The translations under genes and the position numbers were made by a program. Below the pieces are notes generated by a model, which was given only the letters and a program-made list of their open reading frames with translations, did no database searches and was not told the origin of the DNA. From contig CAZACP010000004.1 in NCBI GenBank assembly GCA_964483665.1, positions 7,399 through 71,398 of the forward strand: a stretch of 64,000 bases of DNA, given 5' to 3'. Of this stretch, positions 1-64,000 are shown one piece after another (positions within the stretch are counted from its first letter, which is position 1; every line of letters starts with the position of its first letter). This DNA is from an uncultured Candidatus Saccharibacteria bacterium. GTDB taxonomy: Bacteria > Patescibacteriota > Doudnabacteria > UBA920.

Positions 1-974
1 CCGCTCGCGTAGGCTTTAAAGTGTTTGCGCATTATGAAAAAAGATTTTTGGCCGCCCAGCTTTTCCTGAAACAATTTAGCATGCTCAAGAGCAACCGTTA
101 GTCGTTCCTTTACTGATGGTTGATAGTTGTCTTCGCGGAACATCCAGGGAAAGCCAAAAGCGCCTCTTGCTATCATAACTCCGTCGCAGCCTGTTTCTGC
201 CATTCGCGACAAGCCTTCCGTGCGAGACTTAACATCGCCATTGCCAATAATTAAAGTTTTTGATTGTAAAGTATTTCTAACATTAACAGCTTTTTTTACC
301 TCGACCCAACTAGCAGGCACTTTGCTTTTTTCTTGCTTGGTTCTTGCGTGCAAAGTTATAGCCGCCAAATTATGTTTGAGCAAATGTCCTATCCAGATTT
401 CGGTTTCAGGTTTAGAATATCCGGTTCTTGTTTTTACAGAGACCGGCAAACTACCAGCTCCTTTTATGGTTGCTTCGATGATCTCTGATGCCAAAACTGG
501 ATTGCGAATTAAAGCCGCGCACGCTCCTATGCCAATTTCCTTGTCCTGCGGGCAGCCCATATTTATATCTATGCCGTCAAAACCTAAATTCACCATTAAC
601 TTACTCGCTTCATAAAACTTTTCCGGGTCAGTCCCCCATATTTGCGCAACTATTGGCCTTTGATTTTCCGTGTATTCCAAATCTATTTTAAGCCGCTCAA
701 AACCAGTAGGATGCAGTATGCCATCCACATTTATAAACTCAGTAAACATAACGAACGCATTGCCTTTTTTTGTCTCCTCCTCCCCTGGCGAGGGGAGGAT
801 GCCCGATAGGGCAGGAGAGGTTGCTGTGGTCGTGTTATCGTTATTGTTATGAGTAATAGTTTTTACTCCCCCGCTATACTTAGCAAACATTTCCCTAAAC
901 ACCACGTCTGTAACTTCTTCCATAGGTGCTAGACAAAAAATGGGTCTATTAAGTTGTTGCCAAAAGTTAGACAT
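1..974 (-). CDS. dus: tRNA-dihydrouridine synthase (partial; 3' end beyond window start)
   Basis: The minus-strand frame is open from the window edge to an ATG at 972-974. The N-terminus MSNFWQQLNRPIFCLAPMEEVTDVVFREMF matches the LAPMxxVTDxxFR motif of Dus enzymes. It is absent from the ORF track because it has no in-window stop. It contains a roughly 35-aa low-complexity in-frame insert. Confidence 0.8.
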   Translation of the reverse strand, partial: MSNFWQQLNRPIFCLAPMEEVTDVVFREMFAKYSGGVKTITHNNNDNTTTATSPALSGILPSPGEEETKKGNAFVMFTEFINVDGILHPTGFERLKIDLEYTENQRPIVAQIWGTDPEKFYEASKLMVNLGFDGIDINMGCPQDKEIGIGACAALIRNPVLASEIIEATIKGAGSLPVSVKTRTGYSKPETEIWIGHLLKHNLAAITLHARTKQEKSKVPASWVEVKKAVNVRNTLQSKTLIIGNGDVKSRTEGLSRMAETGCDGVMIARGAFGFPWMFREDNYQPSVKERLTVALEHAKLFQEKLGGQKSFFIMRKHFKAYAS

Positions 975-1004
975 AGATATAATAATACAATAAAAACCGC
1001 CCTT

Positions 1005-1045
1005 GTTCCAGCCCGCAGGCCGGAATCAAGGGCATAGTCTACACG
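1005..1045. repeat. Terminator-like hairpin element (AAAAACCGCCC...TCAAGGGC); related copy at 1505-1550
   Basis: Inverted repeat gcccttg...caagggc with a nested GC palindrome. It lies downstream of minus ORF 1057..1443. Confidence 0.45.
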
Positions 1046-1056
1046 TCAAGAATCCT

Positions 1057-1443
1057 TTAGTCGTCTTCGGATTCGGGTATTAACTCAAATGTCGTATACG
1101 CGCCCTGGCCGCGAATTGCGGGTCGGTTGATCATTAGATACTTTTGTTCTTTGAACCCGTACCTAACTACCAGCACCACTCTTGTAAACCGAAGCGCTCC
1201 TATGGGTGGCTTCTCCGCGTCAACCTCTATTCCTATTGGGTAGGCGTTGACGAGATCGTTTGCTATGGCATACCCACACCAGCTCGTAAGAGCAAGGTTA
1301 TACTGGTTCATCAGGTTTGAAATTCGTGAAATCGCTCCAAACAAATCACTAGTCACCCACATAGTAAAAGCGGCCAAGCCGATACCCAAGACAGTGAACA
1401 AAACCGCGAGCATAAAGGTCGAAACAGACATCATGGAATCCAT
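1057..1443 (-). CDS. Hypothetical small membrane protein (GC-rich orphan ORF)
   Basis: 128-aa ORF with an N-terminal TM helix. The local GC is clearly higher than in the flanks. I recognise no homology. Confidence 0.4.
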   Translation of the reverse strand: MDSMMSVSTFMLAVLFTVLGIGLAAFTMWVTSDLFGAISRISNLMNQYNLALTSWCGYAIANDLVNAYPIGIEVDAEKPPIGALRFTRVVLVVRYGFKEQKYLMINRPAIRGQGAYTTFELIPESEDD

Positions 1444-1504
1444 ATTGCTCCCTCTTGTATCTTTTTTCCCGACTACTCATTTAAGCAGAGAGAGAGAGAG
1501 ATTT

Positions 1505-1550
1505 GTCAATCCAAAAAACCGCCCCTCCGCCAGTTGGCGGATCAAGGGAC
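1505..1550. terminator. Bidirectional rho-independent terminator-like hairpin containing CCGCCAGTTGGCGG palindrome
   Basis: The sequence is aaaaaaccgcccctccgccagttggcggatcaagggacggttttt: a stem with an A-run before it and a T-run after it. It is downstream of the rplJ-rplL unit on the minus strand. Confidence 0.5.
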
Positions 1551-1726
1551 GGTTTTTATGTTCGGATCATTCGGATGCGTTCGCAAGTTCGGATCGCAAA
1601 ATTATTTAGTAGATCCTTCGGCTCGTAAACGAGCCTCAGGATGAACCTTAAATAACTGTTACTTGAGGGATCCTTCATCCCAATAAATTGGGACTCAGGA
1701 TCAACTTAAAATAATTAAGTCTAAAA

Positions 1727-2137
1727 TTATTTTAAGTTGACTTTTGCACCGGCTTCTTCCATTTTCTTCTTCATTTCTTCAGCCTGGGCTTTGGCAACAT
1801 TTTCCTTAACTACTTTAGGAGCGCCGTCTACAATGTCCTTGGCTTCTTTAAGGCCAAGACCGGTAATTTCGCGCACAACTTTAATCACATTAATTTTGTT
1901 CGCTCCGGCTTCGGCTAGTTCTACGTTGAATTCAGTTTTTTCTTCAGCTGCAGCCGCACCAGCGCCTGCTCCGGCGGCCGGCATTGCACCCATCATCATG
2001 GGAGCAGCGGCAGAAACGCCGAACTTACCTTCTAAAACTTTTACTAACTCGGAAAGTTCCAAAACAGAAAGCTTTTCAATTTGTTCTACCAAAGCTTTGA
2101 ATTTTTCCGGAACTTCTACTTTATTTTCTTCTGACAT
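1727..2137 (-). CDS. rplL: 50S ribosomal protein L7/L12
   Basis: 136 aa with an N-terminal dimerisation helix, an Ala/Gly-rich hinge ([13 protein letters not shown]) and a C-terminal domain ending [24 protein letters not shown]...KVNLK. Confidence 0.95.
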
Positions 2138-2259
2138 ATGTTTTCTTAAATATATTAATTAATAAATTTTGTAATTTTTTTAATTTTATTAATAATTTTC
2201 TAATGTATAATTTTTGAATTAAAACATTATTTAAAAATTATAAAATTAAAAATTGGGAA

Positions 2260-2787
2260 TTATGCTTTTTGCGTAACCGCGTTAAGCACATTTATTAAGC
2301 TTCTTATGTTGCCGGCAAGTACGTTTACAAAACCGGAAACCGGAGCGTTAATTGTGCCAACAAGCATGCCTCGGAGCTGGTCTTTGCTTGGCAAGTCGGC
2401 CAATGCCTCAACCTGAGTTTTAGCAATAACCGCTTTGTCGACCACACCTTCCAAAACTTTTATGGTCTTAATTTCTTTAGCCAGACTTTTTATAACCCTA
2501 GCCGGCGAAGTCTCGTCTTCGTTAGACATAGACAAAATTACCGGGGTTTTATAGTCCGCAATATTACCGCTAACTCCTGCTTCTGACAAAGCTTTTTTTA
2601 CTAGGCTTAATTTGTAAACCTTGGAAAAAACATTTTCCTTGCGCAAAGCGCTGCGGAATTTGGTAATATCTTTAACTGTTGTGCCTTTATAGTCGGTAAA
2701 GACTATAGACTTTGCGGTTTTAACCTTTTCTGTTAATTCCTGCAAATCAGTCTGTTTTTGAGATTTTGATTTAGACATAGTTTGCAA
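2260..2787 (-). CDS. rplJ: 50S ribosomal protein L10
   Basis: 175-aa ORF immediately upstream of rplL with an L10-like sequence (SIVFTDYKGTTVKDITKFRSALRKENV). Confidence 0.9.
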   Translation of the reverse strand: MQTMSKSKSQKQTDLQELTEKVKTAKSIVFTDYKGTTVKDITKFRSALRKENVFSKVYKLSLVKKALSEAGVSGNIADYKTPVILSMSNEDETSPARVIKSLAKEIKTIKVLEGVVDKAVIAKTQVEALADLPSKDQLRGMLVGTINAPVSGFVNVLAGNIRSLINVLNAVTQKA

Positions 2788-2877
2788 TAACTAATAATTG
2801 TTAATTGATAATTAATAACTTTAGGTACAGTTATGAGATATCAATTATTAGTTATAAATTCTTTCTTCTTTTCGACC

Positions 2878-2940
2878 TTTACCCTGTTAAATAACTCGCT
2901 AAAGGCGAGTTGCCGCTAAGCGGCATTTAACAGGGTTAAT
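2878..2940. repeat. Structured multi-hairpin element (copy 1), about 90 nt upstream of the rplJ start; possible L10 leader or repeat
   Basis: The sequence is ccctgttaaataactcgctaaaggcgagttgccgctaagcggcatttaacaggg: an outer 11-bp stem with two nested hairpins. The copy at 17005-17078 is about 80% identical and has compensatory stem changes. Confidence 0.5.
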
Positions 2941-3221
2941 CGTTAAATATCGTAGACAAATTCCGCCTTCGCCAAGGCTATGGCGGATTGTTCTCTATAA
3001 AAATAAATTTATGGGAACAAAAAACTCGGGCTTAGCCGAGTGAAATACTTATAAGCTTACCAGCTTACGCGCTGATTTGCTTTTATATATTCCTCGGTGG
3101 GCTCCTGTTTAGGAATTAACCCCACTTCTCCTAAGAGGCGGGGACCAACTGTCAATGGATATTAAACTTAATATATAATATAATAAACTAGCTAGAATGT
3201 CAAGGAATGAAAGGGGGGTCT

Positions 3222-3401
3222 ATGGACTCCGAATCTATTAGGTCACTGGGCCAATTTCTGTTTTTGGTGGGCTTCTTAGGCAGTCCCATCTGCCTAATCG
3301 AAATTGACCAGGAAGAAACCCCGTTGACATGGGGAATTATTGGTGCGGTTTTGATAGGCAAACTGCTGAGTTTTTTTGCCAACCTGGCGGGCGGATCGTG
3401 A
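3222..3401 (+). CDS. Putative small two-TM membrane protein (59 aa)
   Basis: There is a G-rich RBS (aaagggggg) 3 nt before an ATG at 3222, followed by two hydrophobic segments. A hairpin plus T-run terminator (ggcggatcgtgagatccgcc then tcttctttt) sits at 3394-3425. It lies in an otherwise unexplained 650-bp gap. Confidence 0.3.
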   Translation: MDSESIRSLGQFLFLVGFLGSPICLIEIDQEETPLTWGIIGAVLIGKLLSFFANLAGGS

Positions 3402-3434
3402 GATCCGCCTCTTCTTTTACCTAATTTAAAGTAT

Positions 3435-4013
3435 TTACTTAAACAAAAACTTCGGCACATAGCTTACCATTGCCGCCATTTCCCTTACGTAATAAAAACT
3501 AAGCTCCTTAAATTTAAAATACCCGCTGTCCGGTGCGCTATAGTAAACTTTTTTAAAACCCAAAGACTTGGCCATTATAACGCTTCTGGCCAAATGAAAT
3601 TTGTCTGAGACCACAATTACAGACTCTGCCTGGGGCAATTTTTCCCGCGCATTTTTTATATTTTCGTAAGTATTAGAAGCATTTTCGTCTAAAATTACAT
3701 TTAAAGTCTTATTGGTATTTTTTTGCAGTATTCGCTGCATATTGGTAGCTTCGGAAATATATTTTTCATTTATCCTGCCTCCGGAAAGCACCATTACCGG
3801 GGCCATTTCCTGCTCATAAAGCTTTAGGGCTTCTAAAGTCCTATTTTGCAAAGCCGGCGTGTTTATAGCAGCGCCCATAACTATTATGGCATCGGCTTTT
3901 TGCACTTGCGGCGAACTTAAGGCATAGCCAAAAACCAACCCGGCATCTAAAACAAGCGCCGCAGCAACGGCATATAGCCCTACTTTTATGGAACTAACAA
4001 CTCTTTTCCTCAT
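3435..4013 (-). CDS. DUF218 (YdcF/SanA/ElyC-like) family protein
   Basis: 192 aa with an N-terminal TM helix and the DUF218 pattern VLSGGR...ASNTYENIKNAREKL...VVSDKFHLARS. Confidence 0.7.
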   Translation of the reverse strand: MRKRVVSSIKVGLYAVAAALVLDAGLVFGYALSSPQVQKADAIIVMGAAINTPALQNRTLEALKLYEQEMAPVMVLSGGRINEKYISEATNMQRILQKNTNKTLNVILDENASNTYENIKNAREKLPQAESVIVVSDKFHLARSVIMAKSLGFKKVYYSAPDSGYFKFKELSFYYVREMAAMVSYVPKFLFK

Positions 4014-4185
4014 TCTTTAATTTTAGCATAATTGAAATAAAAATCCTTATTTACTGTATAATATTGTAACTATACCCCGTAATACAACTTTCTATATTAC
4101 CTTAGGGTATGGGTTATGTTTTAGGGCAAAATATTCTACATAAATATTGTGAGCATTAATAAAATGGAAAGATGATATACGGGGT

Positions 4186-4752
4186 ATGACCGAAACGCCA
4201 AAAACCGACGAAGAGTTAGCCAAACAAACACAAAACGGCAATACGGAAAGCTTTGGTGAGCTGGTGGCCAGATTTGAAAAAAAACTTACGCGTTACGCGA
4301 AAAAATTCCTGTTCGATTACTCCGAAGCCGAGGACTTAGTCCAGGAAGTTTTTTTAAAAGCCTACCAGAATATACAAAGCTTTGACGTAAAGCGTTCTTT
4401 TAATGCCTGGATATACCGGATTGCCCATAACTTGTTTATTAACGAAATAAAAAGAAAGGGCAAAGAACCGCTACCCTTTTTTGACCCTGACACGCTCTTT
4501 CCCCACCCCGTAGACAACCATAAAGCCGACGACGAAGTAAAAGAAAAAGAACTAAAGGAAATGATGGACAAATGCTTAAGCAAGCTAAAACCCAATTACC
4601 GTGAGGCAATGGTTTTGTACTATTACGAAGACCTAGACTACCAAAAAATTTCCGATGTCTTGCAAATTCCGGTTTCCACTGTGGGAGTAAGGCTGAACAG
4701 GGCAAAAAAAGAATTAAGAGAAATTTACCTAAAACTTTACCAGCCCGCCTAA
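4186..4752 (+). CDS. RNA polymerase sigma factor, ECF (sigma-70 family) type
   Basis: 188 aa with region 2 (LVQEVFLKAYQNIQSF...FNAWIYRIAHNLFINEIKRK) and region 4 (YREAMVLYYYEDLDYQKISDVLQIPVSTVGVRLNRAKKELRE). Confidence 0.85.
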   Translation: MTETPKTDEELAKQTQNGNTESFGELVARFEKKLTRYAKKFLFDYSEAEDLVQEVFLKAYQNIQSFDVKRSFNAWIYRIAHNLFINEIKRKGKEPLPFFDPDTLFPHPVDNHKADDEVKEKELKEMMDKCLSKLKPNYREAMVLYYYEDLDYQKISDVLQIPVSTVGVRLNRAKKELREIYLKLYQPA

Positions 4753-4776
4753 TAACTAAATGCTAATTGTTAAACC

Positions 4777-5535
4777 ATGAACGAATTACATCAAACATTA
4801 CAGGAAAAAGTTTTAAGCGCTATTAAGTCCGGAGAAGTTAAGCCGAAATCCAAATGGTACTTCTACGCTCAAAGCGCCGGTTTGTCTTTTGTCTTAATTT
4901 TCCTGGGACTCCTAGTTTTGTTTGTAGGCAGCTTAATTATATTCAGTTTAAAACAAAACGGCGCCTGGTACGCCCCGGGTTTCGGCTTTTACGGCCTTAA
5001 AATTTTTGTTTTGTCTCTCCCCTGGCTTTTAATTTTAGCGGTCGCAGGCTTATTAGTTTTGCTGGAACGACTTTTAAAGCACTACAAATTCAGCTATAAG
5101 CAGCCAATGCTGTATTCTTTTGTCGGGGTCGGGCTTTTGTTTGTTTTAGGTACAATTTTAGTTTCACAAATCCATATTCACGAAGAAATTTTTAACCAAA
5201 CCAGGCAAAACAAACTTATGTTTGGAAAAGGCGTTTATAAGTACTACGGAATGCCTGCAAAAGGCAATGTAACGCGAGGAATAATTTTAGAAAAAAATAC
5301 GGAAGGATGTAAAATAAGCACTTTGTCGGAAGAAATTTTGCAGGTTTTAGTTACGCCCAATACCCGCTTGCCTTACGCCTATGATTTTGTTTCCGGGGAC
5401 GAAATTATGGTACTAGGCCCCAGGGACGACCAAACCATTCGGGCAGTTGGCATAGTTAAGCTCGGCAGCATGCCTGAAATTTTTATAACCCCGACTTCAC
5501 CCCCTGTTATGCTAATGCCTCAATTTACGCAGTAA
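4777..5535 (+). CDS. Membrane protein, putative anti-sigma factor partner
   Basis: 252 aa with several TM helices. It follows the ECF sigma gene by 25 nt in the same orientation. Confidence 0.4.
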   Translation: MNELHQTLQEKVLSAIKSGEVKPKSKWYFYAQSAGLSFVLIFLGLLVLFVGSLIIFSLKQNGAWYAPGFGFYGLKIFVLSLPWLLILAVAGLLVLLERLLKHYKFSYKQPMLYSFVGVGLLFVLGTILVSQIHIHEEIFNQTRQNKLMFGKGVYKYYGMPAKGNVTRGIILEKNTEGCKISTLSEEILQVLVTPNTRLPYAYDFVSGDEIMVLGPRDDQTIRAVGIVKLGSMPEIFITPTSPPVMLMPQFTQ

Positions 5536-5595
5536 CCAAAACCATTCCGAGCCTTTGCGAGGAATCCCTTCTTTTTTCACTAACTTATAACAAAA

Positions 5596-5630
5596 ATCCC
5601 GAGTAAAAACGGGGTTTTTATTTTTTTTCT
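5596..5630 (+). terminator. Rho-independent terminator
   Basis: Stem tcccg...cgggg followed by tttttatttttttt after the 4777..5535 gene. Confidence 0.5.
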
Positions 5631-5719
5631 CTTATTTTAATTTTTTTGAAATATTTTTTTTGCGGTAAAGTAGTAATGTGTGAGCAGCTCAAAAAAATTA
5701 ACTTAAGAAAGGACAACCT

Positions 5720-6187
5720 ATGGAAACAAACCTCCAAAAATCTACTTGGATGAAGAAAAAATATTTAGCTTACGGCATTATTCCGGCTTTTGCTTTAGCC
5801 TTAGCCGGGGCGGGCGTAGCCTCCGCCCATGGATTTGGTTTTGGTATGAGTAATTTAACTCCGCAGCAAATTGCGCAAAACCAAACTGACCGCTTCACTA
5901 AACAGGCCGCGCTTTTAGGAGTCAGCGTGGACGAAGTAAAAACGGCTTGGGCCAAAGGCCAGACCTTGCAGGAACTGGCAAATTCCAAAGGCATAACCGC
6001 CGAGCAACTAAAAGCTAAAATGCAGGCGCAAATGCAGGAACAACAAAAAGCGCATTTGCAGGCTTTGGTTGACCAAGGCGTAATAACCCAAGACCAAATG
6101 AACCAACGCCTTGAATTTGAAAAAAACAACCAGGGCAAAGGCTTTGGCAAGCGCGGTATGCGCGGAATGGGTATGATGGGCTTTTAG
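5720..6187 (+). CDS. Secreted Gln/Ala-rich protein (signal peptide)
   Basis: RBS aaagga 8 nt upstream. The signal peptide is LAYGIIPAFALALAGAGVASA, the body is a helical Q-rich region and the C-terminus is Gly/Met-rich. It is part of the ECF sigma neighbourhood. Confidence 0.5.
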   Translation: METNLQKSTWMKKKYLAYGIIPAFALALAGAGVASAHGFGFGMSNLTPQQIAQNQTDRFTKQAALLGVSVDEVKTAWAKGQTLQELANSKGITAEQLKAKMQAQMQEQQKAHLQALVDQGVITQDQMNQRLEFEKNNQGKGFGKRGMRGMGMMGF

Positions 6188-6203
6188 ATTTAAACAATAT
6201 TAA

Positions 6204-6241
6204 CTCTCTCTCCAAGACTTGGAGAGAGCCGGAGAGAGATT
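6204..6241. repeat. Family A palindromic element (CTCTCTCCAAGACTTGGAGAGAG core)
   Basis: It shares its core with the copies at 24627, 45092, 45512 and 63043 and with the intragenic copies. Confidence 0.7.
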
Positions 6242-6353
6242 AATTCGCCTCTGTCATCCCGGCCCCCGACCGCGTCCTCCATAGCTTTATACGAAGGATG
6301 GAGCCGGAATCCAGTAACTCACTTAACAACTATCTCGAGCAACTAATTATAAA

Positions 6354-6392
6354 CAAAAACCCTTAAGATTTATGACCTTAGGGGTTTTTGTT
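6354..6392 (+). terminator. Rho-independent terminator-like hairpin
   Basis: aaaaacccttaag-atttatgac-cttaggggtttttgtttt. Confidence 0.45.
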
Positions 6393-6459
6393 TTGACTAT
6401 TAATAAGTTGATTGCTAAACTCCTTGCATGCTCGCACCTAGCGGGCTGAAGGAGGTTCA

Positions 6460-6846
6460 ATGTTTTGGTTAGTTGCCATGCTCCTAATGGAGAGTCCACC
6501 CAGCTGGAAGGAGCAACCGAAAAATCACTTCGAGCTGGAAAACTCAACCGACAAGTGCTGGGTCGAAGTGAAGGACTCCAGTTTGGTAGGACGAGTCATG
6601 CATTTGAAAGAAGGTGACGTAGAATATTGGCACTACGTCATTATCTCGGGTTCAAAGCTCAGTCACGAGAACTGGCTTATGAACCCCAAAAGCGGTTTAA
6701 CCTACCAATACGGCGCCGGTGAGCCTTTTCGCAGATGGGCGTTTCAGCAGTTATGCGGCAGGCATCTACGCATGCTGCCAAAAGAAATACAGAAAAGGTT
6801 TAAGAAAGTTGGGTACAAATCCCAACGCCCTCCGCCCCATCCCTAG
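6460..6846 (+). CDS. Hypothetical protein (GC-rich orphan ORF)
   Basis: 128 aa with a strong RBS (gaaggagg 6 nt before the ATG). There is a possible promoter TTGACT-N17-TAAACT at 6392-6420. The local GC is elevated. Confidence 0.45.
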   Translation: MFWLVAMLLMESPPSWKEQPKNHFELENSTDKCWVEVKDSSLVGRVMHLKEGDVEYWHYVIISGSKLSHENWLMNPKSGLTYQYGAGEPFRRWAFQQLCGRHLRMLPKEIQKRFKKVGYKSQRPPPHP

Positions 6847-6924
6847 TCCGTCACACGACGACAACATAAGGCATTAGCTAATTTGGACTGTACATCCAAA
6901 AAGCTAATGCCTTTGCTTTTTTGA

Positions 6925-6960
6925 TTCGCACCCTATTGCACTACTGTACTAGTACGATGA
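6925..6960. repeat. Family E element (GCACTACTGTACTAGTAC palindrome core)
   Basis: It matches the repeats at 12631-12665 and 13570-13627. Confidence 0.6.
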
Positions 6961-6970
6961 AACAAAAAAA

Positions 6971-7231
6971 TTATTTTTTTATTAAAGGCAAAGGTTTATA
7001 CAACCCCCAGGGCTTAGTCCAGCCTTTGGTTTTGTAATGAAAGAAAAAATGTACTACCAAAGAAACAATAAAAGAAATAAGTAAAGTAAAAAGAGTAAAT
7101 TCCAAATCCTTCCAAAAATATAAACCTACAAATATCGGAGTGACTATAGAATACTTAAGAATTCTAAACTTACGCGACTGTCCATGCACCACCACATATT
7201 TTTCTTTTTGTAAGATTTCTTTAAAAGACAT
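6971..7231 (-). CDS. Hypothetical small membrane protein
   Basis: 86 aa with two hydrophobic helices. Its end is 3 nt from the start of the upstream gene (stop 7231-7233, start 7234). Confidence 0.35.
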   Translation of the reverse strand: MSFKEILQKEKYVVVHGQSRKFRILKYSIVTPIFVGLYFWKDLEFTLFTLLISFIVSLVVHFFFHYKTKGWTKPWGLYKPLPLIKK

Positions 7232-7233
7232 AA

Positions 7234-7800
7234 CTACACTTTAATTTCACTTAATATTTTACTTGCTACTTCGGCAATGTCTTTGTTTGAATCAATGGGA
7301 ATAGCACCTCTCTTAATCATTCTGATTTCAAACTCCCTACGTCCACTTAAAGCAAATTCTCTTTCCTCATCGTATTTCCCAAAAGCATTTTCTCCAGGGT
7401 TCATATGGCGTGCCTCCATTCTCTGCGCTAGAATGTTGTCTGGCGATTGAAGTAAAAAGATTTTATCAAATAAATGTAAAAACTCATCTTGATTACCGGT
7501 AATACCTGTTGCGATTAACAAACCTTGATTATTTTTTAATATTTTCTGCAAACTTTCAAAATTACAAACCCAATCATGGTCTTTTAGCCAAGTCATTGTT
7601 GGGCTGTAGTCGTCGGCCTTTTCTTTTGTATTTTTATCTATCCAATAACACAAGTCCTCAATTTCTTCTATATCAAACGCAAAAACACCCCTACTTTTAA
7701 ACTCCTTAGCAATTGCCGATTTACCACTACCAGATATGCCGGTAACATAAATTTTCATATACTGCAATTTTAACACAAAATCGGCTTTGTCAGATAGCAA
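7234..7800 (-). CDS. P-loop NTPase, nucleotide/nucleoside kinase-like
   Basis: Walker A GISGSGKS lies near a probable start at MKIYVTG (about 7758). The overall layout resembles AAA_33-type kinases. Confidence 0.55.
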   Translation of the reverse strand: MLSDKADFVLKLQYMKIYVTGISGSGKSAIAKEFKSRGVFAFDIEEIEDLCYWIDKNTKEKADDYSPTMTWLKDHDWVCNFESLQKILKNNQGLLIATGITGNQDEFLHLFDKIFLLQSPDNILAQRMEARHMNPGENAFGKYDEEREFALSGRREFEIRMIKRGAIPIDSNKDIAEVASKILSEIKV

Positions 7801-7856
7801 ATACTAGATTTTTTTTGTTAAATATCATATAATGTATGAAGTTTTTACCACTCTAT

Positions 7857-7931
7857 TGGGGTGTCGCCAAGTGGTAAGGCAGCGCCCTTTGGAGGCGCCA
7901 TTCGTAGGTTCGAATCCTACCACCCCAGCCA
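7857..7931 (+). tRNA. tRNA-Gln (anticodon UUG)
   Basis: Cloverleaf with acceptor stem TGGGGTG/CACCCCA, a 3-bp D stem GCC...GGC, anticodon stem GCGCC/GGCGC with loop CTTTGGA, T arm GTAGG-TTCGAAT-CCTAC, discriminator G and encoded CCA. A TATAAT box sits at 7828-7833. Confidence 0.85.
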
Positions 7932-8025
7932 CGAAAAATGACTTTGTCATCTCGTGGCAGGCCAGCATACGCTTTTGGTATGATGATCTGCTATGAGAAA
8001 ATGATGAGGTCATTTTTCGTGAGCC
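7931..8025. repeat. 95-bp element bounded by perfect 13-bp inverted repeats CACGAAAAATGAC / GTCATTTTTCGTG, immediately 3' of tRNA-Gln
   Basis: The terminal inverted repeats are read directly from the sequence, and the internal sequence is unique. It lies at the tRNA / GIY-YIG junction. Confidence 0.5.
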
Positions 8026-8083
8026 CCGAGATTATCCACCCATGGTGGAGAATTTTTCGGGGCCACGGTATAATATAACTATG

Positions 8084-8341
8084 CATTATGTATATTTATT
8101 GGAATCCCAACAAGATAAATCATGGTATATAGGCCAAACGGATGACTTAAAAGCAAGAGTAGCCAGGCACAATGCGGGTAATGGAGCCAGAACCACCAGC
8201 CTTAAAACAAATTGGGAACTTATATACTATGAAGCCTATAAGACTAAGGCAGACGCCTTGGGTAGAGAGAAATTTTTGAAAAGTGGATCTGGCTACAAGT
8301 ATTTAAAAAAACAGTTAAAAAATTATTTAGAAATCAAATAA
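8084..8341 (+). CDS. GIY-YIG nuclease family protein (UPF0213/YhbQ-like, about 85 aa)
   Basis: MHYVYLLESQQDKSWYIGQTDDLKARVARHNAG...WELIYYEAYKTKADALGREKFLKSGSG. A TATAAT box is at 8069-8074. The start is moved to 8084 from the ORF-track start of 8042. Confidence 0.8.
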   Translation, partial: HYVYLLESQQDKSWYIGQTDDLKARVARHNAGNGARTTSLKTNWELIYYEAYKTKADALGREKFLKSGSGYKYLKKQLKNYLEIK

Positions 8342-8426
8342 TATAAGCAATAAACGGGTATGGGTCCCGCAAGGAACCAGCTGGCGTGGGGCTTTGTGTT
8401 TATAAAATTAATTTAACAAAAAAATT

Positions 8427-8678
8427 ATGGCTAATTCCTTAATACTAAACATATCTAAAAATCCTTCGTATACAACCCAGTCGTTACAAAACCCGGCAGC
8501 AAGTTATGACAAAACATTAGACTATTTGAATATTGCTTTGGCAGTAGCCGTAGCAATCGTTATATTTTTAATAATGCGTTTTATATTGCTTTGGTACTGG
8601 AAAATCAATGAAATTGTTAGTTTATTAACAGATATTAGAAATAACACCAATAAAAATGAACAAAAAACACAGTCTTAG
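8427..8678 (+). CDS. Hypothetical small membrane protein
   Basis: 83 aa with a single TM helix (LNIALAVAVAIVIFLIMRFILLWYW). Confidence 0.4.
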   Translation: MANSLILNISKNPSYTTQSLQNPAASYDKTLDYLNIALAVAVAIVIFLIMRFILLWYWKINEIVSLLTDIRNNTNKNEQKTQS

Positions 8679-8692
8679 GCTGTGTTTTTTTA
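8664..8692 (+). terminator. Rho-independent terminator
   Basis: acacag-tcttagg-ctgtgt followed by ttttttt. The stop codon lies in the loop. Confidence 0.55.
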
Positions 8693-8744
8693 AATTGACT
8701 TTATTTATGCAAAGTTTTAAACTAGTAGTGTAATTTATTTAGAT

Positions 8745-9410
8745 ATGAAACTAGAAAAAATCGTTATTGAATTAAGGTACAAAGATATAAACCCAATTTT
8801 TAATTGGAGGTCTTCTTTGTTTAAAGCATTAACAGGGACCAGGCCAACACAGGATGTTAGTTTAAATGAAGGTTTCGAATTAAAAATAGAAGATAAAAAA
8901 GCTTTACTGATTTTAGAACAAAGGAGGTGGGCTGTTGCTGTCGAAAATACAAGCAATGTTGAAGATGTTAAAAAATTTTTATACGAGCTATTTACTAAGA
9001 TTCATTCCGTAATTAACTGGGGTACAGGTTGTAGAATCGGTGTAAGAACAGTCTGGGTAAAAGAGTATGTTGGAACTCTGGAAAATCTAGTAAATAAAAT
9101 AAAAGAAGAAGTTTACAAAAACATTCCTATAGTTGATTCAGCTAAGGATATTGCTTTAAACTTGAGCCTTTCAAATCGTGAACATAAGGTAAATTATATT
9201 TTGGGACCAATGGAAAAGAAAGAGCCTACACACCAATATTTTCAAAATAAATCATTCGAAGAATTACCAAACGTATTTTTACTGCTTGACTTAGACTATT
9301 TTTTTGTTAAAAACCAAATTTATACCAAAAAATACTTTAAAGAGTTCGTCGAGGAAGCTATGAATTTTGCCTTGATTAAATCAAATGAAAGTGAGGGTTT
9401 GATTTTATGA
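8745..9410 (+). CDS. Hypothetical soluble protein (first gene of a 4-gene coupled cluster)
   Basis: 221 aa with no motif I recognise. Its stop overlaps the next start (ATGA at 9407-9410). Confidence 0.55.
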   Translation: MKLEKIVIELRYKDINPIFNWRSSLFKALTGTRPTQDVSLNEGFELKIEDKKALLILEQRRWAVAVENTSNVEDVKKFLYELFTKIHSVINWGTGCRIGVRTVWVKEYVGTLENLVNKIKEEVYKNIPIVDSAKDIALNLSLSNREHKVNYILGPMEKKEPTHQYFQNKSFEELPNVFLLLDLDYFFVKNQIYTKKYFKEFVEEAMNFALIKSNESEGLIL

Positions 9411-9730
9411 CAATGTATGGAACAACAACTTTTGAAGATTCTTTTATGGGTAGTACAGGAACCTCGCTCAAACTCCCAAAGAGAAAACAGTTCCAAGTTA
9501 AGAGTATAGATTTAGCTCTTAGATCAAGCAAAAGGGCATCCATAAGACCTTTGATAATTTTTAATTATTCAATGGTTGTTTTTTCAGTGTTCTTTGCAGT
9601 TGAATTTATTTTAGTTTTTTTTAGTAAAAGCATTATAAACGGATTTGTATCACTAAGCGCTTTAACAACAAGCTTGGGTTTATTTTGGGTTTTCAGAACT
9701 CTTCAAGCTGACTATGAAAAAAATGCGTAA
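9407..9730 (+). CDS. Hypothetical two-TM membrane protein
   Basis: 107 aa with overlapping, translationally coupled starts. Confidence 0.5.
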   Translation: MTMYGTTTFEDSFMGSTGTSLKLPKRKQFQVKSIDLALRSSKRASIRPLIIFNYSMVVFSVFFAVEFILVFFSKSIINGFVSLSALTTSLGLFWVFRTLQADYEKNA

Positions 9731-10028
9731 TTGGATTCCTAAAATTATTCGCGAATCAATTAAAGTGGAAAAAGAGACAAAGTACGGGCAGATGAATCAA
9801 AAGGCCGTATCGGCTGTAATTGTAGTTGTAATTATTTCATTAGTAGCTGGAATAACTTTCTCGTACACACCACTAAAAAACATAAATCCTCTAAATGGAT
9901 TTTCTTTTGCTTTAAATAGCGGAACACCATACGTGCTGGTAGCAATAATCCTAGTTTCAGCTTTTGTCTGTATGGGATTTCTTATGTACTGTAAAAATAA
10001 AGGTTGGATTAGCTCAAAAGATTTTTAG
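9714..10028 (+). CDS. Hypothetical two-TM membrane protein
   Basis: 104 aa overlapping the previous ORF by 17 nt. Confidence 0.5.
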   Translation: MKKMRNWIPKIIRESIKVEKETKYGQMNQKAVSAVIVVVIISLVAGITFSYTPLKNINPLNGFSFALNSGTPYVLVAIILVSAFVCMGFLMYCKNKGWISSKDF

Positions 10029-10060
10029 AATTAACAAGGATAAGAAAGTAAAGTGTTCTT

Positions 10061-10303
10061 ATGCAAAAATATTATATTGCTATTATAATAATTTTACTCC
10101 TTGGTTCTTTTTATTGGTTTGAATATAGACCAAATAAGATTAGAAAAGATTGTTTTGTCGTTGCCAAAGATTATAAAAATTCCATTACTAGGACTGAAAG
10201 TGATTTAATAATGGAAGGGTTTACAATAACTAAAAGAGCTGACTATGAGAAATTATTTGATGATAAATTTAAGGAATGTAAACTAGAACACGGGATTCAA
10301 TAA
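10061..10303 (+). CDS. Hypothetical single-TM membrane protein
   Basis: 80 aa with an N-terminal TM helix. Confidence 0.45.
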   Translation: MQKYYIAIIIILLLGSFYWFEYRPNKIRKDCFVVAKDYKNSITRTESDLIMEGFTITKRADYEKLFDDKFKECKLEHGIQ

Positions 10304-10397
10304 ATTATAAACCTTAAAAAGAACCATACTTTGACTAAAAATCATCAAAATAAAGGTGATTTTTTGTTTTATTTAAGAGGAATTTCATACATAGTAA

Positions 10398-10428
10398 TTG
10401 ACAAATAAGGCTAAATATGATATAATAT
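10398..10428 (+). promoter_or_regulatory. Consensus sigma-70 promoter TTGACA-N17-TATAAT
   Basis: ttgaca aataaggctaaatatga tataat. It drives the GC-rich ORF that starts at 10542. Confidence 0.55.
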
Positions 10429-10541
10429 TATGGTTATATAGACATTTTGTGGCACTTCTACCGGAGAGGGTTAATAAATCTTTTGCGGTGGGAGCGATAC
10501 AAAGTCCCAAAAATCAAAAACCATTCTATAGGAGAGATCCA

Positions 10542-10838
10542 ATGATCTATACGCCCCGTAGTGAAAGCACGAATCAGACTTGCACGATCATCAGATTCCG
10601 TGGCTTTATAATTTCTATTGCCATGGACGACCGTTCTCGTGGGGGCACAACTCCACTTACCCGATCTTCTCTGGCAGTCATCGAAGGCAAGGAGATCGTC
10701 ACGCACAGATTTGCAGGTCGTCATAACACCAATGACGGCTACATCGAAGAAGTGGAAGGCGAAACGCTGTTTGAAATTATGGCAGCGATTGCCGCAGTGA
10801 CGCAGCCCGAATCGGAGTTGGTCGCCAAGACTTCGTAA
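10542..10838 (+). CDS. Hypothetical protein (GC-rich orphan ORF, about 55% GC)
   Basis: RBS aggaga 7 nt before an ATG at 10542. The ORF-track start at 10398 coincides with the promoter -35 box, so I trimmed it. A hairpin gggcaag...cttgccc at 10886-10908 follows the gene. Confidence 0.4.
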   Translation: MIYTPRSESTNQTCTIIRFRGFIISIAMDDRSRGGTTPLTRSSLAVIEGKEIVTHRFAGRHNTNDGYIEEVEGETLFEIMAAIAAVTQPESELVAKTS

Positions 10839-11100
10839 AGAAATACAATCAGGCGTATCGCACATAAATCCAGTGACGAACTGGTGGGCAAGATGAACTT
10901 CTTGCCCCTTTACCTTAATTCATTAATAATTGTGGTTTGAGGTAAAGTTTTAAGCAAAACTGTTCCAACTTCGTCAAACAAGGCCAGCCAAAGAAAAGAC
11001 AGTAATCAATGATTGCAGTCTTTTCTTTGTTTATGACCGACTTGTACTTAAGCCTTGCTTTTAGAGCAATATTTTTTTGCCATATGTTATAATTAACACT

Positions 11101-12198
11101 ATGAAAAAACATCAAATAGCCATTTTTTTATTTATTGTCCAAGGAATTTTGTTTCTTGGGCACTATTTTGTTTATAAAATTTTTACTTTGGTTTTTGGCA
11201 TAACTTCCCCACAAAGCCTGTTTTGGACACGGCTAATATTTTTTATTATGTCCGTAAGCTTTCTTTTTGCAACGCTTTTTAATTACAAATTCTACGGCTT
11301 CTTTGGCCGCTTTATATATAGAACTGCGGCTATTTCACTTGGAACCTTTTATTGGCTATTTTTTGCCGCTTTATTAAGCGGAGCCCTTTATATATTAAAC
11401 CTAAGCTTAGCGCCTGTTTTAAGCCAAATTTTAATGTTTAGCGCGGTTTTAGTAAGCCTATACGGCATTATAAATAGCCACAATACCAAAATCACCCAAA
11501 TAAAGGTAACTTTGCCAAACTTGCCTAAAACCTGGTTAAATAAAAAAGCTGTATTGGTGGCAGACACGCACTTTGGCAGTTACTGGAATATAAATTTTGC
11601 CAAAAAAATAGTTAGGCTGATACAAAAACAAAATCCGGATATAGTATTTTTTTCCGGCGACTTTTTCGACGGTCCGCCGGCTTACTTTGACCGTTTAGCC
11701 AAACCCTTTGCGGAATTAAAAATAAAAAACGGCATCTGGTTTGCCCCGGGAAACCACGAGGAATTTTCCGACCCCAAACCTTTTTTTGACGCACTAAATA
11801 AAGCCGGAATAAAAGTTTTAAACAACGAACTTGTAGAAATAGAAGGCGTGCAAATAATTGGCGTGGGTTTTGGCGCGGCTCATAGAGCTGAGCAGGAAAT
11901 GGGCGTGCTGGAAAATTTAAAGATTGATAAAATAAAGCCAAGCATTCTAATTAAGCACGAACCCTCGCATATTAATGTAGCCGAAAAATTCAATATTTCC
12001 CTACAGCTTTCAGGCCATACGCACTCAGGCCAAGTCTGGCCGCTTAACTACATTACCAAAAAAGTTTACGGCAAATTCCACACGGGGCTTAACAATTTAG
12101 GCCAAACTCAAGTATATACAACCACCGGCGCAGGCTCCTGGGGCCCGCCCCAAAGAATTGGCAACCGCCCGGAAATTGTGATAATTAATTTTAAATAA
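11101..12198 (+). CDS. Membrane-anchored metallophosphoesterase (calcineurin-like)
   Basis: N-terminal TM helices, then the motifs LVADTHFG, FFSGDFFDG and GNHE. The start is moved to 11101 because a TATAAT box at 11085-11090 overlaps the ORF-track start. Confidence 0.75.
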   Translation: MKKHQIAIFLFIVQGILFLGHYFVYKIFTLVFGITSPQSLFWTRLIFFIMSVSFLFATLFNYKFYGFFGRFIYRTAAISLGTFYWLFFAALLSGALYILNLSLAPVLSQILMFSAVLVSLYGIINSHNTKITQIKVTLPNLPKTWLNKKAVLVADTHFGSYWNINFAKKIVRLIQKQNPDIVFFSGDFFDGPPAYFDRLAKPFAELKIKNGIWFAPGNHEEFSDPKPFFDALNKAGIKVLNNELVEIEGVQIIGVGFGAAHRAEQEMGVLENLKIDKIKPSILIKHEPSHINVAEKFNISLQLSGHTHSGQVWPLNYITKKVYGKFHTGLNNLGQTQVYTTTGAGSWGPPQRIGNRPEIVIINFK

Positions 12199-12199
12199 C

Positions 12200-12628
12200 A
12201 TGGAAAGATTTAAAATTATCCCAACTGTGCATTTATTTTTAATAAAGGATGAAAAAATCCTCTTACTTAAACGAGCCAATACGGGTTACGAAGATGGTAG
12301 TTATAGCGTTCCGGCCGGGCATTTAGACGGAAATGAAACCGCTAGCTCCGGCATGCTGCGTGAAGCCAAAGAAGAAATTTGCGTTATTATTCAAGAAAAA
12401 AATATAAAATTAGTTCATTTAATGCACAGAAAAAACGAAAGAGAACAATTAGATTTATTCTTTTTATGTAAAAATTGGTTTGGGGAACCAAAAATTGGGG
12501 AACCTGATAAATGCAGCGAACTAAAATGGTTCGAGTTAAATAAATTACCTTCAAATACTATTCCTTACATACAAAAAGCTATTTACAATTATCAAAAGAG
12601 TGTTATTTATTCCGAATTCGGCTGGTAG
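12200..12628 (+). CDS. NUDIX hydrolase
   Basis: Nudix box GHLDGNETASSGMLREAKEEICV. Confidence 0.8.
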   Translation: MERFKIIPTVHLFLIKDEKILLLKRANTGYEDGSYSVPAGHLDGNETASSGMLREAKEEICVIIQEKNIKLVHLMHRKNEREQLDLFFLCKNWFGEPKIGEPDKCSELKWFELNKLPSNTIPYIQKAIYNYQKSVIYSEFGW

Positions 12629-12630
12629 CT

Positions 12631-12665
12631 TTCGCCTGGCCATTTGCATTAGCGTACTAGTACGC
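12631..12665. repeat. Family E element (TTCGCCTGGCC...GCGTACTAGTACGC)
   Basis: A direct-repeat partner is at 13570-13627. Confidence 0.6.
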
Positions 12666-12675
12666 TTATAAAGTT

Positions 12676-13548
12676 ATGACTGAAACAAAAAAAGGCGAGA
12701 TTTATATTTTTTTAGAAACCCTGCTTTGGGCGCTTTTCCCAGTTATTACTCTGCTAAGCTTTTCGAGCTTAAAACCTTTAGCTTCATTAGCTTTAAGCAC
12801 GCTAAGCGCCTCTGTATTCTTTGGGTTTGTTATAACCAAAAAGAAACTCTGGAAAGAAGTTTTCAGCAAAACCGCCAGAAAAGAAATACTGCTCGGCACT
12901 TTGTTTGTCGGGGTAATTTTTTATTTGTTGCAATTTTTCGGCATAAGCCATACCACAGCCGGCAACGCGGCATTAATTTCGCAAATGGAAATATTTTTCA
13001 GTTTTTTAGTTTTTAATGTATATAAAAAAGAATATTTCGATACAAGCCACATTTTTGGAGCTCTGTTAATGCTTTTAGGAGCCTTAATTATACTATTGCC
13101 TAAAAGTTCGCAAATAAACCCGGGCGATATTTTTATTTTGCTTTCAACTGTTGCGGCCCCATTAGGCAATGTCTTTCAACAAAAAGCCATGAAAAAGGTC
13201 AGTAGCTTTAACATTATGTTTTGGCGAAACACCCTAAGCTTTCCTATATTTTTTTTGTTGATGTTTATTTATGGCCAAAACTTTTCTGGTGCGGATTTGC
13301 AAAAAAGTTTGTGGCTTGTAATATTTAGCGGCGTATTTTTGTTCGGTATTTCCAAAATTCTTTGGCTGGAAGCTATACATAGAATACCGGTTGTAAAAGC
13401 CAACGCGCTTAACTGCATAGGGCCTTTATTCACCATAATTTTCGCTTATTTTTTACTCAAACAATCCCCTACCATTTGGCAGCTTTTAGCGGTTTTGCCT
13501 TTAAGTCTAGGGATACTAATTCTCACCAAGCCTTCAAAAAAACATTAA
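12676..13548 (+). CDS. EamA/DMT-family membrane transporter
   Basis: 290 aa with about 10 TM helices in two similar halves. Confidence 0.6.
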   Translation: MTETKKGEIYIFLETLLWALFPVITLLSFSSLKPLASLALSTLSASVFFGFVITKKKLWKEVFSKTARKEILLGTLFVGVIFYLLQFFGISHTTAGNAALISQMEIFFSFLVFNVYKKEYFDTSHIFGALLMLLGALIILLPKSSQINPGDIFILLSTVAAPLGNVFQQKAMKKVSSFNIMFWRNTLSFPIFFLLMFIYGQNFSGADLQKSLWLVIFSGVFLFGISKILWLEAIHRIPVVKANALNCIGPLFTIIFAYFLLKQSPTIWQLLAVLPLSLGILILTKPSKKH

Positions 13549-13569
13549 AAAAACAAAAGCTACTAGCTT

Positions 13570-13627
13570 TTGCCTTAAAATTTTCGCCTGGCCCTTTTGC
13601 ACTACTGTACTAGTACAGTAGTGCAAA
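13570..13627. repeat. Family E element with perfect 38-bp palindrome CCTTTTGCACTACTGTACTAGTACAGTAGTGCAAAAGG
   Basis: Read directly from the sequence. It shares the TTTTCGCCTGGCCC leader with 12631. Confidence 0.65.
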
Positions 13628-13631
13628 AGGT

Positions 13632-14675
13632 TTATCGTATAAAACTCGCTTCAAATGCCCATTTGGTGCACTGGTCTAACTGGCTTTGTGTTAGAATTCC
13701 ATTTTTCCTTAAAAATTCTTCTTCGTGCACAATATTACTTTTGTACATTTCCGGCCCGTCGGTATTTATGGTAAATTTTACACCGTGCTTTATAAGCGTA
13801 TGAATAATATTTTTTAAATCTGAAACATTTTTAACCACGCTATTGCGTAAATTCGACGTCGGACAAATTTCCAAAGTAATATTATTTTTTACCATAGCTT
13901 CCATAATTTTTTTGTCTTTTACGCACAAAATTCCGTGTCCTATTCTGTTTGGCTTAATTTCATTAACTACATATTTTAACTCTTCTAAACTCCCCGCTTC
14001 TCCGGTATGAATGGTTATGCCCAAGCCGGCTTCCCTTGCTCTTTTAAAAAGCGGCGCATGCTTTTTCATTGAAAAAGTTTTTCTTTCAGGGTCGGCAATA
14101 TCAAGGCCAATAACGCCCTCATTTTTATACTTAATGGCTTTGTTGGCAATTATTTCATTTTGCGTAAAACTTAAAGACCTGCCCATCATTAAAATAATTC
14201 CGGCTCTAACTTGAGGGTATTCAAGCATGGCACGCTCAGTGCCCCAAAGCGCGGAATATATAGTGTGGTCCAAATCCCGCTCGCCGCTTCTGTTGCGCTT
14301 CATGGGGTTAAACCTCAATTCATGCAGCACAATATTGCTTTTCCTAAATCCTCCGGCAATAGTTCCCTTTACCGACTCTTCTATCGCTTCGGGCGAAGAC
14401 TGTATTAGTTCGGTCCAATGGAAAAAATTCTTGTCCATTTGGTCAAGGTTTTTGTTTTTTTCCTCACCCGTCATAGTTATCATGTCTTCAAACTCCCAGT
14501 AACTTTTGGTGGGAAGCTTTATGCCTTGCCTGTGCGAAATCGCCCATAAAATGGAAGGGTGTACAGCCGAGCCCAAATGCGAATGAAGCTCTACGTGTTG
14601 TTTAAAAATTTTTTGAGGCACTTTAAATACGTTTAATATAAAACTAATAATAACAAATTTCAGGGATTCTGACAA
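13632..14675 (-). CDS. add: Adenosine deaminase family protein
   Basis: The motifs HSHLGSAV, TIHTGEAG, RIGHG and FTINTDGP are typical of the adenosine/AMP deaminase fold. Confidence 0.75.
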   Translation of the reverse strand: MSESLKFVIISFILNVFKVPQKIFKQHVELHSHLGSAVHPSILWAISHRQGIKLPTKSYWEFEDMITMTGEEKNKNLDQMDKNFFHWTELIQSSPEAIEESVKGTIAGGFRKSNIVLHELRFNPMKRNRSGERDLDHTIYSALWGTERAMLEYPQVRAGIILMMGRSLSFTQNEIIANKAIKYKNEGVIGLDIADPERKTFSMKKHAPLFKRAREAGLGITIHTGEAGSLEELKYVVNEIKPNRIGHGILCVKDKKIMEAMVKNNITLEICPTSNLRNSVVKNVSDLKNIIHTLIKHGVKFTINTDGPEMYKSNIVHEEEFLRKNGILTQSQLDQCTKWAFEASFIR

Positions 14676-14789
14676 CGTCCTGGTATTTTTAAAAAATACG
14701 AAATACGAAACAAACTAAAAATTCTAATTTATGAATTTTAAAAACTAAAATTTTTCGAATTTCGGATTTAGTGCTTCGAATTTTTAGCT

Positions 14790-16523
14790 TTATCTTGTTT
14801 CTCTTGTCGGAGGGATTTGGAAATAATTAACCAAATACTGCGCCAGCTGGCCAAAAGCCGGTGCCGCGGTGCTTTCCGCAAACTTTACTGTTTTTGGCTT
14901 GTCTATACGAACAAGCATTAAAAATTTTGGGTCTTCCACGGGACCAAAGCCAATAAAGGTGCCTATGTTTACATTTTCTTCATATCCAAGGCCGTTAATT
15001 TTAGGAACCTGGGCTGTGCCGGTCTTCCCCGCAATATAGTAGCCAGGAACACCAGCTCTTTTTCCGTGTCCGTTTTCCACGACATTTACCATCATGGCGG
15101 TTACGGTATTGGCGGTTTGAGCAGAAATTATTTGCCTTACTTCCTTAACTTTGGTGTCAGTTCTTTGGCCTTCCGGAGAAATTCTACTGGCAACAATATA
15201 TGGCTTAAGCATCTTGCCTGAATTTGGAAATGCGGTAAAGGCTTGTATGAGCTGTATGGGCGTTACTGTTAAACCCTGGCCAAAACTGGCTGTTGCGAAG
15301 TTTACATTAATATTTGCCTTTAGGTTGTCTAAATTACCTTTTCTCTCCATTAACTCAATCCCGGTTTTTTCACCAAAACCAAATTTTTTTACGTATTCTA
15401 AAAATTTTTGATTCCCGATTTGGTCTTTAACAAAAATCAAGCCCGTATTTAAAGATTCTTCCAGTACTTGTGTCATTGTCTGCAGGCCCCTTGGTTTTGG
15501 GTCAGAATTTTTTATAGTTTTGTCATCTATTTTTACAAACCCCTCGTCCACAAAAGTCGTATCCGGAGTTATTTTGCCTTCGTTTAAAGCCGCGGCCATG
15601 GTTAAAGGTTTAAATACGCTTCCTGGTTCATAAGAACCTATGGTGGCTTCGTTGTTAAAAGCGGCCGGGTCAGTTACTTCGCTGTATTTATTTGGGTCAA
15701 AATCTGGGAAACCGGCCATAGCCAAAATTTTTCCGGTTTTTGGGTCAGCGATTATTACCGTCCCGCTAGTCGCCTCATTTTTTTCCACCGTTTCTTTTAA
15801 AACTTTTTGAGCCTCGTACTGGATATTTTTGTCTATGGTTAAAATTAGAGAGTCACCGTCTTTTGCGGCATCCAGCTGCCTATTGCCGCCAAAAATCCAG
15901 GCTCCGCTTATATCGCCCTCCTGTTTTAAAACTCCTTCTTTTCCGGCTAATTCACTTTCAAAAAAACTTTCAAGCCCGTAAACCCCTTGCTTTGTATCGC
16001 CCTTATAGCCAACAAATCCCAGCACCTGGGAAAGTAAGGATCCTTGCGGATAGTACCTAAAACCTTCGTGGTCAAAATATATACCGCTTAACTTTATTTC
16101 CTTAATTTTATTTACTTCTTCATCGCTGAGCTGTTTTTTTAAAACCACATATTTTTTTTGCTTGTTTGCCAGCTTGTTTAAAAGCTCGTTATGTTCTAAA
16201 GACAAGACCGAAGAAAGACTGGCTGCTGCTAAAACCGGATTTTGAATCTCGCCCGGTACGGCATAAACCAGCGGTTTTTGAATATTGGTAGCCACAGGCA
16301 AAAGCTGGTCGGTCGAGTTTTCAATTAAATTTATTTCCCCCCTTGTGGGCAAAAGTTTTAAAACCATATTCCTTTGCGCTTCCGCCCTGGCTTTACTCTC
16401 CTTGCCGCGAACTATTTGCAAATATCCAAGCCGTAAAACAATTATAAAAAAACATACTATAAAAAAAGCAGCCAATAAACTGCTTCTTAGGTCTAATGGA
16501 TTTTTAACCTTTCTCTGCACCAT
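14790..16523 (-). CDS. ftsI: Penicillin-binding protein (FtsI/PBP2-type transpeptidase)
   Basis: N-terminal TM helix. The motifs are SVFKP (SxxK) and KTGTAQ (KTG). It is positioned after ftsL in the dcw cluster. Confidence 0.85.
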   Translation of the reverse strand: MVQRKVKNPLDLRSSLLAAFFIVCFFIIVLRLGYLQIVRGKESKARAEAQRNMVLKLLPTRGEINLIENSTDQLLPVATNIQKPLVYAVPGEIQNPVLAAASLSSVLSLEHNELLNKLANKQKKYVVLKKQLSDEEVNKIKEIKLSGIYFDHEGFRYYPQGSLLSQVLGFVGYKGDTKQGVYGLESFFESELAGKEGVLKQEGDISGAWIFGGNRQLDAAKDGDSLILTIDKNIQYEAQKVLKETVEKNEATSGTVIIADPKTGKILAMAGFPDFDPNKYSEVTDPAAFNNEATIGSYEPGSVFKPLTMAAALNEGKITPDTTFVDEGFVKIDDKTIKNSDPKPRGLQTMTQVLEESLNTGLIFVKDQIGNQKFLEYVKKFGFGEKTGIELMERKGNLDNLKANINVNFATASFGQGLTVTPIQLIQAFTAFPNSGKMLKPYIVASRISPEGQRTDTKVKEVRQIISAQTANTVTAMMVNVVENGHGKRAGVPGYYIAGKTGTAQVPKINGLGYEENVNIGTFIGFGPVEDPKFLMLVRIDKPKTVKFAESTAAPAFGQLAQYLVNYFQIPPTRETR

Positions 16524-16632
16524 AGTTTAGTAAAATTGACGTTGCTAGATTCTGTAGTTTTCCCCGCCTACAACGCATATGTCGTAGCATTTCGGGCAGG
16601 TGTAGTGTATTTCTATTTGTTATTCTGTAGCT

Positions 16633-16998
16633 TTACTTTAATGCCGTAGCCGGCGCTTGTAAAGTTACAAAAGTCGGCGCCCCTGCCTGGACAAAACCGC
16701 TTTTGGAAAAATCGTCCGTTAAAACTGAAATAGCTGTTGCTTCAGACATTTTTAAATTTAAAGCTTTTTGGGTTTCATTCAATTTTTGGGCTTGTTTCTG
16801 CAACTCCTTTATTTCATAGCCGGTAGAGGCTCTGGCGTTTACTCCGAGCAAATAGCTTAAAAGCAAGGCCGCGTTAACCGCAATTATGGCATAAAGCAGC
16901 CATGGCCTTTGTTGCTCTACTCCAAAATTTCGCCTGGCAGCGGAAATTTGCGGGCGAGCGCTGAAAAATAAATTTTGTAATATGTCGGTTTTTATCAT
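16633..16998 (-). CDS. ftsL: Cell division protein FtsL-like
   Basis: Single TM helix plus coiled coil, sitting between rsmH and ftsI. The start is trimmed to MIKTD at 16998. Confidence 0.5.
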   Translation of the reverse strand: MIKTDILQNLFFSARPQISAARRNFGVEQQRPWLLYAIIAVNAALLLSYLLGVNARASTGYEIKELQKQAQKLNETQKALNLKMSEATAISVLTDDFSKSGFVQAGAPTFVTLQAPATALK

Positions 16999-17004
16999 AT
17001 GTTT

Positions 17005-17078
17005 TTTTGCTTGCCCCGTTAAATAATTCGCTTGTCGAATTGCCGTCAGAGGCGGCATTTAACAGGGTGAATTTTTTG
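17005..17078. repeat. Structured multi-hairpin element (copy 2)
   Basis: ccccgttaaataattcgcttgtcgaattgccgtcagaggcggcatttaacaggg. The stems are conserved relative to 2878-2940 with compensatory substitutions. Confidence 0.5.
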
Positions 17079-17175
17079 TTTTAATTTTTGCTTGTCCGTC
17101 TAAATGTCCCGCCCAGGCGGGACTTTTGACGAGCTTTTGTTTTTTAGTTAATTGTTAATCGTCAATTGTTAATTG

Positions 17176-18153
17176 TTACAGCTTCACTATTGCCCTTAAT
17201 TTAGCGGGCTTTGAGCGAGGATTATTTTTTAATTCGTTTTCAGAAGCAGTTACTATTTTTTTGGTTAATATTTTTCCTTGAGGATTTTTGCCACACACAC
17301 ATTGAGGGAAATCTATTGGGCATACGCAGCCTTTACTTAAGCTATTAAAGTATTGTTTTACTATTCTGTCTTCAAGCGAATGGAAGCTTACTATTACTAG
17401 CCTGCCGCCCGGGTTTAAAAGGTCAAAACTTTTTGGCAAAAACTCTTCTAAGGCTTCCAGCTCATGGTTAACCGCTATTCTTAAGGCTTGAAATATTCTT
17501 CTGGCTGAATCATCGGCGCGATGTTTTACAGGCTTAGGAAGTGAATCATGGATTATTTGATAGAGTTCTGTTGTATAGCGGATTTGGCTCTTAGATCTTG
17601 ATTCTTGGATCTTCCTTGCTATCTGGCGGCTAAACTTTTCCTCACCGTAATCGCTAAATATTTTACTAAGCTCCTGTTCGCTTCTGTTATTTAGTAAAAA
17701 ACTTGCGTCTTCGGGTTTAGTTTGATCAAACCGCATGTCTAGCGGCTCTTTTTTCTGAAAGCTAAATCCCCGCCCAGACTGGTCAAGTTCATATGACGAA
17801 AGTCCCAAATCTGCAACAATGCCTGAAATATTATTAAACTCATGTTCTTTTGTTATTTTGTTTATGTTTTGAAAATTGCCGTGCACCGCTATCACTCCCT
17901 CTCCCTCTGGGAGAGGGCCGGGGTGAGGGTGTTTGATATTTGTCCGCCAGTTTGCGGATTGAAATTTGAAATTCTCAATCGCATCCTTGTCCAAATCTAT
18001 AACCAACAACTTGCCGCCCGGAGATATTTTTTGCAAGATCGTCTTACTATACCCTCCTCCGCCTAGCGTCGCGTCGACAAAATTCTCACCGGGCTTAGGG
18101 TTAAGAAAGTAAATAACTTCCTCAAGTAATACTGGAATATGTTCATAATTCAT
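17176..18153 (-). CDS. rsmH: 16S rRNA (cytosine1402-N4)-methyltransferase RsmH/MraW
   Basis: MNYEHIPVLLEEV...DATLGGGGYS and a C-terminal FHSLEDRIVK. It contains an in-frame repeat-derived insert. Confidence 0.85.
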   Translation of the reverse strand: MNYEHIPVLLEEVIYFLNPKPGENFVDATLGGGGYSKTILQKISPGGKLLVIDLDKDAIENFKFQSANWRTNIKHPHPGPLPEGEGVIAVHGNFQNINKITKEHEFNNISGIVADLGLSSYELDQSGRGFSFQKKEPLDMRFDQTKPEDASFLLNNRSEQELSKIFSDYGEEKFSRQIARKIQESRSKSQIRYTTELYQIIHDSLPKPVKHRADDSARRIFQALRIAVNHELEALEEFLPKSFDLLNPGGRLVIVSFHSLEDRIVKQYFNSLSKGCVCPIDFPQCVCGKNPQGKILTKKIVTASENELKNNPRSKPAKLRAIVKL

Positions 18154-18585
18154 TTAAACTCCTAGGCTCCCTAATTGTTCTGCTATTTGATTACTCGCGG
18201 CTTCGGTTTGCTGTTTGTACGCTTTCCACAGTTCTTCGCTCCAAATTTCTATGCGGTTATACAGTCCGGCAATTACTGCTTTTTTCCCAATTTTTGCAAA
18301 TTCCTTTAAATAGGTCGGTAAAATTATTCTGCCTTGCTTGTCTATTTCACAGTCCATAGCCCCGGCTAACATTAAACGGCTAAAGGCTCTGGTATTTGCC
18401 GTGGCAATTGGCAAGCTGGAAAGTTTTTCCGCCAATTTCTTCCATTCTTCCATTGAGTAAAGAAACAACGAATTGTCTAAACCCCTGGTAACAACGACTT
18501 TTCTTTTAAGTTCTGCTCTAAATTTGGCCGGAACTGAAATTCTGCCCTTTTCATCTATACTTGCTTGATATTCACCTATGAACAT
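18154..18585 (-). CDS. mraZ: Transcriptional regulator MraZ
   Basis: 143 aa, two-domain MraZ with DEKGRISVP and DKQGRIILP motifs. Confidence 0.85.
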   Translation of the reverse strand: MFIGEYQASIDEKGRISVPAKFRAELKRKVVVTRGLDNSLFLYSMEEWKKLAEKLSSLPIATANTRAFSRLMLAGAMDCEIDKQGRIILPTYLKEFAKIGKKAVIAGLYNRIEIWSEELWKAYKQQTEAASNQIAEQLGSLGV

Positions 18586-18769
18586 ATGAGCCGCTGTTTT
18601 CTCGCTGATCGGAACGCTGAGAGATCGCCGATGCTGTTTTTTCAGTGTCAGTTCAGCGTTTCTTTCTTCTGCGACAAATCCGCGTTTTAAGGAGAGACCA
18701 GCCCCGGTTTTCTTAAAAAGCCAGAGCTGGAAGCCGTAAATGACTTACAATTTAAGATGTTTTAGTTTT

Positions 18770-18806
18770 TCCACTTTACTTCCCACTTTTTCCCACCAAA
18801 ACCCAC
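18770..18806 (-). promoter_or_regulatory. MraZ operator: GTGGG direct repeats at exact 10-bp spacing
   Basis: Plus-strand CCCAC at 18782, 18792 and 18802, with a degenerate copy at 18771. On the mraZ strand this reads GTGGG-N5-GTGGG-N5-GTGGG, immediately 3' of the -10 box. Confidence 0.6.
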
Positions 18807-18824
18807 TTTTTAACATCTAAAGCA

Positions 18825-18853
18825 ATTATACCCCACCTTTTAACACCAGTCAA
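18825..18853 (-). promoter_or_regulatory. Consensus sigma-70 promoter for the dcw cluster (TTGACT-N17-TATAAT)
   Basis: On the minus strand: ttgact ggtgttaaaaggtgggg tataat. Confidence 0.55.
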
Positions 18854-19039
18854 AACTATTTGAGCATAAAAAAACAGCCGTTTCATTGGCTATTTCTAAT
18901 ATCTACCTTCCAATATTTAATATCTTCTTAATCTATCCACAGAACAAATAAAAAAACCTAAGAGAATCTCTGGGGTTAAATAACAAACATTTGATTACAA
19001 CATATTTGTTTGTTTTTAGGAAATTTTAAAAATTTTCAA

Positions 19040-19078
19040 ATAAAAACGGCGTGCTATTCCTCCATATAGCACGCGCGT
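19040..19078 (-). terminator. Rho-independent terminator
   Basis: On the minus strand: gcgtgctat-atggaggaat-agcacgc followed by a U-run. Confidence 0.55.
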
Positions 19079-19091
19079 TTCGCTGGTTAGT

Positions 19092-19871
19092 TCAGTCTTT
19101 TGGATTGAACGGGGCCAAAAACGCGGCAAGCTGTTCAAGCTTCCTAGCCAGTACAATATTCTCACCTTGAAGCCTGACGATGGCAGCCTGGTTTTCTTCT
19201 CTCTCACGCCGAAGAGCATCTAGAAACCCAGGTAAGGTCTCTGAAAGCTGGGTCAACAACCTAAGAAAGGCATTGACCTGAGGCGCTTCAAAACATTCGA
19301 CAGAGCCTGAATTCGCACGTTTTTTCCCCCGAAGAGACTGTTTGACAACACCCCTGTTTTTACAGAATTGGTAATAGTAGGTCGAAACCCCACTGTACGT
19401 TGCCCCAGTAAACCCATTTGAGATGGCAAGCATAACAAGCCTGTTAATCTCTGGGGGTGATTCCGCGTCTGGATTGCCGTTTTGGTACACAAACGCTTTC
19501 AGCGTTAGTCTGACTCCATTTCCCACACCGGGTGGCTGAACCGGCTTTACTGCAAGGGGCTCGGGTTCGGCCAAACCCAAGACCCTATGTAGCTTCGTCT
19601 CAAAATCGTTCTGCGCTTCAACCTTCACATACACGCAGCCTTCAATCTCGCCCGCACCTTTTATGACCAAAGCGGTCGCGTTCTCTCTAATTGCAGATTC
19701 GCAGCACAGAACGTGGGTTGTGTTCGAAGGAAACCGGAAAGGGTTTCTTATATCTGCTGTCAAAACTACACCAATTCTCGTGTCATCTGTGACCAGTAGA
19801 GCCAACTCGTTGCTAGCCGTAGTGATGTTAAAACCCACCAACCAGATGCTTGCCCCACTCCCTTTCTCCAT
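19092..19871 (-). CDS. Hypothetical protein (GC-rich orphan ORF, about 50% GC)
   Basis: 259 aa. The C-terminal 60 aa form a heptad leucine zipper ending LEQLAAFLAP. Confidence 0.4.
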   Translation of the reverse strand: MEKGSGASIWLVGFNITTASNELALLVTDDTRIGVVLTADIRNPFRFPSNTTHVLCCESAIRENATALVIKGAGEIEGCVYVKVEAQNDFETKLHRVLGLAEPEPLAVKPVQPPGVGNGVRLTLKAFVYQNGNPDAESPPEINRLVMLAISNGFTGATYSGVSTYYYQFCKNRGVVKQSLRGKKRANSGSVECFEAPQVNAFLRLLTQLSETLPGFLDALRREREENQAAIVRLQGENIVLARKLEQLAAFLAPFNPKD

Positions 19872-20087
19872 GTGTATGCCCGCCTTTCGCTCAAAATCTC
19901 CGGGAAGTTTAACTAATTTTCATTAATCTTCCTCCCTGGAATATGTTTGTAATTCTACATTAAAAAAAGCCCTATTTCAAGGCTTAAAATATACCTAGCA
20001 AGCTAAACTGAATAGTGAACAAAAACAAATAGATTCCGGATAAATTTAACAGCAAAATAAATTTTCCGGAATGACATACTAAAAAAA

Positions 20088-20561
20088 TTATTTATACTTT
20101 GAAATCTCGTATGCTGCAACTCCGAACGCCACAGACACATTCAGACTTTCTTTTTGTCCAAACATAGGGATTTCTACCACCCTATCACAAAGCTTTAATA
20201 ATGCTTTTTCCACACCCCCAACTTCTTCGCCCAATATTAAAACCAAGGGAAACTTTGGTTTAAACTTGTTCAGCTTTATAGTTTTACCTTTTATATTGTT
20301 TTCAAGCGCAACAACCTGAATTTTTGGGTGTTTAAGTTTTAGCTCCTTAACTAACCTAACCGGTGAAATTTTATGTTCCCAAGGCACAAACTCTTCCGCC
20401 CCCAGCGCAGTTTTGCTAATTTTAACTTTATGCTTAAAAAGCTCCGGCGTAGGCGTATAGCCGGTTAAATAAATTTTACTTACAGAAAAAGCATCGGCAG
20501 TTCTAAACAGCGAACCAACGTTAAAAAGTGAGCGAATATTGTGAGCAACCACATAAAACAT
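20088..20561 (-). CDS. SpoU/TrmH-family RNA 2'-O-methyltransferase
   Basis: 157 aa with the C-terminal SpoU motif IPMFGQKESLNVSVAFGVAAYE. Confidence 0.7.
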   Translation of the reverse strand: MFYVVAHNIRSLFNVGSLFRTADAFSVSKIYLTGYTPTPELFKHKVKISKTALGAEEFVPWEHKISPVRLVKELKLKHPKIQVVALENNIKGKTIKLNKFKPKFPLVLILGEEVGGVEKALLKLCDRVVEIPMFGQKESLNVSVAFGVAAYEISKYK

Positions 20562-20579
20562 AACAAAATTATGGAAGTG

Positions 20580-21136
20580 TCAAAGGTCACCTTTGACACT
20601 AAGGGTACTTTCGGCCTTCGATCTACGATTTTTTATTACCCACCAGCTATACCAAACAGCAAAAAAAGTATATTGCGGTATTAGAATTGCCCAATGCGCC
20701 CAACTAAGGCCCCAAGTTAACTTATAGTTAGAGATCGGGAACAAAAACGGGGTGTTGTAAAAATTTGGATGCGTCGGCATATCGAGCAAAATATGAAAAC
20801 CCCACGCCAGCATAGGAAAATAAACAATTTCCCATCCGCTTTTTTTGTGTTTAATTTTTCTGTACAAAGATGTAATTAAAAAACTACCGAAAAAACCACT
20901 AAGGAATGGGTAAAATTGTAAGCAAACGGCGCCCAATTTAAAGTCCAGTGGCTAAAATTCCAATTTTCAGGCCCGCCAAATCTGCCGGTTAAAAACGTAT
21001 ATATAAACAAAGGGGCAAATGGAATTAAGTCAGGCAAAACGCCAAAAGCCACCGCCACCCAGCGCATTTTGCTGTTATGCGGGTATTTTTTATAAACAAT
21101 AATATTACTCCAAAGACCGTGGGCTAAAACATCCAT
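20580..21136 (-). pseudogene. Membrane-bound metal-dependent hydrolase (YdjM/DUF457-like), frameshifted
   Basis: Two overlapping ORFs in different frames cover the N-half (LPDLI...FTHSL) and the C-half (HILLDMPTHP) of a single protein. The shift falls in an A6/T6 homopolymer near 20885-20895. Confidence 0.55.
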
Positions 21137-21148
21137 AATTAGGTTACC

Positions 21149-21568
21149 TTACTCCAAGAGCTTTAAATTAAATTCTTCGTTATTCGTTCTGCTAATTTGC
21201 CCGTCCAGTTTTATTAAAAACATCTCACAAGTTACGGAAACGGTTAATTTAAAAACATGACCGCCAACAGTGGTAAAGTCATTGCGGCCAAACATACCAT
21301 GAGCGTGAATAAAAGGCTTACCATCAACCACACTGCCGTTGCCATTTAAAGAAACCATTTCAAATTCTTCCAAAAATATTTTTTTTCTGTAGTCTTTTAC
21401 ATGAACATTAAAGAAGCCCATTTCCAAGTCTATAACAGCTCCTACCGCGCTAAAAGTACAAGCTCCTATTTGCTCGCTTTGTAAAAATTCTCCCAACTTG
21501 CTTAAAACTTCTTCGCCTTTGTCAAAACGAAGAATATAACGACGGCCGTCTTTAAGAATGGTTTTCAT
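21149..21568 (-). CDS. PPC/DUF296-domain protein (predicted DNA-binding)
   Basis: 139 aa with a PPC-domain-like beta-rich sequence. Confidence 0.45.
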   Translation of the reverse strand: MKTILKDGRRYILRFDKGEEVLSKLGEFLQSEQIGACTFSAVGAVIDLEMGFFNVHVKDYRKKIFLEEFEMVSLNGNGSVVDGKPFIHAHGMFGRNDFTTVGGHVFKLTVSVTCEMFLIKLDGQISRTNNEEFNLKLLE

Positions 21569-21666
21569 AGTAAGCGATCCTAACCTACGAATGCATCCGA
21601 ATTATCCGAATACTTAATTATTTAGACTTCGGGTCATTCGGATAAAGTTCGGATTGTTAGCGTCGG

Positions 21667-22050
21667 TTAATTAAGCTTCACGTCCCTGCTTAAAACGTCT
21701 CTAACTTTTTTCATTACTTCGTCTATAGACTGGTCGCTTTTAAGCAAATAGTCAGTAGCGCCGGCTTCCAAAATTTTGCTTATAGTCTCCATATCGCCCA
21801 TATTAGTCAAAACCACAACCGCGGTTTTTTTTGTTTCTTCGTTACTCCTAAGCTCCCACAATACCGAAATGCCGTCTAACTTAGGCATCATTATGTCTAA
21901 AAGCAAAAGGTCAGGCTTTATTTCCTTGGCTTTTGCCACAGCCTCTTCACCGTCATACGCCGGCGTGGCGTCGTAGCCGTTTTGTTTAAGCGCATCGCAC
22001 AAAGACGCGGAAATGAGTTTATCGTCTTCGGCAACCAAGATTTTGATCAT
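21667..22050 (-). CDS. Response regulator, receiver domain only (CheY-like)
   Basis: MIKILVAEDDKLI...LLLLDIMMPKLDG...TNMGD...ATDYLLK. Confidence 0.85.
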   Translation of the reverse strand: MIKILVAEDDKLISASLCDALKQNGYDATPAYDGEEAVAKAKEIKPDLLLLDIMMPKLDGISVLWELRSNEETKKTAVVVLTNMGDMETISKILEAGATDYLLKSDQSIDEVMKKVRDVLSRDVKLN

Positions 22051-22179
22051 AAATTTGTCTTTTATTTAAGGTTAATTTGTTGACATTATTATAGCAAAAA
22101 ACAAAAAAAATCAACACTATCTAGTAAAATCCCTTTAGTACTTTCGTATATTTTCGCACTTTAGTAGCCAATAGCCAAT

Positions 22180-23853
22180 TTACTCCAAAGGCAACGAAAA
22201 ATAAAAAGTGCTACCCAAATTTTCACCCGGGCTTTCCGCCCAAACTTGGCCGCCATGGGATTCCACAATGCCTTTTGTAACAACCAAACCAAGTCCGGTG
22301 CCTTTACGACTCCTGTCGCCGCTTTTAAGCTGTTTAAATTTCGAAAACAACACGGGCAAATCTTCCGGCGAAATGCCTATACCGGTGTCTTTAACCCCCA
22401 CGACAACGCGCTTTTTTTCCGGCTCGGTATTTACGTTAACGACTATTTCGCCCGTGTCCGAATATTTTATTGCGTTGCTAATTAAATTGCCTAACACCTG
22501 AGCCACCCTAACTCTGTCAAATTTGCACTTAAATTTTTCAGGCGAAGTGAACTTTATAGACAAATGTTTGGCTTCGGCCTGGGGTTTAAATGCGTCCACC
22601 TGCTGTTTTAACACTTCGACCAAATCATACTCCTGGGCATTTAACTCAAACTTCCCGGCTTCTATTTTTGCCACGTCAAGCAGGTCGTTAACCAACTCCA
22701 GCATATTGTTAGAAGCCGTTTCTATGGTTAAGAAGGTATCTTTTACCTTGGTTTGGTCGGTACCTTGAGCCGCGGCCAAAGTTTTTATCATTGATTCGCT
22801 TGACCAACGAACCGCGGTCAAAGGAGCCCTAAGCTCGTGCACCATCATGGCGGTAAATTCCTGACGCAATTTTTCCAAAGATTTTTCCGTGGTAATGTCG
22901 TGAAAAACCACGTTGGTGCCTATTTTTTCACCTGCATCGGTTTTAACCGGCGTAATGGTAATTTCTAAAGCTTTGTTTTTCAACACTACATCCGGCACAA
23001 AAACAGTTTTGTCTTCACTCAGTGCCTGGTCTATTTTAGTTCTCAAGTCCGTCTTGCCGGCAAGCGCGTCAACTATGTCGAACATCGTTAAAGCCTGACC
23101 CGGCTTAAGGCCCGTAATTTCTAAAATTTCCTTTACCGAATGATTAGCAATTAACAATTGGTGGTTTAAGTCCACGTTAATTATACCGTCGGCAATTGAG
23201 TCAATAACTGCTTCTAACTTCCCTTTTTCGCTATGCAAAACGGCCTGCAGTTTAGTAACCGCGGTTGCTGCCTGGTTGGTAATAGCATACAAAATAGATG
23301 CCTGTTCGTCGCCATAACGGCCCGCTTCCGAAGAAGCCACGTTTATAAGGCCGATTAACTTTTCTCCAATAACCACAGGTAAGTTGAAATAAGATTTTAC
23401 ATTTACGTTTATATTGTCGTCTAAAATATTTCCGGTTACGCTTTCATCAACTTTTTGAGGCTTTATATCCTCGTTTAAAATAGCCGCAAAAGCCTGGAGC
23501 ATTTTTTCTTTTACTTCCGAAATAAACTCGTGGTTAACCGTATTTTCTACATGGCATTTAAACACCACTTTATGGTCGTCGGTTAAAACCATATACGAAA
23601 CTGTGTCGTACTCCAGCAAATTACCAAGCGAATTGGTAATAATTTCCACCACTTTGTTGGTGTCTAAGCTATAGCCAATACGTTCGCTTATTTCTTTTAA
23701 CACCTGGGCTTGATAGACTTTTTGTTGCAGCTGCAGGCTCTGGCTTAAGCGTTTTCTTAAAACATTACGCTCTTTTAAAGAGCGAAAAACATACCATGTT
23801 ACAACAATGGCAAGGATAATAAAATCTACTACTAATAAAATATTGATGATCAT
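22180..23853 (-). CDS. Sensor histidine kinase (TM, GAF/PAS-like, HisKA, HATPase)
   Basis: H-box MMVHELRAPLTAV, N-box LISNAIKYS and G-boxes VKDTGIGI and GTGLGLVVTKGIV. Confidence 0.85.
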   Translation of the reverse strand: MIINILLVVDFIILAIVVTWYVFRSLKERNVLRKRLSQSLQLQQKVYQAQVLKEISERIGYSLDTNKVVEIITNSLGNLLEYDTVSYMVLTDDHKVVFKCHVENTVNHEFISEVKEKMLQAFAAILNEDIKPQKVDESVTGNILDDNINVNVKSYFNLPVVIGEKLIGLINVASSEAGRYGDEQASILYAITNQAATAVTKLQAVLHSEKGKLEAVIDSIADGIINVDLNHQLLIANHSVKEILEITGLKPGQALTMFDIVDALAGKTDLRTKIDQALSEDKTVFVPDVVLKNKALEITITPVKTDAGEKIGTNVVFHDITTEKSLEKLRQEFTAMMVHELRAPLTAVRWSSESMIKTLAAAQGTDQTKVKDTFLTIETASNNMLELVNDLLDVAKIEAGKFELNAQEYDLVEVLKQQVDAFKPQAEAKHLSIKFTSPEKFKCKFDRVRVAQVLGNLISNAIKYSDTGEIVVNVNTEPEKKRVVVGVKDTGIGISPEDLPVLFSKFKQLKSGDRSRKGTGLGLVVTKGIVESHGGQVWAESPGENLGSTFYFSLPLE

Positions 23854-23860
23854 TTTTGTT

Positions 23861-23905
23861 TTTGCTACAGAAACCTACTAAAACACACTACGTAAAACTA
23901 CAGAA
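23861..23905. repeat. Family F element (CTACAGA tandem motifs)
   Basis: gctacagaaacctactaaaacacactacgtaaaactacagaagc. The inverted partner is at 24289-24330. Confidence 0.55.
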
Positions 23906-24035
23906 GCTATTTAAAGTTATTTTGATTAAGCACCCTTTTTGGTGCTAAATATTTAGTTCGAAAGTTAACTAAAATACCAAGCTTAAAATTAGTTATATCC
24001 AAGTATCTTTTTATTTGTTCGAAATGTTCTTTTAT

Positions 24036-24314
24036 TTAAAACCGAACAGCCTTTAGCTCCAATATTAATGCATTGTCAATAATAAAATCCACAATATTTC
24101 CTGTGTCCCCGATTATTACTTCTTTCTTATACTTAATACCATTTTCTGAAAATTTTTTCTCTAGCAACTTACTATATTGTTTCTCCTTAGCATATGGACC
24201 TAATTCTTTATAAACTTCAATCAATAAACCGTTTATTTTATAGCTCAAATCCCCGTACAAAAAATCTACCTTCAGTTTCTTCGTTTCTGTAGTTTTCTGT
24301 AGGTTATTACTCAT
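24036..24314 (-). CDS. GxxExxY family protein (PD-(D/E)XK-like), C-terminally truncated paralogue
   Basis: FLYGDLSYKINGLLIEVYKELGPYAKEKQYSKLLEKKF is about 60% identical to the 39534..39923 protein, but it stops at LKAVRF and lacks the last 35 aa. Confidence 0.65.
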   Translation of the reverse strand: MSNNLQKTTETKKLKVDFLYGDLSYKINGLLIEVYKELGPYAKEKQYSKLLEKKFSENGIKYKKEVIIGDTGNIVDFIIDNALILELKAVRF

Positions 24315-24328
24315 TCGTAGTTCTGTAG

Positions 24329-24595
24329 CTACAATGCTTTTATTGAAGGGTATTTTTCGAGCAATGAATTTAATGTCATTTGCGCGATTTGTCCGGAAAG
24401 CGCCATATATTCGTTGGCCACGCCTTTTAAAACCATAGGCGGGTTGCCGTCCATGTCCAAAACCGTTCCGTCGTCGGCTATTTTTACCCCCGGCACTTTG
24501 CGGGCTTTATCGAGTGCAATATTGGGGCCTAACACAACCATTTGCTTTTGGATCAAATCCGTAAGCATTTTTTTGTATTCTGCTTGGTCTTGCAT
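24329..24595 (-). CDS. Hypothetical protein
   Basis: 88-aa ORF with no motif I recognise. Confidence 0.35.
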   Translation of the reverse strand: MQDQAEYKKMLTDLIQKQMVVLGPNIALDKARKVPGVKIADDGTVLDMDGNPPMVLKGVANEYMALSGQIAQMTLNSLLEKYPSIKAL

Positions 24596-24626
24596 ATTTT
24601 TGTTTCCTTAGCTCTTTCCTTATTTT

Positions 24627-24670
24627 TTCCCTCTCCAAGACTTGGAGAGGGTTAGGGAAAGGTTGATGAT
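24627..24670. repeat. Family A element (CCCTCTCCAAGACTTGGAGAGGG TTAGGGAAAGGTTG)
   Basis: Matches the cores at 63043 and 6204. Confidence 0.7.
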
Positions 24671-24763
24671 TTGTAAACTGAGGTAAGTTAACTTATTATA
24701 CCATAAAAAATACAAACACGCCTCTTAAGAGAAAACTCCACTGAGGCGTGCTTAGCAAAAATT

Positions 24764-25429
24764 TCAGCTTTGGAACGCGAGCCGTGCCCGCATGATCAAC
24801 TGTTTTTGAACCGCGGGAAAACCTTTCAACTCAGACAGGCGCATACTCACCGCACCACCCATAAGAATTTGGACTTTCAACTCATGGGGCTTATAAGGCA
24901 CTGAGTCGCGTGTTTGAAACTGAGCTATCTTGAGGTCAAAGGTTGGGCCGATCACATTCGAAACCTTACGCTGCGGTTCGTAGTAGACCACACCAAGGCC
25001 CAATCGACCTGAAAAAACCTTGGTACAGCCTTTGCCCCTAAGCATGTTGTTGAAACTTCGACCGTTCGTCCACGACCATGCACTGTAACAACGGACGGGG
25101 CTGTTTTCAGGCCAATCTCTAGGCTGAATTTGCCCGGGCCCTTCCACCATGAGGCAAGTGTGGAAAGCGTAGCCTGATCCGTCGATCGGTCTTAGTTGTC
25201 CCGCTTCAAGAAGAATCTCGGTTTGCTCCCACTTGGCAGCCATTTGCGACAACCAAGACAGCGAGAACATCTCGGGAGCAAACCGTGGCACGTAGGTGGT
25301 ATTTCCCGGCGAAAAATTATTCCAACCAGTTCCGGGTTTCCCAACCTGATACTTGTAACAATCATCCTCGAAGCGAAACCCGTAGCAAGGCACCAAAAAG
25401 CTGTTGTCGTTCTTTTCAACGTCTTTCAC
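24764..25429 (-). CDS. Hypothetical protein (GC-rich orphan ORF; GTG start)
   Basis: 221 aa, Trp/Gly-rich, with elevated GC and no match I recognise. Confidence 0.4.
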   Translation of the reverse strand: MKDVEKNDNSFLVPCYGFRFEDDCYKYQVGKPGTGWNNFSPGNTTYVPRFAPEMFSLSWLSQMAAKWEQTEILLEAGQLRPIDGSGYAFHTCLMVEGPGQIQPRDWPENSPVRCYSAWSWTNGRSFNNMLRGKGCTKVFSGRLGLGVVYYEPQRKVSNVIGPTFDLKIAQFQTRDSVPYKPHELKVQILMGGAVSMRLSELKGFPAVQKQLIMRARLAFQS

Positions 25430-25534
25430 TTTAACCTACTTTTCCCTTCTTTAACTTGGTTTTGTCGCCTTGGTAGAAAGGAACACCAATACAAGCGACA
25501 ATATTTTATAGCACTTTCAACAGCAATGGTCAAC

Positions 25535-26968
25535 TTACCTTTTAAAACTCTTCCCCGGCCTTATGGAAATATCACCATCGTTATCAACTTCCTTAACTCT
25601 CCCAAAACCTACGCTGTCCCTAAATACTTTCCCTGCCTTTAAAACCGGGGCGTAAGACAAAGTAAATTTGCCGTATTTGGCGTTTACAACATCTATCGCG
25701 CGAGTAAGCGAAGCTTTGGCCGTTTGTTTTTTAAACAAAGACTGCTGAAGAATAAAAGGCTTAAGGCCTGCTACGGTAACGCCTATTAATTTACAATTGG
25801 CGATGATTTTATGTATATCGGTATAATTCTTTATAATATGCCTGGCTTCCCAAAATAAATCCCTTGCGTCAAAAATATCGGTAGACAATTTTGCAGAATG
25901 CCCGTAACTGTTATAATCGCCGTCGCGCACATACGCCACCACAATATTGCCCATTAATTTTTTGCGCCTAAGCCTCTCCCCCACCATTTCGCAAAGCTTG
26001 TATAAAACCGGCTCAAAAAATTCCGGCTTTCTGTATTCCTTAGGCAGAGTATACATATGGCCGATTGATTTTATACTTTCATCAAAATTCACTTTTGCTT
26101 TCCAGCTACCGCTTAACTGTCCCATATGGTGAAGGTGATAGCCGTTAATGCCAAACACTCGCACCAGTTTGCTTAAGGGGTAATCGCGCAGCTCTTTTAA
26201 AGTTTTTATGCCAAGTTCGTTTAACCTTTTTTCCTGCCTTTTGGCTATACCCGGTATGTCGGTAAGTTTAAGACGAGTATAAAGATCTTCTTTGGTTAGA
26301 TTTAAAACCCCATTTGATATTTGAAATTTGATATTTGAAATTAGCACTATTCCATCCGGCTTTTTTAAATCACTCGCAATTTTTGCTAGGAGTTTGTTCT
26401 CCGCAATACCTATGCTGCAAGTTAAATAATCCCCCACTTCTTTTTTCATTCGTTTTTTTATTTCCACAGCTACCCTAACCGCTTCTTGCCAAGGATTGGC
26501 CAATAAATAATCTTTAATTTCTGCCATATAAAAATATGGGTGTTCTATATTTTGAAATTTGGATTTTAAAATTTGTCCGCCAGCTGGCGGATTATTTAAA
26601 AATTTAAAATTTAAAATTGGAAATTTAACATTACAGCTTGCTGTAATGTCCACATACGCTTCATCTATGCTGGCCGGCTCAACAAAATTGCTGTAGTCCC
26701 TTAAAACTTTTAAAAACCGGCGATGATACTCCCTGTAAGCATCGGCCCTTGTATGCACCAAAATAATTTTAGGATACAGCTTTTTAGCTTCCCAGACCGG
26801 CGTGCCGGTCTTTATGCCCCAGCGCTTGGCTTCTATGCTGGCGGCAATAATAATGCCGCCCAAATGTTCGCACACGCCTAAAACCTTGCCGCGGTACTCT
26901 TTATTGTCTTGCTGCTCCACCGAGGCAAAATAGCTGTTCATATCTAAATGCAAAATTACATTTTGCAT
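25535..26968 (-). CDS. dinB: DNA polymerase IV (Y-family)
   Basis: MQNVILHLDMNSYFASVE...SIDEAYVDIT...CSIGIAENKLLAKIAS. It carries two in-frame repeat-derived inserts. Confidence 0.85.
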   Translation of the reverse strand: MQNVILHLDMNSYFASVEQQDNKEYRGKVLGVCEHLGGIIIAASIEAKRWGIKTGTPVWEAKKLYPKIILVHTRADAYREYHRRFLKVLRDYSNFVEPASIDEAYVDITASCNVKFPILNFKFLNNPPAGGQILKSKFQNIEHPYFYMAEIKDYLLANPWQEAVRVAVEIKKRMKKEVGDYLTCSIGIAENKLLAKIASDLKKPDGIVLISNIKFQISNGVLNLTKEDLYTRLKLTDIPGIAKRQEKRLNELGIKTLKELRDYPLSKLVRVFGINGYHLHHMGQLSGSWKAKVNFDESIKSIGHMYTLPKEYRKPEFFEPVLYKLCEMVGERLRRKKLMGNIVVAYVRDGDYNSYGHSAKLSTDIFDARDLFWEARHIIKNYTDIHKIIANCKLIGVTVAGLKPFILQQSLFKKQTAKASLTRAIDVVNAKYGKFTLSYAPVLKAGKVFRDSVGFGRVKEVDNDGDISIRPGKSFKR

Positions 26969-26984
26969 AACTAATAATAATTAA

Positions 26985-27105
26985 TTTAGGACTTAGGCGC
27001 TCGTCATTGCGAGCCCCGAGTCCTCGAGGGGCGAAGCAATCTTTTAATATAAACAAGCCTTATTAATAACAGATTGCTTCGTCCCAAAACCTCCTCGCAA
27101 TGACG
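26985..27105. repeat. Approximately 120-bp imperfect palindrome (CGTCATTGCGAG...GAAGCAATC // GATTGCTTC...CTCGCAATGACG)
   Basis: 12-bp and 9-bp complementary arms surround a 31-bp AT-rich centre. It lies between the dinB start and the upstream gene. Confidence 0.5.
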
Positions 27106-27204
27106 AAAAACCATACTTTGCTTTGTCTCAAATATATTTTTATAGTAAACGATAGTTCACCCAAAGTCAACAAAAACAAACGCCGCGGGGGTATGGAAAA
27201 CCCC

Positions 27205-27471
27205 TCACGGCGCGTCTTTCCTAGACGGTCCAATTACCATTATTGCCCTTGCCGGTAAAAGCGGTTGAAAGTTTAATCTCGCGAGTGGATGAATAATAAA
27301 TATGTCAGGGGGGTCATCAATCAAAAAGTCTCTTACGACCCTTAATTGATTAATATGGGCAACCCAAATCACTTGATGGCATTTAATATCATTCACTGAT
27401 TGGACAAGAGCGTCTCTCCTGTCATAACCAAAAAACCCAACCTTCAATGGCTCTTTATGAGAATGCCACAT
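27205..27471 (-). CDS. Hypothetical small protein (GC-rich)
   Basis: RBS aaggagaagg before MWHSHKEP. The start is trimmed from 27537. Confidence 0.35.
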   Translation of the reverse strand: MWHSHKEPLKVGFFGYDRRDALVQSVNDIKCHQVIWVAHINQLRVVRDFLIDDPPDIFIIHPLARLNFQPLLPARAIMVIGPSRKDAP

Positions 27472-27720
27472 TTTTTCCTTCTCCTTGTTGTACGATACAA
27501 AACCCGTCCCAAAGAATAACAAAAAAGTTATTCTCAAGGACGGGTTGATGAAGTTTCATCAGTTTGCCGCGGTACCACCTTGCTTTCCTAAAACTTAGGA
27601 CTCTTTTTACCGGATTTTACGGCTCGGGCAACCGTGCGGGATATTCCCCCGCCAGCGTTTTGGTGTGCGAAACCAAATCTTTAACTGCTTTATACTATTA
27701 TTCCGCCAAAGGCGGATCCG
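27472..27720 (-). promoter_or_regulatory. Putative structured 5' leader with terminator/attenuator hairpin (riboswitch-like arrangement, class unknown)
   Basis: On the minus strand the hairpin is cccgtccttgagaataac-tttttt-gttattctttgggacggg followed by ttttg, 25 nt before the RBS. The GC-rich upstream segment has several short hairpins. Confidence 0.3.
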
Positions 27721-27788
27721 CCTTTGGCGGAATTTTAGCTTAGTTTACCACTTACAAAAATTCTGTCAATAACTTTGAATAACCAAAG

Positions 27789-27880
27789 ACAAAATTTTAG
27801 TGTTCGACTTCATGGAGAACCTAAAATTTTATCTTAAATACTCAATATTGTTCTCCACGAGGTCGAACAATATTCCGGTT
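27789..27880. repeat. Family H element (AAAATTTTAGTGTTCGACTTCATGGAGAACC + inverted partial copy)
   Basis: Same family as 42511-42552 and 42893-42964. No gene is enclosed. Confidence 0.6.
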
Positions 27881-27903
27881 TCATGATTCAAAGTCAAGAA
27901 AAA

Positions 27904-28281
27904 CTAATGGTGAGCATGCATTTTTTTCCTGGTTTCTATATAACGCTTTTTGTGCAGCAAAAAAACCACGCCGCACATAATTAAATGCCCCAACCAAAAC
28001 TCCCAGGAACGAAAAATAACCGTGCCTAAAATAGCTGAAGTAATTAACAAATCTAAAAACAAAAAAACAACAAACCAAAAAAAAGCTACAAAAGCAGCTT
28101 CTAAAAAAGTTATAGCGCCCAAGCGGCGGCTTAAAACCAAACTCACAAAACCTACCGACCCTAAATAAACATAGTAGCCGGTTTCGCCGCTGCCTAAATT
28201 CCCGTTAAAATAAAAATACCTTAGGGCAAACAGACTTAAGCCGGAAATAAAAGTTATTAAAAAAAAGCTTTTTAGGGTCAT
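27904..28281 (-). CDS. Hypothetical multi-TM membrane protein
   Basis: 125 aa with about 4 TM helices. I reject the antisense Lys-rich ORF on the plus strand. Confidence 0.4.
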   Translation of the reverse strand: MTLKSFFLITFISGLSLFALRYFYFNGNLGSGETGYYVYLGSVGFVSLVLSRRLGAITFLEAAFVAFFWFVVFLFLDLLITSAILGTVIFRSWEFWLGHLIMCGVVFLLHKKRYIETRKKMHAHH

Positions 28282-28323
28282 TGTGGTAAATCTGAAACTT
28301 ACCTTTTACAAAAGCCGATTGTC

Positions 28324-28830
28324 TTAAGCTTTAGGTTTGGAAGTTTTTTTAGTCTTAGTAGTTCGTTTAGCCGCCGGCTTTTTTGCGGAAACCGTACTTC
28401 TTTTTATAACCCGTTTGGGTTTTAAAGCAACCGGAAAATTATTTTCCAAGTTTTCCAATTTTAACAAATCTGCTTCTATTTTTTGTGTGGCTTCCTGAAG
28501 CTTATGTTTGTAAACCTCAACCTTAACAGGCTTGTCGTCCCATATCCAGGCATTTAAGTAGGAAACCAGCCCTCCGTGAGCAGCTTCATGGTATACGGAT
28601 TTGTACCAATACTTGCCTAGCCATAAACCGTAACAACCGCCAATCACTAATACAACACTTAACGTCGCATAGTCCCAAAAAACAAACCTATAGTATTCAA
28701 AGCCCACATCAGCATAAGTAGCAAAAAGCAAGTAAAAAAATACGGCTATTCTATGGAGGATAAAAAACAACAGCAGCCCCATAAGGCCCGCCATAAACAA
28801 ATACGCCGATCTCCTAAAAGCATGTATCAT
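28324..28830 (-). CDS. Hypothetical membrane protein with coiled-coil and Lys-rich tail
   Basis: 168 aa with 3 TM helices. It is downstream of mreB but does not resemble MreC. Confidence 0.4.
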   Translation of the reverse strand: MIHAFRRSAYLFMAGLMGLLLFFILHRIAVFFYLLFATYADVGFEYYRFVFWDYATLSVVLVIGGCYGLWLGKYWYKSVYHEAAHGGLVSYLNAWIWDDKPVKVEVYKHKLQEATQKIEADLLKLENLENNFPVALKPKRVIKRSTVSAKKPAAKRTTKTKKTSKPKA

Positions 28831-28924
28831 TTTGTTTTGATTTTTAGTTTAAAATCTAATTTATTATAAAATAGATTTAACCTTTAAGCAAGATACTTGC
28901 GCTGTGGAAAAGTAAAATAAAATA

Positions 28925-28985
28925 AATGAGCAAAAATGACAAAAATATAAGTACAGATGCATCTAAGTTTTTGTCATTTATTTTA
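28925..28985. repeat. Family G element (AAATGACAAAAAT ... TTTTTGTCATTT inverted repeat)
   Basis: Read directly from the sequence. Related copies occur at 29995-30130 and 53238-53285. Confidence 0.5.
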
Positions 28986-29990
28986 TCTGACGCTCAATAT
29001 ACTTCTCTTATAGCTGTCTAAATTATCTAAAGCAACGCCGGTTCCTTTTGCAACGCAAAGCAGCGCTTCTTCAGCCACATAGCACGGTACACCCACGCTT
29101 TGGCTAATATACTTATCTAAGTTTCTTAAAAGCGCGCTGCCGCCCGTCATAACCATACCTTTTTCTATAATGTCCGAAGCCAGCTCCGGCGGCGTGTCCT
29201 GCAAAACTATTTTTACAGCTTTGGCTATTTCATATAATTCCTCTCCTAACGCGTCAACAATCTCGTTGGTAGAAACATTTACAGTTTTGGGGAGTCCGGT
29301 TACCATATCGCGCCCTTTTATTTCCATAATTTCTTCTTCTTTAACCGGCAAAGCGCTGCCAATATTTATTTTTATTTCTTCGGCGGTTCGGTCGCCAATA
29401 GCTATGCCCTGTTTTTTTCTAACATATTCCACAATCGCCTGGTCGAGCTTGCTGCCCGCAACTCTGACCGAGGTAGAATTCACTATCCCGCCCAAAGACA
29501 AAACAGCCACGTCAGTAGTACCGCCGCCAATGTCTATAATTAAATTTCCTCTTGCTTCAGAAATAGGAATACCCGCGCCAATGGCCGCGGCAACTGTTTC
29601 CTTAATAACATACGCAGCCCTAGCCCCGGCCGCCTGCGCTGCTTCTATAACCGCTCTTCGTTCTGTAGAGGTAATGCCTCCGGGAACCGATATCATAACT
29701 TCGGGTCTGAAAAACCTTACCTTGCCCAAAGCCTTGTTTATAAAATAGCGCAGCATAGCCTCGGTTACCCTATAGTCGGCAATAACCCCGTCTTTCATAG
29801 GCCTGGACGCAACTATGGTTTCCGGCGTTCTGCCAAGCATGTCTTTTGCTTCCTGGCCCACTGCCAAAACCTTATTGTCAGCCAAAGAAATTGCCACAAC
29901 TGTTGGTTCGTTTATAATTATGCCTTTTTTGGGCAAATAAACGAGGGTATTTGCAGTTCCCAAGTCTATGCCGATTTTTGATTCAAACAT
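28983..29990 (-). CDS. mreB: Rod shape-determining protein MreB (actin-like ATPase)
   Basis: MFESKIGIDLGTANTLVY... and the overall actin-fold motifs. Confidence 0.9.
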   Translation of the reverse strand: MFESKIGIDLGTANTLVYLPKKGIIINEPTVVAISLADNKVLAVGQEAKDMLGRTPETIVASRPMKDGVIADYRVTEAMLRYFINKALGKVRFFRPEVMISVPGGITSTERRAVIEAAQAAGARAAYVIKETVAAAIGAGIPISEARGNLIIDIGGGTTDVAVLSLGGIVNSTSVRVAGSKLDQAIVEYVRKKQGIAIGDRTAEEIKINIGSALPVKEEEIMEIKGRDMVTGLPKTVNVSTNEIVDALGEELYEIAKAVKIVLQDTPPELASDIIEKGMVMTGGSALLRNLDKYISQSVGVPCYVAEEALLCVAKGTGVALDNLDSYKRSILSVR

Positions 29991-29994
29991 AAGT

Positions 29995-30130
29995 TAAATG
30001 ACAAAAATGACATAAATGAGCAAAACGGCATTCTCTGAAACACTTTATAGTATGCCTTCCCGAATGAAATGAGGGATCCCTCGCTGTGCTCGGGACGATA
30101 CTTAGTACCGTTTTTTTGCTCAATTTTGTC
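29995..30130. repeat. MITE-like element, about 135 bp, with imperfect terminal inverted repeats AATGACATAAATGAGCAAAACGG / CCGTTTTTTTGCTCAATTTTGTCATT
   Basis: Read directly from the sequence. The internal GGGATCCCTCGCTGTGCTCGGGAC segment is related to the 1611 and 47539 motifs. Confidence 0.5.
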
Positions 30131-30207
30131 ATTACTCTGACTATCGTACCATATAATACAAAAACTCGGCAATTGATACAACTAAGCACTTAATGTAGAA
30201 TATTCTT

Positions 30208-31497
30208 ATGACAAAACGTTCCCGATATTTGCTAATTGTCTTTTGTGTTGTTTTGTTTGCAATTTTGGCCCCATTAACTATTTTTTATAGTATGGGTCTT
30301 AGTTTTGATTGGCAAAAAAAATCTTTAACTAAAACCGGAATTTTGGCTTTTTTCACAGAGCCCAAAGAGCCAAAAGTTTTTCTTGACGGCAAGGAAGTAG
30401 AACAGCCCGTAAGCACCTTACGCTTTTTAAAACCCAAAGATTATACATTAAAATTTGAATTACCCGGGTACTGCTCTTGGCAAAAACGGCTGCCGGTTAA
30501 TCCGGAACAAGTCACCTGGGTAAGTCCGTTTGATAGCAAAATTTATTTGCTCAAATCTGCGCCCAACACAAATGTTTTAGCCACAGGTACGGAAGATTTT
30601 TTTTACAAAGAAAATTACGTTTTTGCAGCAAAAACAAATTCATTAAGCGTTATTTCAACAAAAAATTTTGCAGAAAAAAAATTCCCGCTTGAAGGAAAAT
30701 TGCGCTATATAACTCCCTTAAACACCAGCTCTGACTTTTTATTGGAACTTAAGTTAACCGCTTCAACTTCAACTTTTTCTGTATTTAACCAAACCTTGGG
30801 CACTCTAAACAAAATACCAGGTGACTTTTCTACGGAAACCAAAATTTTTACCCATAACAACGACTATTTAGTTTTTGAAAAAAATATTCTTTATAGCTTA
30901 GAACCCAAAAGCGGAGAAAAAAAAGTTTTGTTAAAAAATGTTTTAGATTTCGTAATCTTATTTTCAGACGGTTACATTTTAACTAAAGGAGATAATTCTT
31001 CAGTATTATATAATTTTCCCCTAAACAACATTGGTCAAATAAACGAACTGGCAAAACTTCAGTCTTTTTCAAAAGCGAAAATTTTTGTAACTGAAGAAAA
31101 ACAAATTTTTATTTTGGCTGACAAAAAACTTTACGAGTTAGGTTTACAAATAAAAAATATAGGCTCCGCTGAATTTGCCTATTTTGAACAAACAAGCCCA
31201 AACTTAATATATTTTGGACAAGGTGAAACTTTTTTCTTTGACTTTTCCTCAAACCAGCAAAAACTGATTTCAAGGACAAGTGAAAAAATCACCAACCTGT
31301 TACTAGCTAGCAATTTGGGTTATGCTATTTTACAAAAAGGACAAAAAATTGAAGCCTTAGAGTTAGATACCCGTGACGCGCAAAATAACTGTGTTTTGTA
31401 CCAGGGGCAAAATATAATAAAAATATTTCCCGACGAAGACAATCACCGCTTATTTGTATTGGACGGGAACGAATTAAAAATGCTGGAAATAAGATGA
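30208..31497 (+). CDS. Membrane-anchored PEGA-domain protein
   Basis: N-terminal TM helix, then a PEGA-like segment (PKVFLDGKEV...YTLKFELPGY). Confidence 0.45.
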   Translation: MTKRSRYLLIVFCVVLFAILAPLTIFYSMGLSFDWQKKSLTKTGILAFFTEPKEPKVFLDGKEVEQPVSTLRFLKPKDYTLKFELPGYCSWQKRLPVNPEQVTWVSPFDSKIYLLKSAPNTNVLATGTEDFFYKENYVFAAKTNSLSVISTKNFAEKKFPLEGKLRYITPLNTSSDFLLELKLTASTSTFSVFNQTLGTLNKIPGDFSTETKIFTHNNDYLVFEKNILYSLEPKSGEKKVLLKNVLDFVILFSDGYILTKGDNSSVLYNFPLNNIGQINELAKLQSFSKAKIFVTEEKQIFILADKKLYELGLQIKNIGSAEFAYFEQTSPNLIYFGQGETFFFDFSSNQQKLISRTSEKITNLLLASNLGYAILQKGQKIEALELDTRDAQNNCVLYQGQNIIKIFPDEDNHRLFVLDGNELKMLEIR

Positions 31498-31502
31498 GTC
31501 AG

Positions 31503-31943
31503 CTAATTTAATTTTGTCATTTCAAGGTCTATTGCTTCATTTACTAGTCTGTCGGCGTCTGAATTTTGGACTCTAGGAACGTGGATGAAATTTACGTTTG
31601 CAAAATTTTTACAAAGTTTTAATACCGTTTCAGCCAGGGGTTTAAGCCCCTGGTCTTTTATTTTATAACGGCCCTGCATTTGCCTGACTATTAACTCACT
31701 ATCCATTCGGATTTCTAGGCTCGCCTTTTCGTTTGAAATTTGAAACTTGTCATTTGAAATTTTAATTGCTTCTTCCAACGCCAAAATCAGAGCCCTATAT
31801 TCCGCCTGGTTATTGGTAGTTTCTCCGATATATTTTTTAAATTCAGCGGTTATTAACCCTTGTTCATTTTTAAAAACCACACCGATCCCCGAAGGGCCTG
31901 GATTCCCCCTAGAGCCGCCATCTGTGTTGATTATTAGTTTCAT
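31503..31943 (-). CDS. rnhA: Ribonuclease HI
   Basis: INTDGGSRGNPGPSGIGVV...TNNQAEYRALILALE...HVPRVQNSDADRLVNEA. It contains an in-frame KISNDKFQISNEK insert. Confidence 0.8.
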   Translation of the reverse strand: MKLIINTDGGSRGNPGPSGIGVVFKNEQGLITAEFKKYIGETTNNQAEYRALILALEEAIKISNDKFQISNEKASLEIRMDSELIVRQMQGRYKIKDQGLKPLAETVLKLCKNFANVNFIHVPRVQNSDADRLVNEAIDLEMTKLN

Positions 31944-32018
31944 AAAATTTATTTGTATATACTAACATTCTATCATCCTAACACAAGCAAAATACCCCGT
32001 TGTTAAAATGTTAAAAAG

Positions 32019-33746
32019 TTAAGATGATAACTGCCTAATATCTATAATTCTTAACTTTAATTGCTTATTCCCGTTCCATTCATCTTGCAATAATTCACAG
32101 GCTAAATCTAACTCTTGGCCTATTTGTAAACTGCTGTCTTTAGGCCCAAAATTAAAAGCGATGCAGGAAATTTGTCTGTTGCCTAAAGAAATTTTCATTT
32201 GCAAATGCTGTGCTTTTTGTCCCACAGCCCGCTTACTTAATATTTTAGCATTTTTCAGCAAAAATTTTGGTTTCGGGTTGCCAACCCCAAAAGGCTCTAA
32301 GGAAGCAATCAAGTTGTAAGTTGTAAGTTGTAAGTCTTCGGAGGAAAGTTCTGCGTCAATATTTAAAACAGGCCCGTCATCTTCTTCCATATTCTTTTCC
32401 GCAAAATCCAAAACGCTTTGGTAAAATATTTCAAAATTTTCCGTTTGCAAGGTAAGCCCCGCCGCCTGCTTATGCCCGCCATAGCGGATTAAATGCTGGC
32501 CGGAATATTTTAAAGCCTCAACTACATTAAATTCCCCCGCGCTTCTGGCCGACCCGGTCGCTTCAAACTCCCCCTTCTCCAGCACAATTGTGGGTTTATA
32601 AAATTCTTCGGCTAATTTGCCCGCAACTAACCCCACAACGCCTTTATGCCAACTTTCCCCCATTAACACCAAAACCTTCCTGTGAAGTATTCCTTGGGCT
32701 TTTTCTCTCGCTTCGCTCATTATCCGCGCTGTTATTTCCTGCCTTCGCAAATTTATTTCTTCAATATTTTGAGCTTGAATTTTTGCCTTTAAGGGATCGT
32801 TTTCTAACAAAAGTTCCAGGGCAACATTAGCGTGTTCAAGCCTTCCAGCCGCGTTTATCCTTGGTGCAATTACAAAACCTAAGGAATAAGTATCCAGCGG
32901 CTGCTTTGCAGGATCCAGCTTTGCTAAATCCATTAAAGCCCTAAGCCCAACCCACTTTGTTTTAGCTAAAACTTTAAGGCCATACTTAACAAAAATTCTA
33001 TTCTCGCCTATAAGCTTATGACAGTCAGCCACTGTGCCTATAGCCACAAGGTCTAATAGCCACTTTTCCCACCCTTGGGATGATTTCGGATTTCGTCCGC
33101 CAGCTGGCGGATCGGATTTCGGATTTTGCAGCAATGCCTGAGCGAGTTTAAAAGCCACGCCGACCCCAACAATTTGGTCATCCGGATAATTATCGTCTTG
33201 ATTTTTAGGGTTTATAAGCGCTAAAGCGTTTGGTAAATTTCCAATAATTTCATGGTGGTCGGTAATAATTAAGTCTATGTTATTTTCCTTGCACCATTCT
33301 GCGGCATCTACAGAATTTGTGCCGCAGTCCACGGTAATTATTACTTTTGAACCATGTTCTTTAATTTTTTTTAAGGCGTCTAAATTTACCCCGTACCCTT
33401 CCAAAAAACGGTCGGGTATATAACTTTCACAGTCCGCGCCCAAATAATTAAAGGCTTGGCGCAAAACCGCATTAGCGGTTATGGCGTCTGCGTCATAGTC
33501 GCCGTAAATAGTAATTTTTTCTTTATTCTCTATTGCCTGCCATATCCTGTTAACGGCTTTTTCCATATCGCGGAATAAAAACGGGCTATTAAGCCCTGTA
33601 GTATAGTCCGCGTTAATAAATTTTTTTATTTCTTCCGGTTCCTTAAGGCCGCGATCAAAAAGCAATTGCCTTAAAAGGACCGGGTAATCTTTATAAACTT
33701 CTTCCAGTTCTGTCGGAATATTGGGTTTTAATTTCCAAATTTTCAT
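32019..33746 (-). CDS. recJ: Single-stranded-DNA-specific exonuclease RecJ
   Basis: DHH motifs (YGDYDADAITANAVL and IITDHHE) and a DHHA1 domain. It has two in-frame repeat inserts. Confidence 0.85.
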   Translation of the reverse strand: MKIWKLKPNIPTELEEVYKDYPVLLRQLLFDRGLKEPEEIKKFINADYTTGLNSPFLFRDMEKAVNRIWQAIENKEKITIYGDYDADAITANAVLRQAFNYLGADCESYIPDRFLEGYGVNLDALKKIKEHGSKVIITVDCGTNSVDAAEWCKENNIDLIITDHHEIIGNLPNALALINPKNQDDNYPDDQIVGVGVAFKLAQALLQNPKSDPPAGGRNPKSSQGWEKWLLDLVAIGTVADCHKLIGENRIFVKYGLKVLAKTKWVGLRALMDLAKLDPAKQPLDTYSLGFVIAPRINAAGRLEHANVALELLLENDPLKAKIQAQNIEEINLRRQEITARIMSEAREKAQGILHRKVLVLMGESWHKGVVGLVAGKLAEEFYKPTIVLEKGEFEATGSARSAGEFNVVEALKYSGQHLIRYGGHKQAAGLTLQTENFEIFYQSVLDFAEKNMEEDDGPVLNIDAELSSEDLQLTTYNLIASLEPFGVGNPKPKFLLKNAKILSKRAVGQKAQHLQMKISLGNRQISCIAFNFGPKDSSLQIGQELDLACELLQDEWNGNKQLKLRIIDIRQLSS

Positions 33747-33749
33747 TGA

Positions 33750-33830
33750 GTAGTTGGTAGTTGGTAGTTGGTAGTTGGTAGCCCAAATTGCTCCGGCTAC
33801 TTACTACTTTACTACCTACTACTTACTAAA
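33750..33830. repeat. Family D element: (TAGTTGG)4 array - spacer - (CTACTTA)n array
   Basis: Read directly from the sequence. The second copy is at 62515-62590. Confidence 0.65.
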
Positions 33831-35745
33831 GTATTTCCAATAAATTTATGCCTGTCATTTCTTCCGGCTTAGGCAAGTCAAATAAAGCTAAAATAGTGGG
33901 CGCTACGTCTGAAATAACGCCATTTGGCATTTCGCCTGAGAGGCTTTCAAAATTAATCCCTAAGGGATTTTTAAACTTTAGACTATTACTTACAAAAAGG
34001 CAAGGCACCGGATTAGTGGTGTGGTCTTTGTCTATTTCCCCGGTTTGCGAAGAAATCATTTCTTCCACGTTGCCATGGTCAGCGGTTATTATTAAAGTTG
34101 CGTTACTTAAAAGCGCTGCGTCCATAACTTGCCGAAGAGATTGGTCAATAAACTCAACTGCTTTAATTGAGGCCTGTAAATTTCCGGTATGCCCTACCAT
34201 ATCGCAGTTAGCGTAATTGGCAACAAAAAAATTAGTGTTGGTTCCGGTAATTTTTTGGGTCAGTATGTCTGTTAACTCTTCCGCGGACATTTGCGGGCTG
34301 TCGGTATAGTTGCGGGCGTTGTTTGGACTGGTTACAATATGCCGCTCTTCTCCCGGGTAGGGGTCTGTTTTGCCGCAATTAAAAAAAGAAGTAACGTGGG
34401 CGTATTTTTCGCTTTCTGAAATATGAAACTGGGTATAACCGCTGTTAGACAATACTTCGGCTAAATTATTTTTTAAATCCATTGGGGGAAATGCAACATG
34501 GACCCCTTTTAAATTTTGGGAATATTCGGTCATTGTACAAAAGTACAAATTCTGCAAAACCGGGTGCCTAAATTCCGCCGGCACGTTTTGCGGCGCCACA
34601 AACATTTCGGTTAATTGGAGTGCTCTATCTTGGCGGAAATTAAAGAAAATAACCGCGTCATTTTCTTCTATTGTGGCCAACGGTTTTTGGTCAAAATTTG
34701 TTATTACCGTAGGCAGTATCATTTCATCAAAAATTTGCTTTTGGTAGCTTTGAGTAATTACATCTTCCGCTGAGGCGGCCATGGGACCCTTGCCATTGAC
34801 CAAAGCTTGATAGGTCATTTCAGTTTGGTTATAGTGCCCGCCTCTGTCCATGGTGTAAAACCTGCCGCCTAACGTGGCAACAGTTCCGACACCTATTCTG
34901 TTAATGCGCTCTTTAACTTTTTTAAGCTCATCCATCGCAACTCTTTCGGGCGTGTCGCGGCCGTCGGTAAACATATGTATAAAGACCCTATTTAAAACCA
35001 TTTCCGAACAGAGTCCCAAAATAGCGAACATATGTTCATCTAAGCTATGCACCCCGCCGTCTGAAACCAGTCCGAGCAAATGGAGTTTGGAATTATTTTT
35101 TTTGGCGTGCTCAACCGCACCCCGCAAAATGGGATTTTTAAAAAAATCGCCGTTTTGTATAGCCATGGTTATGCGGGGCAAATCTTCGCCCACAATCCTG
35201 CCGGCTCCAATATTTAAATGCCCGCTCTCGCTGTTGCCCATTTGTCCCCAAGGCAGGCCAACCAAGGGTCCGCTAGCCTGCAAGGTCAACGAAGGGAAAT
35301 TATTTACAATATGGTTTAAGGTTGGTGTTCTGGCCCTAAAAATCGCATTGCCGGTTGCGGGAGGAGCTACGCCAAAACCGTCTAAAATTACCAGAACAAC
35401 TTTTTTTAATTCTTTCTTATTCGAAGATGTTTGTTCTGGTTGCTGCTTTGTAAAAATTTCAGGTTCCTTTTGTAAGTTATGAGGGCGAGGTATCGGGGCA
35501 TTTGGCATGTTTGCAGCTAAAAAATTTTGGTCGTTATTGGCCTTTGGCCGCAATATTCTTTGTGGAATATTCGGAGCAATCACAGGTTTAAAAGGCTTGC
35601 TGCTTGGGGTTTGTAAATTTTTTTGAGGCAAAATGCCGGCCGGATTTTTCTTTTCCGCCTGTTTTTCTTCGCCATTCTTTGCAACAGAAAAAGGTAATCC
35701 CCCAATTTTATGCGGCCTTGGAATTTGTAAGCTGTCGTCAGACAT
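33826..35745 (-). CDS. gpmI: 2,3-bisphosphoglycerate-independent phosphoglycerate mutase with Pro-rich N-terminal extension
   Basis: The core VVLVILDGFGV...GNSESGHLNIGAGRIV matches iPGM. It is preceded by about 110 aa of low-complexity sequence. Confidence 0.8.
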   Translation of the reverse strand: MSDDSLQIPRPHKIGGLPFSVAKNGEEKQAEKKNPAGILPQKNLQTPSSKPFKPVIAPNIPQRILRPKANNDQNFLAANMPNAPIPRPHNLQKEPEIFTKQQPEQTSSNKKELKKVVLVILDGFGVAPPATGNAIFRARTPTLNHIVNNFPSLTLQASGPLVGLPWGQMGNSESGHLNIGAGRIVGEDLPRITMAIQNGDFFKNPILRGAVEHAKKNNSKLHLLGLVSDGGVHSLDEHMFAILGLCSEMVLNRVFIHMFTDGRDTPERVAMDELKKVKERINRIGVGTVATLGGRFYTMDRGGHYNQTEMTYQALVNGKGPMAASAEDVITQSYQKQIFDEMILPTVITNFDQKPLATIEENDAVIFFNFRQDRALQLTEMFVAPQNVPAEFRHPVLQNLYFCTMTEYSQNLKGVHVAFPPMDLKNNLAEVLSNSGYTQFHISESEKYAHVTSFFNCGKTDPYPGEERHIVTSPNNARNYTDSPQMSAEELTDILTQKITGTNTNFFVANYANCDMVGHTGNLQASIKAVEFIDQSLRQVMDAALLSNATLIITADHGNVEEMISSQTGEIDKDHTTNPVPCLFVSNSLKFKNPLGINFESLSGEMPNGVISDVAPTILALFDLPKPEEMTGINLLEIL

Positions 35746-35753
35746 TTTTTAGG

Positions 35754-37454
35754 CTATTTGCTTTTATTACTATTGCTTATAAAAAAGAGAGTTATTAACA
35801 AAATGCCGCCGTACAAGCCAATTTGGGCAATTGTCCACCCAAAAACTTTAGGCTGGCTCCCAGCCTGGTATAACAAAGCCGAAGCTAAGACAATAGCACC
35901 CAAAAGAGTACCGTAGCTATTAATTTTTGAATTCGCATTTAAAAGCCTTTCGTAATCAACAAGCTGCTGGGTATTAATTTCCATCCCAAAGCGCCCTCTT
36001 TCTATATTACTTATAATAGAAGACGAACTCGATGGCAGCCTTTTTATTAGATCTTCAATAATGATTGCCATATTTTGAGATTTGGATTGTAAATTCTTTA
36101 AAGAAAGCTTTCTTTTCACAATTCGCTGAAGAGTCGGTTTTTCCCATTCTTCCATTTTGAAATCATTACTCAGCTGTTTTACAACCACATCTAAAGTAAC
36201 AATTGCCTTACCCATCATAGTTAAATCTGTCGGTACTCTAATCCCATTCATAACTGCTATGTTCAACATTTGCGAAAAAAGTTTGGTAAAATTTCCCGAC
36301 TGACCAGACATGCCCGAAGACCACTGTAATATTAAAATATTCAGCTCTTTCCTTAAATTATTTATATTAACTAAATCTCCAACATTCTGTTCTTTTAAGC
36401 GTTCGTCATAATTTTCTTCCATTTTGATAAATAATTCCACCAGATTCTGGGTATCTTTTTGAATTAACGCCAAAAACATAGCTGACCCCAAAGCCGTTAA
36501 GCTTTCATCTAAAAATCCAACCATACCAAAATCTAAAAACAAAATCTTTTTATCGGGTAAAATAAAAATATTACCCGGATGCGGGTCTGCGTGAAAATAG
36601 CCATATTCAAAAAATTGTCTAATAAATGCGTCGGCAATATGTCTGGCAAGAAGTGTTTTTTCGTTTTGGGGATACTCACCATCTTTTATAACCTCAGACA
36701 ACTGCTTGCCCTCAACAAACTCCAAACAAAGCACGCTTGAAGAAGAATAATCCCAAAAAACTTTAGGGCCGTAAATATTTTTGTCTTTTTTAAAAAAATT
36801 GGAAAATATCTCGCAATTTGTAGCTTCTTTTCTGTAGTCAAGTTCATTTAGAGTCCAGCGCCTAAACTCCTGTACTGTTTCCATAATGTTAAAATTTTTT
36901 GCTTCCACGCTATACTTTTCCGCCAGGTGAGCCAAAGTTAATAGCACTTCGGTATCTAACATTATTTGCTCTTTAGCTTTTGGTCTTTGTACTTTTATCG
37001 CAACAATTTCTCCGGTATGTAACTGTGCCTTATATACCTGGCCCAAAGAAGCAGAGGCGAAAGGCTTTTCATCAAACTTTTTAAAAAGTTTTGTTAAAGG
37101 CTTTTCAAACTCCCTCTCAATAATTTCCACGGCTTTTTCATAAGCAAAAGGCGGAACTTTTGCCTGCAATTTTTCCAGCTGTTTAATAAAACTTTTAGGC
37201 AAAAAGTCAGAACGGGTACTTAAAATTTGCCCAAATTTAACAAATACTGGACCCAATGACTCCAATGCCAATCTAAAGTTTAAGGCCAAAACCAATTCTT
37301 CCTCTTCTTCTTTACCCCTAAACTTTTTTAAAGGATTTATGTGCTTTTTAAAACCGTAAGCGGAAATAACTCCTGCAAACCCTGCCTTAAAAAACACAAA
37401 AATTATGTGGTTTAACCTGACAATAACTCTTATTTTTTTAAAAAATTTAAACAT
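35754..37454 (-). CDS. ABC1/UbiB-family atypical kinase
   Basis: LGQVYKAQLHTGEIVAIKVQRP...HADPHPGNIFI, with C-terminal TM helices. Confidence 0.75.
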   Translation of the reverse strand: MFKFFKKIRVIVRLNHIIFVFFKAGFAGVISAYGFKKHINPLKKFRGKEEEEELVLALNFRLALESLGPVFVKFGQILSTRSDFLPKSFIKQLEKLQAKVPPFAYEKAVEIIEREFEKPLTKLFKKFDEKPFASASLGQVYKAQLHTGEIVAIKVQRPKAKEQIMLDTEVLLTLAHLAEKYSVEAKNFNIMETVQEFRRWTLNELDYRKEATNCEIFSNFFKKDKNIYGPKVFWDYSSSSVLCLEFVEGKQLSEVIKDGEYPQNEKTLLARHIADAFIRQFFEYGYFHADPHPGNIFILPDKKILFLDFGMVGFLDESLTALGSAMFLALIQKDTQNLVELFIKMEENYDERLKEQNVGDLVNINNLRKELNILILQWSSGMSGQSGNFTKLFSQMLNIAVMNGIRVPTDLTMMGKAIVTLDVVVKQLSNDFKMEEWEKPTLQRIVKRKLSLKNLQSKSQNMAIIIEDLIKRLPSSSSSIISNIERGRFGMEINTQQLVDYERLLNANSKINSYGTLLGAIVLASALLYQAGSQPKVFGWTIAQIGLYGGILLITLFFISNSNKSK

Positions 37455-37455
37455 G

Positions 37456-38235
37456 TTACTTGAACAAAAAAATTGTTATGCCGTAAATTGCCCAGAAATA
37501 AAACCCCAATATGGAAAAAGGTATTATTACCAGAGGGGTAAAATGCCCGCCGTCAAAAGAAAAGGGCTTGTATTTCCAAAATTTTGTCCCCAAATTTCGC
37601 TCCAAAATTTTACCATAAAGGTATTCAAAAAAGCTGGCACTGATTCCTATTATTAACGCAAGCAGGATTAACCCCTCGGTAAAAAGAATTCCACTTACTG
37701 TTAACGCAAACATAAAAGGGAACAAAAATAACAGCTGATTTAACGGTCTTACTGTTTTAAATTTAAAGCTTCTTGGATGTAAAAACTCCATAACAACTCT
37801 CACCATAAATTGAAACGCTAGTCCGGCAAAAAAACATAAAATAAATATGTAGTAAAATATATCTGAGTTTAGACCGTTTAAACTAATTCCATATTGCGGA
37901 AAAATTTTTGAAAAAATGCTTATTACCCATAAACAAAAAAGACCTCCGGCACCCCATGGAATATAATTAATTCTTGCGGAATACGAATGGACAATACCCT
38001 GGACAGAATATTTATAAAGCGGCTGCTCATAAAAACTCATCCACCATTCCAAAAAAATTATTTCACCAAGCATACCAAACACACCAAAAAGACAAAAATA
38101 AACCATTGGCCAAATAGTTTTAGAGTCTATTGTCCACCAAATCGGAAAAATTAAAAGCAAGCTAACCAGCTTATAATACTTATTAACTGAAAAATTTTTG
38201 TGTTTATTTTGAATTGGCATTTTTATTTGTGTCAA
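37456..38235 (-). CDS. Hypothetical multi-TM membrane protein
   Basis: 259 aa with 6-7 TM helices. Confidence 0.4.
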   Translation of the reverse strand: MTQIKMPIQNKHKNFSVNKYYKLVSLLLIFPIWWTIDSKTIWPMVYFCLFGVFGMLGEIIFLEWWMSFYEQPLYKYSVQGIVHSYSARINYIPWGAGGLFCLWVISIFSKIFPQYGISLNGLNSDIFYYIFILCFFAGLAFQFMVRVVMEFLHPRSFKFKTVRPLNQLLFLFPFMFALTVSGILFTEGLILLALIIGISASFFEYLYGKILERNLGTKFWKYKPFSFDGGHFTPLVIIPFSILGFYFWAIYGITIFLFK

Positions 38236-38260
38236 GTTGTGTCAAGGGTCACCTTTGACA

Positions 38261-39478
38261 TTATTTTAATGCTTCTATTCCCGGCAGTTTTTTGCCGGCT
38301 AAGTATTCTAGCATAGCTCCGCCGCCTGTTGAGACGTGGTCTATATTTTCAAATTGGTGCGCTTGTCTTATAGCATCTACCGTATCTCCCCCGCCAGCGA
38401 CCACAAACGCTTTGCCTTTACCCCGACCACCAATAAGCCTAGCTAAAGCAAAAGTTGCATGGTGAAAAGGCTTTTTTTCAAAAAGCCCTAAGGGCCCGCT
38501 CCAAACTATGGTTTTAGCCGCTTTTATGTGTTTAGAAAACTCCAAAATAGTTTTTGGGCCGGCATCTAAAATTTGCTCATTTTCTCTTACCTCGTATGGG
38601 GCGCAGGAACGAATATTTTTTAATTCTTTATTTGCCACCACAACATCTACGGGTAAAACCAATTTGTTTTTATAATTCTTTGCTATTTGCATAGCGGTTT
38701 TCCTTTCGCCTTCCTCTACGCGGGAAATCCCTATTTCAAAACCCTTGGTTTGAAAAATTAAATTTGCCACTCCCCCGGAAACTAAAATTTTATCTGCCTT
38801 TTTGCCTAAATTTTCGAGTGCTCCCACTTTTTCTGAAAGTTTTATACCGCCGGTCATAACCACAAAGGGGCTTTTTGGGTGCCTAATAAGAGCGTCCAAA
38901 GACTTAATTTCCTTTTCTAAAAGAAGCCCGCAATATGAATTTAAATATTTTGTCACGCCCACTATAGAAGCCGCAGACCTATGGTCAACGCCAAAAGCGT
39001 CGTTTACATATACATCCGCTAAATTTGAAAGTTTTTTAGAAAATACCGGGTCGTTCTCTTCTTCCCCTTTATAAAATCTTAAGTTTTCTAAAAATACAAT
39101 GTCTTTTTCAGAAATTGCCTTTATTTGTTTTTGATGCTTGTCTTCCGTGATTTTTCCGGTGTAAAAAATTAAATGCCGTGCATGGTAATCCGGAACCCTA
39201 TGGTCTGTTTCAATGAATTTAAGTTCCAAAAAATCCGCCATTAGCTTTGCCGCCGGTTTTAGGCTGAATTCTTCATTCCATTTGCCCTTTGGCCTGCCCA
39301 AATGCCCGCAAACTATAACTTTATTTTTATTTTTTAGCAAATGTTTTATGGTTGGCACAACCTGCTCAATTCTAAAAGCGTCGGAAACTTTGCCGTTTTC
39401 TATAGGCACGTTAACGTCTACGCGCAAAAGAACAGTTTTGTTTTTAAGTGTTGATGTTTTAAGATATTTAATAGCCAT
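38261..39478 (-). CDS. pgk: Phosphoglycerate kinase
   Basis: LLRVDVNVP...VIVCGHLGRPKG...GGGA. Confidence 0.9.
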   Translation of the reverse strand: MAIKYLKTSTLKNKTVLLRVDVNVPIENGKVSDAFRIEQVVPTIKHLLKNKNKVIVCGHLGRPKGKWNEEFSLKPAAKLMADFLELKFIETDHRVPDYHARHLIFYTGKITEDKHQKQIKAISEKDIVFLENLRFYKGEEENDPVFSKKLSNLADVYVNDAFGVDHRSAASIVGVTKYLNSYCGLLLEKEIKSLDALIRHPKSPFVVMTGGIKLSEKVGALENLGKKADKILVSGGVANLIFQTKGFEIGISRVEEGERKTAMQIAKNYKNKLVLPVDVVVANKELKNIRSCAPYEVRENEQILDAGPKTILEFSKHIKAAKTIVWSGPLGLFEKKPFHHATFALARLIGGRGKGKAFVVAGGGDTVDAIRQAHQFENIDHVSTGGGAMLEYLAGKKLPGIEALK

Positions 39479-39480
39479 AA

Positions 39481-39533
39481 AACTACAAAACTACAGACAT
39501 ATACGAATCTACAGATACCTACAGAATCGTATA
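39481..39533. repeat. Family F element (CTACAGA motifs)
   Basis: aaactacaaaactacagacatatacgaatctacagatacctacagaatcg. The inverted partner is at 39925-39960. Confidence 0.55.
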
Positions 39534-39923
39534 TTAAATATTATTTGGATTTAAAACTCTCTTTATTTGTAATCTGGGGACGCGGAAGTTTACTAATAGA
39601 CCTAATTTTAAATTCGTTTGAATTAAATAACGCTTTAACTGATCATATGTTTCTTGTATTAAAAAAGGTACTGTTTTTAATTCTAGAATAATTCTATTTT
39701 CAATAATGAAGTCAGCAATATTACCAGAATCCCCTATCCTAACCTCTCTCTTATAATTCACGGCTCTGTTTTTAAATATAATTTCTATTTTATCGGCTAC
39801 TTGTTTTTCTCTAGCATATGGCCCCAGTTCTTTATGAACCTCAATTAAAATGCCATTGATCTTGTAAGTAAGATCGCCGTACAAAAATTCTGACATCTTT
39901 TTAAACTTAGTTTCTGTAGGCAT
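39534..39923 (-). CDS. GxxExxY family protein (PD-(D/E)XK-like), full length
   Basis: FLYGDLTYKINGILIEVHKELGPYAREKQ....ELKTVPFLIQETYDQLKRYL. Confidence 0.7.
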   Translation of the reverse strand: MPTETKFKKMSEFLYGDLTYKINGILIEVHKELGPYAREKQVADKIEIIFKNRAVNYKREVRIGDSGNIADFIIENRIILELKTVPFLIQETYDQLKRYLIQTNLKLGLLVNFRVPRLQIKRVLNPNNI

Positions 39924-39956
39924 CTGTAGTACATTTAATTCTGTAGTTCTGGTAGT

Positions 39957-40976
39957 TTACTTTCCCACTAACACAACTTCCTCCACCAGCCTGTTTGAAT
40001 ACCCAAACTCGTTGTCGTACCAGGCAATAACTTTTACAAAATTACCGTCTATAACCTGGGTTAGCGACAAATCTACTATGCTTGATGCCGGGTTGCCGAC
40101 TATGTCTTGCAAAACCAATTGTTCACGCGAAGCAATGAGTATATTTTTATAATGCGGAAGCTTTGCCGCGTCTTCAAAGGCCTCGTTAACTTCTTCTTTG
40201 GTGGTTTTCTTTTTAAGCAGTAAAGTAAAATCAGAAAGGCTGCCAACAGGGGTCGGTACCCTAAAAGCAATGCCGTCAAATTTGCCTTTTAGCTCTGGTA
40301 TTGCCTGAGTTGCGGAAATGGCCGCGCCGGTTGAAGTGGGAATTATATTTACTGCCGCTGCACGGGCACGACGGAGGTCAGTTGATTTTCCGCCTGGCGG
40401 AGGCCCGTCTACCAAGTTTTGCTCGGCTGTATAACTATGAATAGTAGACATAAACGCCTTTTCCACGCCAAATTTTTTGTGCAGCACATCTAAAACCGGT
40501 GCTATGCAGTTTGTGGTACAAGAAGCATTGCTAATAATATTTTGCTTATGGTACTCTTCCTGGTTAACGCCAAGGACTATGGTGGGGGTTATGCCTTCGT
40601 CTTTAGCCGGCGCGGAAATAATAACTTTTTTTGCTCCGGCTTTTATATGCGCGCTTGCTTTTTCACTGTCTGTAAAACGACCGGTGGATTCTATAACCAC
40701 GTCCACATTCAGCCTGCCCCAAGGCAGAGCTTGCGGCTCTTTTTCCGTAAACACCGGATATTTTTTTCCGTCCGCAATAATATGATTTTGGTCAAAAGAA
40801 ACTTTATGTTTAAACTTACCGTAATTGCTATCATATTGTAATAAATGCGCTAACACTTCTGTGGAAGTTAAATCATTTATACCCACAACCTCTATTTCCG
40901 GTTTTTCTATGGCAATTTTAAAAGCCTGCCTGCCAATCCTCCCAAAACCGTTTATTGCTAATTTAATTTTTTGCAT
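39957..40976 (-). CDS. gap: Glyceraldehyde-3-phosphate dehydrogenase
   Basis: INGFGRIGR and ASCTTNC. Confidence 0.9.
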   Translation of the reverse strand: MQKIKLAINGFGRIGRQAFKIAIEKPEIEVVGINDLTSTEVLAHLLQYDSNYGKFKHKVSFDQNHIIADGKKYPVFTEKEPQALPWGRLNVDVVIESTGRFTDSEKASAHIKAGAKKVIISAPAKDEGITPTIVLGVNQEEYHKQNIISNASCTTNCIAPVLDVLHKKFGVEKAFMSTIHSYTAEQNLVDGPPPGGKSTDLRRARAAAVNIIPTSTGAAISATQAIPELKGKFDGIAFRVPTPVGSLSDFTLLLKKKTTKEEVNEAFEDAAKLPHYKNILIASREQLVLQDIVGNPASSIVDLSLTQVIDGNFVKVIAWYDNEFGYSNRLVEEVVLVGK

Positions 40977-41094
40977 TTGATTAATTTAAATTCGAAGCAT
41001 CAAATACGAAATTCGAAACAAATTCAAATAAAAAATTTTTAAATATTAAACTGTAACTATTTTTCGGATTTCGATATTCGGATTTCGAATTTTG

Positions 41095-42111
41095 CTAGTC
41101 TTTTTTCCTTCCCACTATCTCCATTACCTTTTGTTTTATTTTGTCGTTTGTAATGGCAATTGGCTTAAAACTCTTTAGTTTTTTTAATTTGGTTTCTATT
41201 TCGCGCCTTGTTAAAAGCCCGGCCTGCGGCCCTACTTTTTGCACCACGCTGCCGGCATTGACCGGCCCCCACATGAGCGCATCATGGTGCGAAAGACCAT
41301 GGCTTAAAGCCGCAATATAAGCGGTGGTAAAACTGTCGCCCGCTCCGGTGGCTTCCACACGCTCGCCCGGGTATTCGGGGCAATAGTAAAACCCTTCCGC
41401 GCTATAACTATACGCACCCCGCCTACCGTCTGTAAGCGCTATTGCCTTGGGGCCTAACTTACCAAGCCTTCTGCAAAGTTCTTCCGGATCCCTACCGCAG
41501 TCGCCCACCCACGCCTGGCTTTCCTCTATATTTAATGATAGCACACTGGTACGCTTAAGCATTATTTCATTGGTCTTAGGACCTGCCCTTAGCATAAAGG
41601 TCCCCGGATTAAAGCCTAATTTTACTTTGTATTTGTCTAAATATTTTGCCAAATCTTTATAAATTTTTTCAAAACCTTCACCCATACTGGTTAAATACAC
41701 CCAAGCAGAGGCGGGAAATTTGGGTAGTTTGTAGTTACGGTGCTGATGATAAACAAAAATTGTTCGTTCGCCCTTAAAACTTAAAACATAAGAAGCGTTA
41801 GTGCCGTGCTTGTCATCTATTACAATAAACCTGTCAGAAACGCCCTCTTTTCTCATTTTATGCACAATTTCCCTTCCGCCTGTGTCATGAGCGAGTACCG
41901 TATAAAAAGCCGCTTTAAGGCCAAGCCTTGAGCTTCCAACAGCGTTATTAGCAGCATTGCCGGCTACCGACTTATATAATTCATCTACCGGCAATTTGTC
42001 TCCCCAATTCAAAAGGGCTTTTTGTTTGCCGTCGATTTCTTTAACCTCAACGTCATGAACAAATAAAAAGGTGTCTATTGTGGCATCGCCGATGGATATT
42101 ATGTCAAACAT
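41095..42111 (-). CDS. PfkB-family carbohydrate kinase
   Basis: C-terminal GAGDSFTTAYIAAL motif within a ribokinase-like fold. Confidence 0.7.
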   Translation of the reverse strand: MFDIISIGDATIDTFLFVHDVEVKEIDGKQKALLNWGDKLPVDELYKSVAGNAANNAVGSSRLGLKAAFYTVLAHDTGGREIVHKMRKEGVSDRFIVIDDKHGTNASYVLSFKGERTIFVYHQHRNYKLPKFPASAWVYLTSMGEGFEKIYKDLAKYLDKYKVKLGFNPGTFMLRAGPKTNEIMLKRTSVLSLNIEESQAWVGDCGRDPEELCRRLGKLGPKAIALTDGRRGAYSYSAEGFYYCPEYPGERVEATGAGDSFTTAYIAALSHGLSHHDALMWGPVNAGSVVQKVGPQAGLLTRREIETKLKKLKSFKPIAITNDKIKQKVMEIVGRKKD

Positions 42112-42166
42112 ATATTCTTAGATACACAAATAAAATGCAGGTTACACAGATTTCAATCTGTTTCCT

Positions 42167-42472
42167 TTATAAAACCATAGAAACTATATAAACCACCATA
42201 AATATAAATATTAACAATGAAATCAGTTTAATTGCACTTAATAACTTTGTTTGTTTTGGAAAAAATATCTTTATAAGAAGATGTAAACATAAACATAAAA
42301 ATAAAACTCCTATAAATGGAATAGCGAGTACTGCAGCAAAAAATAGTATCCCTTCGGAATTTGAAAATTCTAATGGCCACAAAGCCAGGCCAATTTCTGG
42401 CAACAACATAAATATGAAGAGCGCAAAGAACCAAACTAACTGTTTTTTGATTTGTAAAGAAAAAATAGACAT
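42167..42472 (-). CDS. Hypothetical small membrane protein
   Basis: 101 aa with 3 TM helices. Confidence 0.35.
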   Translation of the reverse strand: MSIFSLQIKKQLVWFFALFIFMLLPEIGLALWPLEFSNSEGILFFAAVLAIPFIGVLFLCLCLHLLIKIFFPKQTKLLSAIKLISLLIFIFMVVYIVSMVL

Positions 42473-42510
42473 TGTGTTTTTGTGTCATCCAAAGCCTGTG
42501 TAAATGGGTG

Positions 42511-42552
42511 GCAAATAATAGTGTTCGACCTTGTGGAGAACCTATTATTTGC
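42511..42552. repeat. Family H element (solo unit GCAAATAATAGTGTTCGACCTTGTGGAGAACCTATTATTTGC)
   Basis: 10-bp flanking stem around the conserved core. Confidence 0.6.
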
Positions 42553-42603
42553 TTTCATCAGTCTAGCAAAATATCTTCTCCATAAAGTCGAAGAATATTT
42601 TGC

Positions 42604-42879
42604 TTACACCCATTTACCCCACTCTCCGCTAATTAATTTTCTTTTCTTTTTCTGGCCCCAACCTTTAACTTGCTTTTCTCTAAGTCTTGCTTCTTCCAAA
42701 TTTTCAAATTCTTCAATATAAACTATATTTTTAACTCCGTGCTTCTTGGTATACTCCGAACCTTCTCCAAGCAAATGCTGATTTCCGCGAATATCGTGGT
42801 TCCAAGTCATTCCGGTATAAAAAGTATCGTCCAGGCACTCCACAATATACACATACCATTTCCAGTTTTCTTTGGTCAT
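42604..42879 (-). CDS. GIY-YIG nuclease family protein (second copy)
   Basis: WYVYIVECLDDTFYTGMTWNHDIRGNQHLLGEG...IVYIEEFENLEEARLREKQVKGW. Confidence 0.75.
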   Translation of the reverse strand: MTKENWKWYVYIVECLDDTFYTGMTWNHDIRGNQHLLGEGSEYTKKHGVKNIVYIEEFENLEEARLREKQVKGWGQKKKRKLISGEWGKWV

Positions 42880-42892
42880 TGCTTAAAAATTT

Positions 42893-42964
42893 TAGTGTTC
42901 GAGCTTGTCGAGAACCCAAAATTTTACGTACTTAATAGTATCACAAGGTCGAATAATATTAAGT
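42893..42964. repeat. Family H element (direct copy plus inverted partial copy)
   Basis: ttttagtgttcgagcttgtcgagaacccaaaatttt ... tcacaaggtcgaataatatt. Confidence 0.6.
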
Positions 42965-42978
42965 GCTCCTACGTGCAT

Positions 42979-43956
42979 CTACCCAGCTTTCCTCTTTACC
43001 ACCCTCCTAACCGCTTCTATTACCGCTTTTTTCCCCATCCCGTACTTTTCAATTAATTCTTCAGGCTGGCCGCTTTCGCCAAAACTGTTAGGCATACCAA
43101 CCATTTCAACCGGCACGGGGTAGTTCATAGCTAAAACCTCACACACAGCCGAGCCGCAGCCGCCCATAATTTGGTGTTCTTCCAAAGTTACCACTGCTCC
43201 GCATTTTTTTGCGGAAGCTATTATAGTAGCCGAATCAATGGGCTTAATAGTGTGATTGTTAATAACTTCTACGCTTACGCCTTCTTTTTCTAGTTCCATT
43301 GCCGCCAAAAGCCCGTTATATAAAACAGGACCGCTGGCAATTATAGAAACATCTTTTCCTTCCTTAAATATTTCCGCTTTGCCTACTTTAAAAGGGGTCT
43401 TTTCAGTGGTTATAACCGGAGTTTTTGAACGGCCTAAACGAAAATAGGCCGGACCCTTTATAATCCCTAGCGCTATTGTACATTTACGCGCTTCTATAGA
43501 ATCGCACGGCACGACTACGGTTAAATTTGGTAATACCCTTGTCATAGCCACGTCCTCTAAAGCCTGGTGCGTTGCGCCGTCAGGACCCACGGTTACACCC
43601 GTATGTGCTCCGGCAACTTTTACATTAGCCATACTGTAACAAACACTAACGCGTAATTGGTCCCAGCTTCGCCCCGGGCTAAACGTGGCATAACTAGACA
43701 CAAACGGAGTTTTGCCGTACAAAGCAAGTCCGGCTGCCACGCCCATCATATTTTGTTCTGCCACGCCGCATTCTATAAACCTTTCAGGATATTTTTTGGC
43801 AAAATCTAAAACCATTGTGCTTTCCGCCAAATCAGCAGTAAGCACAACCACGTTTTCATTTTCCGCTCCCAAATCCAAAGCCCCTAAGCCATACCCTTTG
43901 CGTGTTGGTTCTTGTTCAATATCGGTTTGTCCGATTTTTGGATTTAATAATTTCAT
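42979..43956 (-). CDS. tkt: Transketolase, C-terminal (pyrimidine-binding) subunit
   Basis: 325 aa, transketolase C-half (GVAEQNMMGVAAGLA...). Confidence 0.85.
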   Translation of the reverse strand: MKLLNPKIGQTDIEQEPTRKGYGLGALDLGAENENVVVLTADLAESTMVLDFAKKYPERFIECGVAEQNMMGVAAGLALYGKTPFVSSYATFSPGRSWDQLRVSVCYSMANVKVAGAHTGVTVGPDGATHQALEDVAMTRVLPNLTVVVPCDSIEARKCTIALGIIKGPAYFRLGRSKTPVITTEKTPFKVGKAEIFKEGKDVSIIASGPVLYNGLLAAMELEKEGVSVEVINNHTIKPIDSATIIASAKKCGAVVTLEEHQIMGGCGSAVCEVLAMNYPVPVEMVGMPNSFGESGQPEELIEKYGMGKKAVIEAVRRVVKRKAG

Positions 43957-43959
43957 CTT

Positions 43960-44211
43960 TTATTTTTTTCTTTCTACCCAGGTTTTTTGAATCTCCAATC
44001 TTCTTCTTAAAATTCCTTTTTCTAAATCACCTTGTTTCATTGCTAAGTCTGTTGCCAGCTGCTCAAAATCATCATAAGTTTTACAGTTACCAATTTTTTT
44101 CATCCAGCGTTCAACTGAAGGACGATGATCTTTATATATCTTATGGATTCTTTCAGTCAAAACGGTTTCAGCTAAATGAATATCAAAATTTTTTTCGTTC
44201 ATAATTAACAC
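43960..44211 (-). CDS. Hypothetical 83-aa protein interposed between the two transketolase subunit genes
   Basis: AT-rich ORF fitted between them with 4-nt and 10-nt gaps. Confidence 0.4.
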   Translation of the reverse strand: MLIMNEKNFDIHLAETVLTERIHKIYKDHRPSVERWMKKIGNCKTYDDFEQLATDLAMKQGDLEKGILRRRLEIQKTWVERKK

Positions 44212-44220
44212 TTGAATATT

Positions 44221-45075
44221 TTATTGATGCTCGCTTGTTATTTGTCCTCGTAGAGTTCTTAGCTCGTCTAATGCTAATTTTGCCTGTTCTTTGTTTGGCG
44301 GGTTGCCGTGCCACTTATAGTCGTATTCCATAAAATCTACACCCTTGCCCGGTATTGTATGCGCAATTATTAAAGTCGGCTTTTCGTATATAGCTTTTGC
44401 TTCAAAACAGGCGTCTATAATTTGCTGGTGGTTGTGTCCATCTACTTCAAGCACATGCCAATTAAAGGCTTCATACTTTTGGCGTAGATTCTCCAAAGGC
44501 ATAACTTCTTCTGTATAACCGTCTATTTGAATATTGTTCCTGTCCATAATAGCGGTAATATTATGCAAGCGGTATTTGCCGGCAAACATAACCGCTTCCC
44601 AGGTTTGGCCTTCCTGCTGCTCTCCGTCAGACATAATTAAATACACTCTTTGGGATTTTTTCCTGTCCATAAGCAAACCGTAAGCCATGCCGCAGGCCTG
44701 GCTGGTGCCTTGAGCAAGCGGTCCGCTCGAAGTTTCAATGCCGGGCAAAGCTAAATTATGCGGATGTCCATGAAGCCTGGTGCCAAACTTTCGTAAAGTA
44801 AGCAGTTCTTCTTTTCTAAAATACCCCGCCTCGGCCAAAGTCGCGTACAAAACCGGATTTATATGGCCGCAGGAAAGTATGAGGCGGTCGCGAGTTTCCA
44901 TTTTAGGATCCCTCGGATCGTGTTCTAAAACATTAAAATAAAGGCAAGCAAAAACATCTGCCATACCTAAAGGACCCGCGCTATGTCCGCTTCCGGCTGC
45001 TAGCAGCATTTCTATTATGTCCTGGCGTATATCGTTTGATTTGTATTTTAGTTCGTTGACCGATAGTTTTTGCAT
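44221..45075 (-). CDS. tkt: Transketolase, N-terminal (TPP-binding) subunit
   Basis: GSGHSAGPLGMADV...GHP...DGEQQEG. Confidence 0.85.
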   Translation of the reverse strand: MQKLSVNELKYKSNDIRQDIIEMLLAAGSGHSAGPLGMADVFACLYFNVLEHDPRDPKMETRDRLILSCGHINPVLYATLAEAGYFRKEELLTLRKFGTRLHGHPHNLALPGIETSSGPLAQGTSQACGMAYGLLMDRKKSQRVYLIMSDGEQQEGQTWEAVMFAGKYRLHNITAIMDRNNIQIDGYTEEVMPLENLRQKYEAFNWHVLEVDGHNHQQIIDACFEAKAIYEKPTLIIAHTIPGKGVDFMEYDYKWHGNPPNKEQAKLALDELRTLRGQITSEHQ

Positions 45076-45091
45076 TTTGTTTTTGCGGTAT

Positions 45092-45131
45092 TTCCCTCCC
45101 CTCCTAAGGGGAGGGATTAAGGGAGAGGTTG
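45092..45131. repeat. Family A element (CCCTCCCCTCCTAAGGGGAGGG ATTAAGGGAGAGGTTG)
   Basis: Read directly from the sequence. Confidence 0.65.
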
Positions 45132-45135
45132 TATT

Positions 45136-45501
45136 TTAAAACCCGCATGCTTCTTTTATTTTACTTAAAACTCCTTGAATATTTGTGTCTATTTCATTAT
45201 TCCAAAATCTTAAAACTTTGTAGCCTATTTTTTCTGCGTACTGTTGTTTTCGCTTATCGTAAGCCGATATTTCTTGCTCGCTGTGCTGTCCTCCGTCTGC
45301 CTCCACTAAGAGCATTTTCTCTTTACAACTAAAATCATAAATATACTGTCCAATTTGCATTTGACGCTTAAATTTTAACCCATAAAACCTACCAGCTCTT
45401 AAATAATACCAAAGCTTGCTTTCCCAAGGAGTCTGATTTTTTCTTAGGCTTCGGGAATTGGTTAAATATGGCTCTGGTATAACTCTTTTGGCAGTATCCA
45501 T
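45136..45501 (-). CDS. DUF559 endonuclease-domain protein (Vsr-like fold)
   Basis: YGLKFKRQMQIGQYIYDFSCKEKMLLVEADGGQHS...YKVLRFWNNEI. Confidence 0.75.
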   Translation of the reverse strand: MDTAKRVIPEPYLTNSRSLRKNQTPWESKLWYYLRAGRFYGLKFKRQMQIGQYIYDFSCKEKMLLVEADGGQHSEQEISAYDKRKQQYAEKIGYKVLRFWNNEIDTNIQGVLSKIKEACGF

Positions 45502-45511
45502 ATGTTTTTAG

Positions 45512-45620
45512 TCTCTCCCCTTTTAAGGGGAGATGTCACGAGTGTATCCGAGTGACAAAGAGGTTGTATACTACATCTACTGCAACCTCTCCCTAACCCT
45601 CTCCTTAAAAGGAGAGGGTA
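45512..45620. repeat. Family A composite element (4 hairpins: CTCCCC/GGGGAG, GTCAC/GTGAC, GAGGTTG/CAACCTC, CCCTCTCC/GGAGAGGG)
   Basis: Same stem set as 63043-63138 in inverted orientation, but with different loops. Confidence 0.7.
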
Positions 45621-45645
45621 CCTGTAAAGATATCGTACGTTTCTT

Positions 45646-46284
45646 TCAATTTATCTCCTTCTGCAATTTTTCATACGCCACGTTTAAATTGTCCGCTTTT
45701 ACCAAAGCGCTGCCTACGCATATTAAATCCGCGCCGGCATCTTTTAGGCTTTTTATATTGCTTTCTCCTACTCCGCCGTCCACTTCTATTATAGCATGGG
45801 GCATAAGAGCGCGCAGTTGAGCTATTTTGTCTGGGGTGGATTCTATAAAAGCTTGTCCCTGTTTGCCCGGCACCACGCTCATAACTAAATATTGATCGGC
45901 AGTAATGTCTTTTAAGACATTTACTTCCGTATCCGGATTTATAGCCACACCGGTCTTAAAACCCATACTTTTTATTGAAGCAAGCGATTCTTTAAGTTCT
46001 TTTGCCGATGAAAAAGCCTCATAATGCACAATTAAAGTTTTAAACCCGCAAATTTGATAGTCTAAAAAGTCATTTGGCGCTTTTACCATTAAGTGTGCTT
46101 CCCATTCAAAGGCCGGGTTTAAAGTATCCATTTCTCCTGCTTCTAAAAGCTTATTTTCTATAAATTCCCCGTCCCCAAAATCTACCTGTATTTTACTCAG
46201 ACCGGGAATTTTACATACCAAATTCAGCCTTTCGTTAAAAGCTTCCTTAGTTTTTTCCAAAATTGCGGGAATTATAATAGCCAT
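45646..46284 (-). CDS. rpe: Ribulose-phosphate 3-epimerase
   Basis: SKIQVDFGDGEF...HLMV...IEVDGGV. Confidence 0.85.
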   Translation of the reverse strand: MAIIIPAILEKTKEAFNERLNLVCKIPGLSKIQVDFGDGEFIENKLLEAGEMDTLNPAFEWEAHLMVKAPNDFLDYQICGFKTLIVHYEAFSSAKELKESLASIKSMGFKTGVAINPDTEVNVLKDITADQYLVMSVVPGKQGQAFIESTPDKIAQLRALMPHAIIEVDGGVGESNIKSLKDAGADLICVGSALVKADNLNVAYEKLQKEIN

Positions 46285-46285
46285 A

Positions 46286-46516
46286 TTACTTTTGTCCTAA
46301 AAAATATTGACGTGCTTTTTTGTATGTGTGGGGGTACAAATTATAGCGCGGATGATTACTAAAATTTGAATCTTTTTGGATTGTGCGAACATTTTCCAAA
46401 ACAAATAGTCTTTTAACAACTTCTTCCCATATCTTATCAGCAATAACTTCTTGCTTACCAGACTCCACGTGTAGGGCATCAAAAAATTCTTTCCTAATTC
46501 TTTTAATTTCGTTCAT
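46286..46516 (-). CDS. Hypothetical 76-aa protein
   Basis: Its start overlaps the upstream nucleotidyltransferase stop (ATGA). Confidence 0.35.
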   Translation of the reverse strand: MNEIKRIRKEFFDALHVESGKQEVIADKIWEEVVKRLFVLENVRTIQKDSNFSNHPRYNLYPHTYKKARQYFLGQK

Positions 46517-47028
46517 ATCCCAATATAGGGCAAAAACAACCTAACATATCCATCCAAAATTATAGTCCTTAAATCATCATCTCTCTTATCGGTTAAATTT
46601 TTAGACAAATCAGACATATCCCTGGATAAACGCGCGCCATCATATACTGAAAACTTAACTTCGGGATAACTATAGTCTTTACCAAAAACAATATTTTTTT
46701 TATCAGAGAATTCTTCAAACGCCCTGTTGACCGGAGTAAGTGAATCACTAATATCAGAATACTGTTTTTTTCCTTCGTCAAATAATAAATTTAAATCCCA
46801 GTCACTATCAGGTTTAGCATAGCCTTTAATCTGAGAACCAAGGAACCCTACCCCAATAAATTCAGGGTATAACCTGTGCTGTTCTGTGAAGAGTTCCCTA
46901 ATTGCATCGCGAACATCTTTTCCTTCTTTTACTAAACGAAAACGGTGCCCCAACAATTTTTCTTGAGTAAAATGCCCCAGCTCTCTAGTTATTTTTTCAT
47001 TCTCAACCTTTTCAAAACCCTTATTCAT
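46513..47028 (-). CDS. Nucleotidyltransferase-fold protein
   Basis: GVGFLGSQIKGYAKPDSDWDLNLLF (GS...DxD pol-beta-like motif). Confidence 0.5.
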   Translation of the reverse strand: MNKGFEKVENEKITRELGHFTQEKLLGHRFRLVKEGKDVRDAIRELFTEQHRLYPEFIGVGFLGSQIKGYAKPDSDWDLNLLFDEGKKQYSDISDSLTPVNRAFEEFSDKKNIVFGKDYSYPEVKFSVYDGARLSRDMSDLSKNLTDKRDDDLRTIILDGYVRLFLPYIGI

Positions 47029-47467
47029 TTTCTAAATTATTAATTTTTTTTACTCTCCGCTCATGCCTTCCACCTTCAAATTCAGTATTTAAAAATAAAT
47101 CTATTGCTTTTTTTGCTTCTTCAAAACTTAAAAATTTAGCGCCCAAGGCAAGTACATTTGCGTTATTATGTTTGCGCGCAAGCAAAATAATTTCTTCGTG
47201 GCCACCATAATAATGTGCGGCCCTAACGCCCTTTGCCTTGTTAGCAACTATACCTTCCCCGTTTCCTGACATACCCAAAACTATACCCATACTTCCCGGA
47301 TTCTTGCCTACCTTTTCTGCTGCTAGATAACAAAAATCCGGATAATCATCGTCTTTATCAAAAACAAACGCTCCACAATCTTCAACTTCCAAACTTTTTG
47401 ATTTTAAATATTCAATAATTTGGTTTTTAAGTTCAAACCCTGCGTGGTCAGATGCGATAAATATCAT
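47021..47467 (-). CDS. rpiB: Ribose-5-phosphate isomerase B
   Basis: MIFIASDHAGFELK...GIVLGMSGNGEGIVANK. Confidence 0.85.
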   Translation of the reverse strand: MIFIASDHAGFELKNQIIEYLKSKSLEVEDCGAFVFDKDDDYPDFCYLAAEKVGKNPGSMGIVLGMSGNGEGIVANKAKGVRAAHYYGGHEEIILLARKHNNANVLALGAKFLSFEEAKKAIDLFLNTEFEGGRHERRVKKINNLENE

Positions 47468-47578
47468 ATGTAGCGCTGATTGGCGCGGAACTTTACGCGA
47501 GACAACGCGGAAAGAACTGCGTGTTAATTTTATATTTTCTTAAAAAGGATCCTTCGCTTCGCTCAGGACGACATGTTA

Positions 47579-48262
47579 TCACATGTCGATTATTTCGTTA
47601 AAGTAACTAGGGATCAAACTGGCACCGCCAACCAAAAGCCCGTCTACATTTCTTTGTTCCAAAAATCCTTTGGCATTTGTAGGACTTACGCTGCCACCAT
47701 ATAAAACTTTTTTTACACCATAACGATTTTTTATAAAAAGGCCAATTGTCTCTGCGTGTTCAGGGCTAGCCACTTTGCCTGTGCCAATTGCCCAAACCGG
47801 CTCATAAGCGACCACAACTTTAGAAACTTCTATTCCTTTTAAATCCGTATCTAGTTGCTGTTTTATTACATCGGTTACTTCTAAATCGTCCTGCTCAACT
47901 TTTGTTCCAAAACCAACGCATACTACCGGCGTAATCGCATTGGCCAACGCCGCCTTCGTTTTGGCATTTATCATTTCGTCAGTTTCGCCGGTCGCTCTTT
48001 TCTCGCTATGACCTATTATGCTGTATTTAATTTTCAAAGACTTTAATTGTAAAGGGGAAACTTGTCCGGTAAAAGCACCCTTCTCCTCCCAAAAACAGTC
48101 TTGGGAACCTAAGTTAGGATATTGGATATTAGATACGTAGATGGTAGGCGGGCACAAAACCACGGTATTTTTTTTTGTGCGGGATATAGCAGCCGCAAGC
48201 TTCTGCGCTTCCTTTAAAGTGGTTGGGTTTAATTTCCAGTTGGCGATAATTAGTTTTTTCAT
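47579..48262 (-). CDS. tpiA: Triosephosphate isomerase
   Basis: IIANWKLN...IGHSEKR...GGSV. Confidence 0.9.
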   Translation of the reverse strand: MKKLIIANWKLNPTTLKEAQKLAAAISRTKKNTVVLCPPTIYVSNIQYPNLGSQDCFWEEKGAFTGQVSPLQLKSLKIKYSIIGHSEKRATGETDEMINAKTKAALANAITPVVCVGFGTKVEQDDLEVTDVIKQQLDTDLKGIEVSKVVVAYEPVWAIGTGKVASPEHAETIGLFIKNRYGVKKVLYGGSVSPTNAKGFLEQRNVDGLLVGGASLIPSYFNEIIDM

Positions 48263-48269
48263 AAAAAAT

Positions 48270-49283
48270 TTATGTATTGCTTTTTAAAAACTTTGCAGTA
48301 ACTTCCGGCGGGATCGGGTTTACAGGTATGCCGGTGGCAAATTCAAACCCTGCCCACATTGTAATTCTAGGAAAAATTGTTAAGTGCCAGCGATATGCTT
48401 TTTCATTGTAAGTTTTGCTTTCACGCCTAAGCGGCATATTGTGAATATAAAAATTTAGGGGCGGGTCGGAAAGCTTAGTGTATAGCTGGCCTAAAGTAAC
48501 TTTTAACACAAAAGACAAGTGCTTTATTTCGTCTTCCGTCATTTCCTCAAAACGAGCAGACTGGCGTTTTGGAATAATCCAAGTTTCAAAAGGCTGGCGG
48601 GAGGCGTATGCGGACAAAACCACAAAATGATCGCTCTCATACAAAATTCTGTCTTTTACTTTTAACTCCTCTTTCAACATATCGCCGTAAATGTCCGTGC
48701 CATGAACGCCAAAATAATGCTGGCAACCCACAATTTCGTTATGAATGTGCGAAGGTACTATAGGAGTTGCCATTAATTGGTAATGCGGGTGGATTATGCT
48801 TGCTCCGGCATCACGCCCGTGGTTGTGGAATATTTGAATGTACGCCAGCTCCTTATGTTTGTCCAGTTCGTTTATTCTTCTGACAAAAACTTTTAAAGTG
48901 CTCTCAACTAAGCCTATGGACTGCAAAGAAACAGGCTCGTTGTGCTTTCTGGTAATAATTACTTCGTGGTCGCCGTCTCCCGAATGAGAAACATAAAATT
49001 CTTTATGGCTGTAGCTGGCTGAATGTTCTAAACTGGCAAATTTGTTTGGAATGATTCTTATATCCCAGTCAGGACTGTTCTTTTCTATCAGTTTACCATA
49101 ATAATCAAACCTCTCTATTTCCGGGTTTAAATTTTCGTTGCCCGGACAAAACACGCATTTTTCGTCATGCTCCGGCACGCCGTGCATAACGCTGTAGGTC
49201 TTGTACTCATCCGGCCGTTTGTTCCGCCCCGGAGCTACAAGTACCCAAGACTTTGTTATGGGATTTTGTCGAAACTCACTCAT
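48270..49283 (-). CDS. galT: Galactose-1-phosphate uridylyltransferase-family (HIT-like) protein
   Basis: Zinc-knuckle CVFCPGNE and HIT-like HPHYQL. Confidence 0.7.
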   Translation of the reverse strand: MSEFRQNPITKSWVLVAPGRNKRPDEYKTYSVMHGVPEHDEKCVFCPGNENLNPEIERFDYYGKLIEKNSPDWDIRIIPNKFASLEHSASYSHKEFYVSHSGDGDHEVIITRKHNEPVSLQSIGLVESTLKVFVRRINELDKHKELAYIQIFHNHGRDAGASIIHPHYQLMATPIVPSHIHNEIVGCQHYFGVHGTDIYGDMLKEELKVKDRILYESDHFVVLSAYASRQPFETWIIPKRQSARFEEMTEDEIKHLSFVLKVTLGQLYTKLSDPPLNFYIHNMPLRRESKTYNEKAYRWHLTIFPRITMWAGFEFATGIPVNPIPPEVTAKFLKSNT

Positions 49284-49371
49284 AAAACTTAACAGTGGTT
49301 GGATTAAATTTACTTATTATTGACAATCTACCGACAAAATTATTAATATAAAATCTGAAAAGAGGGCTCAA

Positions 49372-49473
49372 ATGGATCAAGGTACCGGTTTTGTGTTGTT
49401 TTTGCTGATCGTTTTTGTTGTCGGAGCTTTCTACCTCGGGGGCACTGACGACGGGAGTTGTGACAGAGATTAG
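49372..49473 (+). CDS. Putative 33-aa hydrophobic peptide (MDQGTGFVLFLLIVFVVGAFYLGGTDDGSCDRD)
   Basis: RBS agaggg 8 nt upstream, a single TM segment, and a terminator immediately after. It is too short to appear in the ORF track. Confidence 0.3.
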   Translation: MDQGTGFVLFLLIVFVVGAFYLGGTDDGSCDRD

Positions 49474-49480
49474 CTTCCTG

Positions 49481-49520
49481 GGCTCGGGCGGTTCAAAACT
49501 GCCCGAGTTCTATTGTTTTT
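49481..49520 (+). terminator. Rho-independent terminator
   Basis: ggctcgggc-ggttcaaaact-gcccgag followed by ttctattgttttt. Confidence 0.5.
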
Positions 49521-49589
49521 ACTCCACCCCCGAACTATGCATTATATTGGAATTATAAATTTAAAACCATAATTCCTAATTCCAGACCG

Positions 49590-49973
49590 CTAATTCTTTT
49601 TCTTATCTAAATAATTTTGTAAAAGTATTTGCGCGGCAAGGCTGTCTAAATCTTTTTTACTTCCGCTTATATTTTTTGCCATAACAGATGTTAATCGCTC
49701 GTCTATAGTTTCTACCGGCAAACCTGTCTTTTTTGTAATTTGCAATTTGAAACCGGAAATTTCTTCCGTCTTTTTTGTCATTTCCCCGCTCATATTTAGC
49801 GGCCAGCCCAAAACAATTTGGGTAATTTGATGTTCCTCGATAACTCCCGTAATTTTCTCCCAAAATTCCTTTGGCGACAAAATAGTTAACTCCCGCGCAA
49901 AAGTTTTTGTCTCATCAGAAATTGCCAAACCAATCCTCTTTGAGCCATAGTCGATCCCTAGGATTTTAGACAT
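49590..49973 (-). CDS. ruvX: Holliday-junction resolvase-like protein RuvX/YqgF
   Basis: ILGIDYGSKRIGLAISD... Confidence 0.85.
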   Translation of the reverse strand: MSKILGIDYGSKRIGLAISDETKTFARELTILSPKEFWEKITGVIEEHQITQIVLGWPLNMSGEMTKKTEEISGFKLQITKKTGLPVETIDERLTSVMAKNISGSKKDLDSLAAQILLQNYLDKKKN

Positions 49974-50025
49974 TAGAAATTAGAATTAGAAATTATTTAG
50001 TATAATTAGGTTAATTAGAATAATT

Positions 50026-51300
50026 TTATTTGCTATCCTCAAGCCTCACCTTAACCGTCTTCTCATCCCCTTTATGATAAATTTTTAAACTGACTTCGTC
50101 GCCGGTGTTAAAATTCTTAAGAAGCTTGGCTAAAGTATTTTCACCTTCAACCTTCTGTCCTTCTACCTCTAAAATTATGTCATTCTCACCCAAACCCGCC
50201 TTGTCAGCCGGGCTGCCGGGTAAAACAGCAAAATCCGTAACTTTTTCACCCCTTACTATTAAAGCGCCAAAATTCTTAGGTAGTTTTTGAGAGTCCGCAA
50301 GCGCCTGGTTTATCATTATATACCTGACCCCAAGCATAGGACGGCTAATTTTGCCGTTTTTTTGAAAGCTGGCTAAATCTTTTTGCGCGTCGTTAGAAGG
50401 TATGGCAAATCCGACAAGCTGACCCTGCATATCTACCGCGGTATTAATTCCAACCACTTGGCCTTCCAAATTTAATAGCGGTCCTCCGCTGTTGCCCGGG
50501 TTTATGGCTGCGTCAGTTTGAATAACCCCTTCAAGGCTTTCTGAGCCGCCCGTTCCGCCCGCTGTTATGCTACGCCCTATTCCGCTTACAATTCCGCTGG
50601 TAACGGAATTCTGGTATTCGCCCAGCGCGTTGCCTATAGCAATAACGTACTGGCCGACCTGCAATTTTGAAGAGTCTGCCAATTGTAAAAAAGGCGCGTT
50701 GCTTATTTCTATTTTTACTATGGCTAAATCATTAAGCGGGTCTCTCGCCAGTACTTTTGCATCGTATTTTTTTCCGTCATTGGTTAAAACAGTATAGCTG
50801 GCTGACGTGTCGTCGACCACATGCTTGTTGGTTAAAATAAGCCCGTCTGCTGAAACTAAAAACCCGCTACCCGCGCCGACTTGCTGAATATCCGGACCAC
50901 CGGAATTACCGGCGGATGGAAACCCAAAAAATGGGGAAAAAAAGTCATCGCCAAAAGGACTAATGCCATAACCGGGAAGTTTACTTAAGTCTTTACTGAC
51001 CACGATTGAAACCACGGCAGGACGGGATTTTTTTACAACGTCAATTATTACTGAATCTTCTGCTAGAGTAATTTTTTTACTGCTTAAAATTCCAGGCTTA
51101 TTTGAAGTGTTTAAACTGCCGTTTTTTAACAAATAAGAAGTAGCCGCGCTGCCTCCCAGTGCCCCAAAAACTAAGCTTAAAACTATTACCGCTATAAACA
51201 GCGAGCTGTGGTGCTTAGGTTCTAAATTATCTGATTGAAGAGCCGGATGAGGCGGTTCTTTTAATTCTCCTAATGGTTTATTTTCCTTTGTATTCTCCAT
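50026..51300 (-). CDS. htrA: HtrA/DegP-family serine protease with PDZ domain
   Basis: N-terminal TM helix, then GSGFLVSADGLILTNKHVV, GNSGGPL and a C-terminal PDZ domain. Confidence 0.85.
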   Translation of the reverse strand: MENTKENKPLGELKEPPHPALQSDNLEPKHHSSLFIAVIVLSLVFGALGGSAATSYLLKNGSLNTSNKPGILSSKKITLAEDSVIIDVVKKSRPAVVSIVVSKDLSKLPGYGISPFGDDFFSPFFGFPSAGNSGGPDIQQVGAGSGFLVSADGLILTNKHVVDDTSASYTVLTNDGKKYDAKVLARDPLNDLAIVKIEISNAPFLQLADSSKLQVGQYVIAIGNALGEYQNSVTSGIVSGIGRSITAGGTGGSESLEGVIQTDAAINPGNSGGPLLNLEGQVVGINTAVDMQGQLVGFAIPSNDAQKDLASFQKNGKISRPMLGVRYIMINQALADSQKLPKNFGALIVRGEKVTDFAVLPGSPADKAGLGENDIILEVEGQKVEGENTLAKLLKNFNTGDEVSLKIYHKGDEKTVKVRLEDSK

Positions 51301-51380
51301 ATTTTTTTAAATTTAATTGTTGTATTTTCTAATACAACATTCTATTCCCTGTATTTCAAAATTTCATATATTATAACACA

Positions 51381-51410
51381 AAAAACCGCCTTTTTAAAGC
51401 GGTTTTTAAG
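51381..51410. terminator. Bidirectional terminator hairpin
   Basis: aaaaaaccgcc-tttttaaa-gcggttttt. Confidence 0.5.
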
Positions 51411-51421
51411 GATTTGTATTT

Positions 51422-53086
51422 TTAGCGTGGCAAACACGACACATCGGAAGGATTTTGCTGGCAATAAACTTCGTCTACAGTCGGAGGAGGAGGTGGTTGT
51501 ATATATTGCGTCTGATCTAAAGCTAAAATTGGCTGAATTTGAGCAACCGCAACGCAAGTTGCCTGCTCTTTAAGAACCCCAACACCTCCGGCGGGCCCGC
51601 CGGTTACGCCTTTAAATACAAAGTTATTTATTAAAGTTTGGGTTAACTGCGAAACAAAGCCGCTAATCATGCCTTCCGCGTTCTGAGCGCCAAGTTGTAA
51701 AAGAGCTGAAAAACTTGCCCGCTGCGCGCTTACTATGCTGCCCACCGACTTTGCCAAACCACTCTTAGCGGTATCGCGCGCTGCCTTAAGACCCTCGCTG
51801 CTTAACTCTCTGTCTGCATTTTTCTCTGCTTCACTTTTTGCCTGGTCGGCAATATCCTGATAATAAACCTGCCAACCTGTTGGGGAAGCCATAAAATCAC
51901 CCACTTTTGCCATTTTGGAATAGTAGTCAGGGTCGTTAGGGCTAATATTTTCAGGGGTAAAACCCAAATAGTCTTTTGCTTTAGCTTCAAAAACAGGCCT
52001 TAAATCTGCGGTATTTCTTCCACAGGAAAGCTGCGGTATAAACCGCTTTATAATTTGCCTGTCGGACTGCAATTGAACATACTTATTTAAGTAGTCGTCG
52101 GTGTATTGCCCGGCAACAAGCGCATCCGAGTAGTACAAAAAATTGGCGATCATATAATTACTCTCAATTTTGGCAATGAGCTTATTTAGCATTGTTCCCA
52201 TAAAAGAAACAAATGCGCTACGCAGACCTTCTTTTATAGCGTCCATAATAATTCTTGGTATATCACCCACTGTAATAGTTACGTCGCCGATTCCTAAAAA
52301 CGCATGCGCGGTTTTTACAAAGGGAATTTTTGACCTCTGGGAAGCGGCAAAATTTTTGGGCAAGCTAATACTTGCTATTTTATATTTGCCTGTCAGCTTA
52401 GTTAACTCGCTTGAATAATTCTTTGTGGCTTCGTTTATTGCGGTGTAATTTTGGTAGACATTTGGCCAAAGCTCGTCATTTTTTGTGTAATCCGAGGCGT
52501 CGTAATTTTCCGATACGTTTAAAAGCCTGCCGTAACTTTCTACGGCTAACACTATGTCTTTATGCAGACTTTCCGCTTCCTTTGGAACCAAAACAGCTAA
52601 AAGTTGGTCTTTGTAATTACTATAAAACTCCTGCGCTTTTTTAAGGCTATCTTTGTCACCGGTAAATAAAGTCGTCTGAAACTGAGCTGATTTGTTGTTA
52701 AAATCTATTGCCTGACCCACAGTTTCACTCAAGTATTTTTCCACCGCCGGTTTACCTGAGTCCTCCGAAATTTTTATACTGCCTTCGGTTATTTGGGTAA
52801 GTTGTAACGGCTGGTTGGATTTTAAAGCATTTTCAACTTCCTGTTTTATTTCCTGGTCAGTAATAATAGTCTGAAATAAATCTTTACTCGCCGCTTTGTC
52901 TATGGGAAGGCTGTTTACGTAAGCTAAATATTTTCTTGCAAGTTCTACATCGGTATTATTTTGAGTGTATTTTTTTTCGTCGGTAAATTTAAAAGACGTG
53001 CGGTTCCAGAAAGAAACGCCGATTAAAGAAAGTATTAACACAATTACTATTCCAAAATATTGTTTTTGTTCTTTTGTTTCTAGCAC
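51422..53086 (-). CDS. Hypothetical large membrane-anchored extracytoplasmic protein
   Basis: 554 aa with an N-terminal TM helix, no motif I recognise, and a C-terminal PPPPPT...C...C. Confidence 0.45.
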   Translation of the reverse strand: MLETKEQKQYFGIVIVLILSLIGVSFWNRTSFKFTDEKKYTQNNTDVELARKYLAYVNSLPIDKAASKDLFQTIITDQEIKQEVENALKSNQPLQLTQITEGSIKISEDSGKPAVEKYLSETVGQAIDFNNKSAQFQTTLFTGDKDSLKKAQEFYSNYKDQLLAVLVPKEAESLHKDIVLAVESYGRLLNVSENYDASDYTKNDELWPNVYQNYTAINEATKNYSSELTKLTGKYKIASISLPKNFAASQRSKIPFVKTAHAFLGIGDVTITVGDIPRIIMDAIKEGLRSAFVSFMGTMLNKLIAKIESNYMIANFLYYSDALVAGQYTDDYLNKYVQLQSDRQIIKRFIPQLSCGRNTADLRPVFEAKAKDYLGFTPENISPNDPDYYSKMAKVGDFMASPTGWQVYYQDIADQAKSEAEKNADRELSSEGLKAARDTAKSGLAKSVGSIVSAQRASFSALLQLGAQNAEGMISGFVSQLTQTLINNFVFKGVTGGPAGGVGVLKEQATCVAVAQIQPILALDQTQYIQPPPPPTVDEVYCQQNPSDVSCLPR

Positions 53087-53237
53087 AGTTTAATTGACAA
53101 GATTTACCTGCCCGCCAAAATTAATGTTTAGAATAAAAACAAAACAGATATTTATCAACAAAAAGCTAGTCGTTGGCAGGCGGGAAAGATTGAACAATAT
53201 TGACAAAAATAACACCGAACTATGCCTTTAGTGTATT

Positions 53238-53285
53238 TCATTTTTGTCATTTTTGTCAATTATTTAATTTTTGTCATTGGTTTTA
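53238..53285. repeat. Family G tandem TTTTGTCATT motifs
   Basis: tcatttttgtcatttttgtcaattatttaatttttgtcatt. Confidence 0.5.
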
Positions 53286-54857
53286 TTCAATTATTTCCCC
53301 GCCAAAAATTTTCAGCGCGTCACTTAAAACCGCAACTGGGTTTTGCCCTTCCGTAATTTTGTCAGGCAATTCTCCAACAATGCCCAAATTTTTACCGCTA
53401 ACCTCTGTTATTTCCTGGGTAATAAAATTTAAGTTTTTTTCAATAGTTTTTTTATCAAACTGATATTTTACGCTTATTACAATTTTTCCGTTATTTACGC
53501 CAATTATTTGGGCTGCCTTAAGCATACTACCTAGGGGGCCGTTTTTGTCTTTAATTCTAAGAACGACTTTTGGCCAAAAATCTAAAACTTCTTTCAAACT
53601 AACATTTTGGTCAAGCCGGCTTAAAATTTCGCTTTGCGGTTCTAAATCAGGCTTTATAGACTCTTGATTTTGCACTTTGATAATCGGCTGTTCGGTTACT
53701 TCTGTTTTTTCCCTTTGTGGTGCTGGAATTATATTATTTGGCTTTTTTTTTAAAGCCCCTTCAATCGCGGCAAGCAAAAGGGGTATTTCAGGACTGGGAG
53801 CGCCTTGCAGATCTTTAAACGACTTTAAAAACAGCCGGATTATAAAAATAATCTCGCTAATGCTTAAATTCTGTAAAACCCCCTCATTCTGCCCTGTAAT
53901 TTTTTTAACCATTAAGACTCTTAAGTGTTCTAAGAAATCTTTGTTAAAAGCGTTAAAATCAACTCCGGCTTCCAGCAAACGGTCAAAATATTCCGGAATT
54001 TCATTGGCCTTTCCTTCAGAAATAAGCTCTGTAAGTTCAGCTAACAGTGCTGTGTCCGTGATTCCTAAAATTGTTCTAATGTCGCCCAACGAAGTGCTGT
54101 TCCCCAGAGTTGAAATCTTGTCTAAAATAGAAAGCGCGTCGCGCATTCCGCCGCCCGCGTTTTGGGCGACTAAATCTAAAACTTCTTCCGGGTAGCTTAA
54201 ATTCTCTTTGTTTACAATATTTTTTAAATGCTCTTTAATATCTGCCGCTGAATATGCTTTAAAATCAAACCGCTGGGTGCGGGAAATTATAGTAGCCGGA
54301 ACTTTTTGAATTTCCGTGGTAGCCAGAATAAATATAGCGTGTTTGGGAGGTTCTTCTAAAGTTTTTAAAAGCGCGTTAAAAGCGCCTTTGGAAAGCATAT
54401 GCACTTCGTCTATTATAAATACTTTATATTTGCCTAAGGTTGGAGAAAATTTAACGTGGTCAATAATATCCCTGACATTGTCTACCCCGGTATTGGAAGC
54501 CGCGTCTATTTCTATTAGGTCAATAAAGTTGTTGTTTTCAATTGCCTTGCAAACACTGCACTCCCCGCACGCATCCCCCAAAGCACCAGGCGAAGCCTGT
54601 ACATTATTTTTCTCCCCATCTGGGGGGAGATGTCCGGCCGACAGGGCGGATAGAGAGGGTTGATTATTCAGACAGTTAACGCTTTTTGCGAATATCCTAG
54701 CCACGCTGGTTTTTCCAACTCCTCTGCTGCCAATAAATAAATAAGCATGGGCAAAAGCACCCCCGGCGATTTGGTTTTTAAGGGTTTTAATTATTGCTTT
54801 TTGACCAACAACCTGAGCAAAAGTTTGAGGTCTATATTTTCGGTAAAGTACAGCCAT
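53283..54857 (-). CDS. dnaX: DNA polymerase III subunit gamma/tau
   Basis: MAVLYRKYRPQTF...GSRGVGKTS...DEVHML and a zinc module CGECSVC. A repeat-derived insert sits next to the zinc module. Confidence 0.85.
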   Translation of the reverse strand: MAVLYRKYRPQTFAQVVGQKAIIKTLKNQIAGGAFAHAYLFIGSRGVGKTSVARIFAKSVNCLNNQPSLSALSAGHLPPDGEKNNVQASPGALGDACGECSVCKAIENNNFIDLIEIDAASNTGVDNVRDIIDHVKFSPTLGKYKVFIIDEVHMLSKGAFNALLKTLEEPPKHAIFILATTEIQKVPATIISRTQRFDFKAYSAADIKEHLKNIVNKENLSYPEEVLDLVAQNAGGGMRDALSILDKISTLGNSTSLGDIRTILGITDTALLAELTELISEGKANEIPEYFDRLLEAGVDFNAFNKDFLEHLRVLMVKKITGQNEGVLQNLSISEIIFIIRLFLKSFKDLQGAPSPEIPLLLAAIEGALKKKPNNIIPAPQREKTEVTEQPIIKVQNQESIKPDLEPQSEILSRLDQNVSLKEVLDFWPKVVLRIKDKNGPLGSMLKAAQIIGVNNGKIVISVKYQFDKKTIEKNLNFITQEITEVSGKNLGIVGELPDKITEGQNPVAVLSDALKIFGGEIIE

Positions 54858-55012
54858 AAGAAAGATACTCGGATATTCATTGATATTACATATTAAGTGG
54901 GAAAGATTAATATCCCAATATCTAATATCCTTATTGGATTATACCACCGTCTTACATAAAAACAAAAAACCCATACTTCTGGGTTTATAATATCAAAATA
55001 TCCAATATATAT

Positions 55013-55681
55013 TTACTTCCGAAACACAATAACTTTATAACCCGTAAAATTCCAAAATAAAGAGACGCCGGTGGCCAGAGCCGCGGCTATATTTTTGTCC
55101 AAGTCTGAACCGGTTAGACGCAAATTTTCCGATATAAAGGATATTAGAGAAAAATTTATGCCTAGTCCAATTAAAGTGACAATAAAAAACACAACAAAAG
55201 AATGCCCTTCATGATCCCAATCCGACAAATGAAAACCAAAAACCTTCCACAAAACGCTTTCAAAAATTAAATAAACAATTAGAGCAAGAGCAAAAAAAAT
55301 AGCAGGGGCTGAAAAACGAGACCCGATTAAAACAAAAATTATTCCTATAACCCCAAGAGCTCCGACCAAAATAAGCCTGGTAACATTTTTCCAGAGCGTT
55401 ACACCCATTTCATTGCCAAAAGTCCAAGTTCTGTTCCAAAGATAACTTTGAATTACCGCGGCGCAAAAGGATATTACCGAAACACCTCCCAAAGACCAAC
55501 CTCGATCTATATTTAAAAATTTAGAAATCGAATTTAGTATTAAAAAATTAAGAGCGGTATTCAAAAAACCTATACAGACGAAACGGAAAAATTGATAAAT
55601 TACCGGCTTTTTTTCCAAAAAAGCAGTTATTTTTAATTTTAGCGTGTTCGATTGAACTTGATTATCTATTAGATTTTCCAT
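55013..55681 (-). CDS. GtrA-family membrane protein (duplicated GtrA-like fold)
   Basis: FFRFVCIGFLNTALNFLIL...SYLWNRTWTF. Confidence 0.55.
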   Translation of the reverse strand: MENLIDNQVQSNTLKLKITAFLEKKPVIYQFFRFVCIGFLNTALNFLILNSISKFLNIDRGWSLGGVSVISFCAAVIQSYLWNRTWTFGNEMGVTLWKNVTRLILVGALGVIGIIFVLIGSRFSAPAIFFALALIVYLIFESVLWKVFGFHLSDWDHEGHSFVVFFIVTLIGLGINFSLISFISENLRLTGSDLDKNIAAALATGVSLFWNFTGYKVIVFRK

Positions 55682-55891
55682 CTAGTTTTGGACCCCTTAA
55701 TACACCTTGTGGGATGGATTGCTTAGATTTGTTGTTGGTGAACTGATTATATGAGTAAAAAAGCGCTCAGCCGAATATTAATCGAATATTAATCCTGTAA
55801 TAAACAATAAAAAAAAATTAAATTGTTGAGACATTTTTTATAAATTTTGTTTATATCTGTGTAATCTGCATTTTATCAGTGCATCTGTGAT

Positions 55892-56506
55892 TTACATTTC
55901 TTCGTCTTCGTCTAACTTAACTTTCCTTCCACTTACCCCCATTTCCATATCGGTATGCGACGTCCCAGCGCCTTTCTTTATAACATTTTCCACGGCTGCC
56001 CAGTCTGAATCGTGCTCCTCGGGCACTATAATAGTTACTTCATCTCCCGGTTCTGACTTAAAGTAAGTTAAAGAAGCGAGCAAAACTTTATACGGCTTGC
56101 CCTCGGCCATAACTCTAAAATCACCTTTGTCGTCTAGCATTAAAATGCCGAGCATTTTCTTTCGTTCAACCGGACCAATTTGCTTGTATATAAAAGAGCC
56201 GTCGTCAGAGATGGTTAATTTCAGCACGTCGCCTTCCACTAATTTAGATTTGGAGGCATAGTTAGCCGGTACCGGATATTGTTTTTTGTCCGGACCTATC
56301 ATATTTTGTCCGTCAAACACGCCTTCTATAACCTTGCCGCCTTCGGACACGCTTAAAGTCCCCGCCTTGCTGGCTATATTTTCTAAGGTAGCCTTGGCGT
56401 TTGGCATACCCATTACATCACGCAACAAATTCTTGGCGGTTTGAATATTTTTTTCCGCCGACTCTATTGCCTGCACTATTAAAGCTAGGTTCGAAATTTG
56501 GTCCAT
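55892..56506 (-). CDS. Hypothetical acidic protein
   Basis: 204 aa with no motif I recognise. It is flanked by ATCTGTG repeat clusters at 55840-55890 and 56520-56630. Confidence 0.4.
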   Translation of the reverse strand: MDQISNLALIVQAIESAEKNIQTAKNLLRDVMGMPNAKATLENIASKAGTLSVSEGGKVIEGVFDGQNMIGPDKKQYPVPANYASKSKLVEGDVLKLTISDDGSFIYKQIGPVERKKMLGILMLDDKGDFRVMAEGKPYKVLLASLTYFKSEPGDEVTIIVPEEHDSDWAAVENVIKKGAGTSHTDMEMGVSGRKVKLDEDEEM

Positions 56507-56688
56507 ATTATATTCACTGACGCACGGATCACACGGATATCACTAATGCCCTAAAATTCAAACTACCTGTTTAAATAGGTGTCTGCGGCATCTGTGCAAT
56601 CTGTGTATCTGTGATTTTATTTTTTGTTTCAAATAGTTTTTCCTATTTAATACATTATAACACAAGTAAAAATTTATGCAAAAGTGGA

Positions 56689-56964
56689 TTAATGATGTTT
56701 AGGCGCTTCTCCACCTTCAGAAATATCTGCAATCCCCCCCAAGACAGCCCCACCAATTCCCTTAACAACTTTATGACCAGCTTCCAGATCAGCCCCAGCC
56801 TGCGACGCGACTTCAGCAATTCCATGATGCCCAAAAAGCAGTTCCTCTATATTTGGTACTGGGCTTACTGCTTTTGCGACATCTTTTAAAAATCCCCCGC
56901 CCTTACCTCCACCATGATCTCCTGAATGAGATGACTCATGTTCATGACCATGTCCGCCTGACAT
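56689..56964 (-). CDS. His/Gly-rich small protein (possible metal-binding)
   Basis: MSGGHGHEHESSHSGDHGGGKGGG...PKHH. I reject the antisense plus-strand ORF. Confidence 0.4.
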   Translation of the reverse strand: MSGGHGHEHESSHSGDHGGGKGGGFLKDVAKAVSPVPNIEELLFGHHGIAEVASQAGADLEAGHKVVKGIGGAVLGGIADISEGGEAPKHH

Positions 56965-57059
56965 AAAATTCCCTTTCTTAAATATAAGCTAAATATTTCG
57001 CTTATATTATACCATTTATTAATATATTCTACAAGCCTAATTAGGTTTTATTTCAAATG

Positions 57060-57110
57060 TAGCGCAGGCCCGTGGCCTGCTGTTTGCAGGGCAAGGCCCT
57101 GCGCTACGTT
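57060..57110. other. Perfect 10-bp-stem palindrome GTAGCGCAGG...CCTGCGCTAC with nested hairpin
   Basis: Read directly from the sequence. It is immediately 3' of the ATPase gene and has no flanking U-run. Confidence 0.4.
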
Positions 57111-57112
57111 AA

Positions 57113-59665
57113 TTAGAGCCCTCTTTCTACATCGGGCAAACCTTCGCTCATACTTTCCGCCACATTGCCGGCTTCCAACATTTCCGCCTCAACCTCGGAT
57201 CTGGGTCTGCCAAATTTAAGCCTCGAAAGTTGGCGGATGCTTTGCGCCAATTCCTCTGTGCCTGATTTTTGCGGCGGCATAGTTGCCATATTAAAGGGCT
57301 TGCTGGCCGTGCCGTTTACCATAAGCCTGACATAGGCGTTGTAACGGTCTATATTCACCAAATCAAACTGGTTAAAGGTAGGCGCAAACTCTTTACCCAA
57401 AACTTCGCTGTCTTCGGCGCCGGTTCTAAACACCACCATTGTCCCAACATTGCCGAACACTGCGTTTCGCAAGTCTTTACTGGCCGCGCCTTGAGCTCCG
57501 GCCTGAGTTTCCAGTTGCCCCAAATATTGGTGTGCGATGATGAGATTTAACTTATACTTTCTGGCCTCAGAAAGTATGGAAGCAAAGGCATCGGTTATAA
57601 AATTCTGGAACTCGTCTACATATAAATAAAAATCTTTTCTTTTTTCCTCCGGCACATCTGCGCGGGAAAGCGCGGCCATTTGGATTTTAGAAACTAGTAT
57701 AAGCCCGAGCAGCTTGGCGTTTATTTCACCCGTGCGGCCCTTAGACAAATTCACCAGCAAAACTTTGCCCTCGTCCATAACTTTCCTAAAATTAAAGCCG
57801 CTCTTGCTTTGGCCGACTATGTTGCGCATCATGGTATTTTCCACAAAACGCCCGACTTTGGAAATTAAATAGCCAAGCATTTCGCTTCTATGGAAGTCGG
57901 AGGTTTTTGCCATTTCCTTTTCCCAAAAAAGTTTTACCACCGGATCTTTTAGCTTTTCCACCTTATATTTCTGAAAATCTGTGTCCGTAAATATCCTCGG
58001 GATATCTGTAATAGTGCCGGGATGCTCTTCGTCCGCCATAAGCGTGAGCATTGCGTTGCGCATATTGTGTTCAAACATAGGACCAAGCATAGCAGGATCA
58101 GTAACTAATTTATAAAATATAGATATCATTTCCTGCACCGCAAAATCTTTTTGCTCTTCGCTGTCCACTTCCAGCATATTTAAGCCGAGTGGCCTGTCCA
58201 TATCAAACGGCTCAAAGACTATAATGTCCTCCGCCCGTTCTTTAGGCACATTTTGTAAAATATCCTGTATTAAATCCCCGTGAGGGTCAACCACGCACAA
58301 ACCTTCCCCATTTTTTATATCCTGAATGGCCATATTGGCAAGCAATACAGACTTGCCGCTGCCCGTGCGACCTAGCACGTAGGTGTGGCGCCTACGGTCT
58401 TCCCTGCCCATAAAAATTGGGGTCTCCACGCCTCTATAAATATTTTTACCAATTAACAAACCCTCTTTGTGAATATTTAAAGGCGGCGGGGCTTTTTTAG
58501 AAACCAGCCACTTAATGTTTGGCGTTTCAATATACGGCGTTGGCAAATGCCACAGGCTTGCCAGCTCTTCGGTATTTAAAACGGTTTTTAAGCCATAATC
58601 CCTAAAAACTCTAAAAATATAATCTTTAACTATTTCTTCCTTATTTCTTTTTTTGTGTTTAAAACCGTTAAATGGGGGCATATTATACTGCAAAAATGCG
58701 CCCATTAAATTACGCATATGGCTCTGAGCCTGGCCGGGTGTGGCAGATGAAGTTATAAGTCTGACATTAACTTTATACCCCGGACGGCTGGCTTTTTCTT
58801 CAAGTTTCTTTACTATTTCCTGCTGCATTGGGGTAAGCTGAATTGGCGAATAGTATCCGCTTAAATCTTTATGCTTATGCGACTGATTTTGTCCCCCGCC
58901 TTTTACCCCCGCGGCCATTCCGCCAAAGCCTTTAAGCAACCCCATAACCGCTCTGTAAAAATGCCCTTTTTCAACCAACTCCGGATTTTTCCCTTGCTGG
59001 ACTTCTAAAGCCATGTGCCTGGGTTTTCCCTGCCAGGCTGTGCCGGCCGGACTTAAAATAAACTGTACCGCTGCGCCCTCGTTTTCCAAAAGTTTACTCA
59101 TTGCATTGGTTATGGCATTAAGCGGGTCTGACTCCATAGTTTTGTAAGTACGGAAAGGATAAAAATATTTTTTGTTTAAAACTAATTCTTCCGCTTCCAC
59201 CTGCCCGCCTTTTTGGAATGGATTATAACCTTTTACCGCTTCTACAAAAGCATGCGGGTATTGTGCCTGCAATTGCTTTTCTACCAATTCCTGCAAATGC
59301 TTGGGGCAATTTATATAAAAGCTTATTTTTTTGTCTGTGCAAGCTATTTCAAAACTATAGTAGTCCTTACCCAAAAGCCAGCCTTTGCTGTGTCCGCTTT
59401 CAGAAAGCGTGGTAAACAGCTGTTCAGCTATGCCAATTAAATGTTTTTTTTCTTCTTCTGTCTTGGGCTTTTGCTGGTCTTTGTCTTCAGAGGATTCTTT
59501 AGGCATCTGAATTTCCAAAAACACCCACTCCATAGTCCTGGGAATAACATGGCCTAAGTGATAACGGTGGCGCTTGTAAAAATAAAAAAACACGGCCCCA
59601 AAGACAAACAAAAGGCCGACAAATACCAAAAGCACTATATTAAAAGTATTTATTTCAAAAGGCAT
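57113..59665 (-). CDS. TraD/TraG/VirD4-like (DUF87-type) membrane-anchored P-loop ATPase
   Basis: 850 aa with an N-terminal TM helix. Walker A GRTGSGKS is followed by CVVDPHGD. Walker B-like LYVDEFQNF is present. The long N-terminal domain is atypical. Confidence 0.5.
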   Translation of the reverse strand: MPFEINTFNIVLLVFVGLLFVFGAVFFYFYKRHRYHLGHVIPRTMEWVFLEIQMPKESSEDKDQQKPKTEEEKKHLIGIAEQLFTTLSESGHSKGWLLGKDYYSFEIACTDKKISFYINCPKHLQELVEKQLQAQYPHAFVEAVKGYNPFQKGGQVEAEELVLNKKYFYPFRTYKTMESDPLNAITNAMSKLLENEGAAVQFILSPAGTAWQGKPRHMALEVQQGKNPELVEKGHFYRAVMGLLKGFGGMAAGVKGGGQNQSHKHKDLSGYYSPIQLTPMQQEIVKKLEEKASRPGYKVNVRLITSSATPGQAQSHMRNLMGAFLQYNMPPFNGFKHKKRNKEEIVKDYIFRVFRDYGLKTVLNTEELASLWHLPTPYIETPNIKWLVSKKAPPPLNIHKEGLLIGKNIYRGVETPIFMGREDRRRHTYVLGRTGSGKSVLLANMAIQDIKNGEGLCVVDPHGDLIQDILQNVPKERAEDIIVFEPFDMDRPLGLNMLEVDSEEQKDFAVQEMISIFYKLVTDPAMLGPMFEHNMRNAMLTLMADEEHPGTITDIPRIFTDTDFQKYKVEKLKDPVVKLFWEKEMAKTSDFHRSEMLGYLISKVGRFVENTMMRNIVGQSKSGFNFRKVMDEGKVLLVNLSKGRTGEINAKLLGLILVSKIQMAALSRADVPEEKRKDFYLYVDEFQNFITDAFASILSEARKYKLNLIIAHQYLGQLETQAGAQGAASKDLRNAVFGNVGTMVVFRTGAEDSEVLGKEFAPTFNQFDLVNIDRYNAYVRLMVNGTASKPFNMATMPPQKSGTEELAQSIRQLSRLKFGRPRSEVEAEMLEAGNVAESMSEGLPDVERGL

Positions 59666-59697
59666 TTATTTTTGTTTTCAGAATTCTTTTAGTTTAA

Positions 59698-60048
59698 CTA
59701 CTGCTTTGTAACAAAGTTAGTCAATTCATAAGGGTCACCACCACTATTTTGAAGTTTGTGTAACAAATCATTAATTTTTTCTTTTGGGTCAGCAGCACTC
59801 ATAATAGCCGGATCAACATAACCCTCGGGCATATTAAGAATTTTCTCCCTTACTTCTACGGGCAAAACCCCGTTTGGCTGAGTTCCGCCTGTTTCCAACG
59901 ATAAATTTCCCTCTGATATCTTACTGGTTTCAGGGGAATTTTTCGCAGCCACTCTTTCCAAACTATCCTGATTGCCAACACCAAGCTTTTTTCTTACCTC
60001 CGGACTTAATCCACTTATTTCTTCCGGAGTTAAATTTAATTCAGCCAT
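59698..60048 (-). CDS. Hypothetical protein
   Basis: 116-aa hydrophilic ORF. Confidence 0.35.
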   Translation of the reverse strand: MAELNLTPEEISGLSPEVRKKLGVGNQDSLERVAAKNSPETSKISEGNLSLETGGTQPNGVLPVEVREKILNMPEGYVDPAIMSAADPKEKINDLLHKLQNSGGDPYELTNFVTKQ

Positions 60049-60137
60049 AAAATAATTTTATTATACTTATTTATTATACCACACATATAAAATGACCTAA
60101 TATTATAATATTTTTTTAGAATATTGTCAACATTAAG

Positions 60138-60527
60138 TTAAATTTTGCCTTCCTTGGCCCATTTTTCTTCTAAACGCCTTACCCCTTCTTCGTCAAAACC
60201 AAAGTGATGTCCGATTTCATGCCAAACTACCCGTCTAACTAAAGACGCGATTTGATCTTCCCCGGCCGTTAAGCCCTGAGCTTGTCGAAGGGCAAATTTC
60301 TCTATTGTGCCTTTATAAATAGTAATTTTGTCCGGTAATGTTGCGCCCATGCCATACGTTGACCCACGCTTTATTTGCGAAACACCATGGTACAAACCAA
60401 ACAAACTATTGTTTGGCGACTCCCCTTCTTCCATGGTTATAGAAACATTGTTTAACTTTTCACGAATATTCTGAGGCAAAGCTGCCACCGCCTCAGTTAT
60501 TAAATTTTCAAATTGTAGATTTTCCAT
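60138..60527 (-). CDS. Putative zinc metallopeptidase (HExxH)
   Basis: WHEIGHHFG motif. Confidence 0.5.
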   Translation of the reverse strand: MENLQFENLITEAVAALPQNIREKLNNVSITMEEGESPNNSLFGLYHGVSQIKRGSTYGMGATLPDKITIYKGTIEKFALRQAQGLTAGEDQIASLVRRVVWHEIGHHFGFDEEGVRRLEEKWAKEGKI

Positions 60528-61134
60528 TTAAAATTTCGTAACTAGTTAATTGCTGTTTAAAGTTTTCAAACGTTGTAAAGAATTCTGCTTTGAAACCAAA
60601 TTCTTTGGCTGAATCAACAAGGTGTTTCTGGTTATCAAAAACTAAAATTTCATCTTTTTTGTAGCCCTGCAATCGTTTAAACACCTCGTGCCAAAAATTT
60701 GGATCTGGTTTTAAGTAACCTGCACCGGCTGAAGAAAAAATCCCGTCTAAAATTTTTCCTAAGCCAACTGTGTTGGTTAAATATTCAACACGATATTTTT
60801 CGTTGTTTGTAGTAAGATAGCATTTAACCCCTTGTTTGCGTAAACTATTTATTTCTTCAACCATAAACTGGTCTTTTTCGGCCTCTCCTTCAAACCAGTA
60901 CTTTAAAACTTCCTCAACTGGCCAGCTTATGTTCCAAATCGGTAATTGTTTTGCGAGCTCTACTTTTAAATCAAGCTTACCGGTTTCGCAAAGTAAAAAA
61001 TCATTCCGAAAAAAATCTGTTGCTACTGCCTCATTAATATTTATACCAAATTCGTCTTTCATCCTATGACGAAAATACTTTTCTCTCTCTTTCACAATCA
61101 CCCCATCACAGTCAAACAAAATAACTTTAATCAT
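60508..61134 (-). CDS. HAD-superfamily hydrolase
   Basis: Motif I MIKVILFDCDGVIV and the overall HAD layout. Confidence 0.75.
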   Translation of the reverse strand: MIKVILFDCDGVIVKEREKYFRHRMKDEFGININEAVATDFFRNDFLLCETGKLDLKVELAKQLPIWNISWPVEEVLKYWFEGEAEKDQFMVEEINSLRKQGVKCYLTTNNEKYRVEYLTNTVGLGKILDGIFSSAGAGYLKPDPNFWHEVFKRLQGYKKDEILVFDNQKHLVDSAKEFGFKAEFFTTFENFKQQLTSYEILNGKSTI

Positions 61135-61220
61135 AAAAATAACTTAAAAACCTGCCGGTATTATAGCAGGTTTTTAGCGTCGATTCAGCGTTTCTTTTTT
61201 CAGCGATTTATTAGCGGCTT

Positions 61221-62510
61221 TTAAAAGCCCTCATAGTCATGCATTGTCAACTGTGCTTCGATTTTCTTGATTATTTCTATAACCACGGACACCACAATCA
61301 ATAACGAAGTACCGCCCAAAGTTAAGGCCTTGGTTCCGGTTAAATTTTGGGCAACTAGAGGCAGAATAGCAATAATTGCTAAAAATACTGCACCGGCTAA
61401 AGTAATGCGGTTAAGCACAGAAGACAAATAGTCAGCAGTTTGAGCTCCGGGCCTAAGTCCCGGAATGAAGCCGCCATTTTTTTGCACATTTTCGGCAATT
61501 TCCTGAGGGTTAAAGACTACGGCAGTATAAAAATAAGTAAAGCCTAGTATCATAAGGAAGTAAACAATGCCGTAAAACCAGGTGCCGGTGTCATTAAACA
61601 AGGCAATGGTTTTTTGCGCATAGTTAGCAATAAGTGCGCTTTTTGCATTTACAAAGAACTGGGCTATCATTGCGGGAAACAGCATTATGGAAATAGCAAA
61701 AATTATAGGAATAACTCCGGCTTGGTTAAGGCGCAAAGGCAAATGGGTATTAACGCCGCCAAAAAGCCTGTTGCCCCTAACGCGCTTAGCGTAAGCAACC
61801 GGGATATTGCGCTGAGCCTCTGTTACCAAAACCACTCCGGCAATAACGGCTAAGAATACCAAGACAAAGCCGACAATAGTAGGAACTGCGTCCGGATTAC
61901 CCTGATAAATTTGGTAAGCTTGGGAAATGGCGCTCGGGACTCTGGATACAATACCGGCAAAAATAACCAAAGAAATTCCATTGCCAATGTCGAATTCAGA
62001 CATAATTTCACCAATCCACATTATTAACATAGTGCCGGCAGTTACAGAAAGCAAAACCAAAAACCATTGAAAAGGAGAAAAAGTTCCTAAAATTGATCCG
62101 GCTCCCTGGCTGGAAAGAAGCCTAATGGTGCCAAAAGCCTGAAGCGGGGCAAGCGGAATGGTTAAATAGCGGGTGTACTGGTTAAGCTGAGCCCTGCCGG
62201 CTTCCCCACCTTCCTTTTGCATTTCAGCAAAAGAAGGAACTATTATGGTTAAAAGCTGCATTATAATGCTGGCAGTAATGTACGGGCCAACGCCAAGCAT
62301 GGCAATAGAAAAATTAGTCAAACCTCCGCCGGAAAAAACATCAAGCAAATTTAAAAACTGACTCTGCTGAAAAAAAGCTTTAAGCCCGGTTGGGTCTATA
62401 CCCGGAATGGGTATGTGAGTTAAAACCCGCGTAACTAACAAAAGACCAAGCACAATTAAAATTTTGTTGCGTAGGTCTTTGGTTTTCCAAATAAGTAGGA
62501 TTTTGTTCAT
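61221..62510 (-). CDS. secY: Preprotein translocase subunit SecY
   Basis: 429 aa with 10 TM helices. It follows rplO. Confidence 0.9.
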   Translation of the reverse strand: MNKILLIWKTKDLRNKILIVLGLLLVTRVLTHIPIPGIDPTGLKAFFQQSQFLNLLDVFSGGGLTNFSIAMLGVGPYITASIIMQLLTIIVPSFAEMQKEGGEAGRAQLNQYTRYLTIPLAPLQAFGTIRLLSSQGAGSILGTFSPFQWFLVLLSVTAGTMLIMWIGEIMSEFDIGNGISLVIFAGIVSRVPSAISQAYQIYQGNPDAVPTIVGFVLVFLAVIAGVVLVTEAQRNIPVAYAKRVRGNRLFGGVNTHLPLRLNQAGVIPIIFAISIMLFPAMIAQFFVNAKSALIANYAQKTIALFNDTGTWFYGIVYFLMILGFTYFYTAVVFNPQEIAENVQKNGGFIPGLRPGAQTADYLSSVLNRITLAGAVFLAIIAILPLVAQNLTGTKALTLGGTSLLIVVSVVIEIIKKIEAQLTMHDYEGF

Positions 62511-62514
62511 TATG

Positions 62515-62590
62515 TAGTTGGTAGTTGGTAGTTGATAGTTGGTAGCCGAACATTGCCTGACTACTTACTACTTACTACTTCACTAATCGC
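62515..62590. repeat. Family D element (TAGTTGG array - spacer - CTACTTA array)
   Basis: It overlaps the last 8 codons of rplO. Confidence 0.65.
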
Positions 62591-63019
62591 TATTACTGTT
62601 CCACCGGCTTTCTCTATAGCTGCTTTAGCCGATGCCGAAACAGGTAATTTTACGTTTAATTTCTTTTTTATTTCGCCGGCCAATATTTTTACCGACTGGC
62701 CTTTCATAATTATACCTTTTTCTTCCAAAGATTTTAAATCTACAGTTGCTCCGTCTGCGAAAATATCTAGTTTAGTAACCGGCAAAGCAAATGGTTTTGA
62801 GCTTAAAGATTTAAAACCGCGTAATTTAGGCAACTGCCTAACAATAGGCTGGCGTCCGCCTTCAAAACCGGCAGGCATTTTGGAGTGACCGGTTCTTGCA
62901 GTCTGACCTTTACCACCGCGGGTGGAATAAGTACCGTGGCCGCTTCCAAGACCGCGTCCCACAACTTTGCGCCTGCGGGTGGATTTCGGATGTTTTTTTA
63001 ATTGATGTAATTTTAACAT
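62561..63019 (-). CDS. rplO: 50S ribosomal protein L15
   Basis: MLKLHQLKKHPKSTRRRKVVGRGLGSGHGTYSTRGGKGQ. Confidence 0.9.
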   Translation of the reverse strand: MLKLHQLKKHPKSTRRRKVVGRGLGSGHGTYSTRGGKGQTARTGHSKMPAGFEGGRQPIVRQLPKLRGFKSLSSKPFALPVTKLDIFADGATVDLKSLEEKGIIMKGQSVKILAGEIKKKLNVKLPVSASAKAAIEKAGGTVIAISEVVSSK

Positions 63020-63042
63020 AAATAGATATATTCCTTATAGTT

Positions 63043-63138
63043 TCCCTCTCCAAGACTTGGAGAGGGTTAGGGAGAGGTTGAAAATTATTAACCTCTCTGT
63101 CACCTTTCGGGTGACATCTCCCCAAGCTTTCGGGAGAA
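63043..63138. repeat. Family A composite element in the rpsE-rplO spacer (where rpmD/L30 would normally be)
   Basis: ccctctccaagacttggagaggg ttag ggagaggttg..aacctctct gtcacctttcgggtgac atctcccc.. Confidence 0.7.
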
Positions 63139-63155
63139 TTATATTGTGCTTCGCG

Positions 63156-63662
63156 CTACTTGCGCATCTTGGCAAGGGCTTCCTTGCTCTTCATTTTGGT
63201 AAAAGCTTCGAAAACCGCCTTAATATTATTTACTTTGTTATTGCTGCCAAGCATTTTTGAAACAACATTTTTAACTCCGGCTAGTTCAAAAACCTGGCGA
63301 ACCGCGCCGCCGGCAATAACACCGGTACCTGGCCTTGCGGGCTTTAGCATTAATTTGGACGATTTATATTTAACATTAATTTCATGCGGTATGGTTTGGT
63401 TTACCAATGGCAAAGTAATCATATTCTTTTTTGCGGCGTTTACTGCTTTGTTTACGCTTTCGGAGACATCTGCGCCTTTTCTTAAGCCCATACCCACTTT
63501 GCCTTTATGGTCACCAATAACTACGAGTGCGCGAAAACGCATTCTTTTTCCGCCGGCCACAACACGAGTAACACGCTTAACCTCTACGGTCTTTTGGTCA
63601 AACTCGCGGGGTTCTCGTTCCTGCCCGTCTCTGGATGTTTTTCGTCTTTTTTCAAATGCCAT
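63156..63662 (-). CDS. rpsE: 30S ribosomal protein S5
   Basis: RVTRVVAGGKRMRFRALVVIGDHKGKVGMG. Confidence 0.9.
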   Translation of the reverse strand: MAFEKRRKTSRDGQEREPREFDQKTVEVKRVTRVVAGGKRMRFRALVVIGDHKGKVGMGLRKGADVSESVNKAVNAAKKNMITLPLVNQTIPHEINVKYKSSKLMLKPARPGTGVIAGGAVRQVFELAGVKNVVSKMLGSNNKVNNIKAVFEAFTKMKSKEALAKMRK

Positions 63663-63684
63663 AAGTGTAAATATAATTAATAAC

Positions 63685-64000
63685 TTAAAACTTTAATCCG
63701 CCTTCTCTTGCACCCTCAGCCAAGGCTTTTACCCTGCCATGATAAGCAAATCCGCCTCTGTCAAAAACACAAGTTGAAATTTTCTTTGCTAAAGCTTTCT
63801 CAGCTAAAAGTTTTCCCACTTCCTTTGAAACATCTGTCTTTTTTGCTTTAGACCCGGCCTTGCCCGTAATATCTTTTGTGGAAGCAAAAACCAAAGTTTT
63901 ACCGGAAGAGTCGTCTATTAGCTGGGCATAAATACCCGCAAGGCTTCTATATACGCTTAAGCGAGGGCGGTCTGATGTGCCTGAAATTTTAGCCCTTACT
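63685..64000 (-). CDS. rplR: 50S ribosomal protein L18 (partial; 5' end beyond window)
   Basis: The frame stays open to the window end, reading ...[31 protein letters not shown]...[27 protein letters not shown]. Confidence 0.85.

What the first reader, a model, noticed from the sequence alone, without database searches (positions are those of the whole stretch)
45092..45620. DUF559 endonuclease gene bracketed by family A composite elements
The DUF559 (Vsr-like) gene has a family A element 5 nt after its stop (45092-45131) and a 110-bp four-hairpin family A element 10 nt before its start (45512-45620). Like the GIY-YIG and GxxExxY cases, a small nuclease-fold gene sits inside repeat DNA. The nuclease may mobilise or target the repeats.
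Basis: partly seen in the sequence, partly recalled or inferred. Interest (0 to 1): 0.6.

Follow-up and report, generated by a model that had tools for sequence, protein, structure and literature searches.

The report
Nuclease gene framed by BoxC-type repeats
A small DUF559 nuclease gene sits between inverted copies of a hairpin repeat that matches the long-unexplained "BoxC / triplex-motif" repeats of E. coli, and the same gene-plus-repeat arrangement recurs across many bacterial phyla, which makes this nuclease the first candidate partner protein for those repeats.

Summary
An intact DUF559 (Vsr-fold) gene lies at 45136-45501(-). One family A unit lies 2-4 nt after its stop, and a 109-nt four-hairpin pair of units lies 10 nt before its start.

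Family A is not specific to this organism. It is the BoxC / PIT / "TM" intrastrand-triplex repeat: pyrimidine arm, loop, purine arm, short loop, mirror purine block. One window copy contains a 21-mer identical to an E. coli one.

The adjacency is far beyond chance:
- In 83 loci from many phyla, 68 of 75 DUF559 genes have such a hairpin within 200 nt, and 48 have one on both sides. Among 729 neighbouring ORFs the figures are 47 and 1.
- The units point toward the gene (42:6 upstream, 42:14 downstream).
- Unit sequence co-varies with the nuclease clade.
- The units stay about 95% identical where synonymous sites are saturated.

Related genomes have an empty rpe|tktN junction. Two units are in-frame insertions in dnaX and rsmH.

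Best reading: a selfish cassette, [unit→ DUF559 ←unit], plus gene-less derivatives (solo units and inverted pairs) that the nuclease recognises. The cutting and copying steps are inferred, not shown.

I found no paper linking DUF559 to BoxC. The main study of these repeats states that no mobility gene was found near them.

The parts
45136..45501 (-). DUF559 (YcjD-like, Vsr-fold PD-(D/E)XK) nuclease gene, 121 aa, intact
   Evidence: It matches Pfam PF04480 at E=4.1e-37. Residues D56, E67, D69 and H73 are invariant. The profile matches PDB 3hrl at E=1.4e-32 and 3r3p at E=3e-4. Against orthologues, dN is 0.10-0.27 with dS saturated.
45093..45133 (+). Unit U3, one-hairpin type: CCCTCCCC/GGGGAGGG hairpin, ATTAA, GGGAGAGG, TTGTA. 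In gene orientation it is the downstream, inward-pointing unit (TAA-aa-TACAACCTCTCCC...).
   Evidence: The sequence is and the fold. The same unit abuts the stop codon in L015, L018 and L075. It is about 95% identical to the L075 copy, although codon position 3 of the gene is only 56% identical.
45512..45568 (+). Unit U2, two-hairpin type: TCTCCCC/GGGGAGA hairpin, TGTCAC...GTGACA hairpin, AAGAGG-TTGTA. It points away from the gene.
   Evidence: The module GGGGAGA-TGYC..GRCA-GAGAGG is conserved from CPR bacteria to Rhizobiales and Anaerolineales, with compensatory changes in the second stem.
45569..45580 (.). 12-nt spacer between the two units of the gene-less inverted pair
   Evidence: In the fold it forms the loop of the third hairpin, made by GAGGTTGTA pairing with TGCAACCTC.
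45581..45619 (-). Unit U1, one-hairpin type with a TTA loop. On the minus strand it reads ACCCTCTCC-TTTTAA-GGAGAGGGT-TA-GGGAGAGG-TTGCA.
   Evidence: It is 38/39 identical to the L075 copy. The same U1/U2 pair is present in L122 and L075.
778..823 (+). Gene-less solo unit, two-hairpin type, intergenic
6204..6243 (+). Gene-less solo unit (CTCTCTCTCC/GGAGAGAG, CC loop, GGAGAGAG), 17 nt after the stop of a + strand gene
17897..17929 (+). Solo unit CCCTCTCCC-TCT-GGGAGAGGG-CCG-GGGTGAGGG, lying in frame inside rsmH, where it encodes HPHPGPLPEGEG
   Evidence: The solved RsmH structures have a gap at this position. The 21-mer GGGAGAGGGCCGGGGTGAGGG is identical to the E. coli sequence quoted in PMC5100583.
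24629..24665 (+). Gene-less solo unit, TTA-loop type, intergenic
54611..54664 (+). Solo two-hairpin unit lying in frame inside dnaX, where it encodes ...NQPSLSALSAGHLPPDGEKN...
   Evidence: The L018 DnaX orthologue, 73% identical in this region, lacks the 25-residue segment.
63044..63082 (+). Left unit (TTA-loop type) of a second gene-less inverted pair, between rplO and a divergent gene
   Evidence: The pair folds at -28 kcal/mol, z=-6.4.
63090..63137 (-). Right unit (two-hairpin type) of the second gene-less inverted pair

Best explanation
The locus is a copy of a compact selfish element whose only gene is a DUF559 nuclease. In its canonical form the gene is framed by two inverted copies of a BoxC/TM-type unit. 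Each unit is a pyrimidine arm, a loop, a purine arm, a short loop or a second hairpin, and a mirror purine block. The mirror purine block faces the gene. Upstream it sits 2-6 nt before the ATG in the CPR copies printed and probably serves as the ribosome-binding site.

The same genome carries gene-less derivatives: solo units and inverted pairs with a 7-12 nt spacer. These behave like non-autonomous elements. The proposal is that the DUF559 protein recognises the unit, as a hairpin or folded-back structure on single-stranded DNA or as the inverted pair in duplex DNA, and cuts there. Host repair or recombination would then copy units, and occasionally the gene, to new sites and keep the copies homogeneous.

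In this window the element is slightly decayed. The gene-proximal upstream unit has been lost, a separate gene-less pair (U1/U2) lies just upstream, and one downstream unit present in L075 has been deleted between two same-orientation units.

Shown: the architecture, the enrichment, the orientation rule, the co-variation, the constraint on the units, the empty sites and the in-frame insertions. Inferred: binding, cleavage and the copying pathway.
For: 1. Architecture repeats in other genomes. Five of five DUF559 homologues (62-74% identity) in other CPR contigs have ...GGGAGAGGTTGTA abutting the ATG and TACAACCTCTCCC... abutting the stop.

2. Enrichment holds across phyla. Hairpin density is 2.3-2.7 per kb within 200 nt of DUF559 genes against 0.08 per kb in the remaining 1.1 Mb. 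A hairpin lies within 200 nt of 68/75 DUF559 genes, and on both sides of 48/75. For 729 other ORFs in the same loci the figures are 47 and 1, Fisher p about 1e-58.

3. Orientation is non-random. Upstream units point to the gene 42 times and away 6 times. Downstream the counts are 42 and 14.

4. Units match their gene. The upstream unit and the reverse complement of the downstream unit of the same gene are 63% identical, against 45.5±1.4% for shuffled partners. Protein identity correlates with unit identity (Mantel r=0.27, 0 of 2000 permutations). A second DUF559 subfamily at the same rpe|tktN junction carries its own units, CTCCTCCT/AGGAGGAG ... GGAGGTGGTAG | gene | CTACCACC .... Gene-less units resemble their own genome's DUF559-flanking units more than those of other genomes (67.8% against 58.6±2.6%).

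5. The non-coding units are constrained. Between the window and L075, codon position 3 is 56% identical and dS is saturated, yet U1 and U3 are about 93-97% identical.

6. There is evidence of mobility. The rpe|tktN junction is empty (14-77 nt, no clear unit; L105 has only a short pyrimidine/purine stretch) in at least 11 related metagenome loci. A unit is a lineage-specific in-frame insertion in dnaX and probably in rsmH.

7. The nuclease is maintained and belongs to a suitable fold. dN/dS is far below 1. Its fold relatives include the intron homing endonuclease 3r3p.

8. Independent literature agrees. 'DUF559 domain-containing protein' is enriched 14-fold among genes predicted to be flanked by inversion-type inverted repeats (PMC9881135). 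E. coli ycjD ends inside a BoxC unit.
Against: No biochemical activity is known for any DUF559 protein, and none was tested here.

A PD-(D/E)XK hydrolase alone cannot carry out strand transfer, so any movement must rely on host repair, and that pathway is unspecified.

Target-site duplications are not convincing. Only short AT-rich matches flank 3 of 8 insertions.

Gene-less units outnumber the gene 10 to 1 in this window and about 23 to 1 in E. coli K-12. Holder et al. found no mobility of TM motifs and no strand bias in E. coli.

All ten strain-level contigs are identical at this locus, so no ongoing movement is seen.

The co-variation tests are confounded by shared ancestry and base composition of the genomes.

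DUF559 is almost absent from plasmids (48 of 72,556) and phages (3 of 50,697), so the vehicle for spread between phyla is unknown.
Confidence: 0.55

Rival explanations
1. DUF559 is a free-standing homing-type endonuclease gene. It targets conserved host sequence at particular gene junctions, here rpe|tktN, and spreads between strains by recombination after cutting the empty allele. On this view the flanking units are only its built-in expression and insulation module, supplying a ribosome-binding site upstream and an RNA-stabilising or terminating hairpin downstream. The solo units elsewhere would be relics or an unrelated repeat.
For: Two unrelated DUF559 subfamilies (34-36% and 75-83% identical to the query) occupy the same rpe|tktN junction in different lineages, while many relatives have it empty. 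L013 and L015 share a GlyRS|M24 position. The purine block GGAGAGG lies 2-6 nt before the ATG in the CPR copies printed. Fold relatives include an intron homing endonuclease. Strains of this organism recombine in mosaic tracts.
Against: Units insert on their own. They occur as 33-54 nt in-frame insertions in dnaX and rsmH. These cannot be relics of a 450-bp cassette in essential genes.

The unit sequence is conserved across phyla whose ribosome-binding and terminator requirements differ.

Maher's group found no promoter or terminator activity for the E. coli units (cited).

Unit subtype tracks the nuclease clade.
Confidence: 0.2
2. DUF559 is a host-beneficial, domesticated structure-specific nuclease. 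It would process the hairpin, triplex or G-quadruplex structures that BoxC/TM units form at replication forks, limiting the instability these repeats cause. Its gene would be framed by units because they act as operator sites for autoregulation.
For: TM units form stable triplexes in vitro and are linked to local genomic instability. Vsr itself is a repair nuclease. The gene is under strong purifying selection and is chromosomal rather than carried on plasmids or phages.
Against: The gene is patchy. The junction is empty in many close relatives. There are two copies within 20 kb in L011 and in L015, at variable positions. Several subfamilies each have their own units. None of this is typical of a housekeeping repair gene. 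The hypothesis also does not explain the strict inward orientation on both sides.
Confidence: 0.15
3. The adjacency is coincidental. Family A units are simply abundant intergenic terminator-like hairpins, and the DUF559 gene happens to lie between two of them.
For: Units occur in at least 6 other intergenic regions of the window beside housekeeping genes. One genome paper guessed a terminator role (PMC2869309).
Against: Only 1 of 729 control ORFs has hairpins on both sides, against 48 of 75 DUF559 genes. There is also an orientation rule and co-variation. Some units lie in divergent promoter regions and inside coding sequences, which does not fit terminators.
Confidence: 0.01

Closest known systems
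BoxC / PIT (potential intrastrand triplex) / TM-ECO repeats of E. coli and more than 260 other bacteria (Hoyne & Maher 2000; Holder et al. 2015, PMC4666352), also described as HPGQ hairpin/G-quadruplex motifs (PMC5100583)
   Same: The three-block design is the same: pyrimidine arm, complementary purine arm, mirror purine block. The block sequences are the same (CCCTCTCCC / GGGAGAGGG / GGGTGAGGG), as are the two second-loop types, TTA and CCG. Inverted pairs occur in both, and both are dispersed and multi-copy. Window 17909-17929 is identical to the E. coli 21-mer GGGAGAGGGCCGGGGTGAGGG.
   Different: Several points differ in this window:
- Eight of ten units carry a clade-specific GGTTG extension.
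- About half have a second hairpin in place of the short second loop.
- G tracts are shorter, so G-quadruplex potential is weak.
- Two copies lie in frame inside genes, whereas the E. coli copies are described as always intergenic.
- The published work reports no associated gene or mobility function. Here the units frame a DUF559 gene.
REP / BIME repeats with their RAYT (TnpA-REP) genes, also called REPINs or 'REPtrons' (PMC2817692, PMC3333891, PMC3116915)
   Same: Both have a single nuclease gene flanked by inverted copies of a short hairpin repeat. Both have many gene-less solo and paired copies in the same genome, a repeat subtype that matches the gene clade, and arrays of alternating orientation.
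   Different: RAYTs are HUH/Y1 single-strand transposases that form a covalent intermediate. DUF559 is a hydrolytic PD-(D/E)XK (Vsr-fold) nuclease. The repeats are unrelated in sequence and have a third, mirror block. This locus is therefore not a member of that family and resembles it only in layout.
Vsr-fold ('EDxHD') homing endonucleases such as I-Bth0305I (PDB 3r3p) and the Vsr-like free-standing endonucleases of fractured genes (PMC2677866)
   Same: The catalytic fold is related (3r3p E=3e-4, and grouped with DUF559 in PMC3424549). Both are small selfish nuclease genes with presence/absence polymorphism between conserved host genes.
   Different: Those enzymes reside in introns or between split-intein halves and have no framing repeat family. 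No homing has been shown for DUF559.
Rickettsia palindromic elements (RPE), recalled from memory (Ogata et al. 2000)
   Same: Both are short palindromic repeats that insert in frame into essential protein-coding genes and are tolerated as extra loops.
   Different: The sequence family and host are different. No associated nuclease gene is known for RPEs.
Vsr very-short-patch repair endonuclease
   Same: The fold and the metal-binding residues are the same. Several sources auto-annotate these proteins as Vsr.
   Different: There is no adjacent cytosine methyltransferase gene. The family is distinct (PF04480, not PF03852). The genomic behaviour is that of an accessory, repeat-framed gene.

Membership tests
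BoxC / PIT / TM intrastrand-triplex repeat | Three consecutive blocks on one strand: a pyrimidine block, its complementary purine block, and a second purine block that mirrors the first (class II purine motif), separated by short loops | tested here: met
   An example is 63044-63077, CCCTCTCC-AAGACTT-GGAGAGGG-TTA-GGGAGAGG, where the third block is the exact mirror of the second. Six of the ten units have this one-hairpin form. The other four carry a second hairpin in the second loop, which lies outside the published loop limit of 1-6 nt.
BoxC / PIT / TM intrastrand-triplex repeat | Sequence similarity to the published consensus, including the TTA (type A) or CCG (type B) second loop | tested here: met
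   17897-17929 reads CCCTCTCCC-TCT-GGGAGAGGG-CCG-GGGTGAGGG, and its last 21 nt equal the E. coli HPG2 sequence. TTA loops occur at 24652, 63067 and 45594-96.
BoxC / PIT / TM intrastrand-triplex repeat | Multi-copy, dispersed, over-represented relative to chance, with some copies in inverted pairs | tested here: met
   There are 10 units in 64 kb against 0.1 hairpins expected. Two inverted pairs are present.
BoxC / PIT / TM intrastrand-triplex repeat | The single strand forms an intramolecular triplex | not testable with these tools
   The folding tools model Watson-Crick pairs only. The published CD and NMR data are for the E. coli sequence.
DUF559 (PF04480) / YcjD-like Vsr-fold PD-(D/E)XK nuclease | A match to the family profile above the curated cutoff | tested here: met
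   E=4.1e-37, 126.8 bits against a cutoff of 20.6, covering 104 of 109 profile positions.
DUF559 (PF04480) / YcjD-like Vsr-fold PD-(D/E)XK nuclease | Conserved acidic and histidine active-site residues (D...ExDG..H) | tested here: met
   D56, E67, D69, G70 and H73 are invariant in 38 sequences, including the window protein.
DUF559 (PF04480) / YcjD-like Vsr-fold PD-(D/E)XK nuclease | Nuclease activity | not testable with these tools
   The closest solved structure, 3hrl, is named only 'endonuclease-like protein'.
REP-RAYT (REPtron / REPIN) system | The gene encodes an HUH/Y1 transposase (TnpA-REP) | tested here: not met
   The only Pfam hits are DUF559 and REase_MTES_1575.
REP-RAYT (REPtron / REPIN) system | The gene is flanked by inverted cognate hairpin repeats that also occur as many gene-less copies | tested here: met
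Free-standing homing endonuclease gene | Presence/absence polymorphism at a fixed position between conserved host genes | tested here: met
   The rpe|tktN junction is filled in the window, L075, L122, L104, L126 and L127. It is empty in L105-L109, L113, L123-L125, L129 and L130.
Free-standing homing endonuclease gene | The enzyme cleaves the empty allele near the insertion point | not testable with these tools
   This needs an in vitro cleavage assay.
MITE / transposon with terminal inverted repeats | Terminal inverted repeats | tested here: met
   The unit upstream of the gene matches the reverse complement of the unit downstream of the same gene: 63% against 45.5% for shuffled partners.
MITE / transposon with terminal inverted repeats | Target-site duplication of fixed length | tested here: inconclusive
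   Short AT-rich direct matches flank three units: ATTATT at 54603-08 and 54663-68, ATTAA at 6199-6203 and 6239-43, and TATTT at 45089-93 and 45132-36. The other units show none, and such matches are expected by chance in AT-rich DNA (read directly).

The most novel reading that the evidence does not exclude
DUF559/YcjD proteins are the missing trans-acting nucleases of the BoxC/PIT/TM repeats. Together they would form a previously unrecognised, pan-bacterial class of selfish element, found from E. coli to CPR bacteria. In this class a hydrolytic Vsr-fold nuclease recognises a folded-back (hairpin or triplex) DNA module and drives its spread and homogenisation through host repair. That would also explain the local genome instability reported around these repeats.
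Probability: 0.4. Interest if true: 0.9.

Novelty: new variant of a known kind. Interest (0 to 1): 0.78.

Why it matters
BoxC/PIT/TM repeats have been catalogued since the 1990s in E. coli and hundreds of other bacteria. They have been studied as triplexes, G-quadruplex switches and instability hot spots, but without any known origin, partner protein or means of spread. The main study states that no mobility gene was ever found beside them.

DUF559/YcjD is a very widespread family with no function demonstrated for its members. The link found here turns both problems into one testable hypothesis. The substrates (unit oligonucleotides) and a model organism (E. coli ycjD plus 23 BoxC copies) are already at hand.

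The finding also shows that these units can sit in frame inside essential genes of reduced CPR genomes. Finally, small nuclease genes in such genomes (DUF559, PDDEXK_3, GIY-YIG) each live inside their own palindromic repeat family. This suggests a general lifestyle for minimal selfish nuclease genes.

Tried and rejected
- **Rfam.** There were no matches at gathering thresholds. Permissive scans gave only sub-threshold chance hits such as RsmY, whalefall-1, Pab91 and DsrA. The units are therefore not a catalogued RNA family.
- **Empty site in E. coli.** The 38% of genomes that lack the sapF-ycjD-fabI arrangement carry an RND efflux island there instead. That is not a clean presence/absence case, so I abandoned it.
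- **DUF559 pseudogene remnants beside the solo units.** A tblastn search with 120 homologues at E<=10 found nothing convincing beside any solo unit. The best other hits, E about 1e-3, fall in a DUF218 gene and a PDDEXK_3 fragment.
- **Strain-level polymorphism at the locus.** Ten contigs carrying the identical protein have identical flanks.
- **dN/dS.** Synonymous sites are saturated, so only an upper bound could be stated.
- **Co-orientation with neighbouring genes.** The values were 78% upstream and 67% downstream. This is close to the usual operon background and the ORF calls are crude, so it is not used as evidence.
- **Plasmid or phage carriage.** It is rare, and most plasmid hits are chromids or mislabelled chromosomes.
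- **G-quadruplex reading.** The window units have only two GGG tracts, so G4 potential is not the conserved feature.
- **Terminator reading.** I rejected it because units also occur in a divergent promoter region (63020-63159) and inside coding sequences.
- **Literature.** None of the 25 papers mentioning DUF559, nor searches on ycjD, BoxC, triplex motif, Vsr-like plus inverted repeats, or the repeat sequence itself, links DUF559 with these repeats. Subscription-only papers are not covered.
Full report
**1. What is at the coordinates**

The window comes from a low-GC (about 40%) organism that appears to belong to the Patescibacteria/CPR group. Its relatives carry names such as Patescibacteria group, Doudnabacteria and Saccharibacteria. 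At 45136-45501 on the minus strand lies an intact 121-codon gene. It matches Pfam DUF559 at E=4.1e-37 and sits between ribulose-phosphate 3-epimerase (rpe, 45646-46284) and the N-terminal transketolase gene (tktN, 44221-45075), all on the same strand.

It has a pyrimidine arm (CCCTCTCC or a close variant), a loop, the complementary purine arm (GGAGAGGG), then either a 2-5 nt loop or a second hairpin with a conserved TGYC...GRCA base. It ends with a second purine block that mirrors the first (GGGAGAGG), usually followed here by TTG.

In gene orientation the locus reads as follows:
- rpe stop, then 26 nt
- U1→ (45619-45581)
- a 12-nt spacer
- ←U2 (45568-45512)
- 10 nt, then ATG...TAA
- 2 nt
- ←U3 (45133-45093)
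- 17 nt, then the ATG of tktN

**2. Not chance**

The window has 9 perfect polypyrimidine/polypurine hairpins with 7-nt arms, against 0.1 expected. All nine are family A units. With one 6-nt-arm copy there are ten units: three at the DUF559 gene, one more inverted pair (63044-63137) and five solos.

**3. The gene and the units travel together**

DUF559 homologues of 62-74% identity in three other CPR contigs sit in quite different neighbourhoods. Yet every one of the five genes is framed the same way. A unit ends in GGGAGAGGTTGTA directly before the ATG, and its reverse complement TACAACCTCTCCC... lies directly after the stop.

A scan of one genome per species, using only peptide patterns from the catalytic domain, returned 80 loci from Patescibacteria, Beta-, Gamma- and Alphaproteobacteria, Deinococcus, Chloroflexi, Melainabacteria, Nitrospirota, Neisseria, Legionella and enterobacteria. 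Their flanks show the same design nearly everywhere.

The numbers, over 83 loci and 1.19 Mb, are:
- Hairpin density is 2.3-2.7 per kb within 200 nt of DUF559 genes, against 0.08 per kb elsewhere.
- 68 of 75 DUF559 genes away from contig ends have a hairpin at one end and 48 have one at both ends. Of 729 other ORFs in the same loci, 47 and 1 do (Fisher p about 1e-58).
- Units point toward the gene: 42 to 6 upstream and 42 to 14 downstream.

**4. The units match their nuclease**

The unit upstream of a gene resembles the reverse complement of the unit downstream of the same gene. Identity is 63% over the purine arm, loop and mirror block, against 45.5±1.4% for shuffled partners. Protein identity correlates with unit identity (Mantel r=0.27, 0 of 2000 permutations).

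Gene-less units resemble the DUF559-flanking units of their own genome more than those of other genomes (67.8% against 58.6±2.6%). In this window 8 of 10 units share the GGTTG extension seen at the gene.

The clearest case is the rpe|tktN junction itself. In L104, L126 and L127 it holds a DUF559 of a different subfamily (34-36% identity) framed by different but analogous units: CTCCTCCT/AGGAGGAG, a second hairpin, GGAGGTGGTAG | gene | CTACCACC.... These tests are partly confounded by shared ancestry, so I treat them as supporting rather than decisive.

**5. The non-coding units are under constraint**

The window gene and its orthologue in L075 (83% protein identity) are only 56% identical at third codon positions. 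dS is saturated and dN is 0.10. The flanking U1 and U3 units are nevertheless 93-97% identical.

The two-hairpin module GGGGAGA-TGYC...GRCA-GAGAGG is recognisable from CPR bacteria to Brucella, Mesorhizobium, Phyllobacterium and an Anaerolineales genome. Its second stems differ in sequence and length but remain fully complementary. Either selection or continual homogenisation acts on these sequences.

**6. Evidence that the pieces move**

At least eleven related metagenome loci have rpe and tktN 14-77 nt apart with no clear unit and no gene; L105 has only a short pyrimidine/purine stretch. The whole block U1-U3 is therefore an insertion.

L122 (75% identity) has U1→ ←U2 and then a third unit abutting the ATG, which is the canonical state. 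The window and L075 have lost that third unit. L075 also has an extra unit directly after the stop. The window lacks it, with the break falling between two same-orientation CAACCTCTC blocks.

Two solo units lie in frame inside essential genes. In dnaX, 54611-54664 encodes ...NQPSLSALSAGHLPPDGEKN..., and the L018 orthologue (73% identical nearby) lacks exactly this 25-residue stretch. In rsmH, 17897-17929 encodes HPHPGPLPEGEG, at a position where the solved RsmH structures have a gap. Such insertions cannot be leftovers of a 450-bp cassette in an essential gene, so units must be able to insert alone.

**7. What the repeat is called in the literature**

The unit is the BoxC / PIT / TM (TMECO) repeat. 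Holder et al. 2015 (PMC4666352) describe 23 copies in E. coli K-12. These have a pyrimidine block, a purine block and a mirror purine block, second loops of type TTA or CCG, and five inverted pairs. The paper also reports related motifs in more than 260 genomes, stable single-strand triplexes in vitro and local genome instability. It explicitly notes that no transposase, integrase or other mobility function was ever found nearby.

Window 17909-17929 is identical to the E. coli 21-mer GGGAGAGGGCCGGGGTGAGGG quoted by Kaplan et al. (PMC5100583). Enterobacter sp. 638 has 100 CCCTCTCCC..GGGAGAGGG palindromes that were guessed to be terminators.

In E. coli the only close DUF559 gene, ycjD, lies next to fabI. 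Its last codons run through a BoxC unit and another unit follows downstream. From memory, BoxC was first noticed beside envM, which is fabI. I could not check that paper.

None of the 25 papers that mention DUF559, nor any other search, connects DUF559 to these repeats. One screen lists 'DUF559 domain-containing protein' as 14-fold enriched among genes flanked by inversion-type inverted repeats (PMC9881135). That agrees with the architecture found here.

**8. The protein**

The alignment profile matches PDB 3hrl (Neisseria 'endonuclease-like protein', E=1.4e-32). More distantly it matches 3r3p, the intron-encoded homing endonuclease I-Bth0305I (E=3e-4). The PD-(D/E)XK survey groups Vsr, DUF559 and that enzyme together. 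The residues D56, E67, D69 and H73 are invariant. The family is rare on plasmids and phages.

**9. Mechanism proposed**

The architecture, enrichment, orientation, co-variation, constraint, empty sites and independent unit insertions are shown. It is inferred that the nuclease binds its cognate unit, cuts there, and that host repair copies units, and sometimes the gene, into new or homologous sites and keeps the copies alike.

The gene-proximal purine block probably doubles as the ribosome-binding site, since it lies 2-6 nt before the ATG in the CPR copies I printed. The layout parallels REP/RAYT, but the enzyme class is different. This is therefore a resemblance in how the element works, not membership of that family.

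I give this reading 0.55. The rivals are a junction-targeting homing endonuclease whose units are only an expression module (0.2), a domesticated structure-processing nuclease (0.15) and coincidence (0.01).

**10. Verdict**

The finding is real. The locus links an orphan repeat class to an uncharacterised nuclease family across bacteria.

The repeat itself is already known. The association with DUF559 appears to be new as far as the searchable literature shows. Interest is 0.78 and novelty is 'new variant of a known kind'.

Noticed in passing
window 39479-39956; L001 15546-15685; L002 8076-8553: The PDDEXK_3 (GxxExxY-type) nuclease gene at 39534-39923 is present in the window, L002 and L007 but absent in the near-identical strain L001. 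In both alleles the site is a long imperfect palindrome built from CTACAGA/TCTGTAG motifs. The gene sits in the loop of that palindrome, and the gene-less allele has a 50-nt loop instead. The polymorphism lies inside a 97-98% divergent recombination tract.
   Followed up: partly
window 42512-42552, 42886-42926, 27791-27903: The GIY-YIG gene (42604-42879) is bracketed by two direct copies of a different repeat (AGTGTTCGAC...GGAGAACC...). A third, gene-less copy at 27791-27903 forms a long palindrome. This is a third small nuclease gene living inside its own repeat family.
   Followed up: partly
window 54611-54664 (dnaX) and 17897-17929 (rsmH): BoxC-type units are inserted in frame in two essential genes, adding 12-25 residues in surface loops. 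The published E. coli copies are described as always intergenic. This recalls the Rickettsia palindromic elements.
   Followed up: yes
window, e.g. 1561-1597 / 21574-21610, 33742-33825 / 62506-62573, 14694-14783 / 40988-41094, 26551-26633, 55850-55886 / 42120-42156: Most intergenic regions hold long imperfect palindromes whose arms are short-period low-complexity repeats (TTCGGAT.., GTAGTTGG.., AAATACGAAAT.., TTTGAAATTTG.., ATCTGTGTAATCTG..). There are several families, each with copies at distant loci. I did not investigate their function.
   Followed up: no
L100, L103, L110, L112, L126, L127, L134 (three tandem copies), downstream of rpe: The rpe|tktN junction is an insertion hot spot. Besides two DUF559 subfamilies, it variably holds a small hydrophobic ORF beginning MKIFSLETKKH.., with one to three copies.
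   Followed up: no
window units at 778, 6204, 17897, 24629, 45093, 54611: All six solo units have their purine blocks on the + strand, while GC skew is negative across the whole window. This may reflect a replication-strand bias, as seen for single-strand-transposing elements. The sample is too small to judge (two-sided p about 0.03), and E. coli shows no such bias according to Holder et al.
   Followed up: no
window 54603-54608/54663-54668; 6199-6203/6239-6243; 45089-45093/45132-45136: Short AT-rich direct repeats (ATTATT, ATTAA, TATTT) flank three units. They may be target-site duplications, or chance matches in AT-rich DNA.
   Followed up: no
L098 1740-1775 and 1945-1980 (E. coli sapF-ycjD-fabI): The last codons of E. 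coli ycjD are encoded by a BoxC unit, and a second unit precedes fabI. In about 38% of complete E. coli genomes the region upstream of fabI instead carries an RND efflux (eef-like) island.
   Followed up: partly
window 38500-39900 and 52300-54900 compared with L001: Strain contigs are 100% identical to the window over most of 20 kb but drop to 91-98% in two tracts. This indicates mosaic homologous recombination between strains of this CPR population.
   Followed up: no
window 43960-44211: An 83-aa ORF of unknown function lies between the split transketolase halves. It is 80 or 83 aa in different strain contigs and has no Pfam match.
   Followed up: no
L018 and L028 flanks of DUF559: In some genomes the gene lies within an alternating array, ←U U→ gene ←U U→. 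Whole 90-nt composites are repeated directly on both sides, much like the alternating REP arrays called BIMEs.
   Followed up: no

What the first reader, a model, noticed from the sequence alone, without database searches (positions are those of the whole stretch)
54611..54665. DnaX zinc-module region expanded by a family A insert
Between AKSVNC and DACGECSVC the protein has LNNQPSLSALSAGHLPPDGEKNNVQASPGALG, encoded by CTCCCCATCTGGGGGGAG + GTCCGGCCGACAGGGCGGAT + AGAGAGGGTTG. The clamp-loader subunit is essential, so the insert must be tolerated structurally.
Basis: partly seen in the sequence, partly recalled or inferred. Interest (0 to 1): 0.6.

Follow-up and report, generated by a model that had tools for sequence, protein, structure and literature searches.

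The report
Mobile triplex-motif repeat inside DnaX
A short dispersed DNA repeat (a BoxC-like "triplex motif" with an extra hairpin nested in it) sits in frame inside the zinc-binding loop of the essential clamp-loader gene dnaX of a Patescibacteria genome, and the same repeat turns up at that spot in a scattered set of relatives and borders a small DUF559 endonuclease gene, which suggests it is the end of a tiny mobile element.

Summary
dnaX is window 53283-54857 (- strand). There are 34 residues between the first and second zinc cysteines (C62, C97), against 7-13 in 64 unrelated bacteria. About 27 residues (nt 54579-54662) have no counterpart in E. coli gamma.

The "family A" reading is supported. 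The insert has the architecture of the published BoxC/PIT/TMECO intrastrand-triplex motif: a C-rich arm, a loop, a G-rich arm, and a mirrored second G-rich arm. Here the second loop holds a nested hairpin. A strict finder gives 8 copies in the window and none in 20 shuffles.

The same element occupies this loop in 15 of 121 Patescibacteria orthologues, scattered almost randomly on the tree. Alleles about 95% identical outside the loop differ by a clean 24-residue indel. The insert is better conserved as DNA than its coding flanks and keeps its hairpins through compensatory changes. AlphaFold2 models it as low-confidence coil.

The conserved core occurs more than 138 times in metagenomes from several phyla, including in frame in other enzymes.

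New lead: DUF559 (Vsr-fold endonuclease) genes are flanked by these motifs in Patescibacteria, Deinococcus, Neisseria, cyanobacteria, alphaproteobacteria and E. coli ycjD. The dnaX insert is probably a solo end of such an element, tolerated as a passenger.

The parts
53283..54857 (-). dnaX (DNA polymerase III gamma/tau clamp-loader subunit), 524 aa, intact reading frame through the insert.
   Evidence: ORF list. Pfam DNA_pol3_delta2, AAA, lid and gamma3 domains. PDB 1NJF at 4e-69. AF2 mean pLDDT 83.8 and Foldseek match to E. coli gamma/tau. Conserved synteny GtrA - dnaX - 554-aa gene - HtrA - RuvX in related contigs.
54570..54671 (-). Codons 63-96, the loop between zinc ligands C62 and C97 (C97-x2-C100-x2-C103 follows). 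It is 34 aa instead of the usual 8.
   Evidence: C62, C97, C100 and C103 are invariant in 106 aligned homologues.
54579..54662 (-). The inserted element ('type 1'), written on the coding strand: CAA + CCCTCTCT (pyrimidine third arm) + A + nested hairpin + CA + TCTCCCC-CCAGAT-GGGGAGA + A-rich spacer + hairpin CAGGC-TTC-GCCTG + GTGCTTTG. It encodes Q66-L93.
   Evidence: Coordinates. Aligned with 10 other dnaX copies. Clean 24-aa indel between near-identical alleles.
54611..54630 (+). Main hairpin of the triplex motif: C-rich arm TCTCCCC (54611-54617), loop ATCTGG, G-rich arm GGGGAGA (54624-54630).
   Evidence: The arm pairs are kept in 98.7% of cells across 11 dnaX copies, with one compensatory pair.
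54633..54650 (+). Nested hairpin in loop 2 (TCCGGCCGACAGGGCGGA). It is imperfect in this genome. In other dnaX copies it is a perfect hairpin of a different sequence.
   Evidence: There are 69 distinct sequences among 138 metagenome copies at this position, nearly all hairpins: mean 4.7 bp against 2.1 bp in shuffles.
54652..54659 (+). Second G-rich arm AGAGAGGG. It is a mirror of GGGGAGA and a candidate third strand of a purine-motif triplex. It is followed by TTG, the family's tail.
   Evidence: third arm with at most 1 mismatch to the mirror. Motif definition in PMC4666352.
54587..54599 (+). Third small hairpin, CAGGC-GAA-GCCTG on the + strand, conserved in dnaX copies.
   Evidence: Two compensatory pair changes (CGGGC/GCCCG in L087, AAGGC/GCCTT in L085).
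63044..63137 (+). Intergenic inverted pair: a plain motif (63044-63076, tail to 63082) facing a type-1 copy (63090-63137). It is MITE-like and looks like a DUF559 cassette with the ORF removed.
   Evidence: Folds as four hairpins with z = -7.3.
45094..45625 (-). DUF559 endonuclease gene (45136-45501, - strand, 121 aa) bounded by motif copies at 45094-45127, 45512-45565 (type 1) and 45587-45618. This is a candidate autonomous unit of the family.
   Evidence: The protein is identical to the L082 gene annotated PF04480 DUF559. The cassette is absent from the same rpe-tkt spacer in L084.
6206..6238 (+). Intergenic plain copy of the motif.
24629..24661 (+). Intergenic plain copy of the motif.
17897..17973 (-). 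In-frame composite insert in RsmH/MraW (heptamer repeats + hairpin + plain motif; peptide QSANWRTNIKHPHPGPLPEGEG).
778..819 (-). In-frame type-1-like copy in a dihydrouridine synthase gene (peptide TSPALSGILPSPGEE).

Best explanation
Window 54579-54662 is a copy of a dispersed small repeat, not ancestral DnaX sequence.

What it is. The repeat belongs to the BoxC / 'potential intrastrand triplex' / TMECO class: a C-rich arm, a loop, a complementary G-rich arm, a short loop, and a second G-rich arm that mirrors the first. This sub-type ('type 1') carries an extra hairpin nested in the second loop.

Where it sits. It lies in frame in the surface loop between the first and second cysteine ligands of the DnaX zinc module, with the C-rich strand as sense strand. 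It is translated into about 27 extra residues that are predicted to be a flexible coil. The four cysteines and the AAA+ fold stay in place, so the essential protein keeps working. That last step is inferred.

How it behaves across relatives. The loop is a permissive and repeatedly hit site. Related lineages carry the same element there, or a plain motif, a different GC hairpin (the 'PPAGG' type), or translated 7-nt tandem arrays. Nearly identical alleles differ by a clean presence/absence of the element. So gain, or precise loss, is recent and recurrent.

Where it comes from. The most likely source is a family of tiny mobile units. In these genomes a ~120-aa DUF559 (Vsr-fold, PD-(D/E)XK) endonuclease gene is bracketed by inverted copies of the motif and sits at different genomic positions. 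ORF-less inverted pairs and solo ends, like the dnaX copy, would be its non-autonomous derivatives.

Shown versus inferred. Shown: family membership, recurrence, nucleotide-level conservation, and the DUF559 association. Inferred: that DUF559 is the mobilising enzyme, how insertion happens, and that the peptide is functionally neutral.
For: Architecture and copy number.
- 8 strict motif copies in the window against 0 in 20 shuffles, with the dnaX copy among them.
- Type-1 intergenic copies at 63090-63137 and 45512-45565 align arm by arm with the dnaX copy.
- The motif matches the published pattern CCCTCNCCC-N3-6-GGGNGAGGG-N3-GGGNGAGGG (PMC4666352).

Not ancestral.
- The loop is 7-13 aa in 64 unrelated bacteria.
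- It ranges from 8 to 53 aa among the 120 closest homologues, with several unrelated insert types.
- E. coli gamma has no counterpart for residues 64-90.

Recurrent and recent.
- 15 carriers need 13 Fitch steps on the NJ tree (bootstrap range 11-14; random labels give 14.3).
- WINDOW+P0001+P0002 form a clade in 200/200 bootstraps, and P0002 lacks the element.
- P0017/P0091 and P0019/P0095 are near-identical except for a clean 24-aa indel.

Nucleic-acid-level signal.
- The 3' 63 nt of the insert are 76-98% identical between lineages. The most conserved 167 flanking codons are 69-80% identical, with 43-62% identity at third positions of identical codons.
- The identity peak is confined to the insert.
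- Hairpins are 98.5% paired, with 3 compensatory pairs (1 of 500 shuffles does as well).
- The nested hairpin changes sequence but stays paired.

Same element elsewhere.
- At least 138 copies in 120 metagenome contigs, only 1 of them in dnaX.
- In frame in a MiaB-like enzyme, a glycosyltransferase and CobQ.
- In frame in Dus and RsmH of this window.
- A plain motif plus heptamer array in the dnaX loop of P0042.

Tolerance.
- AF2 mean pLDDT is 83.8, but about 50-53 and coil for residues 71-90.

DUF559 link.
- 10 of 17 non-dnaX motif copies lie within 80 nt of DUF559 genes, which with their 80-nt flanks cover 1.5% of 207 kb (binomial P ~ 9e-15).
- The cassettes sit at different positions in different genomes, and L084 provides an empty site.
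- DUF559 genes of Deinococcus, Neisseria, Synechocystis, Azospirillum, Sinorhizobium, Pseudanabaena and E. coli ycjD all have flanking motifs. Background density is 0.022 sites per kb.
Against: - No near-identical second copy of the dnaX element exists in the 64-kb window, so recent transposition within this genome is not shown.
- No target-site duplication could be defined.
- DNA of the 'empty' sister alleles (P0091, P0095, P0063) could not be obtained, so gain versus precise loss and the exact boundaries are unresolved.
- All dnaX copies share one site, one orientation and a third hairpin (CAGGC-TTC-GCCTG) that I did not see in non-dnaX copies. This could mean one origin followed by spread through recombination between dnaX alleles, or a function specific to dnaX.
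- Only 4 of 120 metagenome contigs with the element also hold a DUF559 gene, and the Rhizobiales plasmid copies examined are solo. The endonuclease link is therefore an association only.
- Holder et al. found no association of TMECO with mobile elements in E. coli.
- The NJ tree is crude.
- The background density for the cross-phylum test comes from other genomes.
Confidence: 0.75

Rival explanations
1. The segment is a cis-acting nucleic-acid element kept in dnaX for a function at this locus. Candidates are an mRNA structure that paces translation of domain I, or a DNA structure (hairpins or a transient triplex) that modulates replication or transcription, or that promotes local variation.
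For: - Hairpins are maintained by compensatory change.
- The insert is more conserved than synonymous sites of its flanks.
- Orientation and position are constant in all 15 carriers.
- A third hairpin was seen only in dnaX copies.
- TMECO loci are reported as unstable (PMC4666352).
Against: - Presence/absence differs between alleles about 95% identical outside the loop.
- P0002, the nearest relative outside the window's own P0001 cluster, lacks it.
- The window's own copy has a decayed nested hairpin and folds only weakly (z = -1.4 and -2.0).
- The same core sits in unrelated genes and spacers.
- TMECO showed no promoter or terminator activity and no stable triplex in vivo in E. coli.
Confidence: 0.12
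2. The segment is a lineage-specific functional extension of the DnaX protein, for example a new interaction surface on the zinc module, maintained by selection on the peptide.
For: - The peptide motif PSLS..GHLP..GE...VQASPDALG is conserved in 15 homologues.
- It is always in frame and in one orientation.
- It sits in an essential gene.
Against: - The distribution on the tree is close to random, and there are indels between near-identical alleles.
- Conservation extends to synonymous positions and follows base pairing.
- The residues encoded by the nested hairpin vary freely.
- The same DNA occurs in intergenic spacers and is read in other frames in other genes.
- AF2 gives low-confidence coil.
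Confidence: 0.07
3. The expansion arose in situ by replication slippage or template switching on a short seed in the loop (AATCCGAAA in the ancestral xNPKDGDA loop). It would then resemble the repeat family only by convergence of low-complexity sequence.
For: - Many relatives carry translated 7-nt tandem arrays in this loop, and arrays precede the element in L085, L086, L089 and L213.
- Slippage at such motifs is discussed by Holder et al..
Against: - A 27-nt core identical to copies in other phyla cannot arise by convergence; the chance expectation for the pattern is far below 1, and at least 138 copies were found.
- Identity between lineages is about 85% over 63 nt.
- The copy aligns arm by arm with the intergenic copies.
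- Slippage may explain the heptamer arrays, but not the element.
Confidence: 0.04
4. Assembly or sequencing artefact (a chimeric join inside dnaX).
For: None specific. The element is GC-rich and hairpin-forming, which can disturb assemblers.
Against: - The 96%-identical protein P0001, with the identical loop, is found on 20 contigs from several samples.
- Ten further independent assemblies carry the element at the same codon with the frame intact.
Confidence: 0.01

Closest known systems
BoxC / PIT / TMECO intrastrand triplex motif (Bergler 1992; Hoyne & Maher 2000; Holder et al. 2015, PMC4666352)
   Same: - Three-arm architecture: a C-rich arm, a loop, a complementary G-rich arm, a short loop, and a mirrored G-rich arm.
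- Nearly the same arm sequence (CCCTCTCC / GGAGAGGG / GGGAGAGG).
- Multi-copy and dispersed, and sometimes found as inverted pairs.
- Loci show presence/absence variation between close relatives.
   Different: - In E. coli the motif is reported as always intergenic, with a 3-nt second loop and no link to mobile DNA.
- Here the copy is in frame in an essential gene, and the second loop holds an 18-nt nested hairpin.
- The host is a Patescibacteria genome.
- The motifs bracket DUF559 genes.
Rickettsia palindromic elements (RPE; Ogata et al. 2000, from my own knowledge; mentioned in PMC1458961 and PMC10969869)
   Same: - A short palindromic repeat inserted in frame into many unrelated protein-coding genes, including housekeeping ones.
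- It is translated and tolerated at surface positions.
- It is patchy among relatives.
   Different: - No sequence relationship was tested or is expected.
- RPEs are 100-150 bp and restricted to Rickettsiales.
- This element is 35-85 nt, has a triplex-type three-arm design, and its core is shared across phyla.
REP / REPIN elements mobilised by RAYT transposases (PMC3733652, PMC3116915)
   Same: - Small GC-rich hairpins, solo or in inverted pairs.
- Dispersed in many copies.
- Thought to be non-autonomous partners of a single-copy enzyme gene that they flank.
   Different: - The defining GTAG or CGTC tag is absent; the nested hairpin is bounded by TGTC...GACA.
- The flanked gene is a DUF559 Vsr-fold nuclease, not an IS200/IS605-type Y1 transposase.
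- REPs are extragenic.
Cyanobacterial heptamer arrays (STRR) with nested small dispersed repeats (Elhai et al. 2008, from my own knowledge; cited in PMC3116915)
   Same: - 7-nt tandem arrays combined with very small hairpin repeats that insert into one another and into the arrays.
- The nested, modular organisation seen here in the dnaX, RecJ, DinB and RsmH inserts.
   Different: - Described in Nostoc, mostly outside genes.
- No triplex-type arm and no associated endonuclease gene were described.
Free-standing or intron-borne homing endonucleases of the Vsr/DUF559 fold (e.g. I-Bth0305I, listed with DUF559 in PMC3424549)
   Same: - A small nuclease gene of this fold acting as selfish DNA.
- The same target is occupied recurrently in different lineages.
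- The indels are clean.
   Different: - The dnaX insert carries no ORF.
- No co-conversion of the flanks is seen.
- Activity of these DUF559 proteins is unknown.

Membership tests
DnaX (gamma/tau) clamp-loader subunit | AAA+ domain I-II, domain III, and a zinc module C-x(n)-C-x2-C-x2-C after the Walker A helix. | tested here: met
   Pfam domains. PDB 1NJF at 4e-69 with C62, C97, C100 and C103 aligned around E. coli C64, C73, C76 and C79. The cysteines are invariant in 106 homologues. Fold match with target-normalised TM-score 0.81-0.88.
BoxC / TMECO intrastrand triplex motif | A C-rich arm and a complementary G-rich arm separated by a 3-6 nt loop. | tested here: met
   TCTCCCC-ATCTGG-GGGGAGA at 54611-54630: a 7-nt arm with a 6-nt loop. 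The published arms are 9 nt.
BoxC / TMECO intrastrand triplex motif | A second G-rich arm that mirrors the first (third-strand candidate), with at most one mismatch. | tested here: met
   AGAGAGGG against the mirror of GGGGAGA passes the finder's limit of one mismatch over 7 nt.
BoxC / TMECO intrastrand triplex motif | The second loop is about 3 nt. | tested here: not met
   Loop 2 is 21 nt and contains its own hairpin. The plain copies in the window have 3-5 nt. The dnaX copy is therefore a variant of the class.
BoxC / TMECO intrastrand triplex motif | Multi-copy and dispersed in the genome, more than chance. | tested here: met
   8 copies in 64 kb against 0 in 20 shuffles. 25 copies in 207 kb of related loci.
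BoxC / TMECO intrastrand triplex motif | Intergenic location (as reported for E. coli). | tested here: not met
   This copy and those in Dus and RsmH are inside intact ORFs.
BoxC / TMECO intrastrand triplex motif | The single strand folds into a stable triplex in vitro. | not testable with these tools
   ViennaRNA models only Watson-Crick hairpins. CD or NMR on the oligonucleotide is needed.
Selfish palindromic repeats inside protein-coding genes (RPE-like behaviour) | The same repeat is found in frame in several unrelated genes and also in spacers. | tested here: met
   In the window: dnaX, Dus and RsmH. Elsewhere: a MiaB-like enzyme, a GT1 glycosyltransferase and CobQ. Spacer copies.
Selfish palindromic repeats inside protein-coding genes (RPE-like behaviour) | Sequence homology to Rickettsia RPE families. 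| not tested
   No RPE sequences were compared. The claim is 'works like', not membership.
REP / REPIN-RAYT | A conserved GTAG or CGTC tetranucleotide at the foot of the palindrome. | tested here: not met
   The feet read TGTC...GACA in 138 copies, by the construction of the search pattern, and in the window copies.
REP / REPIN-RAYT | A RAYT (Y1 transposase) gene flanked by the repeats. | not tested
   The window proteins were not all scanned. The gene found flanked by the repeats is DUF559.
MITE | Terminal inverted repeats bounding a short non-coding unit. | tested here: met
   63044-63137 is an inverted pair with a 9-nt centre and folds with z = -7.3.
MITE | Target-site duplication. | tested here: inconclusive
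   The filled (window) versus empty (L084) rpe-tkt spacers are too diverged to read a duplication. No empty-allele DNA was available for dnaX.
DUF559-encoding mobile cassette (proposed here) | A DUF559 ORF bracketed by inverted motif copies. | tested here: met
   The window and 5 independent Patescibacteria loci, and 6 other taxa plus E. coli ycjD.
DUF559-encoding mobile cassette (proposed here) | Different genomic positions in related genomes, and an empty site. | tested here: met
   After dnaX in L081 and L088. Between rpe and tkt in the window, L082 and L085. After htrA in L090. An empty rpe-tkt spacer in L084.
DUF559-encoding mobile cassette (proposed here) | The endonuclease recognises or cleaves the motif and mobilises it. 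| not testable with these tools
   Needs biochemistry and genetics.

The most novel reading that the evidence does not exclude
BoxC/TMECO-type 'intrastrand triplex' repeats have been known since 1992 without an origin or a mover. In this reading they are, across bacterial phyla, the terminal inverted repeats of a previously unrecognised class of ~0.5-kb mobile elements that encode a DUF559/YcjD Vsr-fold endonuclease, together with the ORF-less pair and solo-end derivatives of those elements. In Patescibacteria and some other phyla the derivatives insert in frame into housekeeping genes. They re-occupy one specific loop of the DnaX zinc module in many lineages, in a homing-like or site-preferring way.
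Probability: 0.4. Interest if true: 0.85.

Novelty: new variant of a known kind. Interest (0 to 1): 0.62.

Why it matters
For DnaX, the result shows that the loop between the first two zinc ligands can take 8 to 53 residues of essentially arbitrary sequence. That marks it as a free surface loop. It also warns annotators and modellers that such segments in CPR proteins are repeat-derived and not functional domains.

More broadly, it extends the Rickettsia 'selfish DNA inside genes' phenomenon to Patescibacteria and to a different, cross-phylum repeat class.

The DUF559 association gives a concrete and cheap experiment for two old unknowns at once: what disperses BoxC/TMECO motifs, and what YcjD/DUF559 proteins do. 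The experiment is nuclease assays on motif DNA, plus a correlation of PF04480 genes with motif counts in complete genomes.

Tried and rejected
- Exact or 3-mismatch searches for the insert's pieces in the window found only the dnaX copy. Membership had to be shown by architecture.
- Rfam gave nothing for the window at gathering thresholds except one tRNA. For six repeat-rich metagenome loci, only sub-threshold chance hits overlapped the element.
I reused those loci as the outgroup for loop length and as background for motif density.
- A peptide-level search for the insert in other proteins failed: the alignment query was too short, and a tandem artificial query returned nothing. This is uninformative, not negative.
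- A full-text search for the literal sequence strings returned only primer noise.
- The REP/RAYT idea was rejected on the missing GTAG/CGTC tag.
- A dnaX frameshift signal was rejected: the site is at codon ~66-93, not in the gamma/tau region, and the frame is continuous.
- An intein or intron was rejected: the element is 84 nt, has no ORF, and is always a multiple of three and translated in the gene models.
- A long gene-conversion tract between dnaX alleles was rejected for window versus L211, because identity falls to 63-70% right outside the insert.
- The strict motif finder misses the E. coli ycjD TMECO, because there is one purine in its C arm. A relaxed finder finds it.
Full report
**1. 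The observation**

The region lies in a 524-aa ORF on the minus strand, 53283-54857. It is DnaX. Pfam finds DNA_pol3_delta2 (2e-42), AAA, the DnaX lid and gamma domain III. E. coli gamma/tau chains are the best solved relatives at 4e-69. An AlphaFold2 model built on 106 homologues has mean pLDDT 83.8 and superposes on E. coli gamma/tau with target-normalised TM-scores up to 0.81, or 0.88 for domains I-II.

The zinc module reads C62, then 34 residues, then C97-x2-C100-x2-C103, and the four cysteines are invariant in 106 homologues.

Three comparisons show the loop is expanded:
- The alignment to E. coli gamma breaks into two blocks and leaves query residues 64-90 without a partner.
- In 64 dnaX loci from unrelated bacteria the same loop is 7-13 residues, with a mode of 8.
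- The insert is 56% G+C in a 39% gene.

**2. What the insert is**

The exact pieces are unique in the window, but the architecture is not. The window holds a family which, on the + strand, reads CCCTCTCC-N7-GGAGAGGG-TT-AGGGAGAGGTTG. Copies start at 6206, 24629, 45094 and 63044, with one on the other strand at 45587.

On the same strand the dnaX segment reads TCTCCCC-ATCTGG-GGGGAGA-TG-[TCCGGCCGACAGGGCGGA]-T-AGAGAGGG-TTG. It has the same three arms and the same tail, with an 18-nt hairpin nested between arm 2 and arm 3. Two intergenic copies of this nested form ('type 1') are in the window:
- 63090-63137 (+): AACCTCTCTG TCACCTTTCGGGTGA CA TCTCCCC...GGGAGA
- 45512-45565 (-)

Both align arm by arm with the dnaX copy.

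A rule-based finder (7-nt pyrimidine arm, perfect stem, third arm the mirror of the second with at most one mismatch) returns eight copies in the window, the dnaX copy among them. It returns none in 20 locally shuffled windows.

I noticed that the third arm is the mirror of the second, which makes it a triplex-compatible strand. I then found that this is a published class: BoxC, also called PIT or TMECO, with the pattern 5'-CCCTCNCCC-N3-6-GGGNGAGGG-N3-GGGNGAGGG-3'. Holder et al. 2015 (PMC4666352) report that it:
- forms a triplex in vitro as a single strand;
- is always intergenic in E. coli;
- sometimes occurs as inverted pairs;
- has no promoter or terminator activity;
- has no known mover;
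- is associated with local genomic instability.

The dnaX copy is a variant of that class, with a hairpin in loop 2.

**3. Relatives: a hypervariable, repeatedly invaded loop**

The closest homologues are from Candidatus Doudnabacteria and other Patescibacteria. Among the best 120, the Cys1-Cys2 loop ranges from 8 residues (37 proteins, consensus xNPKDGDA) to 53. Several kinds of insert occur:
- The type-1 element (PSLS..GHLP..GE...VQASPDALG) in 15 sequences, counting the window.
- A cousin with other arms (HQTPTTPS..GTPPLKGGE).
- The plain motif (SPHPNPPPQGEG).
- A different GC palindrome (PPAGG), which also sits inside RecJ and DinB of this window.
- Peptides with a 7-residue period, which are translated 7-nt tandem arrays.

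DNA from eleven loci confirms this picture. Each type-1 copy is built from these parts, in order:
- an optional heptamer array (AATCAGN or TCGGCGN);
- CCCTCTCTG;
- a hairpin that differs in every lineage but is paired, for example TCCCGATG-GG-CATCGGGA, TCCGCC-GAA-GGCGGA and TCCCGCCC-GC-GGGCGGGA;
- CA;
- TCTCCCCC-AAAA-GGGGGAGA;
- an A-rich spacer;
- CAGGC-TTC-GCCTG.

P0042 has ATCAAGC x3 followed by a textbook plain motif at the same place.

**4. Vertical segment or recurrent insert?**

On an NJ tree of the proteins with the loop masked, the 15 carriers need 13 state changes. The range over 200 bootstraps is 11-14, and random labels give 14.3.

The window groups with P0001 and P0002 in 200/200 replicates. 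P0002 is about 72% identical and has an unrelated 17-residue loop. P0013 is about 56% identical overall, yet its insert is 90% identical in protein and 92% identical over the 3' 63 nt of DNA, including the same imperfect nested hairpin.

Most telling are two pairs:
- P0017 and P0091 are virtually identical over the first 360 residues apart from the loop, and differ by a clean 24-residue gap exactly at the element.
- P0019 and P0095 do the same.

P0010's three nearest relatives (distance 0.15-0.19) all have the canonical 8-residue loop.

At the nucleotide level, the 63 nt from CATCT to the end of the loop are 76-98% identical between lineages. The best-conserved 167 flanking codons are 69-80% identical, and third positions of identical codons only 43-62%. 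Along the gene, the identity peak is confined to the insert and drops to 63-70% on both sides. The two fixed hairpins are paired in 98.5% of cells, with three compensatory double changes; 1 of 500 shuffles does as well.

Together this points to constraint or shared ancestry at the nucleic-acid level and to recent, repeated gain or precise loss. It does not fit an old protein segment.

**5. The element outside dnaX**

I scanned the metagenome collection with CTCTCTGTC-N6-30-GACATCTCCCC-N3-8-GGGGAGA, which has 27 fixed bases and a chance expectation far below one.
- The contigs range from 37% to 69% G+C. They include rhizosphere, rumen, gut and freshwater material, and Rhizobium, Shinella, Nitratireductor and Neorhizobium plasmids carry the high-GC version in spacers.
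- The nested hairpin has 69 different sequences, almost all of them hairpins.
- No Rfam family covers the element.
- Copies lie in frame in real enzymes, confirmed by Pfam: a MiaB-like radical-SAM protein (an inverted pair, so both orientations are readable), a GT1 glycosyltransferase and CobQ.
- By eye only, with no family scan, the element-bearing ORFs of L188, L163 and L117 look like Mfd, MutS2 and SufS. A fifth protein scanned matched only ABC_tran.

In this window, Dus and RsmH carry motif copies, and DinB and RecJ carry heptamer-plus-palindrome inserts. All five genes, dnaX included, have intact frames. This is the behaviour described for Rickettsia palindromic elements, but with a different and cross-phylum repeat.

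**6. A candidate autonomous form**

In every Patescibacteria locus that holds a DUF559 (PF04480, Vsr-fold PD-(D/E)XK) gene, the gene is bracketed by inverted motif copies. On one side ...GAGAGGTTAAAAT runs into the ATG. On the other side the stop codon runs into TTAACCTCTCTG-hairpin-CATCTCCCC...GGGGAGA.
- Ten of the 17 motif copies outside dnaX lie within 80 nt of such genes, which with their flanks make up 1.5% of the 207 kb examined (binomial P ~ 9e-15).
- The cassette sits at different places: after dnaX in L081 and L088, between rpe and tkt in the window, L082 and L085, and after htrA in L090. It is absent from the rpe-tkt spacer of L084.
- The inverted pair at 63044-63137 looks exactly like a cassette with the ORF deleted.

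The association holds far outside this phylum. DUF559 genes on replicons of Deinococcus, Neisseria gonorrhoeae, Synechocystis, Azospirillum, Sinorhizobium (a type-1 copy right after the stop codon) and Pseudanabaena (identical copies on both sides) all have motifs within about 200 nt.

E. coli ycjD, its single DUF559 gene, has a TMECO 168 nt downstream, a duplicated ycjD 3' fragment in between, and a motif-like hairpin over its stop codon. From memory, that is the fabI (envM) region where BoxC was first described.

With a background of 0.022 sites per kb in 1.24 Mb of unrelated bacterial DNA, seven of seven has P ~ 2e-13. The caveat is that the background comes from other genomes.

I found no paper in the searchable library linking DUF559/YcjD to these repeats. 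The DUF559 clade is known to include a homing endonuclease.

The link is weaker in the other direction. Only 4 of 120 metagenome contigs with the element also carry a DUF559 gene. If the model is right, most copies are solo.

**7. How it most likely works**

Shown:
- The segment is a member of a dispersed triplex-motif repeat family.
- It is recurrent at this loop.
- It is conserved as nucleic acid.
- The frame and the zinc ligands are intact.
- The modelled insert is low-confidence coil (pLDDT ~50-53 for residues 71-90) between confident flanks.

Inferred:
- The peptide is a neutral passenger on a surface loop.
- The element reaches new sites through the action of, or by repair after cleavage by, the DUF559 nuclease whose gene it flanks.
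- The shared orientation in dnaX reflects a bias relative to replication and transcription. Seven of the eight strict copies in the window have the G-rich strand on the + strand, the window's GC skew is uniformly negative, and nearly all genes are on the - strand.

Unresolved:
- Why this one loop is hit so often. The possibilities are target preference (each dnaX copy is preceded by at least one AATCAG-like heptamer unit, and the ancestral loop contains AATCCGAAA), spread between dnaX alleles by short-tract recombination, or simply the only permissive site in a gene that is always present.
- Whether the dnaX-specific third hairpin means anything.

**8. Verdict**

Seen alone, the insert is an ordinary tolerated passenger. 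The context makes it a new variant of a known kind: a BoxC/TMECO-class element with a nested hairpin, in frame in an essential gene, recurrent at one codon position across lineages, and tied to DUF559 genes.

I rate the finding 0.62. The cassette hypothesis, if true, would deserve more.

Noticed in passing
window 778-819 (Dus), 17897-17973 (RsmH/MraW), 26549-26626 (DinB/IMS), 33081-33125 (RecJ): Four more genes of the window carry in-frame repeat inserts. Dus has a type-1-like motif. RsmH has heptamers + hairpin + plain motif. DinB and RecJ have the palindrome ATCCGCCAGCTGGCGGAC (peptide PPAGG) inside 7-nt tandem arrays. Pfam alignments show the corresponding domain expansions.
   Followed up: partly
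window 45094-45625; L081 11711-12145; L085 18586-18991; L090 5234-5702; L213 17420-17871; L088 9361-9800: A ~120-aa DUF559 endonuclease gene is bracketed by inverted triplex-motif copies and sits at different genomic positions. L084 has an empty rpe-tkt spacer. This is a candidate autonomous mobile unit.
   Followed up: yes
L214 (E. coli K-12 NC_000913.3 1351200-1351450, i.e. L214 5207-5440, - strand): E. coli ycjD (DUF559) is followed by a duplicated fragment of its own 3' end and then a TMECO/BoxC copy. A motif-like hairpin (CCCTCTCCCTGAAAGAGCGAGGGGG) overlaps its stop codon.
   Followed up: partly
L217-L222 (Deinococcus, N. gonorrhoeae, Synechocystis, Azospirillum, Sinorhizobium, Pseudanabaena replicons): DUF559 genes in six distant taxa all have triplex-motif copies within about 200 nt. 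Pseudanabaena has identical inverted copies on both sides. Sinorhizobium has the nested-hairpin form directly after the stop codon.
   Followed up: partly
window 63044-63137: An ORF-less inverted pair (plain motif facing a type-1 copy, 9-nt centre) folds into four consecutive hairpins (z = -7.3). It looks like a DUF559 cassette with the gene deleted.
   Followed up: partly
whole window: Seven of the eight strict motif copies have the G-rich strand on the + strand. GC skew is negative in nearly every 2-kb bin and almost all long ORFs are on the - strand. The motifs are therefore strongly oriented relative to replication and/or transcription.
   Followed up: no
window 26313-26342, 14694-14755, 33742-33809 and 62506-62573, 1561-1597 / 21574-21610: There are many 7-nt tandem arrays, such as (TTTGAAA)n, (AAATACG)n, (TAGTTGG)n and (TTCGGAT)n-like, in spacers and genes, often next to GC hairpins. 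This is reminiscent of cyanobacterial STRR arrays.
   Followed up: no
L082 2296-5912 versus window 54858-55012: The 96%-identical relative has an MmeI-type restriction-modification gene and a Bro-N gene between the GtrA-like gene and dnaX, and the window lacks both. The MmeI ORF itself carries an in-frame plain motif (PHPNPLPEGEG, L082 4844-4874).
   Followed up: no
P0017 vs P0091, residues ~385-410 (linker between domain III and the C-terminal domain): Besides the 24-aa element indel, these near-identical DnaX alleles differ by a second indel with a heptad-like peptide (GRKVGES ENRKVGA KENQK). This suggests a 7-nt array expansion in the linker.
   Followed up: no
L086 6548-7339; L213 12390-13259: RuvX is fused to a PDDEXK_3 domain in two related genomes. 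Free PDDEXK_3 and 23S_rRNA_IVP small genes also occur nearby (L085 16410-16631, L213 14679-15068, L087 11507-11872). These are other small, possibly selfish ORFs.
   Followed up: no
window 27791-27831, 42512-42552, 42886-42926: A separate three-copy repeat, TAGTGTTCGA(N8-9)GAGAACC(T/C)A, flanked by A/T-rich inverted arms. It is not related to the triplex motif.
   Followed up: no
L088 7209-8882 (P0094): In this dnaX copy the nested hairpin position holds about 70 nt containing a further perfect hairpin (CTCAGGG-TGA-CCCTGAG). The element itself can therefore be a target for further nesting.
   Followed up: no
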